NCBI GenBank assembly: GCA_002633005.1
Contig: NMRA01000171.1
Location: 711,093 to 775,092 of the forward strand
DNA length: 64,000 bases
Direction: 5' to 3'
Source: Phoronis australis
Lineage: Eukaryota > Animalia > Phoronida
Part shown: piece by piece, positions 1 to 64,000 of the stretch
Numbering within the stretch: position 1 is the first letter of the stretch
Layout: the number at the start of each line of letters is the position of its first letter
Program-made: the position numbers and the translations under genes
Notes under the pieces: model-generated
Databases searched by the model: none
The model's input: the letters and a program-made list of their open reading frames with translations, nothing else
What the model was told of the DNA's origin: nothing

Positions 1-1970
1 AATATTTACATCAAACAAACGCTGTTTTTCTAAGAGAGTAACTTTCTTTTTTTCCTAAATTTTAATAAAAACACATGACCACGCGACCTAGTTAAAGGCA
101 GATTAGTTTGAAGTCAAGAATCACATTGTACAAGGATTCTATTTACGGAAAAGATGTATTTTTAATGATTCAAAAATGTAGAGTATAGAATGACTAGCTA
201 CATACATAGCTTTTAGCTTTGTCGATCAGGTCGTACATACTCTGAATATCAATTTTTAGCCAAGTCTAATCTAGTGATGTCTGAAATTTACGGGATGAGG
301 GTTAAACAAACGGCAAACGGTCTGACGCCACAATTCCATCGGACGTGCCCAGGTCACATGGGTCGATGGGTATATGTTCGCACCCGTCGCACCCCTTGGC
401 AGACTTGTTTTGAAATGGTGCCAATAGCTTATGCCTTAGTTACCAGACTATGAGGCAGAGGAATGTCGACGGTAACCGGAAGAAGAGCCCAGCCTTTCCC
501 AAAACAAGTACGTATTATCTGATAAACGTAGCATGAGGCTAAAAATGGAATGATTGGTTCTGGGTCAGAGTAGTTTTGAGACCTGCATCCTATTTCAGCA
601 GGCACCCGACGCGAATAGTAAAAAAGTATCTCAGCTGGCATCCCAGTCAGGTGACTTTCTTTTTTGAAAACATAGACATCCAAAAATACCGCCATGATCA
701 CCTTATCAATTACGTAAAATACCACAGACCAGAAACAACGATGCTTTTTTGTGTGACCGAGAAATTTGCAGCATAAAACCCACCACCAGCTTACCTTTTC
801 AAAGCCAGGCTACATAATTATCATCTGAAAGCAGGGCCCAGACTTTATATAAGGCTACATATGGGCTGATACGCCGTCCACACTCAAGCCAGCAGGTGTC
901 GCAAATGAATGCTGATGAGGGGCAATTCGAAGGATGTTTACCCTACTTTCGGAGTGTCAGCCTACTTTTTGAAATATCTTCATAATCTCGTGCAAGGAAC
1001 AACATTGCTATTGATATTCAACATGTGATACATAAACCAGCCATAACTAAGTTGTTGACAACAAACATTAATTTCCTAACGCTTCCTAAGTTTTTAAAAG
1101 GTTTAGATATGTAACACTTCCAAGGACACGTATCGTTCTGACGTCCAACCTACGTTGGTTAGTACCAGTTCTAAACATTCCTCATTGGACTGCCAGTTGC
1201 AATTCTCTTTAAATCTTCGGCCCTAACAAAATTCAGCACGCATGAACACTGCACAACACAACATATATAGGAAAACCTTCGGAAATTGCAGTAAACTTGG
1301 CGTCAAGACAAAACGAGAATATTTTTCTCAAAAGAAACCACTTCCGGGGATATGAAAACACCTGGATTTCAAAGGATTCTCACAATATATTGGAAAATTG
1401 TCCTCGCTTGCTGTAATTGCAGCAATAATTCCATAGCAAATGATCACGACTGAGACAGAAGTCAAGGGGGGCTAGGTCACTTCCACCCGCTAAATGATAT
1501 GAGTAGTAGTTTTGTTTAGGTGCCCTATTTGGGAGGGTCTTCGGTAAAAGATCATAAGTGGAGGGTGAAAGACTAAAGGTGACGTGTGATTACTGACTTG
1601 TTATGGTGTTGTTTACGCCGGTGAATTGGAATCGGTGTTGTCAAAGACACGAAAGATACTACGCGATCAACATGGATATTACGAAGTTCGTGGTCATCCT
1701 GTAACTGAGACGATCAATGACGCGTAAAGATTGTCATGTAAGCCTGTTGTAATCGCCGACGGATACGGTCATGAATGTCACCAAACAGGCAACTGTCGCT
1801 GCACTGATATCGCACGAATTTTACTGACCGCATAAAAGAGTGCAGAACGACAATTTCTTCAGTGCACTGGACACGAAATATAGACGACATTCTAACTTGG
1901 CAATTACATTGTGGACAAAATTACATTTCCTGGATACTTTGAATCAAGACTTTGTAAACGCAAAGTTCGT

Positions 1971-2036
1971 TCAATCGATAATTTCGCATTGGGGAACTTT
2001 TTTGATCAACCAGTAGGTTTTCATAATTCCCTTTCC
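1971..2036 (-). CDS. rGC exon 23 (last coding exon)
   Basis: ttcag|[21 protein letters not shown], then TGA stop at 1973-1971. Confidence 0.93.
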   Translation of the reverse strand, partial: GKGIMKTYWLIKKVPQCEIID

Positions 2037-5000
2037 CTGAAACAGACACAATAGAAAAGTTAATTGATTTCTAAATAAAACACTCCACTTCGTCTATACT
2101 CTATAACGCGGGTGCTAAGTGTTATCAATGAGTGCAGAGGGTAACTAGTCAAGTATTTACACTGAAAAGACAATGATAAATGCTACGTTCCGTTGCTAGA
2201 CGTAAGACGCTGACCAAAAAGCAAGATCACGGAAGTCTTTGTGAGATAACGCCACGTATTAAAAGCGTCTACGGAATGCAGGCTGTCGTACCTTAATCTC
2301 CACGTCACCGCGTAGCTCGGTGACGTAACCGCCCAAGTTCTGCAGAGCTTTGTTAGTCGGTTCACTCATTTGGATTCGCATTCCTATAACGAGGGATACC
2401 GGTTACAGAAATGCAATAAGTGCTTACATCAAAGATACTATAAAATCTTTGCTTACATTCAGAGCGACTAACACAATTTTAATTGTTTGGTGAATTTCGA
2501 ACATAGACAATGTAAAACATGGCTGAAAGAAAGGGGTGGAACGGATATCATTTCAATGTGTTTGTAACAGGTTTTTGGCAGTTTATCTTTTTCAGTTTGC
2601 AAAACACGTGTCGTGACATCTTTTTACGGATTTTACGTTTCTGTCTCCTTTTTTATCCTAGCGTCCGCTTTTTTGGCGCAGAACTAGAAACACCATTAAA
2701 AGTCCCATATCCGGAATGTGTGAACTAGGACTTATGTTCAGAACTTTCCGGAAAGTCTTGAACCTACCTTCGCCAGTCGATTCCATACGAGATGCCGTAT
2801 TAATCGCATCCCCGAACAAACAATACTTGGGTCTTTTTAGTCCAATCACACCTGCCAGTAGAAAAATAATCATTACGATAGTTATAAGGAGAAAAGAGTG
2901 TTTTCATGTTTGCATTCGAACCTAAAACCACCGCGGTCGCAATCAAGTGCTCTGCTGGAGGAGTTACGTAAACTCTACTACAAATTCACCCACGCACCCA
3001 CGCCGGACTAGGCTAATAATCTCATCCTAAAATTGCGTTTTTCCGTGGTAAAACTGAAGATGTTCCTTTAATCAAGAAACTATTAAAACAAGTCCACGTA
3101 GGACACGACGCTAATTGAACAGAAACCTACAGAGGGAGCCTGTTCGAATGATTCAACGGAATAAAAGGAAGAGGAAATTAAATAATTGTAGAGGACATGG
3201 GAATTAAGATATAGGGAGCATAGAACAGTTCTCACAGGGGTTTGCCTATCAGAACACAAGTTAATGGACTTGTCACCCTTTCTTCACTCTGTCAAAAACT
3301 GCATGCAAAGAATGAAAAGTTCTGGGTCATTTTCCATCACAAGCCCAACAGATGAGCACAGAAACTTCATTATCTCTTGTAGTTTTGACCCTTAGTTGCA
3401 GTCCTACAGATAAGCAAGGTAGACTAAGAAAAGGGGCAAAAACGCAAAATCGGCGCTTTTCACCCTAAAACACCACTTCCTTGCCCACAGTCAACACTTG
3501 ATTCTGAAAGCAAATTCCCACCAACTACAAAAATGGCGTCTAAACGTACTGTCAACCAACTAGTTTTTTTGCAAATCTGGCTTATTTGAGGGTTACCTGA
3601 AATCGCAGACAATTTCTCAGTCGCTACCCAGCAAAGCACAATTGCAACAGCGGCGCCATCTTGAAGAAGAGTGTAGCCACAGCCGAGTAAGTGGTCGTTT
3701 GAATTCTCATCATGTTCACAAATACAAACAACCTACATTCACTTGGCCTACATGCAATACCTGACTAGAGAATGGCCCCAAGCCTGGCCTACCCCTAGAT
3801 TTTAAAATTTTAGCAGTGCAAATTGTCCACGGCAGCAGTATAACAGTACAGGGCCATCACAATGACTTATGTCCTCCATATCTCTCTTGAAACCACTGTG
3901 TTTAGGGTTAAAGAAAGGTAATCTGGTGGATTTTACTCCTACCAAATATCAGGAGACCAACCGTCAAGAGACGCAGTGAGACCCTCCATGCGGTTAGGGA
4001 GATATATCGGGTGTAGTTTATACCCCTTTAAAGGAAGAGTTATGAAAAATATATGCACCCAAAGGAAAATCAAATTGAGCTTATGATCCGATCAGTGCTG
4101 GTTTCAGTTGTATTTGGTTCAAAAAGGGGGGGGGGGCAGTCAGTTCCCGTCGACTGAATTGAAGCCATCAAATTTTGGAAGGGCCGGCAAGCGTTTTTTA
4201 CTCATGCATACTATGAATGCACCACAACAGTGAAATATTCGTAAATGATTTTGTTGGAGTAAGTAGCCTTTTGGATAGCAAAACAAAAGGAGACAGCAAT
4301 TTACTTATTTATCAATTTATTTCTACACCATCTCTTGTTTTTTGTACAAGTTATCAAATAATTAAAAAGCTATACCCGCGCAGCATGATCCAGTGTGTAT
4401 GCCTATTCTCACTGTCAATCTCTCTTGGGGGCAGTGTCGTATAGTGAACGAGGGTACAGCATTTAGGATTTCCAAGGCCATGTTAGCTATCTGTTGCAAG
4501 TGGTCTTCAATGTCCTCTGGTACTCCGCTGGCAACCATGTAAGCATCACCAATCGTCTCGACTTAATAGAAAACAAGACTTCAATCAATTACTTCATAAA
4601 ACAAAAATTCCAACCATTCACCCTGCCATCCCAGGACAAATATAATTAGTCGAATGCACACTGGTCTGGTCGTTGTTACGACAAAGTTGCGTTCTGTTGA
4701 GNATACAGGCCCAGTTCGACACCCAGTGAAGAGGACAGTTCGTCATCCAATGAACAGATCGGTGAGCCTAAGTTTGATAAGTTTATTGTGGACTTGTATT
4801 GGAGCTATTTGGAAGGTGCCAGGTGTGTGGCGAGGGAGTCACACGGCGGGATGTAAGCAGTTTGAGTGCTTAGATCACCCTTCAGTGGGAGTGTGTCGCG
4901 GGACACTCGGGCAAGTGGGACAGTTCTTCCTCTGTACGTGAGACGATAATGAGTAAACCCCAGTACGCAGCAACAGCGTGGCGTGTTGACTGACTCGTAA

Positions 5001-8000
5001 GCAAAAGCAAACAACGACCGAACTTATCACAACCGAGGTAGAGCAATGACTGAGTCGACTGCTCTCACAGTCAGACTATATGAACAGAAATTGGCGCGAA
5101 ATTCTTGCCTCCCAAAACGTCACTTCCGGAGTAGATGACGAGTAATTAATTAAATTACGAAAAGCAGTAAATAAGTGAAAAATATGTCTGGGATAATCAA
5201 CGAATCTTATTTTTGCTAAAACTAACATGAAAAAGGTTGCCTTCGCCTTTAAAACTTCCGTATGTTTACTTCGTGTTGGAATCCAAGCGCGTTTCATGTG
5301 TGCTGACTGCTGTGGTAGCAAATGCACTGATTTTACGAATTGAACGGCACAATTGTGAACCAAAGTTATTAAATCTAGTTAGTTTGTAAGTCAACACAAA
5401 CTTTGAAACGATCTTTGGGAGAATTTTTGTCTGACTTTTATGCTCGTAGTGGCGACATAGTAACGTCACTTGGTATTTTTCCCAGGTTGCCAAACGCAAT
5501 CTGAGGTCACCTGTAGGTCGTCAAATGGAGCACTATAAGTAATGATTTCTCGCTGCACATGGCTCACGAGTGTCCTACTCAACGGAACGCAGTCCACATG
5601 GGCTAAAACAAAATTAGCCGTGCTACGAATTTGAACATTGTTTCGTGCGCGAGTCCAAATTACTCAATAAGCGCGTAAGTCCGCGACGGATGCAAACCAA
5701 GGGACATCGCAAGAGCAGAAGGAGGGTGTCAAGTACAGAGCCGGAGTCATTGGGTCTTCAGAATAATTCAATGGCTGCAGGTATAAGCGAGCGAGACATT
5801 TTTTGCCAAGATTAAACTTTCACCTCTCGTACCCGACTCGTTGTTAGTTAACTAACACGTTTTAACAGAAGCCTTCGCATCAATGTGAAACAGGCCTCTG
5901 ATATGTTGAATTCTGAGCCATAGAACTTCCCCCAGTTCTGGAAATGAACCAAAATAAACAGTAACCGTTGCATTTGATTCATTTTACGTTCAGCGGTGTC
6001 ATCTGATTGGTCTGTAAGCCGGAAGTCGTCATCGAGAAGTAAATCAAGTGCAGCCGGTGCCCTTCGACGATAATATGTCTCGTGCGCTAACGCCGACTTG
6101 TTATGTCTCTGGGTACAATAGGAATGTGAAAGATCCTATTCTGAGTATTTGTTGATTGTAGCATGATAATGTACATGTTGAGACGTCGTAAAAAACAGCG
6201 ACTTCAAAGTCATGCTATGACTTAAAAATTGAAAAACAGCAAGTCAAAATTAAAACTCATCTTGTACACGTTATAGTTGTTGATAATATCATCAAACATG
6301 GTATACAAGTCGTTCAGGAAGTTGACAATCTGAAGAGGCGTCGAGCTGGAGGAGATACGGGTGAAGCCGACGATGTCACTGAAGAAGACTGTGACACGTG
6401 AGTGATATCGTGGTTCAACCTGCTGCCCGACTTTCAGACAATCGGCTATAGATCTGCAAATGCAAAATAATTCAATTGAAAAGTTTGATGCAAACTCGCT
6501 ATGCTCACGTCTTTTAAGCGCTGTGTAAGTATAGGTCAAGTTGCATATAGATGGTGTAGTCTAGCAAGGTCCAAGAAGAATATATATATATATATATGGT
6601 ATATTTCGAAACTCGCCATGTCTAGCCTTCACGAAGAAATAAAACGAAACCTTTTTGGTTCATATTTTACACAAATTTGACATATGTATTCCAAATGATC
6701 TAGTCAAAGGTTCCATGTAATGTATGGGTAACTCACCCATACTAAAAAGCCAGCACCAGTAAATAGTAACAATTATAGTGTTTGCGTGAACACGTTGTGC
6801 TAAAGGTTATGTAGGACTCCAGAAAAAATCCAAATTGGTCTAAATTTGGAACATTATATCGCAGAAAATGGCTAATCAAATGAAACTTTCAGATACTACC
6901 GTTATGCAGTGTTCTCTCCTGATAGGAATTGTGTTTAAATTGTTCCGCTTTTGCATGAAGGGCTATTAAAATATGATCTCATTAGCTCAAAAGTCAAATA
7001 AATGAAAAAGAAATCATATGTTAGGAAACTGCAACAGCTTTTTAATATCTGATCTTGAGCATCTTTATCAAATTTTAAAAATTTAGCCATGTTATTTATA
7101 CCGTTATGGTGCTACCAATATACCTTTGTTTTTGTTAAATTTCACTAAAAGACATGGCCACTTGCTCAATGGATAGAAGACTGGCAAAAATAAAAGAAAT
7201 CTAATTTTAAATGCTCAATCTACTTTCTAATAATATATACATTTACTCAGTTAAAATCCATAGTTTTAATGTGTTGCCTACTGCTTTTGTTACTTTTCTC
7301 CTAAAACGAGGGTGAGATGTTTTGATTCATCAAGAAGAAACAATTCAACAAGGATTACAATGTTGCTGTGTTTAATAACCCACCTTTCAACCGGAGGTGT
7401 GATAACGATAGCCAACAATTATCTTGTCCTAAGAGCTGTGTCCGAAAATCTAATTTTATTAAGGACTACTAAATCTCATTTTAGCTGATTTATAATCGTG
7501 ATAGAAAAACCATTTGACGTTAGCAAGTGAGCAGGGACAAGTTCCAAGAAAACTGACTTAGTTAAAGCAATTCGTAAATTTAAACAAATTTAAAGATAAA
7601 TTTCAACTTCTCTGAAGTCCGTTCGAAGAAAATGATCACAAGTTCGACTTAAGGTTTGTCTTCCGTTCGACTAACTTAGCGGACGTGGAAGTTTCAAAGT
7701 TTGGAAGTCGAGACAAAGCTTAGACTTAAGTGAAAAATTAACTTAAGTCAGTTTCTTGAAACGTGCCCATGATCTTTAGCAACATTCTGTACTTACTGCG
7801 GCAACATTTCGTATAGTAACGTTTCTGTTTTTCTTTTCTCCATAAATAGCTCGTTCGTGCGTTGTTCAACCAACTTTTCCAGGTTGTTCGCATATTTTTC
7901 CAGTAGTTCGATCATGTTCTCCACGATATTTCTCCTAAAATAAAACCAAAAATGAACACCTATTTAATAAAACATTAAAGCCCTTAACACGTATAACGAG

Positions 8001-9916
8001 GGATATTACTGTGCAGCTACGCACAGCGTGAGCGTACGTGTGCGAGTACGGGGCTACTACGCGAACTATCAAGAATGACTCGAGTCACCGTCCAATAAAA
8101 TGCTCCCTTAGTCGAACATCCTCTACAATAACGCCCTATTACTCCGCGTTCAAAACAGACTAGTCTTACTTTGGGGAAGAATGAATGAACCAAACTTTGG
8201 TTGCCGACAGTGGGCTACTCCAGGACTCTGCTTCATGGCTTTTACATGTAAGTCACTTTTCATGAAAAAAAACCTTTAGGAATGAGTCCAAACAACTATT
8301 TCTGAAAAACAATTAACTCTCGCTTGAGCAAAATTGCAAAGTCCCTGAAAATATACATATAACTGTTTGTTACAGAAATTATTCACATTAATTATTTCTA
8401 GACTGTGACGCGCTCATATTTACGTCATCAGCAATTATGAAGTAGAAGTGCAAGACCAAATTTCTGTCTTTAGTCTTAATTAACTTTAGTCTTAATTAAC
8501 TTTAGTCTTAATTAACTTTAGTCTTAATTAACTTTTCATGAAACGGACCCCTGCAATTAACACAAAGTATTAGCAACATGCAATATGAATAAAGGAATGA
8601 ATAAATAATTCAATACACAAATTATTATTGTTACCTTCCCTGGTTGATTTTCTTTATAGTACCACTTATAACGGCAAAGGTTGGTCTGGTCTGGGGGTAC
8701 TCCCGCCAACACAGTTTCATCAGTTCGATGACTTCCATGTAGTTTTCGTTCTTCACCTTCACTTCTGAGTTGACGCGAGTGCTGGGGCGGAAACCCTCGT
8801 TACGAATTCGCCGCATGGTTTCTAATGAGAAATAACCACAACGCTGATGATGCTGATACGTGACCAATGATAATAATAGTGATGATTATATTGATATTAA
8901 TGAAGATAATAATGATGGGATACCGATAATAATATTAGCACCCGTTCATGAAACTAGGCCCGACAAGTAGCAGCGTGTTGCCGCCAAGTGTGCTCTCTAG
9001 ACTTTTTCATTTTAATGATCAGTTGTTAGGTACGGTGACCCGCAATTTTTTTTTAATTGCTTCGCAAATAAATTACGGTACATATTTAGCCCAGAAAGCA
9101 ATCCTTTATATTTAGGATTTTAAAGATGCATAGTCTCATTAAATTGTGAATATGCAAATGAAGTAGTAATTTACAAACAACCGCGGGTCTCCCAGTCAGC
9201 CGGAAACCACCCACGAGCCAGTTACTATTACAATCTCGCGAGACTATTTTTATGTAAATAAGTATGGCGGACGAACACCGGATGTCGTCCACCGACAACT
9301 GAGGTCTGGCTACTCCGCCGACACTTCTCATGGTGACCACAACGAAAGCATTCGTTCAATAATTCCATTTTGCCGTCACCTTGCACAGTCTTCGACATCA
9401 TGCCATTTGCGTCTCTGTTATTGCAAATTCGATGTATTTGCACACCCAGTCCTTCTTTATTCAGCCCATTCAACAACAGTGCAACGACTTGTCAAATAGT
9501 CTAAAGAAGGCTGACGGTTATGATGACGTCAGACACAAACTCATCAGTTACCTGTGGATGTGGTCATCATACACTGTAGCTGTCCCTCCCTTCGTTTTCA
9601 GTCATTTCGTTGTATATACCATACAAAAGTTTTAATTTATTTTTAATTCAGTTTGTAAATTCAATCTGTAAATATTCATTTTAATTTAATGTAACTTAAT
9701 TTAATCTATCTTAGTTTATTTAATTTATTCTTTTTGCTGTGAGAAGACCATGCTGTATATTAGCCTTTGGCTAAAGAATGTTTTAATATCTATTATATTT
9801 TATCCTCTATGAATAAAGATTTATTACTATTATTATTATTATTTATTGTTATTATTATTATTCATTATTATTATTTATTATTATTTATTATTATTATTTA
9901 TTATTATTATTTATTA

Positions 9917-9967
<51 letters not shown>

Positions 9968-12900
9968 CTTCTCGTCCACATTTGTTAGGATGACACCGAA
10001 ATCCCTGGGAAACTCCCACAGAATTGTCCTTACCTAATAAAACAAGGCACAGTTTTTATTATTTGTTTATTTCAATATCAAATAACGATTGCCTAATATA
10101 TGGAATTTCCAGGGTTTTTATATGTTCATACTTGTTTTTATTTATTTATTTACAAATTGTTTCTTTTCCTGATTGTACTTGTACATACGATCTGCAGAAA
10201 GTCACTAGGTGGCGCTTGCTACAAATTTAAATATTCAGTTTTAATGAGACATAGCATCTTTTACTATAAAATAATGACTTACTAAGTGTAACACATTAAT
10301 GAGCAAAAACACCATAAGTAAAGAAAACAAAAAATAAGAACAAAATCACACGGTAATAAAGGAGAACACGTTCAGAAAACATTATACAAAAACATAAACT
10401 AAGCAAAACAAAAAGCTCAGGGTAGATATTAATACAGTTGCCTATCATGACATTTAAAAATACAATCACAAAGATTTATAAGTAATAGAACATCACAGTA
10501 GTGGTTCAAATTGCGACAACCATATAATAAGAAAACTAGTTTTTCAAGCCTATTACTAAGATTTTGAAAATATAACCAGATATGATCGTTGGATTGCAGG
10601 TTGCGAAAGAGCTGTTCACGCTCAGCGTTATAGACAGGGCATGAGAGCAAGTCGTGGGCATCACTATTAATTGTCCGACATTGTATTTGACATTTTAGTT
10701 AAATTACTTTTTTATTTTTCGTGTTTCGCCTGGGTGGAAATAATTTACTCCTAGGTGAGAATGAATTCATCTAAGTGGAGATATTTTCTACCCGGGTGTA
10801 AACATTTTCAAGCTGGGTGGAAATATTTTGAACCTATGTGGAAATAATTTCAACATTTTCAACCCCAGCGGAAATGATATACACCTATGTTCATATGATT
10901 TCCACCACATCCACGTGAAAATTATTTCCACATGGGTTGAAATTATTTCCTCCCGGGATGAAATTATTTATAGCAGGGTGGAAAATATTTACGCGTAGGT
11001 GAAATCATTCTCATCTGTGTGTTAATTATTTACACCTAGGTGAAAAAAGAAAACAAAAAAGTAATTTACCTAAAATGGTGATATTTTCGGACCACTGATA
11101 GTTTATCAGTAACTTTCATTTCTTGTCGTATAATGATCATATTTGATGAAATTGACTTATTTCTTTCATTTTCCCACAGAACCCCATTTTAAAATCCCAA
11201 AAAAGAATTTGGAAACCTGTCACGAAGAAGCCCGCGAATAGCATCTAAAATTTCGATGTTTTTGCAAACACGATATGTACGCTGATTCTGACCCGGAAGT
11301 CTTTGTCAGATCCCGAGATGTGCAGTCTGACTTTTAACCAAAACAACTACCTCACCGTGGCGATGTGGGTAACACAGCGATTGGTTACGTGACATTGGTA
11401 ATGTTTTATAAGCATCGCTTAAAAACAACGATTGCTTACGTTTCATAAGTTCATTAATTAATTGATTTGAACGTATAGAATTAATGTGTTCCGTGACAAG
11501 GCAACGGAAAGTAGAAAACCTAAAATAGGCAGAAAATAAGCAGACTGAAGTCATTGCCTGCCTACCTTACTGGACGTGATGTCTGAGCAATGAGCTCAAT
11601 TTAGCTCAATGCTTTAAGTAATCACGACTTTCAAAAACACACACCGGAGTTTTCCGATCAAGCGCCCATCACCCATGTGAACGTTTCGGAGATGGGCATT
11701 TTGTTCTGAACAAAAAAACGACGGGTGGTGTTTAGAGCACATTCCCTCAAATTGCATGTTATCACATATACCTTTTCATTTTGCGACCCCTGAAATGACC
11801 GTTTTCCGTTTTGTGCAAAAGTTGGCTGGCATCTTAGGTCGACAAATGACGCTTAATTTGTTTAATGCACCCACGCAACCAACACAGTTAAATCGTTTTG
11901 GCATTTCTACCTCGTGACTGAGTATGGACGTTTGTGAAGCATCACGCAAGATCCAATTCCTTTTCGTTCAAAACATGACTTATAATCTGCGTTTGCAAAC
12001 TACATCCCACTCACCCCTGATCACACACAGACAGCGCATTACCATATTCTTTGTGTATCCAACACAATAAACCTATTTGTTACTAATGACTTGGGTAAAG
12101 CATCTCACCTATGGTATTCTTGGTGTAGCAAGGTCTGTAAACACTATTCTCATGGCATGGAATGGCGAAAGGATTCTACTGTGCTCTACTGTCTTATTAA
12201 CTATTAGAAATGACATTTGGTTAAGTTTCACAATCTAGGGTTTGCCCAACATAAGGTAGCCATCCTCTTTTGAAGTGGTGGAAACCTCGAACTGCCGAAT
12301 CATGATGCGATTTTCAAAATCTAACATTCTCAAAGGAAACTCTTTTAAGTGTTGATCGAGGTAACATGAACAAGCCTTTTATATACTTACAACACGCTAA
12401 TCAACCGCCATGTACTTACCACAGTGAAATTTGTCAATTTCACAGATGTTAGGTTGCGTCAACATCACAGCAAAATCAAGATTCCGAAAAGTGCGTTGGG
12501 ATTAGCGTCATCTCGGAAACAAAAAGACTAACAAGCACTTTATCGGAAATGCCCGGTGAGGTATATACCTTCTGCGGGTCCGCTGTCGCCAAAGACTCCC
12601 TCTCTGAAGACGATCTCATGAAGAATAATCCCGAAGCTGTACACGTCTCCAGCCTGAGACCCCCTTTCAGGCTTTTCTGTGCGAAAAAATTCCGGAGCAG
12701 TCCACAACTGGTCTGAAAATAAAAGTTTTGAGTTCTGGGCACAAATAACCCGACATTGAGAAAAACAACGCGTGAACAATCTTCACCAGTCAATTAGGAG
12801 CATCCGCTTAACCTATGGTGTGAAACAAACAGAAATAAAATAACGAGGGTTAACGAAAGTGAGAGGTGTAGCATCTAGTATAGACATCTTCCAGATAAAG

Positions 12901-15900
12901 AAAACCATATTTTTCTATATTGAGGAAAATGGCACCTATGATAGTGTACGCATTACAGTGTCGCACGTGCTGGGCAATATTATAGCCAAGCTGGATGAGA
13001 GAAGACACACAGTACATAACCACAAAATGTTATCGTGCCATACTTCGGTGAAAACGTTCACCATTGCCATCAGTTCAAAATGTGGCGATTGGAGCGTTTT
13101 GTTTGATTTATTTAAACACTAAAGTATTATTCACCACAAGATCAAAATCGGCAAAGCGCATTTTTATTGTTTTGCAAAACGTTATATTTGTCTCATGCGA
13201 CGCTGACTACAATCTTTCAAAGAGCCACCGTCCGAGAGGAGTAGCGAGAACGGAAACGATTCAAAAGGCGCACAATTTCACGTGTGAGCGTCAGCCTAGT
13301 GCACATGTCCTGGTTTGCACGTTTGTCCCAAAACAAATGATCTGGGAAAGAGCAGTAAACGTATATTGTTTTACTTGAATTAGTCACAAAACACAAACTT
13401 GTGAAGAATGCTTCGATTTAATACGTCGTTATTGTACTAAGATATCCGATTACTATAACGTCCAACAAAAGCTCACTTAAAATGCTTAAGGAATCTAAGC
13501 CTGATTTTTTGTCGCCATTGAAGCTTGGTTGATGCAATTTCCGGATTTTAGTCGAAGTGCGCGCACCAATGAAAAGAAATTTTTTATCAGAGACAATGGC
13601 TATGCATTTGACCAAAATACTTTTTTTTTCTTTCGAAATTTTAATAAAAATATCGAAGTGTCTGATCGACAGTCATCAAAAACGCTGGCTTTCGGTTGAC
13701 GGTAAAAATAGTCTAATCAGACGTTATTCAAGTCACCTTTTGGCAAAAAAGGTTCCTTAACAATTTGAACGTGACCCGATCCCGTCCCAGTTTTTTTTTG
13801 ACCAAGCTACTACGTAAGTAGAACAGCAAGTGAACGGGGAAACAAACCACCTAGCCTTTTACCACTAAAAACAATACGATCACCGACACCTTTTGAGTAG
13901 TTTTCTAATGTCTCATTTCAAATTGAAACAGTTAGTTGACTTTATAAAAACAGAGTGCGACCGGATAGCTACTGTTTCATCAGGGTCAATTTGCTCGTGG
14001 TATTGTGATATTAAAACACGCTATGGGACCAAACATAAAGTCTACTCCAAAGGTGGTGTTGAAATTAACTTGAAGTAAGCATAATAAACTTGAAAGGCGG
14101 GAACTGGAACGCCTGCGCTACATGACAGCCGACGATATCGATTTTTGAACGCGAGCGTAGCTCAGCTGCCCCAAAGAACTAGAAAAGTGTGCGACTGTCG
14201 AGTGCGCTTGAATGGACCGCTCGTACAACATATCTATGAGGTATTTAATGACAAATACCGTAAATGTCCGTGTACGATAGAGCGCTTACAACAGATTATT
14301 TGTTAATTTCACATCTATTGGCGTTTATTGGAGATCCGGCGTTTATTATCTATCAGACCAGAAAAATCACCGTTGCTAATCGTTCGCTCCAAGGTCGTGA
14401 TAAGTTGCTACATGTATCTCACGCATATCACATGATTTATAAAATATTATACGTGTATGTGCTCCACTTTTGGCACTCGTTGTTTCGTTGTTATGTATAT
14501 AGCATGCAAACCGGCGTACATTAGAGACCGGTTTCTACGTTTATTAATTTCAGGGTACCAAATTGAATTGCTTCTATTGGGAACCCGATTTATTACTTGG
14601 CGGAATTCTTCGAATTCCGACAAGTATGTTGCTCTGTCGTCATTTTTTTTTGTTCGCACTCTACAGGTCGCAATTTTCGTCTTATTTTCACGAAATTTGC
14701 ACACAACGTGTAGATCAGAAAGTCCTGGAAGCCTATTGTTTTTGGTCATGATCAAATACAAAATGGCGGACGTGGCGGCCATTTTGTATCCGATTTCACA
14801 GTCAAATGCTCGTAGAGGCCGCATTTTTCAACGTACATGGCTGAAATTCGGTACGATTATAGTAAAACGCATGTGCTACAAGTGTGCAGAAAATCTTTGA
14901 CTTCCGGTCAAAGATGGCGGAAATATTGGAAGTGGCGCATGCGCACCCCGAAATATGGCCAAAAACGTTTTCTCATGTAGAGGGCGCATTTGCGAACCAA
15001 TCACTTTCAAACTGCTCACGTGTTTGTTGAGTTTAATAAGCTTTTATAAAAGTTTATTGAACCGGAAGTCACTTTCAAGATGGCGGCTGTGGCGCATGTT
15101 CATATTAGAATGTTAGAGGTACAAGTCGGCGGGTGCAGTTAGATTCCAGAAATCAAATAAAAATGCAACGCCCTGGAACAAATTTTTCCGAAAATATGAC
15201 CAATCATACCTTTTTCTGCCGACCAACATTGACCACAGGCGAACACGTTTTTGGTCTTTGTTGTTGGAGAGGACTTATGACAAAGTTTCGCCCGGGTACA
15301 GGGGTAGGAGAATTTCATGTCAGGTGGGCACCACTTCCCCGTATATTTACATTAGATGCTCCCCAGCCTAAATTTTACTCAAGTCGGGGGGGGGGGGCAA
15401 TTGCCTCTAACCCCTACCTAATAGACCTACGAGTCCGTGGTGACTATAAACATTCCGAAATTAGCTAAATGTTGGCTGTCTAAATCAAATCCAAGGATTT
15501 GTACAATATGCTGTTAAGTCCATGCAAAAACCATTCCACGAAAAGACATGAATTAATAATAAAACAAACAGCTCCATCACCCATCATCCAATCGCATATT
15601 TAAGATGTCACACGGAGGGGGGGGGTGCAATTTAAACTTTTGAACACAAATGTTCGCGTGAATTCTAAAAAATAACATGTCGTAGGCGTTTTGTTCTTCG
15701 TTCTTTTCGGGATCAAGTAGGTTGGGCCGGGCCTCCTGTGAATTCAAACATGATCTTCGTCAAATTGGTGCGTTTACCTGAAGAAAGTTAAATTTACTGC
15801 TCTCCAGAAAACACCAAAAACAGCTCAAATCCACCAGATGAAAGTCAATAAGTGCATAATGTTACTTCTTGGTGAATCAAAGTAAAGTCATCACAAGACT

Positions 15901-18900
15901 ATACTCCTGGTAACTCTGGAAGAGATTGTAGAAGCAAGAAATAACAGCGTTTTTTGCATAAGCGAGGCCTACCGTGGTACTCATCTCCGCAATGTTGCTT
16001 CAAAGATATGATCTCTGTTGGCCCAAAGTCTGTGACCTTAAGTACCCATCGATTGTCTACAACACAGTTTGAACTCTTCAATCGCCCATGAGATTTCAGT
16101 TTGGAGTTGTGCAAGTATGACATCCCCTGTGAATATTCAAATGTAAACAAAACAAAAACCATTAGTGCCAGGAAATATTCTAAATAATTGTGCACGAGTA
16201 ATAACATATTAAAGTATATCAAAACAATCCTTATCATGTTATTTTATTTCCAATCAGCACATGAGTCATAGAATAACGTGGCCATTTTACGTACTATATT
16301 TTAAAAATGCTTAAATTAAAACTTTCACTTACAATTGCGTTCATATTATTATCATCACCGTTATTAATAATATTATCATTACCGCTACTGTTGCTGTTAC
16401 TCAAGCTGCTGCTGCTGGTGCTGATGGTGGTGGTGCTGCTGGTGCTGCTACTGCTGCTGCTGCTGCTGCTACTACTACTATCACTACTACTATTACTACT
16501 GCTACCTTTCCTTTTAAAGTTATAACAGCACACAAATAATTTTAAAACCGACTTAAGGATCTAGAAACCAGTCTCAAGCCTCTAGCATTATAGTCTAGGG
16601 GGATGTAAGAGAGGCGTGCTCTACTACTAGTCCACAGTTCCTCCTCGAGGAAGCGTTGCTTTTACAAAGATGGGACGTGTTCGAAAAGGAACAAACTCTG
16701 TTCATCTGATCGTTAATAAGAGGATTTCGAAACTGAAGAAACTTTACCGTCACAACGCAACTGTCTGATCTTAATATCGTCAAGAGGAAAGAAATGAATT
16801 GAAACTTGTTCGTAAAGTTCATTAGTCACATTTTCAACAAATCAATGACTGTCACTACAGTGTACTAATTCATTAAGGATACTAGCCAAATAGATGAGGA
16901 CACAAGGGGCCTTATACGTGCATGACCATCGGACAAATAAACAAATAAATAAAGACTCTTACCGCCGTTAAATCACTTATGAAAGAGCATCTGAAAATCC
17001 AATCCAGCGAAATGTCCGTATTGTCTAAAATTTCCTGAAAATGGAAATGGATGCTAATCAACAGAGTAATATAGATCTACAACAATAGAAAATGAGGTTT
17101 AAACGAATTAGCTACGAATTTATAAACAAGTCTTCATACCTTTTGATTCAGGCCACTAGCATGTATTATCAAGAAATTGATGCCAAGCTGTTATTGGTCG
17201 GATTGGACTGATCTCTGGAAAACTGACAGTTCGTCCATGCATAATACCCGGCACAAATAAGTTGCTTAGTAACCCTCCAAGTAAAAATGAATACATGGCG
17301 TTCTTACCTCAAGGCTGCCCTTTTCACAGAATGCGAAAACCAGACAAAAATTCGGGGATTGAAGACTAGCGCCGACAAAGGAGTTGATATTATCGTGCAC
17401 CATATCGCGCATCTGGCAAAGAAGAAAAAGCTTAACTGATTTAACCCAACGACGTATGACTTGGGCATTCAAACATACTAAATAAAGTATATAGTTGTCA
17501 TTTTACAAACACTAAAATTTACGCGAAAATTTGAAAACGGCAATGCAGTTTCGTTTATCAATAAGAACAATGAGACATATCGCAACCATAAAGGTGGTAT
17601 TCATAATCGTGGTATTTTCGAAGGGTGACCTTACTACAGCAATGAAGCTAATAAGGACGGTCTTTTGGTACGGTTGACACTCCCCCGGCTAAACTACCAC
17701 AGCTGGTCCTACTAGTGTGGGTAGTTTATACTGCGATGGATAGTACAGCTGAATATTTGGCGTCCCGTGGGCTCAAAGCGTAGTCGGGATCTCAATCGGT
17801 GATGTGCCGGGCGTAAACCATGGCGACAGGTACACATTACTGACCCAATGTGCGTAAACGTCTTTTCCGGAGACCATAGACTTTCTTCGGGAAATCTACG
17901 GTATTTTGGGGTGAAACTCTTGGTTTTTCATATGCACTTGATAAAATCATCTGATTGACTCAACGGAGGTGAACCTCCGTTGGCTTTACGTGAGGACACG
18001 CTAGTGAATGAGTAGAATGCTCTTTTGATCGTTCACCAATTTTTATTAACAACGAGACTAATTATAAAGTTTGGAGAAAACCCGGAAGAATATCATAAAA
18101 TTTTCATCAGCTTCCCAGGATAACGATCACGAGAAATAACTTTTTCTTTGGGGACTGAGTGCGTTTCACAGAGTATAGATGATGTGATGTCTAGGTGCCA
18201 ACAACACTGCCCATTAATGGAAATTATTTTCTCACCAGCTGCAGTTCCACAAGATGATGTCGTTTCAGCTCAAAGCGCGTGCAGTTGAGCATGTGCATGA
18301 TGACTTTACTTCCTTTGTACACAAAGCAATTATTATAGAGTCTATCACTGTGAATGGAAACAGCTGATGACGCAAAGTTCCCGTCATTTACACTAGCTTT
18401 AGACATCGATGTTCTCCATTTCTTAAAAAGAAGAAAGGCTCCATTAGGAATGTCCAGTCATGAAGACGCAGGTGTTTAGTCACACATTCATTCATAATAA
18501 AATGAAGGCATGAAGAGTAACAACAACAGTAACACATTAAATATCACTCAGCAACTTGATACTACCTAGCATCGCTTTTTTGTACTCTGAGTACACGAGC
18601 TACATTGGAGAAAACATTGCGGAGCTTTTCTCAAATGCTCTGTGAAAGCCCTTGGGTCCCCCCGCATTGGAAGGGTCGGTTAGGAGGGATGAACCTCAAA
18701 TTTCGGGGGACAGGTGTCGTCTCGAGTGGACATTGTGTCCTCAGGTGGGCATTTTGCCATTTCACATATTGTGCATCTCTGCTGGGTAATTTGGAGGTTC
18801 TGAGGCATCGTCTCGAGTATTACCAATTACGAAGGGGGGGGGGGGGGGGTNNNNNNNNNNNNNNNNNNNNNNNNNNNNNNNNNNNNNNNNNNNNNNNNNN

Positions 18901-21900
18901 NNNNNNNNNNNNNNNNNNNNNNNNNNNNNNNNNNNNNNNNNNNNNNNNNNNNNNNNNNNNNNNNNNNNNNNNNNNNNNNNNNNNNNNNNNNNNNNNNNNN
19001 NNNNNNNNNNNNNNNNNNNNNNNNNNNNNNNNNNNNNNNNNNNNNNNNNNNNNNNNNNNNNNNNNNNNNAAATCCGCCACTGCTTCACTACTCGAGGATA
19101 ACAAAATCCAAGTCAAAACCTTCATAACTGTCCATTGTGTGAGTCGGTGATGGTTTCAATTTTGTTGTTGATAACGAAAATATATCCCTGTCAGGGTTAC
19201 CGCATGAGACCCATTCTGTGAGCTAAACAGGGCGAAACGCGATTCTAGAAGAAAATAATCGGTTATCGTATCACTCAAAGAAAAGCTGCGCCGCCGGTAG
19301 TGGTTATATATGCCGCTATTGTGCCTTTGGTTATTGTTTCAGTACTTTGACGACACAGATTAAGGTAAAATATCACCAATACCTGACATAACAAATATTC
19401 GCCAAATTTGACATTTGATCAGATATTGCTGTGAAAGCCCCCAATGCTTCAAGACAAGTTATGGTATGTACTTTACAATGGCAAATCATGTATTCGGTAA
19501 TACGTATCGCTTATGAAAATAATAGAATTGAAAAAGTTCCCTTTTCCGTCATATTCACGGGGGTCAACCTTCTCACACGGCCTGCATGGTGTTTTCACTA
19601 AAATTGCTGTTGAGGATGAAGCAATACTGTACAGCTTGTAAACAAATAAATGCGTTAATGAGAAAAGGACGCTGTTAATGAAAATGCACGGACGGACCGT
19701 ACGGGAGGAAGATTGGCAGCCCTGTAATAGCGTCCTAAATTGGTGGGAGTAATTTTACAATATTTCTTTTTGGTGTTCTCACATTGAATTCATACCGTAG
19801 CTAAAAGGTGCCATAAAGCTCACGTTTCCTTGTTTACACGTTCAAATGATACGCGCGTAATTTTTATTCTTTTTGTAACGTTTCGCTCCTATGTGTCTCT
19901 TACTCGAGATACAGGTACATAACAAATCACTGTCTTTTTGGAATACGGTATGCGTAACTAAAACAGATCTAATTTACAAGTGCATCGTCTGCAGACATCC
20001 CAAAAATTTGCACATATGAGCTACTACCGTCATGTGGATGACCATATAACTTAAATGATATAAATGCCGATTCCTCGCAGGCAGTAAAACACGGGAAAAT
20101 ACCTTAGATGGTAACCTTTTTAATTTTTCGCTTACTCCGTCAGTTTTCCACTGGTGAATTACTAGTAATTGGTGCGTAGGAATCCGCCAATCAGAAGGAA
20201 TCCAGGCAGTACGACACACGTGACCAGTACGACACACGTGACCGGTGCGGAAGCGATAATTTCCCCTTACATTTTTTCGATATTTACCCAAACTTTTAAC
20301 ATTGTCATTTGTTTATTATCCATCAAAACTAACATTGTGGACATTTTGGGACTTTTTGTAGGCTACTTTATACTTTATGAAAAGTTACAAAAAAGCTTAA
20401 CAGGTATTAGGCACATTTGTGTCCGAAAGATGAACATCAAGTCGTCTATAGGGCCCAAACACTCATCACCAACAAAATTATCAAGAATTCCGAAATCATG
20501 CCAAACTACTATCAAATGGCCCGTACGAATGGAATACGATAAACAGATTTATTGAGTTTCATGAGTGGCAACACAAGTCTCTCCTTAAATTTTTTGTGTG
20601 CATATTTTTGTTATTTCAAGTCTAATATCAGAAAGATAATTACCTTTCTGTTAATAAACTATTGGATTAGTGACCATGTATGAACAAACACAGATTTATA
20701 CAGTCCGTCTAAATTACCTGAGTTTTAAATGAAACAACGGCGTCGCAGTCGACATGCCAGCTTCTCTTCAGGATTTCTGCCTCAAACCGCTTTTGTCTAT
20801 GAAAAGAAGTTGAGGAAAGTGCGTGAAACATCAATTTCACATTCTGGTGTGCAAGCCGTGGCAAGTTGACAAGGACGAAACTCATTTTTTGCCATTCACG
20901 AACATTTTCAGACGTTGCGCATTAATGCATGAAGCATTTTTTAAAATACCCCACCGCACAACAGTGGCAATTCAGCGACATGATGGTCGCAAAGAATTTG
21001 TTTTCTCTGCATTAAATCAAAAGAATACAAAAACGCGTAACGCTGTCCACGCTATCGTACAGTGACTCAGTTAAGACATTGAAGGAAAAAAGGCTATTCC
21101 AAAAGCACATTACTAATCTGCCCGGGTGGATTACTAATGTGCCCAGTCGGATCTCGGTAGTAATCAGTAATCTGCCCGGGCGCGATAGCATTTTTTTTCT
21201 AAAACGTCCTAGCGGAGTCACCATATGTGTTAAGGCTAATATTATTGACACAAAATGGAGTACGACGGACCTTCATATGGTAAGAAGTAGCCAAAATATA
21301 AAAGACGGAGCAGAAATGGGCGGGGATGAGATGGGAAGAACGGGACATCTTTTCATTTTTCCACCATTTAAAAAGACGTTCAAATTAATATGTTCTACAA
21401 AAATAAAAATGATTAATCTACTATCATATTGCGTTCCTTAAGCTGTGCTAAGTCGTTGTCGTGTCGCATGAAAAACGTTAGCTTAGAATTCACAGAACTC
21501 CCGATGCACGCATTCAGGAAATCACAGTTGATTATAAAAGCTCCCGAAAACGAGGCACGTTTCCACAAATATTCAACGCAACAAAAGGTGATAGTAATCA
21601 CTTCAACTTTTGATGGAGTACTAATAAACGCACTACTTTCACAACCCCGTCCTTCCCATTTCTTTCCTTTTTGTTCTCATTTTAGGTCCGTCCTCCCCAT
21701 CCACAGCCCGTACCTTTTAATACATGATCAAGCCTAAACAGGAAGAAAGTATTAATGAGCATGTACTGTGGCCTTGCGTGAAATAGCTTTTCGAACATCT
21801 GACTAAAATAGCTAAACAAGCACCTGTGGTGATAAGGGTGCCTTAGAAGTTAATGTCTATATTTCAAAAGAGATGTTTCTGGCGTTCCAAAATGTTTGTG

Positions 21901-24900
21901 GGTTATACTTTATCTGAGCACAAGTCATACTGCCCCAAACTGTGTCTCAAAATAAACAAGTTTGTGTTGCTTAAGTCCACCGAAACTCTACTTTCAAGGT
22001 TTTTAAGAGGCAGTCGCGAAAGTTTTTAGTGGAAACTACACCGACACTCCCCTTAAAACCCCGTTCATATGATAGTGTTCATCAAAATCGAACCAGGGGT
22101 TATTTTGGTATCAATGTACCATTCTTAACCACATCGAAAACTCGATGTCCACTTTCAAGACTTCAACGTTATGTCCATATTTGGGGAATCCATTGACTCA
22201 AACCAGCCTAGACCTAATGCAAGATTTTGACTAATTGGAAGTTGAAAGATAATTCTGAACGTTGTGTATTCTCTAAATTTCTGTTCTCATCTGATTGTGT
22301 TGTTTCTACTAGCAACTAGCATACTTACTTCAATACATGGTATGTAAGGGCAACGGCCAGGGACGACAATGCCAACACAGACAAAACAATTATCGCCACT
22401 GCAGCTTTGCTCAAGGCTGAAATTGAATTAGAGTTGTCGCGAAAGTTTCGTAAAACCTGTCATCTAATTAGGCTCTGCTTCAAAGTAATGTAATAGATCG
22501 ACATTAACCTTTAAAATAATCTTTGTTGACAACCAGTAGGTCATTTAACACTATCAGAAACTCTGTATCACGAGACACCCACGGGATGGCAAAACCGGAG
22601 ATAATCAGAATAAAGAGCAATTTGCACAAATTAATTGCAGTTGCATCAATTATAGAACAGTCACCTTTATAGCCTTGGTGCAAAGTTGTGTACTAATATA
22701 TTTTGAGAAGCTGGCAGGCTGTCATCTTTACAACTTTTTAAAGATTCATTATCGCACGTACGACACAAGAACTTAAATAATGAAATAGTGGAATATAAAA
22801 ATATGCAAAGCACGACTTACCAAATTTCTGGCAATGTTCGTTCTGGAACCCACAAGGGGGAGTGTCAGGTGGCATCTTGTTGTTGTTCAGAAACCACACG
22901 GGCCTCTGAAGTATAGTAACTTCCTGTCAAAGAACACGAAACGTTTTTGGAAGACATTTCTGTGATCAAGATGACAACTTTTTGATAGTTTTGCTTGGCG
23001 TAAAAATAAAACCAAAACTGTTTCATCAAAACGAAACATGAACCATTGCCAAGTGCATCGAATATAGCTATTCTAACAGACATTTTAACTGATAAATGGT
23101 CCCTGCCACAAGTCCTCCATAGGAATCTCCTTCCAAAGTGAAAATATAACACCAAAACTTAACCAAAATTAACGCGTCCCATGTGAACTCGCTATCCAAT
23201 ACAATCATCATCTAGTGCTGCTTCCCAACCAAGTACTAAGTACAGAGCTCTAGAACTTTCAAGTTCTCAAAAGGCCTTCATCTTCAGGCTCTAGCAGAAA
23301 CAAATGCATGGTTCCAACTAAAAACTAGAATCAATCAAATGCAGTCAATGAAACACGAATTTCTTGCCAAGAAAATAAATTACACTGATCTTGGACAAGA
23401 AACACGTACCTTCAAGTGGTCGCAATAATGTATCAAAAAGCGTTTAAATATCAGAATTTATGAAACAAAAATCTATACATTTATGAAGTACACAAACTAA
23501 TAATGACCCCACCTCTACCGCCGTTTCTGTTGTGTCGACAAGAGCCACGGGCTCAAATAATGTGGAATTTCTTAAGCCCCAGACCCAAAAATCTGGGTTG
23601 CGGTCACCATTGCGGTCGAAGTGAACGGTCCCCGACATTCCTAAAGGAAAGAAACGACGCAAGTGCATTTAATATTAAAACGTAAACCTCGATCACAATA
23701 CAGTCGTTAGTTTATCACCGTAAGCTGAAAAGTGTGTCCAAATCCTTACACTGCTGTGGCGCTGTTGGTGCCTTTCACTCGCTATAGTAGCCGACATGTT
23801 TACATGTATTTCTTTGTTCATTTCCCATTATGTAAAATCATTACCAGTGGCGGATTTAGAGGGGGGCCAAGGGGGCCATGCCCCCTAAAATTCTCCCAGT
23901 TTCCATTTGGTTGTACGGGGCTGCGAATGTCTGACGGGCAAAATCCTGGCTAATGCTGTGCCCTGACCCCTCCTAACTAAAATCCTGGATCCGCCCCTGA
24001 TTACAGTGCAATATCATCACCATCATCACCGTCGTCTCTATTAACGTTGTCATCTTCATCCTCGTCATCATCTATCATTGTCGTCACGGATATCTTAATT
24101 ATTAACGTCTTTTAATTAAATTTCCACGTGTCATTCTCTACAGCGCCTTCGTCTTAAATCATTGGAGTATATATACCATTTGAACAAGGCAAGATGATCC
24201 ACAGACATTTACTATAAACCAGAGTTCAAGCCTTGGGGAACTTTGCAAGAGTTAAAATTCATGCGCATAAGCACCTAAGGCAGAAATATGGTCTTAATTT
24301 TCCCACTTCACACTTGTCGAGAAAAGGACTAGCCGAGTATATGAGAGCGCATAAAAGTGACAAGTAGTTATAAATAAATTCTCAGAGACTTTGCACTTTT
24401 GCACAAGTGAGATTTAATTATTTTTTCAGAAATAGTTGTGTGGAGCGAAAGACCAAATTCCAGTCTTAAAAGGTCTTTAGGAAGGCCTTTCATGAAACAG
24501 ACTCTAGATGTCGCCTGGTCATTAGTTTTCATGCTTTTTGGCCAATGTGATAAGTCATATACATACACACAAAAGTATATGCGAAATGCTTGGCTACCGG
24601 GTCATACCGGAGTTTTCCGTAGATAAGCCCATCTGCGTGTATTCGGAAAATTTTCAGGCATTTCAGTAACACCAAATAAACGCCCGGGCGGGAGGGGAGT
24701 GGAGGGTGTAAAGGGAAAGTCATAGCCTCGTCTGATATGAGAATATCAGCGTTTTTTGCATAAAACTGTGTTTTTTAGTTTTGAGTTAATGAATATTTAG
24801 TTTGCTAACACTGTGTTCGTTTTTAAATGCTCCACAAAATTGAATTTGTGGCTATTTGTTGACGCTGAGTGGGCTTTTATGAGGACATTTTCGAATAAAC

Positions 24901-27900
24901 GCCCCACTATCTAGACAGTACAGACACCAGAAGTTGTAGCACCAAATAAACGCCCACCGTGCGTCCGTCAGACCTTCACCTCCAGCATTTAGACACGATC
25001 TTTAGGGTTATTTATGAAACATAGATGTGACAGTCACCGCAAATAATAACAAAAATACTCTGGGCTTTATTTGTTTGGTCCATAAATATTTACTAGCAGA
25101 ATGAAGAAATTGTTATTTACTTCAAGCTCTAAAATAAGCAGATTTCCTTCAGTGACCAAAGTAAAGGATAAAACTTCAACTTTGAAATCACTATTAAACA
25201 AGATGGCTGCAGCCTCACATGACTTTGACCATTTCGGATCTATGCACGAATCATGCATTCCTCTAAGGCAGTGAAATTAGTATCTTGTAGGCATTAAAGG
25301 TTGTATGCTCCCTGTTGCATATAAAGGAAAACATTAGGACTTTTCAATCCTCGTTATGTCATTTCCTAATGCACCATGGGCGTCAATTTCAAAAGGTAAA
25401 AGCAGGATTCAACAAAAACCTATACTCCGTATGTCAGAGATTGGATATTACAGTTCGTGGTGGATGGTCTTCCGTCACAGTTCGCTAAAAGCGTAGCTCA
25501 CGCTTGCCTGTTTATCAGATTTTGAAAGGATTTTTCAAATTTCCCTCCAAACTTTTGAGGCTTGTTGCGGGTTATTAGAGCATTATTTTGTTTCAGAGAA
25601 TTGAATGGGAAAAGTAATAATAATAGCTGTTCACATACCAAAACCCATGTTTGGTATCCTTTCGAGTCGCCTTACATCATACAAAGATAATTGAACTACT
25701 TTGAAATTAAAACTTATAGGCTTAATCAATAAATACAGACAAATCTTTGGGTATGACATGTGTTCTAAACATTGGACCCACAATAACTCTCGACCAATGT
25801 TTATTATTAAAGCATGAAATTATCTTATATAAGTGGTTCTGACTCATTTTTATACAAACGGCTCTACTTTACCACCCAGATGACCTATTATTCACGTACA
25901 ACTCATTATTCACGTGATCCTTTCGTTCGGAGAGCTGTCATTGCAACTGACGCCTATCTTCATTCGTACATTTTCATTCTCAATTATTACTCAAACTCCT
26001 TCTCTATGACCCCATGGCTGTTCAAAACCTCAATGTGCCTCAAGAACTTCTGACCTTTCGACTTCCCTGGCACCTTCAACTATCTAGTTATACAGTCGTG
26101 TACATCGGCATATTCATGACTACCACTCCAAACGTGCATATCACCTACCTACGTTACCTGACTCTTCCACTAACATTAGCTTCCTACATTGCCTACCCTT
26201 TCTCATCCGGCTTCATCTCTTCCACTATTTCCACTTATGTTTCTGCTCTTGCAATGGTTTCACCCACTAAATTATTCTCTTCTTGATCCCACTTAGTCTT
26301 TCAAAGGTGTGTCCAAATCCCGGTTCCATTTTGGCACCCGTCGTCCTAAACCTATCCTACAACAACGCCTTCTATCTACGCCCTCAGCTCCTGTTTCCGC
26401 CATGTTCAGTATTACCTTCGATGCACTTCAGCGCGTCAGCTAATTTGAAGTTCCTACTTCATTCTCACCACCTTATTCCGTTCTCCAAGTCTCTGATGTT
26501 ACCTTCTCCTCCATCTCACTATCTATCCCTCCCTATCTTTCACTTGAAGCATCATGACCACACCCCAAATAACTTCACCATACCTCGTTGTAACCACCAG
26601 CACTGTCCTGTAACCATTCTCTTGCACTATCTCAACCTGTCCAACCACTCATCTGGCCACCTGTTCCAGTTACTAGGTGGTTCCCCTATCATTCGGGCCT
26701 GCTTCACCCGCAACCTTTGTCTCGTACTAGAGCGTACGGGTCTCGACCCACGTCGTTATATACCTCACAGCTTCCGCAGGGGTGCAGCCACCTCATCGGC
26801 GGCCCTAGTTAATATCCCAGACTTCACACTGCAGCGTGTGGGACGATGCTGTCCAAAACTACATCGGCCTTTCATCTCCTTAGCTGTCACAATTCTAAAT
26901 CAACATCCACACTGGCTCCATTTCCCTCATCACCATCTGCCTTCACGTTCCATTTACCACCTTCACCACCATTCCATCCTCGTCGTCAAACTTTCACTTG
27001 GGCAACTGCCAGTTTCCTTATACCCCTTGTGGCAACTGTGTTGCCAGTGTCTATTTTTTCCCATTTTTTCAACATTTCCTCCTTGTTGCCTTGACAGCAC
27101 GTTAAAAGCTTTGGGTATTAACTATCCAGCTGTAACAGGAATGATCTCATCTCTGTCCCTGTATTAGCATGACACCGGGTTGGTCATCGTCGGTACTAGT
27201 ACATTCGTATAATTTGATCATACCTTATTTGGTCAGGAACCATCAAGTCCAAGAACTTTAACTTGGTGACTTGTCATTGGCCCGGTTTTTCCTGTGACAC
27301 CCTCTATAAATAGCGGGCCACCTCGTGGTTTCAGGAGTTCGGTCACTCATTCTAGCGTCGTACAGACGCGACATTTTGGCTCTACCACATTCAACCGAAG
27401 CAGAGCTTGCAGTTATGAATGCGTAAGTCCACTTAGGTTTAGCCCCTTAAACATTTCGACTATATATCTAAATTCACCCCTATTTACTCCTAAAGCAAGT
27501 GATCGTTCTCGTATAAGTTATCCCCGCAGAACGCTGAGGTTTCATCGTCCAACAACTAAGACGCAGCAATCACAACGCACGCCCACCGCACTTAAACCCT
27601 AGAACAAAGACGACAATGTCCGACAACGCTACTCAGGATTGCCTGTGAGTTAACGTACTAGCGACTGTATTGTTTTGTTTAGTTAATAAATGCTGCATAC
27701 TATATACTACAACTTGGCGATTGTTTCTTTTGACTTAAAAGTACGTTCGTTTTTAACACTAAAATAGTTCACAAAACCTGCCCCCGGCTCGATAACGAGA
27801 CGCTCCGAGCGTCACGATTACACACTTAATCTTTCTCTGGTTCCCGGGCCTTTGCTTGTGCGGTCCAGTGCCGTAGCTTGGCAACTCTATTGCCAGTACC

Positions 27901-30900
27901 AAAATCGTCTCAAGTCACTGCCTTATTACTCCTATAATCCTATTCTAGTCTTATTACAAACCCCTATATTTTTCATGTTTACTGCGCTCCATCGGGAGGG
28001 TGGATGCCGCCTGCATATGTGGCATATAGTCACCCACCTTTACAGTGTAATCTATTGTAACAGGAGTGCCCTGGACATGATTATGTAAGTGAGATATATG
28101 CGCCCTCTAGTGGTCAAGCTGTGTATTACGTATGGAATTTTCCTATGATGTTGAGTCCTTTGGACATGGCCAAATATGGTCAGAAGCTAGGAGCTATGGG
28201 CCTTGCCCTTCAGATGGTGTCTGATTGGTTGAAATTGTGTACTTAAGCTTTGTCTCTGTCAGACACGAGGAGTCCAGTCGCAGAGTTCAAGAAGCAAACA
28301 TTAACACCTTCACTCACACCAAATTGCAACTGTTCGTGCAGCTTTCGGGCTCCTCCCGAACTTGGTTGCCAATAGTTTAGCCCCATGCAATTCTCGGGCT
28401 CCTCCCGAGCTTGATTGCATCTCACCTTTCGGATCTGAATAACCAAATTGCCCCGTTCTTGCACACACAACTATTAATCAGCGACTGGCTTGCCCGTGTA
28501 TCAGAACTGTATAAATCACAACGCTGCGATACTAAATCATGGAACAACTGGATTGCTTGTAAGTGTGGAATATTGTAGTTATATATTCTTACAATAAACC
28601 TATGTATTATTCACCAACTTTTAGTTTTCAACATCACCCTCAGTCCGCACCGGGCTCGTAAAATCGGGGCGCCTTGGTCGTAGATACCGCCCCCGTTACA
28701 CTATTATGTCTTCTCACATTAGTATGTACTGTATGTTTACTCATATCACGTTTTCCCCCATGTGTTTGTGGGCGCAGGTGGTTACCGACCGGTGCTAATA
28801 GCCTTCGGTGCCGACGATAGACTGAAGACTGGTTCGAGTTTGTCACTTTCTTAATCTCGACCGTACGTTCACATGTTGTCAGAAGTTAGTTTTATTATTA
28901 TGTTCTATTGTTCTGTTTGTGTTCTAGCATATTGGCATGACACCTGAGGTCAGAACAGTGATGATGTAATTTGTTTACCAAAGAATAGTGTGGAACACTC
29001 TAGATTCTCGCATGTGAGTGATTAATGTAATCTGGAACATTCTAGAGCGTAGTATATTTTTATAGAATGACTGGGTAGATTCCGGAAAGTTATAGAATGA
29101 CTTTGAATTGGTGAAAAATTCTAGAACATTGCGTGAGTCTATAAATATCCAAGCACGGGTTTGTGACAGCCTGTGAGTTGAAAGTCAGCTAAAGTGAGTT
29201 GAAAATCAGCTGGTTACAAGAAATTTACAGTTGCGTTGCAGTGAAGAGAATCAGCAGTTACAGCGATAGTCTATAGAGAGCCAGTTACAAAGATAGCAGG
29301 TTACTGAATCGACGTGTGTAACAGTTGCTGAGTGTAAGTGTCTCAGAAGTTCAACACAAGTCAAGGCTTTGCAGCACTGGCTGGAGCATAGAACAAACAT
29401 TACATCAGACGCTTTGTTTGAGTAGACTTGTGAACGTACGTTCGAGACTTACAAAGTGACTAACACGAACCAGTCTTCAGTCTATCGTCGCACCGAAAGC
29501 TATTAGCACCAGTCGGTAACCAATTGCGCCCACCCTCACACAGGGAAAAACGTGGCACTCACTGACATAAAATATGACCTTATATAACTAGCTTCAGAGC
29601 GCGTCTCGCTGCCCTTTCATTGTAACAGTGTAGCGCATCTAACAACAGAAAATTGTTTTGAGGAAACACTCAGTGTAACCAATCTATATTTAGCTGGTGT
29701 AACATAGGGTATGATGCCATTTAGTTATCCTGTATGTATGCTAGGAACCAGTAGATGCATATTATCAGCTGTACAGTATTCATTACGGAAAACTTGTCTA
29801 TTGAGTAATGAATTACACAATGAAGTAGGGTAAATCTTTTCTATGATATAATGGTACCTATCCAAAAGCTGGAAGCAGAATACTCTATAAACAAAAAGAC
29901 TTTCACAGTACAAACTCTCGCGAGTAGTCTCAGAAAATCTCAGGTTCGCATGCTCTAACAATATAGAATGCATGGGTCATGCGCGAGATTTAGCATTGAT
30001 TTCCACAGTTCTATGCTCATAGACTCTATATTCACGCGGCGGACATTAAAATCCAAAGCGAGGCTCACTGCGATAAACAAAGCGGAAATTTACATTGCGT
30101 GAGTTAAATGGCCGGTCTTTGGAGTCCAACCTGAACATTAAATCTTAAAAAATGCGTCAATAATTAACCACAGAGACGTAGAAAATACAGTGAAAGAACT
30201 AGTCAATGCACCAAAAAGTTTTCTGACGAAAGGATATGGTTTTTTTTCCTGAAAACTAGGTTCGAAACACGAAAAGTAAACATGACCAAATTGCGGCGAT
30301 CGTAGTGTTACGGATTAGGTTTCTTCTTATAAATTCTTGATAAGAATGCTTTCTACACGAACCAGGTCATCTGGTCGTATTGTTGACGAGTTGGTGGCTC
30401 ATAGCAATTTGCTGAAATGTGCAATTAGTCTCATCTGGTTTAATTTATTGATCAAGAGTAGGCCTATTAGCTTCAAGCACAGTCTAGGTTCTGGTAAGGT
30501 AGGCACTACCGGGACTAACAGTTGATTTGTCATTGATCTGAAATAATATTTGATGTTATTAAATATATATTTTGATTACGATAAAAAGCTACTAGGCTCG
30601 CAATTGAAAATAAAAATTGTATGACCATCAATTCTGCTTTCTTGGTTTTAATAATTACGTCTATTTCGTATGTGATATTTTTCAAATATCAATCTCGACA
30701 AAGTTGAATTTTAAAATTAAAAACCTAATTCTTTCGTCCAAAGCATAACCTCGTTTTAGAGCTCAAATTCAGTTAACTGGACAGAACACAATGGCGGATT
30801 TAGAGGGGAGCCATGGGGCTATGCCCCAGCCTCCCTAAATTCTCCCAGATTCCATTTGGCAATTCAGGAGCGCAGATTTCTGACGGGCAAAATCCTGGCT

Positions 30901-33900
30901 AATACTCTGCCTTGCCCCCCCCCATAACTCAAAGTCCTGGATCCCACCTGGAACAAGCATAGTTATCATGTTTCTTCAGAGGCCTCGTTCATATCGAAGG
31001 GGAAAGTTGCCTCGTGTGTCAGCCTTCTGAGATCGAGGGAAACGTTTCGCCGAGTGACGGGTCAGTGAAAACTGACCTCCCGATCACCATCAATAGCATC
31101 CCGCCCTTTTGCAAGCTCTCGTAGCTCTGTCTCAAGTAGCATTTTCAGTGACTGATCTAGGATACAATATAGGCCTNTCCTCGGAGAAGCGGGCAAAGTG
31201 CGATTGTATGCACGCAGGCGGCCCGGAAGTTGCGGGCGCCGAGGATGTATACCTTCTGCTTAGGAAATCTGTCGTTGGACTAAAAGAAAATAAAACGGAA
31301 CGTGTTTCCCCCCCTCATCCGCAACGCGGTCCTAGCTCGAACTCAGTTCAAGTTTCCTCCCGCTTCACGTTGTCACCTCTGTGGTCACAGGTGATTTGAA
31401 CCGGCGTTGGAGAGAAATTTTCCAATCACAAAGGGGATTTTTAGGCCTTGTGGTCGGGAATTTCGCGTCATTTTTCAATATTTTTGAGAGGGGAATAGGG
31501 CCGATATTTGGCCCCAAAACTGAGAGATTGAGGGCCCTGTCCTTTTTGTAAAGAAAAATGCATCGCGCTTCAACCCGTTGTCATGAAAACACAGCCAGAC
31601 TGACCGAAGATTCTCCGGTCCTCGTTGCTATGGCGGCATCCAGTCCGAGATGCGACAAATTATGATTCGAAAACAGTAATGAATTTTACACGGACACATT
31701 TTCCTTCGTCGCGGCGTCTGGAAAGGACCCAACGCTTTCGAATCCCAACGTCCTTAGGGATTGTAAAACAGAGTGTCCGTATTTTTACTCTGCGCGTGTA
31801 AGCGCAGAGTACTGTTATTCCTGGGTTTTCTTCCATTTTATTCTTCTTATTACTCTGCGCGTGTAAGCGCAGAGCACTGTTGTTCCTGGGTTTTCTTCAA
31901 TTTTATTCTTCTTATTACTCTGCGCGTGTAAGCGCAGAGTACTGTTGTTCCTTATTCATATTCTTATTCTTATTCTTATTCTTCTTATTCTTATTCTTAT
32001 TCTTCTTCCGACCAATTTTGAGGCTTAATAACTCCAAATTGGGTGCAGGTACGTTCTTTAAATTCAGCATATGACTTTTGATTGGTTATATAATCATGTT
32101 CCATATTGCACCGGAAGAGGTCGTTTGGTGCAAAGGTCATATAATTTTCAAAATGCTACTCCTCCTTCAGTTTTAAAGCTATCTTTTTCAAATTCGGTGC
32201 ATAGGTATAAGTCAACATGACAATTTTAAAAATTACTTTTCTAAGTAATCGGGTCATCCAATCAGGTAAAATAGGTCAAAGGTTATTAGGTGCAAACTAA
32301 AATTTTGAGCTAGACACTTCAAATTGACAGGTCTGATTGCCACAGGTAAATCAAATCGGAATCCAAGGTTTTAGGTCATTTAGTGCAAACATGGGGTCAT
32401 TAGGTGCATTTTTCTTCTGAAAATTGACCTTTTCAATCAACAAGTATTCTGATGTGTCAACCGTTAGACAATTGTGATTCTCAGCGTTAAACACATTTTC
32501 CATGGGTGTCAGAATATAGTCTGACAGTATTATTAGTTGTATTGTTTTGTTTTGTTATTCAGTTTGATTGGCATGACCCCTGAGTTAAGTACAATGATGA
32601 TGTAATTTGTTTACTACAGAATGGTATGGAACTTTCTAGAAGACTGAGGTCAGAACAGTGATGATGTAATTTGTTTACTACAGTATTGTCTGGAATATTC
32701 TAGAGACTAGTACATGTTTGTAGAATGGTTGGGTAGATTCAGAAAAGTACTAGAATGTGCTTGAATTGATGAAAATTTCCAGAACAATGCATTAGGCTAT
32801 AAATACACAAGCACGGGTTTGTGTTAGTTAGTTGAGTCCAAGAAGATCAAGTCAGTTCACGAGAAGAACAAGTCAGATCAAGAAAGTTAATCAGAACTAC
32901 AGTTGAGTTGCATTGAAGAGAATCAGCAGTTACAGCGTTAGTCAATAGAGAGCCAGCTATAGAGACAGCAGGTTATTGAATGGACGAGTGTAACAGTTGC
33001 TGAACGTGTCTCAGAAGTTCATCACAAGTCAAGGCTTCGCAGCACTGGCTGGAGCATAAACAGACATCACGTCGGACGTTTTGTTTGAGTAGGCTTGTGA
33101 ACGTACGGTCGGGATTAATAAAGGATTAACTCGAACCAGTCTTCAGTCAATCTTCGCACCGAAAGCTATTAGCACCAGTCTGTAACAACCTGCGCCCACC
33201 CACACACGGGGGAAAACGTGACAATAGGCTTTGCAATAATTCTCCTAAAGATGCTTAAAATGCACCGGATAAGGTCAATTAGTGCAAAGGTCATGTAACG
33301 TTGAAAATGTTATATCTCTTACGTTTTTCAAGGAATTCTTTTCAATTTGAGCAAACTGGTGTACGTCAACATGCCAATTGAATACCCTACTTTACTTCGC
33401 AATAGGCCTAACCAATCACAAAAAATAGGCCAAAGGTCATTGGGTGCAAACTAAAATTTTGAGCTAGAGACTTCAAAATTACATATCTGTTTACTAAATG
33501 CGATTGAGTTTGAATTCTAAATATTTGGATCATTTGGTGCACCCACGGGGTCATTAGGTGCATTTTACTTCTGAAAGTTTGACCAATTCATTCATGTTGT
33601 ATTCTTAAGTGCTTAAAGCAAAACATCGATGATTCTTAGCGTTAACCACACTTTAAATTGGTTTTACAATTATTCCTTCAACGGGGTTCATAATGCACCG
33701 GAAGAGGTCAGTTAGTGGAAAGGTCATCTAAAACATTAACAAGTAATTACTCCTACAATTTTAAAGAATTCCTTTTCATATTTGTAAACGGGTTGCTGTC
33801 AGTAACTTCCCATAACAATTCCTTTAATATGCACGCGCAGAGTCCATTATTGTCACGCCGTGACAATAATCTTTCTAGTTCTTCTTATTCTTCTTCCGAC

Positions 33901-36900
33901 CAAGTTTGAGGCTTAATAACTCCAAATTGGAAGCAGGTACAGTCTTTAAATTCAGCATATGACTTTTGACAGTACATGAATTTTGATTAGTTATATAATC
34001 ATATTCCATAATGCACCGGAAAAGGTCATTTGGTGCAAAGGTCATTTAATTTTCAAAATGCTACTCCTTCTTTATTTTAAAAGCTACTCTTTTCAAATTT
34101 GGTACACAGGTATAAGTCAATAAGGCAGTTTAAAAAATACTTTTCTAAGTAATCGGGTCATCCAATCTTCGCACCGAAAGCTATTAGCACCGGTGTGTAA
34201 CAACCTGCGCCCACCCACACACGGGGGAAAACGTGACAATAGGCTTTGCAATAATTCTCCTAAAGATGCTTAAAATGCAGCGGATAAGGTTAATTAGTGC
34301 AAAGGTCATGTAACGGTCAAAATGTTATATCGCTTACGTTTTTCAAGGAATTCTTTTCAATTTCAGCACACTGGTGTATGTCAACATACCAATTGAACAA
34401 CCTACTTAACTACGCAAAAGGCCTAACCAATCAGAAAAAATATGTCAAAGGACATTGAGTGCAAAATTAAAAATTTGAGCTAGAGATTTCAAAATTACAT
34501 ACCTGGTATCTGTTTACTAAATGCGATTGAGCTTGAATTCTAAATATTTGGGTCATTTGGTGCACCCATGGGGTCATTAGGTGCATTTTACTTCTGAAAG
34601 TTTGACCAATTCATTCATGTTGTATTCTTAAGTGCTTAAAGCAAAACATCTATGATTCTTAGCGTTAACCACACTTTAAATTGGTTTTACAATCATTCCC
34701 TCAACGGGGTTCATAATGCACCGGAGAGGTCAGTTAGTGGAAAGGTCATCAAAACATTAACAAGTAATTACTCCTACAATTTTAAAGAATTCCTTTTCAT
34801 ATTGGTAAACGGGTTGCTGTCAGTAACTTCCCATAACAATTCCTTTAATACGCACGTGCAGAGTCCATTATTGTCACGCCGTGACAATAATCTTTCTAGT
34901 TCTTCTTATTCTTCTTCCGACCAAGTTTGAGGCTTAATAACTCCAAATTGGAAGCAGGTACAGTTTTTAAATTCAGCATATGACTTTTGACAGTACATAA
35001 ATTTTGATTCGTTATATAATCATATTCCATATAATGCACCGGAAGAGATCATTTGGTGCAAAGGTCATTTAATTTTCAAAATGCTACTCCTTCTTTATTT
35101 TAAAAGCTACTCTTTTCAAATTCGGCACACAAGTATAAGTCAATAAGGCAATTTAAAAAAATACTTTTCTAAGTAATCGGGTCATCCAATCAGGTAAAAC
35201 AGGTTTAATGTCATTAGGTGCAAACTAAAATTTTGAGCTAGACACTTCAAATTGACAGGTCTGATTGGCACAGGTATATCTATTGGGAATCCAAAGTTTC
35301 AGGTCATTTAGTGCAAACATGGGGTCATTAGGTGCATTTTTCTTCTGAAAATTTGACCTTTTCATTATCCAAGTATACTGATGTGTAAAACGTTAGACAA
35401 GTGTGATTCTCAGCATTAAACACATTTTTTTCATGGGCTTTGCAATAATTCTCCTAAAGACGCTTATAATGCACCGGATAGGGTCAATTAGTGCAAAGGT
35501 CATCTAACGTTCAAAATGTTGTATCTCTTATGTTTTTCAAGGAATTCTTTTCAATTTCAGCACACTAGTGTAAGTCAACATGCCAATTGAACAACCTACT
35601 TAACTTCGCATAAGGCCTAACCAATCAGAAAAAATAGGTCTAAGGTCATTGGGTGCAAAATTAAAATTTTGAGCTAGAGACTTCAAAATTATATATCAGT
35701 TCCTTTCTCATTGACCGCATTTGTCATGAATTGCCTTGTATACTCCCAAACAATTATCATTTCGTGGAACTATTTCTATGATTTCAGGTTGACTTCGTGA
35801 TTAGAGGGTGCTGTATTTGTAAAACAAAATCAATAGCGATGCATACTAAAACGTAAATTTCCACATGCTTGAAAACACTATGCAAATAGTTTCAAGCACC
35901 TAAAGTGAGTTGGGGGTTGACATTCGCTTGAGACTAGCGAATGGCGGAAGAGAACACCTAATACTAGTGGTTTAGCCACGATCGAGGAATGATAAACAAA
36001 TGTATCTTCTAAATGAAAACATGAAAAGAAAACATCTGCGGGTAGCACGTGTGTTGTATAATGTCTTTTTACAGAATGGAAGACCAGGAATTTTGACTAT
36101 GTGTGAATATTGTCATGCTGCAGTGCGTGAGAAAAGAACTTTGTTTATGGACAAAGAACTGTTGTTACGAACTGTTCAAAGCGCTTAACGAGAAAAGAAC
36201 TGGGTTATTAAGAACCGAACTAAGGTTGATAAGAAGAGAACGACAACTTGTAAGACAAAATGAGTCACCGAAGAAAGGAAGTTGTAAACGAAAACATCCG
36301 TGTGTGCTGTGAAAGTGGAAGGTTGGCCGCCTTCCACCTTCAGCAAATAAAAGTAGGATTCGAGATCAGTCCATGGTTAGAGACAGCCGTATGGGCTATT
36401 CAAAGCTGCGTTTTGTCCTGCTTAACTGGATAAAAATTGAAATCGAATTACCGGGTAGGTCTTTTACACTAAAAAATCGGTCTCATAATATTCGTTACAG
36501 TAAAATGATTCTATTTCCTCTACCAACTCTAGTCACAGGCAATTCGTAATTGCACCATTTCGCATTCTAAAATGTAGGGTTGGCCAAACCCAATAAACTC
36601 TGAAGGGTTTTCTTGGGTTGCTGGTAGTTTAGAAGTTCTTGTTTGTAATAGAAATAGAAACCTATCAGGGTACAGAATGATATGAAACCAGTTCCATCTT
36701 CGCTACTCCGTCAACTAAACTAGGCGAATCCCAGCTTAAGATAATGTATCTTGTCGCGCTAATGTTCTCTATTTGTCGTCGGTCGCCTATTTGAAAAATT
36801 CAGCGTTCTTACCTGGAATCACGAATGACTTCATCATCTTAAACATTGCTCTTCCATCGTTGATGTCGGTTATGTTGTAATCTCCACTCTTGTTCAAGGC

Positions 36901-39900
36901 CAGCATGTACATGTACACAGCGTCGTACAAAAATGGGGAAAATCGAGAGGCCTAAAATAAATACAAATATACATGTAATGTAAAATCATGGGAAAGAGGA
37001 CATGATGTTGACAAACAAAGCAATACCTTGTTGTATCCTGTCGACGACTTGACATTGTGAAGCGTCGATCATGATCACACAAGAGGTAGAACAAAATTTA
37101 TCTTCTTGATAATTATCTTTTCTATTTCATTCGTCCAAAAATTCATGAAAATTAGTTTTATTTGATCAAATAGCTTTTATACAAAATCTATGGAAATTAA
37201 GAAGAAATACAAAATGAGATGAAGAGTTGTGGAATGTCATTAAACCAACTCACGCATGCAGGTGTCCGTCCCCCTGAGTCATAATCAGGCCCGGGTGATT
37301 AGTGCACACCACTGACATTTACAGATATGATGACTTTAGTTGGAACTGTCTTCCAATACTATTGTTAACATTGGTTTGTCGCAGGTAATCCAAATAATCA
37401 AACAAAACAGTATTTCTGAATAACGACATACCGAAAGACCATTGTCCTTGGCGTAAGTGTTACTCCACGGAGGATCAGCCATTCGGAGAGGTACTTGCTT
37501 CTTGAAATCTTTCGTGAAGCGAGAGGTGGAATCCACAAATGTTACCTGAAAAAGTGTGATGAGGTTGACACAAAACTCGTATATTTGAGCTTGGAAGGAA
37601 AGCTTTTTTGAACCAAAACAACCACGTTGCCAATACGGGTCGGGCTTATCTCTCCAATGCCTTTCTTAACTCTCGCTAATGGACAAATTAAATAATTTCT
37701 GTCACAGTGTTATATATTTCTGGAGAGAGTTGGGTGAGTTTTACTTTACGATAAAAGAGAAACAGACTAATACAAAGACGTTCGCTTACCAAAAATGCAG
37801 CCATGTACGCAAGGCGGGCTTCTTCATCCATGGAGTCACCCCTGTACCAAGGCTTGAGAGACCCTGTGTAGTATGTTCGCGGAATAAAAAACGCGTATTC
37901 CCCGTCCGTCATACCAAGCGCTTTCGCTCGCAATAGAATCTTTCTTTCTTCGTCGTCTAGTCCACAGAGAGCAATAACTGCAAAAAGACAGGGTTCTACG
38001 GTTCCCAGATGCTCCCTGACACTTGTAACATTAACGCGGGTTTTGTTTAATCATAGATATGACACAAAAAACTCAAAAAAGTTAGTGACGCGACTTGTAA
38101 CGCAATCGGACGTAACGTATATTAATACATTGAGCACGGTCTTTAATGTTATTGCTGCATAATAACCATTCACTACGTAAGTCACCACTAGCGCTTATTA
38201 TTTTACTAGTGTGGGACACTAAACCCTGAACGTGAAGTAGTTCTCTTAGTTTTATGGCTGAGTACACTGTATTGTGAGCCAGTAACCAACTTGGTGACAC
38301 TCTGGCAGATCTCAGTTTGACGCTACTGATTGCACAAAATATAAAACGTGTAAATATAGATTATTACATGGCGAAGTCGTTATCCCCCGTTATCTAGAGC
38401 CCGAGTGGATTTTGGAGAATTCTCCAAAATCCACGAGGGCTCTAGATAAGGGGGATAACGACTGAGAACATGTAATAATCTATTTATACCACATACTAAA
38501 CGAGAAACATTGCAATGAATCGATCTACCTTTCTCGATTCGCCTCGGCTTTGTAACTACGTTCTATGTCAGAGGCCCGGGGTCGGAGGTCGTGACCTTTT
38601 AAGAAAAGCCGAGCTATTTTTGTCAAGTAATGCTTATACTCAAAACCAATTGGAAATTTAAACAAAATAGAAATGAAGTGAATCTCTAAATTAAGGTTAA
38701 GCAACTATTATAGCTTAAAACACGTTTTTTTTTCACGCTAAGTTTCGACCGGGAAATTATCGTCTGCTAAAGTAGGTTACCACTGGTAACTGAATATAAT
38801 TCTAAAGTCAAAGATCCTGACGACACGATACTTGCATTCAAACTGGAGATCGGTGATTTACAAGTAAGAGGACACGAGAGAAAATTTTCACTGAATTAAG
38901 ATATCATTTTCATGGAAATTATGTGTCTTATTTTTCGTAACGTATAAGTACAGTACAATGCGGTTTGTTGAACGTGCGATTATTGCGCGTGGTCATTTAA
39001 GTATTCTATTTTCACTCTTGATGACGTCAGTCGCTGCATGGTGCAGTGGCAAAGTCGGCGACCAGCAATTCCAGGGTCCCGGGTTCGACTCCGTCCTCGG
39101 TTTCCCGCCAAATCGTTATCTCACTAGCGAGATAACTTTATGGGTTATTACACGGTTGTATCTACCATTTGACGCTAATATTGTAGTATAGTAAGCATTA
39201 TACCACAATATTAGCGTCAAATGACAGATACAACCGTGTAATAACCCATAAAGACAGAACAATTTCCTGAACCCCCTCCCGACCTTCCCCATTCGATGCT
39301 ATGCGCATCTACAATCGTGTTTTGCGCAAATGTTTCCCCTTGTGATATCCTAGATCCGTCACTGTGGTGAAAAGCCCTCCGGTAGAACTTCAGCTCTGTT
39401 TACAGAGCTGGGTATATTGTAGCCAGCCAGCTAGCTGCATGAAGACTATCGTCAAAATATATTAAGTATACAGCTTTGTACCAAGGCTAGGAAAACTGGC
39501 TAGTCTCTGTAATAACAATATCAGCTCACAGGCCTACGTGGCGCGGAAAGTGCTGACGTGTCACTAAATTAGCTTGTTTCGTTTCCACATACGTGTGCTG
39601 TTCAACAAAATACAGCACTTTTGCACGTACCTCTAGCTCGCTGTTTCAATCTGTTAAGATATACATCGATGGCCTTCGTCGACAGTTTATCCGGATTGTA
39701 CTGTATAAACTCTGATAATGTGTACGTATGACGCGTTGACATAAGAATAAACTCCCTCTGTATAGTCGAGGCAACGTACTTGCAGACGGGAATGTCACCG
39801 TCTCCTGAAAAGGCGGACCAATAGTCTTTGCAGGAAGAAGAAATGCTTAGTATTCAATTGTCATCGTGATTAATTTTTGTCATGTTCGTCGTCATCAACA

Positions 39901-42900
39901 ACAATTCATCAAAACCAAGTACACCCTTAATCCCCAGAAGCACCTTTACTGTCACCACCAACACCTACCACCAAGATGATCATTGCCGTCCTCATCGCTT
40001 TCGTTATCATTATCATACCATGGTCATCATCATAATATTCGTCATCGTCCTTAGTGAGCGGCAGTCATAGTCATTTTAATCACTCTAAAACGTCATACGA
40101 AATAAAAGTGTTCTGGTAAATCGACGTGTCACAAAAATGGATTACAATTTCTTCTTGCGTCGATCAGTCTTTTAAAAATTACATTGTCTGTCACTGTCCC
40201 TCAAGGTTTTGAAAACTAGTGAAATATGACTTTTCATGGGATTTATCCGTCTACCACTCAGTTCAAAGCGCGACTCCCTGATTAGTGGATATTCACTGGC
40301 AATTGCTCCGTAACAACGGAAAGTCGAGGCTCCGTATTAGTTTTCCCTTTCGATTGAAATGTTAGAAAATTACTGGATAACACTTCACGAATACGGGTCA
40401 TCAAAACTTCTCAGAAAGTCTGCTTCAGCGGTAGCCAGCCATCTAGCTGTGTGAAGTCTATCGTATACAGCTTTGCGCCAAGGCAACTTCAGGGGGTACA
40501 AAGATAAAAAAAATTGTGTACTTTAACATACCTTCCAAATTTAAAAAAATCAAAGTCTTTAACGACATACTTCAACGTTAGTCATCCTGTTATATCAATT
40601 TTGTTCAGAGAAAGTTAACTGGCAAAAACTCCCTGACCTAACTTACCCTAAATTTGCAGGGGTCCAGCTTTCTGAGTAACGACGATTGGGACACCTTTGT
40701 TATTGTCAGGTCATTACCCAGTTCAAGCATATAAACAAGTTATAAGCCAAGAAAATCTATGATAGGTCAAATTCTCACTTTTCCTGACTTTCTCGTGTAC
40801 TTGCTTATTAAGTCCACGTGCCAATTTCAGACCGCCTAAGCATCACGTTTAAGTGCAGGCAGCCATCTTTGTGTTTCCACACGCAACCCTTTACGTGCCT
40901 TCTTCCATTTTGAATATTTTTTAGGTATATACGGCGTTAAATTGAAATTATAGCAAAATCTGTAGACTAAGTCATGCTTCACTCGCACGTTAGTTTCGAA
41001 CTTTGCTCTTCTGCTCTTTGTATAGTTTTCCAAATACGTCAGACAGTAGTAGCTTCACACGTACATGTATTCGCATGGGCCAAAATACGCGTTGTTTCGG
41101 TACGTATAACAATGAACCTTCTAACAAGCAAGTGACGTTAATCAAGAAGAACATATTGCATAAGATAGCCAATGATTGACTTGTATCGTGAGTTAATGTC
41201 ACCAACCTGCCTCTGATCTGTTGATAGATCTTGCATAATGTACAAGCCTCTTTGTAATGTCAGCCGACTGCCTGAGTGACAGTTGGACTAGGTCTATTAT
41301 TAAAGAGTTCCCACCTTTAAAGGTACATCTACTTTAAACCCATTGCACGACCTGCCCAGAAATTGGTTGAAATGTACTTACGTGGTCCTCTCGCTAGAAC
41401 CGCCATGGTTCTCCACTTGAACTTATGAACAATTCCATGGTAACTTCCACCAAGTTGACCATAGCCACCCGTGATCTGGATCAATGTATTGTATTCCGTC
41501 TTGTTTGTTATCTTCGGGTCTGTACCACCCCACGAAATGTGTGGAAGGTTCCAGTAGGCGCTCGTTAGTGCAGACGCTGCAGCAACTACAAACAGTTTTA
41601 ACCGGATACTAGTGACTAATTTTCTAATTCAAGTTATAAATAATAACACGAGTTTTTAGTCAAATTAATAACAGCAATTAATTACCAATACTTTTAAAAC
41701 TTAAGAAATATGTGTCACGAAATAACTGTAGGCATAAAGCCAACATATTTCATTGTCTAATTGTACTTGGAGGAATTTGCAAACCCACCTTCTCCGGTCA
41801 TTAATTGAAAATGAAATATTTCACTATTACATGAATTTCCTATTGCATTATAGTCTTTATTAAACTCTGATTAAAGGGATAACATTCGACACGGTTTTAA
41901 TTTACTGTTTAGTGTTTAGACTTTGTCTTTGTCCGTTACAAATCCAAATCTGTAAAACCAAGTTGAGGTCACAGAAGGTTTTTGTGTATTAGCCGTCTAA
42001 ATAGAGACAACTTAGGTGGCAAAAATGTAAAATTAACGTGGGTTATTGAAATGTCACCTCTAGTGAAACTGGCGATTGAAATCCTTTCGAAAACGGATTA
42101 ACGTCGTTTTGCGGCGTCAGTTTTATGTTTTATAGGCTCTGATTATATTTCCAGGTTTACTGAGTTTTCTTATGTTTACGTATGTCTGGATTTTGAGCAC
42201 TTTCTATTTTAACATTTTGGTTTCCACTTAAAATGTTACACTTTTATGTTTTTTCTCTTAGACTAATGTATTATTTTGATACCTCTCGTGTTTTCTTTGC
42301 AATAAGAAAGAAAATTAGGAGTCACCGACTTGAATGCGTAAGTTGACCTTCTTAGGTGCGCCAACTTCAAGACCACGATTGTCCCCACGCATATCATTAT
42401 ATGACGATTATGGTGTGTTGATGGCATTTTTAAATGAGTTAAGTTGATATGAGTAGTCCAAGACGAGTTTTTTTTCATTTAAAAGTCTAGTTCTGTCCCT
42501 TGAATGAAGTCACATTTAATGTCTACGGTTAGTATGATGTCATTGAGAAATTTGATGTCACCACATAATAACAGAAACTAAACGTAAAATCAACATTTTC
42601 AAATTAAATACTCTGTTATTTGAAATAAAACTTAAAATTCAGATGCTTTGTAAATCAACCAATGTAGTAAAATAACGACTGTTTTATGTTTTTTAGCAAA
42701 CTAATGGTGTTCAACAAAGTTTATCAAAATCTGTTACGTAAGCTGTTTTAAGACATAGATTGTCTATTTTATAAAACATTTGGATACTATTTTATTTCAA
42801 ATAGTGGATTGCTTGACTTGAAAACTGTTTAAATTACGCAGAATTTTTGTTATTATGGCGTTAAATAATAGCATGCTACATCAAATTTCACAATGACGTC

Positions 42901-45900
42901 ACACTTAAATAATAGACAAACACTGTGTAGATATTAGGTGCGACTTAATTCAAACAGCAATTTTAAATTGATTAAAAAAGAAACTTCTCGACTAAAATGA
43001 TGTACAACATCTTCACTTCTTTCACAATCCCAGAAATGTAACATGAGTGCCATCTAGTGAAAGAAAACTGGCGCAATCGAGATCTTGAAATCGCCCGCTT
43101 TTGAGAAAGTCTCATTGTGCATTATGATATGACGCATTATGATGTGACGCTGTTTGAGCTAAAATAACTCAAACCTAATTCTTATTTTTATCTTATTTAA
43201 TAGAAAAAACGAGAGACATTACAATAATGCATAAAAAGCGGTGGTGTTAATTTTTGTGCAGAAGGCAAAACGCTAAAATTTGCAGTACTCAAAATCCAGA
43301 AAAATATTTTTCTCTGCGTAAGAAAATCAGTAAACCGGGAAATACGTTTAAAACCGTTGAAACATAAAATTAACTTTGTATAACGAAATTGATTAATTTT
43401 CATAAGGCTTTAAAGCATTAATTTTCAGTAAATTTCACACTTTCGCCAGATGTGCTTCTATTCCGGTGGCTGTAACAGACAAACTAAATCGGTGACTTCC
43501 AAATATTATTGTTTTGCAGATTTGCAGTAGGGAAAGGCCAAAACGCAAAATATGAAAATCTAAAAAATTCAACGATTAATTTAAACTTTGCGAAACTCAC
43601 TTAAAGATGCTCTTTCAGCTTAATTTTAGAAAAAAATTATAAAAAACGGATTTTAATGCAAGTTACTTCAGTTGAAACTTAGCCCACTACTCATTCAACA
43701 CAACTCCAAATATTTTCAAACTAACTTAATTCAGTATGATTTTTGGTTAAAAAATGTATTTTGGTACCAACACGTAAAATGGCTGCCGTAGTGAGTTACA
43801 GCTGACTCATGCATTATGGGTACTCTCTCACCTGCCTTCATGTGAAGTTTCCGAAGAAACCTCAGCCCACGTTTTAAAATTAAAAAATAATAGTAACATT
43901 ACACAAGGGAAACGAAAACGGCTGAAAGTTACGAAATGTTTATCGTTTACTTATATCTTTCGATTGAAGAATCTCACCATGTGTTCTTTATTGGCGAATA
44001 GAAAGGGAGGATTATCTTTAAAGGATAATTTTCAAATTTACAACAGGCACAGGATATTTGACACGTGTTTTATTATGTCACAAAAAGCTAACAAAAGATA
44101 CACTTGATTGACTTCGCCTGTTCCGCCGGGTTAATGAGCTAGGTAATAAGACATCTGATTAGTTCTCGATGACAACTTCGGGTTTTAAAGTCAATTAGAT
44201 GTTGTGGCAGGTTGACCCAGTAGAAGCGACGAAGTCAATCGCGCAGCAGCTGTCAAATTTGCATCTGTTGAAATACGTTCCTCTGAACGCCGATCCATGA
44301 CCGGTAGCCAATTATTGCAAAATTATGGTTAGTGAACATTTTGCCCCCTCTCCCCCTCGTCATCCGCAATTCTCCTCGGGTCCTCAGCCGTTGACACAGC
44401 ACTGTTCCTTAGACTCAACAAGAAGTTGTTTTGTTTGAATTGCCCATGACGCAACTCCTTGAGCGGNCCCTTAAACAATCTGTTTAAGAGCTGAGTATCG
44501 GGCTGGCAGTTAGGTCAGTCATCTTTGACCTCGTAGTCAGAATCTTCCGATAACGAAGTCATTTCATAGCGCGCATCTTTATTCGTTATAGCTGGCAATG
44601 TACGGTTTGTTCGTCGGCAACACGTGCCACTGCGTCAGTTATGGACAAATGGGGAGAGGTTCATTGTGTCGGTGGCATTACAAAACGCGAAATTAAAATA
44701 TTTTTTCAGGAGTAAACTATCAATCTAAAGGTTATTAATGTTGTAGTTTTACTGATCAACGCCATCTTGGTTGTTTGCATTCACCAAACTGGCTGGCAAA
44801 TAGTGAATAGTGCGTGAGTAGAACTCTGCACGGGAAGATTAACGCCACTACGTCATAACCGACTACGAATATGACCTCATATTTCGATCCCAGCTCTGCT
44901 ATAAATCATGCTCTGTATTACTGAAAATTAAGTCTTCCAAAGCAACATTATAATTACATTAAATCGTGTGGAATTCCCCTGACAGCCACGTGACTGAAAC
45001 TAAACCCCAGAGGCAAGCGATTTAATGAGTGTGGCCTGAAGCAATAAATTACCTGTCAGGCAAGCGCAAAACTGTTTTTTGACAGATGGCGAGGGTTCAT
45101 TGGCTCTTAGTTTTGGTCCACCAACCCTGAAACTAAGACCACGGTTTGAGTGACAGTTCGATTTTAACGTTGTCACTGGTCTTGGTCAATGAAAGCCCTT
45201 GTTGTTTGCACACTGTCTCAAGCCAACAAAAAAGGCATAACTGTCAGAAAGTACTCTCTATGGGGTTTTTAAAGATGAAGAAGGTCAACAAAAGCGATGT
45301 ATTTTACCAGGCTACGTCAACCAGGAAAAATTGAGATGCCAAAAATGACCAAAGAAGTACGATATTGACATTTTTACTCTGCGCGTGTAAGCACAGAGTA
45401 CTTTTGTTCCTGGGTTTTCTTCAATTTTATTCTTATTACTCTGCGCGTGTAAGCGCAGAGTCTTGTTGTTCCTGGGTTTTCTTCAATTTTATTCTTCTTC
45501 TTATTCTCATTCGTCTTCTTCTTCTTCTTCTTATTCTTCTTCTTATTCTTCTTCCGACCAACTTTGAGGCTTAATAACTCCAAATTGGGTGCAGGTACAG
45601 TCTTTAAATTCAGCATATGACTTTTGACAGTATATAAATTTTGATTGGTTATATAATCATATTCCATATTGCACCGGAAGAGTTCGTTTGGTGCAAAGGT
45701 CATATAATTTTCAAAATGCTACTCCTCCTTCAGTTTCAAAGCTATCTTTTTCAAATTTGGTGCACAGGTATAAGTCAACATGACAATTTAAAAAATTACT
45801 TTTCTAAGCAATCGGGTCATCCAATCAGGTGAAATAGGTCAAAGGTCATTAGGTACAAACTAAAATTTTGAGCTAGACACTTCAAATTGACAGGTCTGAT

Positions 45901-48900
45901 TGCCAAAGGTAAATCAAATCGGAATCCAAAGTTTCATGTCATTTAGTGCAAACATGGGGTCACTAGGTGTATTTTTCTTCTGAAAATTTGACATTTTCAA
46001 TCAACAAGTATTGTGATGTGTCAACCGCTAGACAACTGTGATTCTCAGCGTTAAACACATTTTCTTTGGGCTTTGCAATAAATCTCCTAAAGATGCTTAA
46101 AATGCACCGGATCAGGTCAATTAGTGCAAAGGTCATGTAACGTTCAACATGTTATATCTCTCACGTTTTTCAAGGAATTATTTTCAATTTCAGCACACTG
46201 GTGTAAGTCAACATGCCAATTGAATACCCTACTTTACTTTGCAATAGGCCTAACCAATCAGAAAAAATAGGTCAAAGGTCATTGAGTGCAAACTAAAATT
46301 TTGAGCTAGAGACTTCAGAATTATGTATGTGTTTACTAAGTGCGATTGAGTTTGAATTCTAAATTTTCAGGTCATTTGGTGCACCCATGGGGTCATTAGG
46401 TGCATTTTTCTTCTGAAAATTTGACCTTTTCATTCACCGAGTACTCTGATGTGTCAACTGCTAGACAACTGTGATTCTCAGCGTTAAACACATTTTTCAT
46501 GGGCTTTGCAATAATTCTCCTAAAGACGCTCATAATGCACCGGATAGGGTCAATTAGTGCAAAGGTCATCTAACGTTCAAAATGTTATATCTCACGTTTT
46601 TCAAGGAATTCTTTTCAATTTCAGTACACTGGGGTAAGTCAACATGCCAATTGAACACCTTACTTTACTTCGCAATAGGCCTAACCAATCAGAATTAATA
46701 AGTCAAAGGTCATTGAGTGCAAATTAAAATTTTGAGCTAGAGATTTCAAAATTACATATCTGTTTACTAAGTGCGATTGAGTTTGAATTCTAAATTTTCA
46801 GCTCATTGGGTGCACCCATGGGGTCATTAAGTGCATTTTTCTTCTGGACGTTTGACCAATTCATTCATCTTGTATTCTGAAGTGCTTAAAGTAAAACAAC
46901 TGTGATTTTTAGCATTAACCACACTTTTAATCGAGTTTACAATTACTCCCTCATCGGGGCTCATAATGCACCGGAAGTGGTCAATTAGTGGAAAGGTCAT
47001 CAAAAAACTAATATGTAATTTCTCCTATTATTTTAAAGAATTCCTTTTCATATTGGTAAACGGGTTGCTGTCAGTGACTTCCCATAATAATTCCAGTAAC
47101 ACGCACGCGCAGAGTCCGTTATTGTCACGCCGTGACAATAATCTTTCTAATTTAAACTTAAAATAACGAATTCATGACTGCAGATGTGCAAGAAAGGAGA
47201 CCATAATGCTCTTTCACTTTAGATTACAGAAATCCAGGTAAAAATGTGTCGTTACAAACCAGATTTTTGGAAATTTCTAATCGTCTGAAGGGTACCTGGA
47301 TTTACTCAAAACAACTTCAAAGAGCTACTAAATACCGTTTATGACAATCACTTCGGTTTTAGTCCACAAAACTTCCGTCAAACCGGACTCACACCATTTT
47401 CTTTTTGGAGGTTGGGGAGCTACAAAGGCCGGAACCGTGGTTTTAGACCTTGCATGTATGGAAAAATTGCACGGCTACCCGCGGCGGCGGCGCGAAGGCA
47501 CAGAGAGGCCTAGGTGTACTGTTCTATGAAACATGTGACCTTGCTTGTGTAAGAATATCACTGACACATAATTATATTATATTCTATTATAATAGTATAA
47601 AATTGATGTTACAGTTGAGTTCGAAGTCATCCGATTTCAGACAACACAAAAGCTGTCATGATGATTCGACGACCATTGTAGATTACAGATCTCATTAAAA
47701 ATCTTCCAGCTCTCATTTCCTTTTAAAATGTCAATTGTCAGGCGAGGCGCACTTAACTATAAAATGAAAGCTCTCTGAAGAGCGACACATGGAGAAATCG
47801 AATGAAATTACTTAAAATTGATGTTGACAATGAAAACAAGTGTGATGTGTCCACCAGGGCCAAGACATTGTTGATGGCACTGGCGCTCACAACAACACCC
47901 ATGATGCCGTTAGCAATTCGACGCCTGAACAATGGGTCAACAACGATGACAAAACTGCAGAACACAATAAAGTCACACGTGATAAGTGTTCATGATGCAT
48001 TTTAAGTCCCTCGAGTAACTAAAATAAAAAGGCATTTCTATTTCTCTGTGTTTATTTGACATGGACTGTGTTGCGATTGGATACGGTGAGATACATTGAC
48101 CCATGAGATCATTGAAAATTCATCGTATGAATAGCAAAACATCGCCTTATATGTATTTAGCCAATATGTCAGGAAAATTACCTCTTTGGTTTTTAAAAAA
48201 AGTATCACATTTTTCTTCGAAAACGCACTCATCATTTAGTAGGAACACATCGAAACATGAAAAAAAAAACATTTGGTAAGCGTAAAGGGTACATATGTAC
48301 TTGCTGTTGGTGACATTTTTTGATGCTGTAGATAATTAGTCTAATTAAAAGCAATGTTATGCAATTTTAGTGACTTGTGTATAATTAATTAAACGTATTG
48401 GTTGTTTACCAAAATTTGTAACCTCCTAGGAGTTCATGGGAACTGATTCACCACATGTCTGTTACCAGTTGTGGGATGTTTATAATAACAATTGTGCCTT
48501 GTTTTGCAAGTCGTGTAACTTAAAGTCTTTGAAAACCTGTCAGCTTTGGGATGAGGCATTTCCGACAACAACAATAATTTGTCCATCGGAATTACTCAAC
48601 TCTTGATTGTTCTGCACCATAATTGGTAATGACTTGGGTTCATTGCTGGAGTCCAGCAGATTGATTCACAGAATCGTTTTGGAACCAGCGACCTTGTTCA
48701 GAGAATTGTTTTGGAACTAGATGTAGCATTTTGGAGGAAGTTTGTGGGTTTTCATGTTTTGAATTATCTCGCCCACCTTTCTTGTGTTCAGTATAAATAT
48801 TCTGTTAGCTACTCTAGAATTCATATTGCTTGGAGAGAGGCTGCTGCTTGCTTCAAAAATAACACAGATACCCAGCGTTGGTAAGAGACAACTTTGTTTC

Positions 48901-51900
48901 TTGATGTTTTACTATAAACTTTTACTTTAGAAACAACTATTCTCAGTTCTTTGATTATTTGATTAACTCATAGAAAGTGTTGTAATAGAAATTGTTGTAA
49001 CTACAAGTTTCTGCTAACTATTGTTTGCCAAATTGTGAGTTGATATAATATTATTAGGTATGCAATTTTCTGTATTTTAGTATGGTGTATTTGGTACTTC
49101 AATTTGTATTAGATATTGTATTATCTTTATTAATTGTTTCAGGTTTAACCGTATTGAAAATCGTATCGTATCGTATCGTGAATCGTAAATCGTTCACCGT
49201 ATTGAAAATCGTATTATTACTCGTATCATATCATAAATAAAGTTTTATGAGCTAATGTTACGGTATTATTATTATACGCGTGTAAACCGCTGGGTCAACA
49301 ACAACAACAAGAGAGACATCTAATGTGCGTGTGACTGTACGCTACACTTGCATCACGCATTTTGCATCGCGTAGGCCAGACTTACAAAAACAAGGCACAA
49401 GTCGTGACGAGATACAAATAATATAATCCAGATATCTATGGTAACGACACGAAGCACTGACAACGACTCAGGCCCTCCAACAGCGACGAAAAAACCGTTC
49501 CACGAAGTCACTGCCTTGTGAAAGACTGAAGACGACACTGCCGACGGCAACATCGGCGAAACGCCCATGGCAAAGGAGACCACGGTGCTGATGTTTTAAC
49601 AGTTCTGGCTACGGTATTAAAATGACGTACCAGAACTGTCAATGACGATGCCAGCGACATTAACCTATTCATGCAACGACTAGCAAAGCTGACAAGCCGA
49701 AAGCACACCGTGATGAACCAGTAAAATCTCCAAACGTCGGCATTATTCATATCTCAAAATTCATTGACGGGTCGCATTAAAACTTTAAGATACCATGCTT
49801 TATGCACTGTTCTGTACTGTATTAGGACCTGGGCTCAGTGTCTAATCTATTGTACTCGAAATGGTCTCGAAATTATTTTTGACATTTTCTGTTTTACTTT
49901 GGTATAAACTCAACGTTTTTGTGCATTATTCCGTAGTCGGGTGTCGTATGTATTTCGTGGATGTTTTACCCTCTACTTGACGTCCCCAGCAAAGCTTTAA
50001 AAGATCGAATCTGATCGCAAGATATCCAGTTTTCTCGACTTTCTAGCCGCTATTACTGTAAGTCAATTATATGAATTTAGCGAATGGCCATTAAATCACA
50101 AAACCACAAAATATTTGGCTGCTTTATATATTTTGTCAAAGCCAATAATTTGAATAATTCAATCCCATTCAGCAAAAATGTCGAAAATGCGTTTCCGCCC
50201 TTTAACACGAGGGTGTCCTTTTAAATAGCAAACTTTGACATTTTGAACATAAAAAGTGACATGCCAAGCATACAAGTTCTGTACTAGGTTCTCATAACCA
50301 AGTTAATTGACAGTAAAATCAGCATGTAAGACGAGAATATCAAGCAATCATTTCAATATAAACACACAACACGCATCGTATTCTCTACTTGTTTCAAAAT
50401 TGTGCGCCAAGAATGCTGTATTAATTAAAACAAGTCATTTATATGAATCCTTTCTGACACACATTTGTTTTTCTATTAATATCGTTGACAGGTAATCTGA
50501 GACTGGGTTGATTCATTAGCCTTTGGACCTGGCTGGCCATCACTAAGATTTTCTGAAGCTCTTTTATACTTTAAAATGTTTTAAAGATTAATCGTTGCAA
50601 CAAGAGTAAAATACAATCAGGACATGAAAAATTTTGTGTCGTTTCAGGTTGCTAGATGAAAAGATTAATGCGCACTTTATGTCAAAGTCCTCAAAATATG
50701 CGCACATCAGTTGAATTAGCTACATCATTTGCATGAGCAAAGAAAAATTACGGAATGAAAAAATTCATTACCTTCGCTTCATTTGCATGTTGTTTTTCAT
50801 CGTTTACACTGTTCCCGCATTTGCATTTGTTTAGTGAAACACCAGTTTTACAAAACCTGTCAGTTTCTACACTTTTTCAGGCGTTGGATAATCGAGTCCC
50901 ATCTACAGTTCAGAACATTTACCACGGAGTATAACCATGGTAAGATTCTTACGAGAAGAGCGGAACCTGAGCAGTGTCTCTCAGAGAAACTCTTACTTTT
51001 GTTTCCTTACATATCTGTCCCAATGACCATGTTTCTTTTTCTGCTGTGGAGAACTATGGCTCAAATCCTAGTGTACGCGGCCAGAATGGCGCAGAGATAA
51101 GAAATAGAAAACAACTATGGATTAAAACGCCATTTTTATCTTTTGAGTCGATTTCAAGCAGACATCGAAGCAGCAGTCATATCGGTTAAGGTTAAGAAGA
51201 ACCCTTAGAAAAATGCTCAAATTTGCCCAACTTCGGAACATCAGATCTCAGAAATGGCTAATGGGATTCACGTGGACCTTTCAGATATCATGATTTGTAC
51301 AATGTTCTCAAAATTCTGTCGGGAATTGTTTTTAAAATGTTCCACTTTTACATGAGGGGCTATTAAGAACAGAACTTACATGGTTTTTATAAAAAAGTTA
51401 AGTTGCATAAAATGAAAACGAAACGATAATTTCGAAAACTGTAAGAGCGTTTTGTGGATTTTATTTGCACATTTATATCGTACAAAATGTGACAACCTTT
51501 TCGTTCCTGTTGTTTTGTTACGAATATACCTTTCTTATTTCCCCCAAACCAACGTTACTTGACATAATTAGTGGCATATTGGTATAAAGTCAAAAATCAA
51601 ATGCCATGGAAATTCTACTTGCAGAAAATATATGCATTTGCTGAGTTTAATTCTACAGTTTTGTAGACATTTGGCTAAATGTAAACACTTTTCGATAGGG
51701 TCCTACATACATTAATCGGTACTCACCTTCACCATCAGGTGGCCCGATGACGACGTTGACTCCCTCGCGTTGCAGTTCAGCTGTCCGCCCAGCTGCAACC
51801 GACTGAGAATTTTGGTCATCTCTCCAAACAAACCTGCAACACTCAAAACAATCAATGATTGAAGAAGGCCCGTCCGGGATTGAACTCGTCGCTTTCGTAG

Positions 51901-54900
51901 ATGGAGAAAAATATGTTGCATTATCAAGGACGGAAAGTATGACGTCATCGTACTGAGGTAGTTTAGGAGATTCCGCCAAATTGTTTCTAACTCTTGCAAC
52001 TTCTCTATGGGAAGCTAACTTGGGTATTCTTGCCGGCTGTCCGCTTTTGGTGGCACCGTGACTTTTCATGAAGCTTTGCCATACCAAATAAGGAGACGTG
52101 CTTTGACTTGCGGGAGAAAATCGACGAAATGACGATAGTTTTTTTGAAATTTGAAACACATAACAATTTATTTCAATTGAAACTGTATTAATAAACAATG
52201 CAACGCCTTTTTATGTCGTCTAGAGTAACTGTAAGCACTGTAGTTGATTTGTGTGGCCTTACTTTGTGCATTTCCGTCTAAACGAAACGGTCACGACTCA
52301 TTCAAAATGGCCATGAGCGACCGTTTTCAAAACTCTTTGTGAAGACTGATATATGTCCATGATATCACATGAGCAACTGCTAATGGACATTGGGTAGTAT
52401 GACAATCAGCTGCTTTTTATGCTTATATTCACGACTTTAGGCCACCGGTGTCTACTGTAGGTCTTACCAATGCAATATCTGTGGTTCGTTTTGGAGTATC
52501 GCGTCGAAATTATCTAGAAACCAACAAACTTGCGATAACAATGTGGGACACTTGTTTACAAAAGATAATAAATACCTGAAAAAATATATCGTCGATGGTC
52601 CCAGTATTGTTTTCCACAGGTACCAAGAAAAGGAAAGACGTTTATACGCCAAAGGGAGATGGAGAAAGCGGGAAAAAGACCAGAGATGCTGTCAAAGATT
52701 CTGATTTCGACGTAAATGCTCTTTACCTTCGCAACGTAATGAACGAGCAACCGACCGGACCATTTATTCGTCGTAGGCAAGAAAATAATTTCCAACGAGA
52801 GTTTTCCCACCCTAAGGCACGAAAGGCAACTGCTTGTTTCAGTGGATTACGTAGCGTGGCAACGCGGAATCAGTATTCGTCACCAGTTCAACGGGGTTGA
52901 AAGAAGGGTGGGTCAGCGTCGTATTCCAGTGGACGGTTTCTGTCGGCAGTTGCACAAAGTATTCCAATTCCAAGGATGTTACTGGCACGGCCACGACTGC
53001 CGTCTCACGTGAAAAGACGAAGGAACTCCAAGGGCGAGGAACGAAACCCGAAACGTCGCCACGAGTGAGCTTATGGAAAACACCAGAAAAGGCTTCGATT
53101 ACAAAGAGACCTGGGAGTTCGAATTTGAGGATTCGAAACGGCAAGACGATACCCTACGTCCTTTTGTCACAATACGAGAGTTACCCACGGAACGTTTCTA
53201 CAGCTTGACAAGCGAACAAATAAAGACATTCGTTCTATACGGTACTCTGTTCGGTGTTGTGGAATGTGACATCGAAATCCCGAGGCATCTGAGAGAGCAC
53301 TTTTCAGAAATGCAACCCATATTCAAGAATGTTGACATCAGCAGAGACGACATAGGAGACTTTATGTGGGAGTATGCTGAGAGAAACAGAATCATGAGCC
53401 GACCACGACAATCTCGGGTGGGAAGTTGCTTCTGAAAGGGTACTTGGAACACGGCCTGGAGATAACAAACGTCAGAAGTGGTCGAATTTGCTCCCGTAAA
53501 ATGCTTCGAGCGTTTTGGTGAGGAAGTCAGCGACGCTAGGTGACAAAGACAAAAACAAATATATTGTAGCGCAGACGATGATGCTTATAGGTAACAGTGC
53601 GGCATCGTGACGTCAAGTACTGCGGGAGAGGCTAAGGCTTAACGGGAGGTGCAATTCCCGGAATTTAGACATGTCAACTACATCAGGGACGGAACCTACG
53701 AATTGAAGATGAAAAAGAAGACCATACGCCTGAACCTTCCACTTCAAATAGGCTTCTTTGTCTATCAGTACGCGAAGTTTCGCCAGTTGGAGTTTTGCTA
53801 CGACTTCATGTTAAGATTCGTCGACAGATCCGATTTCGAATATTGCGAGATGGACACAGACTCGGCGTACATGGCCGTATCCGGTAACTGTCTAGAGGAC
53901 GTGATTAAACCCGACATGCGAGAAGCTTTCGAGAGGGAAAAAACATCTCTGGTTTCCGCGAACCATGAGACACGGAAAAAAACGAGGCCTACGACACGCA
54001 CACGCCTAGTTTATTGAAGTTAGAATTCGAAGGAAAGTGCTGCATCGCACTTTGCTCTAAAACGTATTACGTGGGAGAGTTCGACGGTAAAACTCATTTT
54101 AGCTATACAGGAGTACAACGACAGAGAAATAAAATCGACAAGGCGAGGTATCTCAAAGTGTTACAGACCACGAAAAGTAGCTCGGCCCTCAACAAAGGAT
54201 TTCGGTTAGGCGGCGATAACACCATATATACCTATCTGCAAGAGAGGTGTGCATTCACCTACTTTTATCCCAAAAAGACAGGTGTTCGACGACGGCGTCA
54301 CCACTGGACCTCTAGTGAACATTTAATTCAGGACATTTAATAATTTACTAGTAGTGCGGATAATAGTGTCTTAACGTCTTGATGATTTTTGTAGTGTATT
54401 CGAATGTACTTCGTTATTAATACACGTTTAAAAATATTAAGTTTACGTTCTATTTTAGGTGGTCACAATATGTTATTATTAGTCTAGTACCGTCGGTACC
54501 TGGGTCAGAGACCGTAGAGAGGGAGACGTTTCACCTAGCGAAATCCTATTGGACGGCCACTGGCGGCCATTGTTGTTTCATGGACCGTAGAGACTTCTAG
54601 CGGGGATGTGTGCGAAAAAAGGAATATGGCTGATACTCGAGGTCAGTGGTCACAGAGACAAGATATTTTATCTGATCATGTAGATTTCCCATAGTTAATA
54701 CTTCTGACGGTGGTGCTGCGTCAAGTTACTTCAAAACAAGATATGGCGGCTGCAGTCCCTAAGAAGAGGATCAGATGAGCTTTTTGCGCTGCAGCAAAAG
54801 TTAGTTGAAAAATCGGGACTTGCACTTCTTTTGCTTCCCCAATGATAAAGACAGGTGAGATATACGAGTGATACAAAGAATTCTTTTTGTGAATATGCTG

Positions 54901-57900
54901 CCAGTCAACCATTGATGTTGGCAAAGTGTTTTGAACTTGTCTTACCTTTAAGTTTCAAGGTTTAGTTCATTACTCAAAGCAAAATTGTGGTAATCAGATA
55001 CATGGCCGGAATGATGGGTACTTGATTTTAGAGCCAGTTACTCCCAATGAATTACGCCCGTTATTCAGTGGTAGTAACTGGTTCTCAAATGAATTTTGAG
55101 TCACGAGTGAGCCCAGTGAATCACCCCCATCTGATAAGCACCATGCAGTGCTGCATTAGTAAAGCTCTTAGGTGAGGCAATAGGACATAATTGATAATGA
55201 CCACAATTTCATCCTCCATGACTGATATAGTTTTGTTATATTTATTGTAGTGCTACCTGAATCTCACCTCTCTACTTACTACAGTTATAAAAAAGCGGAC
55301 TCTATTGTTTTTGATTTCATGACTTTGATTTTTCTTTTATTGATCTGAAATTGTATTTTAAGTATTTATTTGGTTTAACACACTTAGGATTTTTAATCCC
55401 TCTGATTAAAAATGTGCAGAAAATCAGAGGATGAGTCTGGAGTCAGGCTGTTAAATTTGTTGAAAATGTAGGTGTGGACAAGTACACAGTTGTAGGCAGT
55501 TAATATGTGTAGATACCTTAAATGTATTTTTGTATTCATCCATTTTTTCCATTTTAGAAAGTTGTTGACTTGCATGAGAAAGTAAGTCAAGCGGGGATGC
55601 CGAAAAGTCTGCACCTGGCGGTCCCTATTGTGTCTGTGACCGTAGAGAGAAATGTCAGTGGTGCTGTCGGATTAGGCATGGCACCAGTAATCGCAGCATC
55701 TTTGGTGCTACCATCAGAGACCGTAGAGAGGGAGACATTCCACCTTGCGAAATCCCATCGGACGGCCACTGGCGGACCTTACAGACGTCTAGCAAGGGTG
55801 TGTGCAATAAATAAATGTGGCAAGATATAACGGCTCCCGTCGGTAAAAAAGCAATGGTGCTTTTTGCACTGCCTACGGTTGCAGCAACAGTTAATTGAAA
55901 ATTCGTGACTTATGCTTTTTGTGCTTCCTCAATGATTAAGATAGGTGATGTTCATGATTGAAAAAGAGGATATTTCTGCGTGAAACTGTTGCCAGTCATT
56001 CAGTGATGGAGTGGGTGATTTGAACTTTTAAGTTCATTAAAATGTCTTTACTGTTTCCTGCATTTGATTGCTTATATAGAAACTTATCGTAAATTGTTTG
56101 CATGATTTTGAGGGGCGCGTCCCGTTTTTGCTCCTATCTCTTCTTCAGCAGATCCATTTGATGTTTATTACATCCCTGACCCCCCTGGACAAAATCCCAC
56201 AGGTTCGGTACCTGCCCACCCTCCAATAACCTACTTCCATCTGCTCAGCTCTTATTATGTAGTCTCCCTCTTGCTTATGATGTATTTTTTTGTAATTTAT
56301 ATTTCGTTTGCTGCCCAATTTTTTTTCTTGATTTACTCTATATTTTGCCTATTTGTATTTTTCCATTACAGTGCTCGTATTTTTGTTTTCAATATTTTGA
56401 ACAAAGACACTTCACTGACAATTTTTTTTAATTTGACAAACTAAGATCGACCATAGTCAATGTCTTGCGTACTTCGTCGGCGCACACACACCCGCTAGGT
56501 GTCGCCAAGGCCCATGACACAGTAATGGCAGCGGCCATATACTGAATAGTCTTGTAAACGTCTTTGCCTGGGTTAGGTATATGTGACATGTTGTTGAGTT
56601 AGGTGGTTACAATATCCCCTTATCATCTTTCGCGGGTTATACGCGACATCTGTTGTTGAGAGATGGGCGCAAAGAAAGAGGATAAGACAACGACGACACG
56701 TGGCGCAAGCAAAATAAGGTAATCAACCTTTTGTTCTAATTCAGTGCGCAGCATAATCCTTATGTTGTTTCCGCTCTGGATCAGCTGAACTCTACAAACA
56801 CAACGTATTCAACGTCTTTTTAGTATCAGAACATCCGGGTGGTGGACGGTGCCACGCCCTAACCTACTTGATGACGTCAGTAGTCACGTGATTTCCAATT
56901 CGACCTCGTCTTCCTTTCGGTTTACCGACGTCTTCCTGTTACACGCATGACCTTGACCTTGGATCGAGATCCCTCTCTATTACCTAATGAGGTCTGACGT
57001 CAATGTCACTTCCGTCCAGTAGGCAGATGATGTCCCTTTCGGTTGCACCCATCACACGTGAATTAGTATTTTTAATTTTCTGTCTATGACCTTTGACCGA
57101 GGTCGCGCTCAAACGGGGCGCGAAAATGACTTACTATACTATTCAACACTGTAGAGTTTCCAACCGTCGACTTAAACGCTGTGCCATTCAGCAGCTGACG
57201 TCATCGTAGACGTACGTGAACATGCGCGTACTGGAGGGTGGTCTCGGGGGCTCGAACGAGCCCCCATTTGACCAAGTTGCCAAAAGGTCCGCCTCAGAGA
57301 AACAAAAACTCCGAAAAAAGTAGAAAACGAGACATAAGTCCATTAAAAAGGCAGGAACTACCAAAATTCGATGAATGTTCAATTCATAGCTCTGAACGTA
57401 CCCCGTAAATCTTCGTAAAAGGTCCACATTCTCAAAAAATCGAGCCACCCCGTTTTTTAGGCTGGGTACAAAGTACTAAATCAGGACACGCAATAATCGC
57501 ATGTTCAACAAAACCGCATTGTACAGACATTTATACGCTATGAAAAATAAGACGCACAATTTCAATAAAAACAACATCTTTAATTCAGTAAAATTTATCT
57601 GCCATTTTCTCTCACTTGTAAATCGTCGATCTCGGCGTGTATTACTGTATGTCGTCAGGGTCATTTGACTGTCCGCGTGTATTACTGTATGTCGTCTGGG
57701 TCATTTGACTGTCCGCGTGTATTACTGTATGTCGTCTGTGTCATTTGACTTGGACATTATACTCAGTAACTAGTGGTAACCATTACTTTAGCAGACGAAA
57801 TTTTCACGGAGGGAGCTTAGCGTGAGCTGGTGTAGTAAATGTTGCTTAAAGCTTCTTTTATCAATTCACTTTTTTCTGTTTTGTTTAAATTTTCATTTGG

Positions 57901-60900
57901 TTTTGAGTAAAAGCATTATTTTAACAAGAATAACTCGACGTTTTTAAAAGGTCACCGGCGACCTCCGTCCCCGGGCCTCTGACATAGAAAGTAGTTACAA
58001 AGCCGAGGCGAGTCGAGAAAGGTAGATCGATTCATTGCAATGCTTATCGTTCAGGATGTGGTATAGATTATTACATGTTCCAAATCGTTATCCCCCCTAT
58101 CTAGAGCCTTCGTGGATTTTGTAGAATTATCGCCCACGGGGATAATACCCCTCAGGCGCCTATTTTATAATTCTCCAAAATCCGCTCGGGCTCTAGATTA
58201 CGGGGAATGACGATTTCGCCATGTAGGCAATCTTTCTAACATGACTGGTTAATAACACCGAGTACGTATTTTTTGATATTACATGGGCGAATCACAAAGT
58301 AGTGCAAAGTAGACATTCACACGCCTTACATTTTATCGTCTGCAAAACACTAAAACAACCAAACGCGGGCCAACCAAACAAGGCCGAGAAGGTCACAAGG
58401 TTACGATTGACAAATCGGGTGTTGCAACTGTACGTACTCCCAGTCGGAAGGACATGCAAACAACTTCTTAAAGCACCCATCTTCGGCGGCGAATTCCATA
58501 TCCACGTTCGTTCAAACGGAGACGAGCCCCAACTCAAGAAACGCGACGAGACTGTCTAGTTGGGCTGTCTCTTGGTCAACTCAGTGCTCACGTGCGGGGA
58601 AGCCTTGCTGACTTATTTATAAACATTTTCAAGTTTTAATATTACAAGTTCAAAGACTTTTTATTAGAGTGTAACTTGAACATTTGCTACGAAAGCTGAA
58701 TACAATTTACTAGTGTTGAGCTTAAAATAAAGCTATTATCGAAAGGTAACTTTACATTGCGCAAGCGTGTTTTTACAAAAGTTGCGTCATGTGGTTGAAA
58801 GTTTTGGACACGTCGAGTTTTTCGGCAAAAAGATCGTTTTTGCGGCTCATGTGAGAAAACAAATCCTACACTCGTCTCAGATTTATGACATGGGCAAAAC
58901 CTCTAGGAAATTTCGTCAAAATCCTGAGACTCGTGTATGACTCTTTGTCTATTGATACTTAATTACGTCAGTTTTGAGTGTCCGTTTTCTATTCGAAAGG
59001 TTTTCTTCGGCGGCATCTTTACCTCGCGTAGTTTCGTCTGCTATTTCTGTAAGTGGCTCGCAATTGATCATAGAACCGCAATCAAGTGTCTCCACAGCTT
59101 GAATCGCGATTTCACAGTATTTTAGAGTTTTTTTTGTATTGTTCGTTTGTTTTAATCGGTTGTTTTGAAACTCGGGTACGTAATTATTCCCAAGGTAAGA
59201 CAACGTATAAGGCGTAACTGCCGACACAATTTTGATGCGCCAGCGTACTCGGGATGAGAAAACTGTGAGTCTATGAATTGTTTAAGCCCATGACGCGGGG
59301 CGCGGTTCTAAAAACATTTCTACACATCACCTGATTGTTGAGGCATTACTGAATGACACCCTGGGCTCTACTGAGCCCACACTTTGGGGATCATGAGTTT
59401 TGATCATTTGTGCAGTTACTGGTGCTGACTGTTTTCATTTACTCTTGATTAGTAAGTGTCCCTTTTATGGACTTCTATTTCCTTACTGACGATGGATAAT
59501 GTATATAAGTAAATGCAATGTGTAGTCAGCAGTCGTTCTCAGTTTCAGACTGTACACTTGTCATCGCATTACACTTGTAATAACAAATTAACAAACAAAC
59601 GTTATTGTATGCTTTCTCAAAGCTCGTTTTTACGGAAGCCCAATAGTGTCATTTTGAAGTAAAGAAAATATTTTATTATCTAGCGGCCGCCACATAATTA
59701 TTTGGCGTCTTCCAATAATTATCTTGCGGCCGCCACATAATTATCATATTCCGGTTCACTTCGAAATGGCACCATTGGGCTTCCGTACTTTTTAAATGCA
59801 ACTGTAACGGCACTTATCAGGGTAGTCAATTCAGGTGTCGGAAGTACAGTCAGGAATTGTATTTTCGGCTTTATTGCTCGCTGGAGGTTGGAACGAGTTC
59901 ACATGCCAACTTATGATCATTGAGACAGCCAGCTTATGTTTTCGTAAGAACAAAGCTTTTGATATAATTCTCCTTAGTGTGAAAACGTATTTTGATGGGG
60001 ACTTGTTGTCTTTAAAAACTGGCGAATGTTTATTGAAAATCTCCAGTTCTTCCCAAGCACGTAAATCACTTATAATACGAGTAAGGAAGGCTAGCTTCAT
60101 TGCGGTAAGTAGGCTGAATCCAAAGTACGTTTTTTCACACAAGGCGGTTTATAGCAGATTTAAACCAAAGCCTTTACTTATAGGCTACCTTCGATGTGAG
60201 TTTTTAAGTTTTATGTAACTGAAACATCCCCACCGGCGTTTTCTGTAGTCAACTCTGGGACATATTTTCGAAAAATATCAGTCTATGGACCAAAAGTCAA
60301 ATCCAAATGTAGGCCAGCGTGTACACTTGGAAGTGGTCAATTAAGGCCTAGCTCGCTCGGATGTATACTAACTGAAGCTGGCGCACAAATTGAAATCAAT
60401 GAAATCAATGCACAACAATGTCGGCGTGATTGTCTCCACAGGTATGTTTATTGTTGAAAAAATTACGGTACTTGCGGTTTCGGTGTCCATTTGTGTGAAA
60501 CTGGGGAAATCAGTAATTAGGATTCATACATATCTTATTCTCTTTCAATATTCGGTCAGTCTCGGATATGCATCTATGCCTATTTCAAAATTGATATTAG
60601 ACTTTTCCTTATCACATGGGCGGCGCACCACTAAAAAAAGTGGGGGCTAAAGCCCCCTCAGCCACCCTGTTGGGCACCGCCTATAGACCATGTGCGGCGT
60701 AGCACTGAAAAAAATGGAGGGCTATAGCCCCCAGCCCCCCATGGTGCGCCGCCCATGTATCTATACACATTTCACAAAGTGCAACTTTTCCAAAGACATG
60801 ACATCGAGAATGGCACGTTTTGAATGTTGTTTCAGAAAATACAAACATGGGTTAAGAGCTAGCTGTGATTGATTAATCAAGATGAAGACGACACTTTAAT

Positions 60901-61469
60901 TAGTGGTAGAAGTGATCAGTGTTATATGTGTCTACAGTACGTGTACTGGAGAATAATTATCAACAAAAACAACGGAGTAATTGGATTTGAAACGCAAAAC
61001 AGGCAAATGTAGATGAAGAAATGGACATTCTTTTAAAATTTAAGGTGGGAAATCTGTTTCGTTAACTGCACTTTATTACAAATATAAACCAATTATTACG
61101 GATTACACTTTCTATAACGTTTACAAATAGGTAGAGTTGCCGGAATAAAAACAAACCCCAACGAATCCTCTACCATGAACGCTTCGCAAATACTTTCATA
61201 GACAGACTGGAGTCAGAATTTTGAATTTTCACACAGCAGCTTGAGTTCACTTACTTGAAAGTGTATCCGGCAACCATCCCTTGTCTTTGCGCTGCTTCTA
61301 CTGCAAGACTGGCCGCAGCAGCCGTCGTGTTAAAACTATTTGGACCAGTTGATGGTATAAGCAAGCCAATCTTGATTTCTTTAGAAGACACTTGAGTAAC
61401 TAAAAGCAAAATCTCCAAAATCACATGACACAATTTACCCGTCATACAGCACAGTTTTCCGCTACCCAT
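1971..61469 (-). CDS. Receptor (membrane) guanylyl cyclase, natriuretic-peptide-receptor-like; 23 coding exons, ~3168 nt CDS / ~1055 aa
   Basis: Manually joined exons keep reading phase throughout. Recognisable motifs in order: signal peptide, [45 protein letters not shown] helix, [86 protein letters not shown]. Confidence 0.95.
2292..2383 (-). CDS. rGC exon 22
   Basis: tatag|[31 protein letters not shown]|gtacga. Confidence 0.93.
2768..2851 (-). CDS. rGC exon 21 (cyclase signature)
   Basis: ggcag|[29 protein letters not shown]|gtaggt. Confidence 0.96.
4376..4562 (-). CDS. rGC exon 20 (cyclase domain part 2)
   Basis: ttctattaa|[63 protein letters not shown]|gtatag. Confidence 0.93.
6261..6453 (-). 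CDS. rGC exon 19 (cyclase domain part 1); non-canonical donor
   Basis: tgcag|[65 protein letters not shown], followed by ATGAGT instead of GTGAGT. Confidence 0.93.
7534..7768. mobile_element. MITE with ~30-bp imperfect TIRs
   Basis: GGGACAAGTTCCAAGAAAACTGACTTAGTTAA ... TTAACTTAAGTCAGTTTCTTGAAACGTGCCC. Confidence 0.65.
7797..7934 (-). CDS. rGC exon 18 (dimerisation coiled coil)
   Basis: tttag|[48 protein letters not shown]|gtaagt. Confidence 0.95.
8470..8535. repeat. 16-bp tandem repeat TTAGTCTTAATTAACT x4
   Basis: Directly visible; followed by TTTCATGAAACGGACCCCTG, a MITE-like end. Confidence 0.9.
8635..8821 (-). CDS. rGC exon 17 (KHD C-terminus)
   Basis: attag|[15 protein letters not shown]...[33 protein letters not shown]|gtaaca. 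Confidence 0.93.
9500..9965 (+). mobile_element. Probable LINE 3' end with (ATT)n tail
   Basis: T-rich tract, TAGCC-TTT-GGCTA hairpin (9761-9773), AATAAA at ~9812 directly followed by ~145 bp of (TTA)n. Confidence 0.4.
9820..9965. repeat. (TTA)n microsatellite
   Basis: Directly visible. Confidence 0.97.
10300..10660 (-). mobile_element. LINE ORF2 C-terminal fragment and 3' end
   Basis: [17 protein letters not shown] resembles the H.LL.CP.Y...R..LF zinc-knuckle tail; followed by a T-rich 3'UTR-like sequence. Confidence 0.55.
10660..11105. mobile_element. Foldback-type MITE with long TIRs and ~22-bp internal subrepeats
   Basis: CATTTTAGTTAAATTACTTTTTT...GGTGGAAATAATTT mirrored by AATTATTTACACCTAGG...AAAAAAGTAATTTACCTAAAATG; repeated GGTGGAAATA units that flip orientation mid-element. 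Confidence 0.7.
12569..12712 (-). CDS. rGC exon 16 (KHD)
   Basis: ttcag|[49 protein letters not shown]|gtatat. Confidence 0.93.
14589..15265 (+). mobile_element. Possible HINE/DINE-like non-autonomous element (second family)
   Basis: T-run followed by hairpin CTTGGCGGAATTC-TTC-GAATTCCGACAAG; recurring AAGATGGCGG/CCGGAAGT core motifs; 3' end uncertain. Confidence 0.4.
15973..16126 (-). CDS. rGC exon 15 (KHD catalytic-loop equivalent)
   Basis: cacag|[52 protein letters not shown]|gtaggc. Confidence 0.95.
16384..16505. repeat. (CTG/CTA/GTG)n degenerate trinucleotide microsatellite
   Basis: Directly visible; explains the poly-Leu and poly-Ser ORFs. Confidence 0.92.
16963..17034 (-). CDS. rGC exon 14 (KHD)
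   Basis: ttcag|[24 protein letters not shown]|gtaaga. Confidence 0.93.
17308..17412 (-). CDS. rGC exon 13 (KHD)
   Basis: gccag|[35 protein letters not shown]|gtaaga. Confidence 0.93.
18236..18421 (-). CDS. rGC exon 12 (Ser-rich region, start of kinase-homology domain)
   Basis: ttaag|[62 protein letters not shown]|gtgaga. Confidence 0.88.
18851..19069. other. Assembly gap (219 N)
   Basis: N run, flanked by poly-G and a MITE end (AATCCGCCACTG). Confidence 0.99.
20718..20796 (-). CDS. rGC exon 11
   Basis: catag|[27 protein letters not shown]|gtaatt; typical post-TM E.EL...W motif. Confidence 0.88.
22329..22416 (-). CDS. rGC exon 10 (transmembrane helix)
   Basis: ttcag|[31 protein letters not shown]|gtaagt; hydrophobic stretch, phases fit. 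Confidence 0.9.
22821..22923 (-). CDS. rGC exon 9 (juxtamembrane Cys motif)
   Basis: gacag|[35 protein letters not shown]|gtaagt. Confidence 0.92.
23513..23640 (-). CDS. rGC exon 8
   Basis: tttag|[43 protein letters not shown]|gtgggg; an in-frame donor 6 nt earlier is also possible. Confidence 0.9.
23845..23999 (+). mobile_element. MITE CAGTGGCGGAT...ATCCGCCCCTG with 5-bp TSD (ATTAC)
   Basis: TIRs and perfect ATTAC duplication visible; homologous to 30789-30950 and 63927-64000. Confidence 0.88.
25065..25330 (-). mobile_element. LINE (L1/Tx1-like) APE endonuclease fragment
   Basis: CLQDTNF...[10 protein letters not shown]...[26 protein letters not shown] matches the CLQET / GVAIL / GR.LIL / NIYGPN pattern. 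Confidence 0.7.
26030..26880 (+). pseudogene. Tyrosine recombinase relic of a DIRS/Ngaro-like retroelement
   Basis: [25 protein letters not shown] (N-terminal SAM-like part), [11 protein letters not shown]..., [18 protein letters not shown]...QRVGR (HSxRxG box); frameshifted and C-rich. Confidence 0.75.
27131..27822 (+). mobile_element. Probable solo LTR
   Basis: TGTAAC...ATTACA ends, TATAAA at ~27305, AATAAA at ~27684; TSD not intact. Confidence 0.55.
28056..28700 (+). mobile_element. Solo LTR (Gypsy-like), 4-bp TSD CTAT
   Basis: TGTAAC...GTTACA perfect terminal IR, CTAT on both flanks, TATAAA ~28510, AATAAA ~28593. Confidence 0.85.
28877..29557 (+). mobile_element. LTR-like element, family shared with 32507-33223
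   Basis: TGTCA...TGGCA ends; colinear similarity to 32507-33223 (CTATAAATA..CAAGCACGGGTTTGTG; GCACCGAAAGCTATTAGCACC). Confidence 0.75.
30789..30950 (+). mobile_element. Second copy of the same MITE, TSD GAACA
   Basis: Shares CTGACGGGCAAAATCCTGGCTAAT core; GAACA on both flanks. Confidence 0.85.
31782..35700 (+). mobile_element. Tandem array of Helentron-associated (HINE/DINE-1-like) elements
   Basis: 5' T-run plus ACTCTGCGCGTGTAAGCGCAGAGT (x3, 65-bp period), TTC/TTA microsatellite, ~432-bp core units, 3' subTIR CACGCGCAGAGT, hairpin ATTATTGTCACG-C-CGTGACAATAAT, CTAG ends at 33878 and 34899; third unit truncated. Confidence 0.82.
32507..33223 (+). mobile_element. Solo-LTR-like insertion nested in HINE, 5-bp TSD ATGGG/ATAGG
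   Basis: TGTCA...TGACA ends; empty-site sequence CATGGGCTTTGC is present in sister repeat units (~35432, ~46498). Confidence 0.85.
36813..36951 (-). CDS. rGC exon 7
   Basis: tttag|[47 protein letters not shown]|gtaaga. Confidence 0.92.
37432..37545 (-). CDS. rGC exon 6
   Basis: ttcag|[38 protein letters not shown]|gtatgt. Confidence 0.88.
37790..37977 (-). CDS. rGC exon 5
   Basis: tgcag|[31 protein letters not shown]...[21 protein letters not shown]|gtaagc. Confidence 0.92.
38356..39253 (+). mobile_element. Unclassified ~900-bp element with long palindromes at both ends and an internal tRNA-like segment
   Basis: Palindromes at 38356-38483 and 39136-39253; inverted homologous copy at ~57190-58225. 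Confidence 0.75.
39030..39100 (+). ncRNA. tRNA-derived (Pol III A/B box) sequence, not an intact tRNA
   Basis: A box TGGTGCAGTGG 39039-39049, B box GGTTCGACTCC 39082-39092; acceptor stem does not pair. Confidence 0.55.
39631..39825 (-). CDS. rGC exon 4 (alternative in-frame start at 39804)
   Basis: [17 protein letters not shown]...[12 protein letters not shown]|gtacgt; two in-frame AG acceptors 21 nt apart. Confidence 0.85.
41382..41585 (-). CDS. rGC exon 3
   Basis: tgtag|[37 protein letters not shown]...[15 protein letters not shown]|gtaagt; not in the ORF track. Confidence 0.9.
45371..47150 (+). mobile_element. Full-length copy of the same HINE/DINE-like element
   Basis: Same 5' subTIR/IR (x2), microsatellite, ~3.5 core units (TGCACCGGA at ~45670, 46103, 46536, 46967), 3' subTIR, hairpin and CTAA end in T-rich context. 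Confidence 0.85.
48460..49303 (+). mobile_element. Possible solo LTR (BEL/Gypsy-like)
   Basis: TGTT...AACA ends, TATAAATA ~48792, AATAAA ~49235, internal ATCGT microrepeats; no clear TSD. Confidence 0.35.
51727..51833 (-). CDS. rGC exon 2
   Basis: tgcag|[37 protein letters not shown]|gtgagt; phases 2 to 1 match neighbours. Confidence 0.9.
52540..54320 (+). pseudogene. Decayed protein-primed family-B DNA polymerase (Polinton/Maverick-like) with internal nuclease domain
   Basis: Frameshifted motifs in order: [17 protein letters not shown] (motif A), VDGF...[11 protein letters not shown] (nuclease), [30 protein letters not shown] (motif B), [24 protein letters not shown] (motif C), KLEFEG...ALCSKTYY. 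Confidence 0.88.
54505..56040 (+). repeat. Local direct duplication (~54505-54960 vs ~55714-56040) of an unclassified repeat
   Basis: CAGAGACCGTAGAGAGGGAGAC.TT.CACCT.GCGAAATCC.AT.GGACGGCCACTGGCGG occurs twice with colinear downstream sequence. Confidence 0.7.
57190..58225 (-). mobile_element. Inverted partial copy of the palindrome-ended element (interrupted by a small MITE at ~57225-57470)
   Basis: Reverse-complement match, e.g. CCCGGGCCTCTGACATAGAA..TAGTTACAAAGCCGAGGCGA.TCGAGAAAGGTAGATCGATTCATTGCAATG. Confidence 0.8.
57636..57750. repeat. 40-bp tandem repeat x3
   Basis: CGTGTATTACTGTATGTCGTC.GGGTCATTTGACTGTCCG repeated; a single homologous unit occurs inverted at ~38800-38835. Confidence 0.92.
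60615..60757. mobile_element. Dimeric mini-MITE with 16-bp perfect outer TIR
   Basis: CATGGGCGGCGCACCA...TGGTGCGCCGCCCATG; two ~70-bp similar halves; flanks TATCA/TATCT. Confidence 0.75.
61255..61469 (-). CDS. rGC exon 1 (start, signal peptide, ectodomain N-terminus)
   Basis: MGSGKLCC...[26 protein letters not shown]...AGYTFK; donor AA|GTAAGT, phase 2. Confidence 0.88.
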
Positions 61470-61520
61470 GCCTAAAGAAGACTGAGCAGCAAGTGCAATG
61501 CGACGAGCACTAAACGCGCC

Positions 61521-61527
61521 TTAAATA
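61521..61527 (-). promoter_or_regulatory. Candidate TATA-like box (TATTTAA) of the rGC gene
   Basis: TATTTAA on the minus strand ~52 nt upstream of the ATG, in a GC-richer context; position only, no transcript data. Confidence 0.35.
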
Positions 61528-63926
61528 GCTTGGAAGTCTCAGGTGCTTTAATGAGTGTGTTGACACCGCAGGTTGGCAATAAGAAGAGTTACATGACTAA
61601 TTGTATACATCAAATTTGCACGATTCCTCAAACAATTAAGTATGTCGTGTCTATGCAGACGTCTACATTTTTGTTTGCTTGCTTTCACCAGTGAATTTCC
61701 AGTCCCGGCTCTACGTTTATACTGCATTTTCTTTCTTATATCACGTCACCGTTGGATCTATTTGATCCTGCAGAGGGTTCATTTGACACAAAAATGACAA
61801 AAGACGAGATATCACTCTATAAATGCTCGTATTTTGACACGTGCGTTTGTTTCATCATTTTTTGCCCCGATGTTTTTAAGGCCCATACGTCTAGGCTTCA
61901 CTTCAGGTTGCGTAGGACCTTATTTGCAAGTGTTTGTATTTCGCTTAATAGCTACAAAACTTTGGCTTTTAATCCCATAAAAGTAAGCTGTCCTGCCTTG
62001 TTCTCACTTCACAACCAAGATATTAATACCACGTGGTTTCTAAGATGGTACACCGACATTGAATGTTTTGTATTGTGTCGAAAATAAATGGAATTATTTA
62101 TCACTTCTAAAAAATATTTTGTCCGTGAAGATAACATGTACAAGTACCCTGTGATTTCGTTGAATGTTTTGTACCATATCGGCAACAAGTAGGCCTATTT
62201 ATTAGTCCTAAAAATAATACTTTAGCCACGAAGATAACCTAGCACTAGTTTTATGGCTAGCAGGATTGCTTGACAAACCATCAGCTTCGTGGCCAGCGGG
62301 ACTATTTGGCCGGCATTTTGTAAAGGTAGGCTACATTCACGCCATTTCCATTCCAATAGAACAAATTCATTCTAGGAAGAATCTCGCGGGACAAGATGTT
62401 TGTGGTGTCTGAATTTGGCGAACCTTTGAAGTTTACCTTTTCACTGTTGTCCGAATTTGGGGAGCTAAATCTTTTCAAAAATTTTTAAAAGTATGGCATT
62501 GCATGATCATGATGGCGAGAGAATCGTTTGTAGACAAGAAATAATGTGAATTTTCGCCATTCGCGGAAGAGAACACTAATGTTATCTACACTTAAATCTT
62601 AGCAAGTGCTGAGCACATTCGTGTTTCTCAAGCCTAGAGATGAAGGATACCGGGCTGGCTTGTGTTACAGGCGGAGGAACAAAGCTTTTTGCTGACGTTT
62701 AAAACACCTCACAGAACGCTTGGTGCAAAAATGCGTGCGGGATTGTCTGCGAAACGAAGCAAAAGTTCATCAGGACACGTTTATTTCCATATTACTGCAA
62801 GTTAATTGCAACATGAACACGAATGAACAACTATACAAAATAAATTACAAAGACAATGCCAGGTAATGATAACAAAATGACTTGTTTCTCATCCACTCGT
62901 AATCGTCGGTTCTTCAGTCGATCTGGTGGTCGTCGTCTGCCAATGAACAGTTGAAAGAGCGTGGCGGGTCTCAGACTGGAATCACTGTCGTTCTACATCT
63001 AAGGCCTACGATCGGAACTACATGCACTAGTTGGATCGGGATGCATGGAGTCGTACAGTGCGCGGCTGAAGACGCGATAAAACTGAAGAAAACTGTCTAG
63101 CGCGGCGCGGTCTAGAAAGCGAATGCAATTTCAAATTCTACGAACACCAAAACTCACCCAACCATTTTTGATAAGCTAAACCTTTCTCCCCCAGCACAGC
63201 CTTTTGGAAGTCTAATGTTAACTCATCATAACTTATGTTCATCTTTGTGTACAGACCGGTGATACGTACTTCGGCGCGACTAGAAATACTCAACTTATAT
63301 GTAAGAATGAAGTAAATTGTCCTTCTGATATTCATGATTGTTTAAGAAAACAGAGAAACGCCAGCGTTTTGTGGTTGGGTACCCCTCGAATTGTATGAAA
63401 GAATCTGTCGTAAACAAAATGGTGAAACCGCGCGTCTGTTTTTCTATTCCATGGGGTTTCCTTTACTGGTGTTCCAAACAATTTTATTAGGCGATTATTT
63501 CTCTCGTTAACAAACGGTGATACACGTCGTAGGCGAACACATATCCTTAGTCTAAACAAAGTGAAAATAATTTTCTGCTAATTTTTAGACAGCGAATAAG
63601 GGACTGTTATTTGCAAGCAGGGAGACAAAGTGAGAATAATCCTAAGCTGCGTTTTTATTATCAATTCAAATATTTTGATACCCCTTGCACAAATTACGTT
63701 TTCCTTGTTTCAGCCACAGTCTCATGTTTGAAGTCAGTAGGCAGGCACTTGAATTTGGAAACGAGACACTATTGGCAGGCCTGAGCCTAGTGTCTCGTTT
63801 GCTCGGACTAGGTTTCGTTTTTTTTTTAGTCCTCGTTGATTTTTTTCAGTAAAAGGTTCGCATATCGAAGAATTCGAGTCCCCCCATATCTTAGCGCGCA
63901 TGTTGTCCACCATGAAATGGCTATTT

Positions 63927-64000
63927 CAGGGGCGGATCCAGGATTTTGAGTGGGGGGGGTAGCACAGAGCATTAGCCAGGATTTTGCCCGACAGACATTC
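63927..64000 (-). mobile_element. Third copy of the same MITE (inverted, cut by window edge)
   Basis: CAGGGGCGGATCCAGGATTTT...ATTAGCCAGGATTTTGCCCG is the reverse complement of the 23930-23999 segment. Confidence 0.85.

What the first reader, a model, noticed from the sequence alone, without database searches (positions are those of the whole stretch)
4563..6260. Apparent AT-AA intron with a U2-type donor inside the catalytic YK|VETIGD motif
Seen: exon 19 ends ...GTG TAC AAG and is followed by ATGAGT, a perfect GTGAGT consensus except for +1 A. Exon 20 begins GTC GAG ACG ATT GGT GAT right after a pyrimidine tract ending ttctattAA. Both terminal G residues are A at the phase-0 position that restores the conserved YKVETIGD; the other 21 introns are GT-AG. 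The donor is not the U12 ATATCCTT type. Established: first and last intron nucleotides interact, rare U2-type AT-AC introns exist, and compensating terminal pairs have been shown in yeast suppressor work. Inference: a double compensated non-canonical intron, which two independent sequencing errors would be unlikely to produce. Alternative: a canonical but weak slid junction (TGA|GTTTTA at 6257/6256 to taAG|TC at 4562/4561) giving YKMIETIGD, a one-residue insertion next to the guanine-specificity Glu. A third option is a splice-dead allele.
Basis: partly seen in the sequence, partly recalled or inferred. Interest (0 to 1): 0.85.

Follow-up and report, generated by a model that had tools for sequence, protein, structure and literature searches.

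The report
Ordinary-type intron with AT-AA ends
One intron of an intact guanylyl cyclase receptor gene starts with AT and ends with AA instead of the near-universal GT and AG, is cut out at exactly those ends in five RNA reads from one sequencing run, and is likely removed by the ordinary (major) splicing machinery through pairing of its two end adenines.

Summary
Intron 19 (6260-4563, minus strand) of a 23-exon, 1055-aa receptor guanylyl cyclase reads AT...AA; the other 21 introns are GT-AG. DNA contigs from two runs match the window at both ends, so neither base is an assembly error. One of three raw RNA runs holds 5 reads joined exactly at 4562/6261; the slid GT-AG junction is not listed. 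Apart from +1, the donor is the third strongest of 22; no U12 signals were found. Homologues have GT or GC here (149 of 152 read-through proteins, none AT), so AT-AA is derived. Best reading (0.66): the major spliceosome uses an A-A terminal pair. Rivals: A-to-I editing of one or both ends (0.15; weak long-range helices lie near both), or a GT-AG allele in the RNA animal (0.08). In the surveys I could check, typed natural AT-AA introns are U12-type. The scan noted a U2-type AT-AC intron on other DNA; no note shown to me describes an AT-AA intron with a U2-type donor. Limits: one run, five reads, different animals for RNA and DNA, no close relative.

The parts
1971..61469 (-). Receptor (membrane) guanylyl cyclase gene, 23 coding exons, 1055 aa: ligand-binding domain, predicted membrane helix, kinase-homology domain, cyclase domain
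   Evidence: 35-43% identity to animal receptor cyclases
6261..6453 (-). Exon 19, ends in Tyr-Lys (TAC AAG)
4563..6260 (-). Intron 19, 1698 nt, phase 0, AT...AA termini
   Evidence: DNA contigs; RNA joint 4562/6261 skipping 1698 nt
6255..6263 (-). 5' splice site AAG|ATGAGT, major-type except A at +1
   Evidence: 7.8 bits without +1, third of 22 donors; U1 complementarity 7.5 of 11, canonical range 6-9 (U1 consensus recalled)
4563..4582 (-). Pyrimidine tract and TAA| 3' splice site
   Evidence: 7.1 bits without -1, sixth of 22 acceptors
4584..4588 (-). Candidate major-type branch point TTGAT, adenine at -23 (second candidate CTAAT at 4649-4645, adenine at -84); predicted, not mapped
   Evidence: motif YTRAY recalled
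4376..4562 (-). Exon 20, starts Val-Glu-Thr-Ile-Gly-Asp
6255..6256 (-). Cryptic GT of the slid junction; no use listed
4562..4563 (-). AG one base downstream of the used acceptor (AAG|TC), bypassed in the joined reads; AGs ending at 4592 and 4579 are bypassed too
4703..5252 (.). Very high-copy repeat inside intron 19, 140 nt upstream of the acceptor
   Evidence: summed contig depth 10^4 to 10^5 against 6-43 on unique DNA
7593..7610 (-). Stretch of intron 18 that could pair with the donor region 6263-6246 (18 contiguous pairs, 5 of them G-U); predicted, bears on the editing rival
1707..1723 (-). Stretch 250 nt behind the stop codon that could pair with exon 20 bases 4559-4543 (17 pairs, 4 of them G-U); predicted, bears on the editing rival

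Best explanation
Intron 19 has AT-AA ends and is cut out exactly at them in the RNA reads seen, likely by the major (U2) spliceosome, with the first and last adenines predicted to pair in place of the usual G-G pair. Shown: the two adenines are in the DNA, and the joined form restores the conserved motif. Inferred steps: (1) U1 and U6 recognise the donor through positions -3 to -1 and +2 to +6, which match consensus, so A at +1 is tolerated; (2) U2 branches at the adenine at -23; (3) in the second step the lariat's A(+1) cannot pair well with a terminal G, so the AG one base downstream is passed over and TAA is chosen; (4) the state arose from an ancestral GT-AG intron by two G-to-A changes, with either single change alone probably a weak or null allele in this divergent family member.
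For: Joint 4562/6261, 1698 nt skipped, no letters that fit on either side, 5 reads at 5 starts, up to 53 letters on the shorter side, all in the orientation expected for minus-strand RNA (run X7). No microhomology (0 and 0), which argues against template switching. No second contig at 90% or more lies over exon 20 or the 3' part of exon 19, so the reads are not from a close paralogue. Donor third of 22 and acceptor sixth of 22 outside the odd base; no U12 donor motif, best U12 branch match 4 mismatches in 9. X1 gives a second haplotype over 6009-6480 with no difference listed at 6260, so both copies in the DNA animal likely start with AT. Homologous donors read V (GT) in 142 and A (GC) in 7 of 152 read-through proteins, M or I (AT) in 0. 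Literature: U2-type introns with A at +1 exist (24 AT-AC among 608,562 U2-type introns; PMC1557818); A at +1 blocks the second step unless the last base suits it (PMC4299874); an A-A terminal pair 'weakly supports splicing' (Scadden and Smith 1995 as relayed by PMC8283771). Recalled, paper not held: in yeast a G-to-A change at +1 activates cryptic UAC and UAA acceptors.
Against: Only 1 of 3 raw RNA runs and none of the X9 contigs show the joint (X6 0, X8 0, X9 0); X6 has reads on exon 20 and 3 reads for each of the next two junctions but none here. The tool flags the joint 'between: not known', as it does the canonical joint of intron 21. RNA and DNA come from different samples. Which spliceosome acts was not tested. 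Predicted helices near both adenines stand out from shuffles, and both changes are G-to-A, the one kind ADAR can read back. Reviews call A-C the normal or only substitute for G-G, and PMC8283771 notes that the cryo-EM geometry does not fit A-A. No U2-like AT-AA among 25 human AT-AA junctions. No close relative was found to test conservation (best single-exon identity 66-68%).
Confidence: 0.66

Rival explanations
1. A-to-I editing turns one or both terminal adenines into inosine, read as G, so the major spliceosome sees a normal or half-normal intron.
For: Both deviations are A for G. Single-end cases are known in human (4 GT-AA, 3 AT-AG; PMC4176328). The donor adenine can sit in an 18-pair contiguous helix with 7610-7593: longest of 22 donors (next 17), 0 of 200 shuffles reach 18. 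Exon 20 bases +4 to +20 can form a 17-pair helix with 1723-1707: -24.5 kcal/mol, 0 of 30 shuffles as low; best duplex -33.8, 0 of 40 shuffles. The acceptor adenine has favourable neighbours (5' A, 3' G; PMC11120146). Editing would also ease the two-step origin.
Against: The donor helix is weak (-14.9 kcal/mol, 3 of 30 shuffles as low; best duplex 21st of 22 donors, 19 of 40 shuffles as low), its partner is partly tied up in its own hairpin, and neither helix appears in the minimum-energy folds of 7800-6100 or 4750-1600. The donor adenine has a 5' G, the least favoured neighbour. The acceptor adenine lies outside the 17-pair helix; the longest helix that includes it is 12 pairs (92 of 200 shuffles reach that). 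Canonical acceptor 6 has a stronger helix (19 pairs, -31.4). I tried three statistics on 44 sites, so the outliers are post hoc. No doubly edited intron is in the table I saw.
Confidence: 0.15
2. AT-AA is an allele of the sequenced animal, perhaps poorly spliced, and the animal behind run X7 carries GT-AG.
For: X7 is another sample and study than X1-X4. No RNA read is known to cover either intron end; 494 rows of table 3 were not shown. Only one haplotype is visible at the acceptor.
Against: Two haplotypes about 1.3% apart (6 letters and a 4-base insertion in 472 nt) both likely carry AT (5 of the 6 differences are listed, none at 6260; the one unlisted T>C row is tallied in all four runs, including X5, which covers only repeats). 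It needs two rare splice-site changes on one haplotype, with the frame otherwise intact over 1055 codons.
Confidence: 0.08
3. The minor (U12) spliceosome removes it, as it does the known AT-AA introns.
For: Typed natural AT-AA introns in the surveys seen are U12-type: 8 in PMC1557818, 823 of conserved animal minor introns in PMC10639083, 20 of 25 human AT-AA junctions in PMC4176328.
Against: No RTATCCT donor anywhere in the intron; best branch-site match has 4 mismatches in 9 (motifs recalled). Homologous donors show many different second residues after V, whereas a phase-0 U12 donor would always read V-S-F/L.
Confidence: 0.04
4. The slid GT-AG junction (6257 to 4561) is the main product and gives YKMIETIGD.
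For: It is canonical and in frame. Two other introns of the model use AAG acceptors (introns 3 and 11).
Against: Not listed in any of 4 runs, while the AT-AA joint is (listing needs 3 reads in one run, so 1-2 reads could be hidden). Donor score -10.1 bits, U1 match 5 of 11. 208 of 208 joined homologues have one residue, V, between K and E; none has an insertion.
Confidence: 0.03

Closest known systems
U2-type AT-AC introns ('AT-AC type II': SCN4A, SCN5A and other sodium-channel genes, TAF2, SYCP2; yeast RPL30)
   Same: A at +1 in an otherwise strong major-type donor, pyrimidine tract, no U12 signals (definition in PMC1557818; RPL30 in PMC11585973; SYCP2 and TAF2 in PMC8280824).
   Different: Last base is A, not C. 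U2 dependence not tested here. No conservation shown; homologues are GT or GC.
U12-type AT-AA introns (RASGRP4, MSH3, PIGB and others)
   Same: Same terminal dinucleotides, which shows that an A-A terminal pair can support exon ligation.
   Different: They carry the U12 donor and branch motifs; this intron has neither.
[quoted passage not shown] 1994; Scadden and Smith 1995)
   Same: A at +1 rescued by a change at -1; A-A weakly active (seen only through PMC8283771 and PMC1557818; Chanfreau and Scadden not held; Parker and Siliciano not looked up).
   Different: Those are laboratory mutants with low efficiency; this is a natural intron inside a catalytic motif, and it yields in-frame mRNA.
Splice sites made by A-to-I editing (ADARB1, NRK, HOOK3, COG8: GT-AA; C14orf37: AT-AG)
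   Same: Genomic A where G is needed.
   Different: One end only in the table seen, described as alternative sites (PMC4176328). Here both ends differ, the intron must go for an intact enzyme, and the helix evidence is weak.
Non-canonical U2 introns of Fritillaria borealis
   Same: The major spliceosome can process non-GT-AG ends (PMC13326754 introduction).
   Different: There under 10% of introns follow GT-AG; here 21 of 22 introns in the gene do.

Membership tests
U2-type (major) intron | U1/U6-type 5' splice site consensus | tested here: met
   Matches at -3 to -1 and +2 to +6; third of 22 donors without +1
U2-type (major) intron | Pyrimidine tract and branch adenine some 18-40 nt from the end | tested here: met
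   Acceptor sixth of 22; TTGAT adenine at -23; branch point predicted only
U2-type (major) intron | GT-AG or GC-AG termini | tested here: not met
   AT-AA in window and in DNA contigs
U2-type (major) intron | Splicing depends on U1/U2 snRNPs | not testable with these tools
   Needs snRNA block
U2-type AT-AC (type II) | A at +1 with good major-type donor match | tested here: met
   definition
U2-type AT-AC (type II) | AC at the 3' end | tested here: not met
   AA: it likely works like this class but is not a member
U2-type AT-AC (type II) | Borders conserved in orthologues | tested here: inconclusive
   No close orthologue found; 0 of 152 distant read-through proteins start with AT; metagenome scan found no second case
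U12-type AT-AA intron | RTATCCTT-type donor | tested here: not met
   ATGAGT; motif absent from the intron
U12-type AT-AA intron | TTCCTTAAC-type branch site close to the 3' end | tested here: not met
   Best match 4 mismatches in 9 in the last 60 nt
Editing-created splice site | Genomic A where G is required | tested here: met
   Both ends
Editing-created splice site | Target adenine within a stable RNA duplex | tested here: inconclusive
   Donor: long but weak helix; acceptor: strong helix beside, not over, the adenine; neither in global folds
Editing-created splice site | A-to-G reads in unspliced RNA | not testable with these tools
   Near-zero depth on unique intron bins; no row at 6260 or 4563 among the 40 of 534 rows shown
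Receptor guanylyl cyclase | Ligand-binding, kinase-homology and cyclase domains in one open frame | tested here: met
   PF01094, PF07714 and PF00211 above cut-off on single exons; open frame; membrane helix judged by eye
Receptor guanylyl cyclase | Catalytic and guanine-specificity motifs | tested here: met
   [21 protein letters not shown] and NTASRME present (roles recalled). Two unusual residues: PKY where 139 of 141 homologues have R, and GDA where 84 of 84 have T. Activity untested.

The most novel reading that the evidence does not exclude
A constitutive intron whose two ends are both switched on by RNA editing: ADAR, guided by a repeat in intron 18 and by a stretch behind the stop codon, rewrites A(+1) and A(-1) to inosine, so that making this cyclase depends on double editing.
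Probability: 0.09. Interest if true: 0.92.

Novelty: new variant of a known kind. Interest (0 to 1): 0.64.

Why it matters
If the major spliceosome removes this intron unedited, it is a natural example of an A-A terminal pair in a U2-type intron, a pairing that I could trace only to weak laboratory suppressors and to minor introns. It offers a ready test of first-last base selection: a normal AG lies one base from the AA that is used, so single-base changes at +1 should move the cut. That bears on the disagreement, raised in PMC8283771, between genetic data and the cryo-EM geometry of the terminal pair. It also shows a two-step path across a splicing fitness valley at a deeply conserved intron position. 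In practice, aligners and gene finders limited to GT-AG, GC-AG and AT-AC would likely slide this junction or break the gene.

Tried and rejected
No genome is held for this window, so paralogues and other introns of the organism could not be surveyed. The run search listed no RNA holder; the RNA runs came as additions by species label. X9 contigs cover no exon and X8 has almost no exon depth: no evidence either way. X5 (organism B, share 0.07) covers only repeats, so it is no orthologue. A metagenome scan for YAA before the VETIGDAYM codons gave 2 loci, both the same unrelated, frameshifted cyclase fragment with a CAA codon and no upstream YK exon; the collection likely holds little animal DNA, so the blank says little. 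Rfam on 1-9000: 0 matches. Inverted-repeat scan of 2800-7900: none of the 25 longest of 135 pairs covers either intron end. Donor-acceptor duplex is unremarkable (-18.1; range -11.4 to -29.0). Assembly error rejected. Close paralogue as read source rejected. Template switching unlikely (about 0.02 left). Single-end shifts all break the frame. Earlier-finding look-ups by genome and by relatives returned nothing; the word search on cyclase introns gave 8 unrelated notes.
Full report
OBSERVATION. On the minus strand exon 19 ends TAC AAG at 6261, the intron begins ATGAGT at 6260 and ends ttctattAA at 4563, and exon 20 begins GTC GAG at 4562. Homology and hand-placed boundaries give a 23-exon gene from 61469 to 1971 with an open frame of 1055 codons; 21 of 22 introns are GT-AG and intron 19 is AT-AA, phase 0. 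Single exons match PF01094, PF07714 and PF00211 above cut-off, and the cyclase profile runs from position 53 at the end of exon 19 to 54 at the start of exon 20. The protein is an animal-type receptor guanylyl cyclase, 35-43% identical to its best fetched relatives.

ARE THE BASES REAL? I laid 3 of the 4 DNA runs of sample S1 and the one run of organism B on 4340-6480. Contigs of X2 and X3 span the acceptor (4340-4698, 4340-4633) and the donor (6009-6480, both) with 0 other letters. These runs may be the source of the window, so they exclude an assembly error but add no second animal. X1 gives a different haplotype over 6009-6480 (6 other letters and a 4-base insertion); 5 of the 6 are listed and none is at 6260. 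Eleven rows were not shown. Fully supported rows of lower depth were kept, and the one unlisted T>C row is tallied in all four runs, including X5, which covers only repeats; so the second haplotype likely has AT too. This is an inference. X1's acceptor contig has 1 unlisted difference in 4340-4701. Depth over exon 20 and the 3' part of exon 19 comes from one contig per run, apart from one short extra piece in X3, so no close paralogue competes for reads.

IS IT SPLICED THERE? Three raw RNA runs (samples S3-S5, 18-19% of each read) and one contig set were laid on 1900-8000. Run X7 has 5 reads at 5 starts that join 4562 to 6261, skipping 1698 nt, with ends AT..AA on the minus strand, no letters that fit on either side and up to 53 letters on the shorter side. 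Both mates of one fragment may be counted, so this may be as few as three molecules. X6, X8 and X9 have 0. The slid junction 4561/6257 is not listed; listing needs 3 reads in one run. As controls, X6 shows introns 20 and 21 at the modelled ends with 3 reads each, and X7 shows neither, so coverage is thin and gaps mean little. Exon reads lie in one orientation, that expected for minus-strand RNA. Unique intron bins have 0 to 0.16 depth in X7 against 7.8 on exon 20, so retention looks low, though out-of-frame forms may be degraded. The joint carries the flag 'between: not known', as does the canonical intron 21 joint, and no inserted letters are listed for it. There is no microhomology.

SIGNALS. 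With a matrix from the 21 canonical introns, the donor without +1 scores 7.8 bits (third of 22) and the acceptor without -1 scores 7.1 (sixth of 22); the slid donor scores -10.1. No U12 donor motif occurs and the best U12 branch match has 4 mismatches in 9; major-type branch candidates lie at -23 and -84 (consensus motifs recalled). AGs at -29, -16 and +1 are bypassed. The one at +1 matters most, since the model has AAG acceptors at two other introns.

HOMOLOGUES. 107 of the 120 listed hits (510 found) hold YKVETIGD; the other 13 run in from the intron. Across all fetched proteins, 208 of 208 joined motifs have V alone between K and E. Proteins called from unspliced contigs show the donor: of 255 new proteins (120 of 252 listed; 150 of 6795 listed), 102 are joined, 1 did not align and 152 read through; the next residue is V in 142, A in 7, L, G and D in 1 each, and M or I in none. 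The set is redundant and distant, but it shows a conserved GT (sometimes GC) donor at this position, so AT-AA is the derived state.

MECHANISM. Best reading: the major spliceosome accepts A at +1 because the rest of the donor is near-optimal, and in the second step the first and last adenines pair in place of G-G, which selects TAA over the adjacent AG. A at +1 blocks the second step in fungi (PMC4299874, passages); the first and last bases pair without Watson-Crick geometry (PMC11585973, passages); A-C rescues and A-A 'weakly supports splicing' (PMC8283771, passages, relaying Scadden and Smith 1995). I recall that Chanfreau et al. 1994 saw cryptic UAC and UAA acceptors activated by G-to-A at +1; that paper, Scadden and Smith, Dietrich 2005 and Wu and Krainer 1997 are not held, so this is unchecked. 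Two unusual residues in the cyclase core (K for R in 139 of 141 homologues, A for T in 84 of 84) fit a divergent family member in which a weak intermediate allele could persist; that is inference.

MAIN RIVAL. Both changes are G-to-A, which ADAR can read back, and single-end cases exist in human (PMC4176328, passages). Results in favour: the donor adenine can lie in an 18-pair helix with 7610-7593, the longest of 22 donors and beyond 200 shuffles, and exon 20 bases +4 to +20 can pair with 1723-1707 beyond all shuffles. Results against: the donor helix is weak by energy (3 of 30 and 19 of 40 shuffles as low), the donor adenine has the least favoured 5' neighbour (PMC11120146, passages) and is unpaired in the local fold (0.01), the acceptor adenine is outside the strong helix, a canonical acceptor has a stronger helix, and neither helix forms in global folds. 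Three statistics were tried on 44 sites. I give editing 0.15, a GT-AG allele in the RNA animal 0.08, U12 splicing 0.04, sliding 0.03.

WHAT IS KNOWN. Sheth et al. (PMC1557818; passages and section 20) list 24 U2-type AT-AC introns and 8 AT-AA introns, all 8 U12-type. Larue and Roy (PMC10639083; passages and one supplement passage) give AT-AA as the commonest non-canonical minor end pair. In Parada's supplement (file 3, first 30 of 47 hits, which include all 25 of the 'Total' sheet; file 1 not searchable) 20 AT-AA junctions are typed U12 and 5 non-U2/U12, none U2-like; their typing could mislabel a U2-type case and I could not check. The Physarum preprint (passages; supplements closed) and PMC8280824 (passages) treat AT-AA as U12-type; the preprint's figure of U2-type non-canonical ends was not visible. 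PMC7072748 has no 'AT-AA' in text or held supplement. PMC11347168 (passages) and PMC13326754 (passages and introduction) have no such case in what I saw. Searches: 73 papers, 25 listed; 6; 12; 'AU-AA', 0; 1; 8 papers with 'U2-type' and 'AT-AA'; 4 read in passages, 4 seen as listings. I found no natural U2-type AT-AA intron there; subscription journals and unseen supplements may hold one.

VERDICT. A real, derived AT-AA intron with major-type signals and RNA support from one run. It likely works like the U2-type AT-AC class but fails that class's AC feature and the U12 features. New variant of a known kind; interest 0.64.

Noticed in passing
window 4703-5252, 5276-5563 and about 6000-6040: Intron 19 holds a very high-copy repeat (summed contig depth 10^4 to 10^5 against 6-43) and two lower-copy ones; the single N at 4702 sits at the repeat's edge. 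Organism B shares the repeat.
   Followed up: partly
window 7520-7790: MITE-like element in intron 18 with long terminal inverted arms, transcribed from other copies.
   Followed up: partly
window 2826-2816 region of exon 21 (protein 983-992): PKYCLFGDA where homologues have PRYCLFGDT: K for R (139 of 141 have R, none K) and A for T (84 of 84 have T); the R is recalled as part of the guanine pocket.
   Followed up: partly
homologues P0123-P0377: 7 of 152 read-through proteins have A after YK, that is a GC donor, several times the usual 0.4-0.9%; this donor position may tolerate odd bases (redundant set).
   Followed up: partly
window 36950-36932 and 39293-39275: Start of exon 7 can form a 19-pair helix (-31.4 kcal/mol, 0 of 30 shuffles) with a stretch of intron 4.
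   Followed up: no
window 38365-39000 and 57477-58225: Two inverted copies of one element about 19 kb apart in introns 4 and 1, 76-93% complementary pieces; could form long double-stranded pre-mRNA.
   Followed up: no
window 32000-35700 and 45400-47300: Family of repeats with about 433-nt spacing in introns 7 and 2.
   Followed up: no
window 18851-19069: 219-base assembly gap in intron 11; single Ns at 31177 and 44467.
   Followed up: no
L001:5634-6030 and L002:5634-6030: Identical truncated, frameshifted cyclase fragment in two metagenome contigs; not related to this intron.
   Followed up: yes
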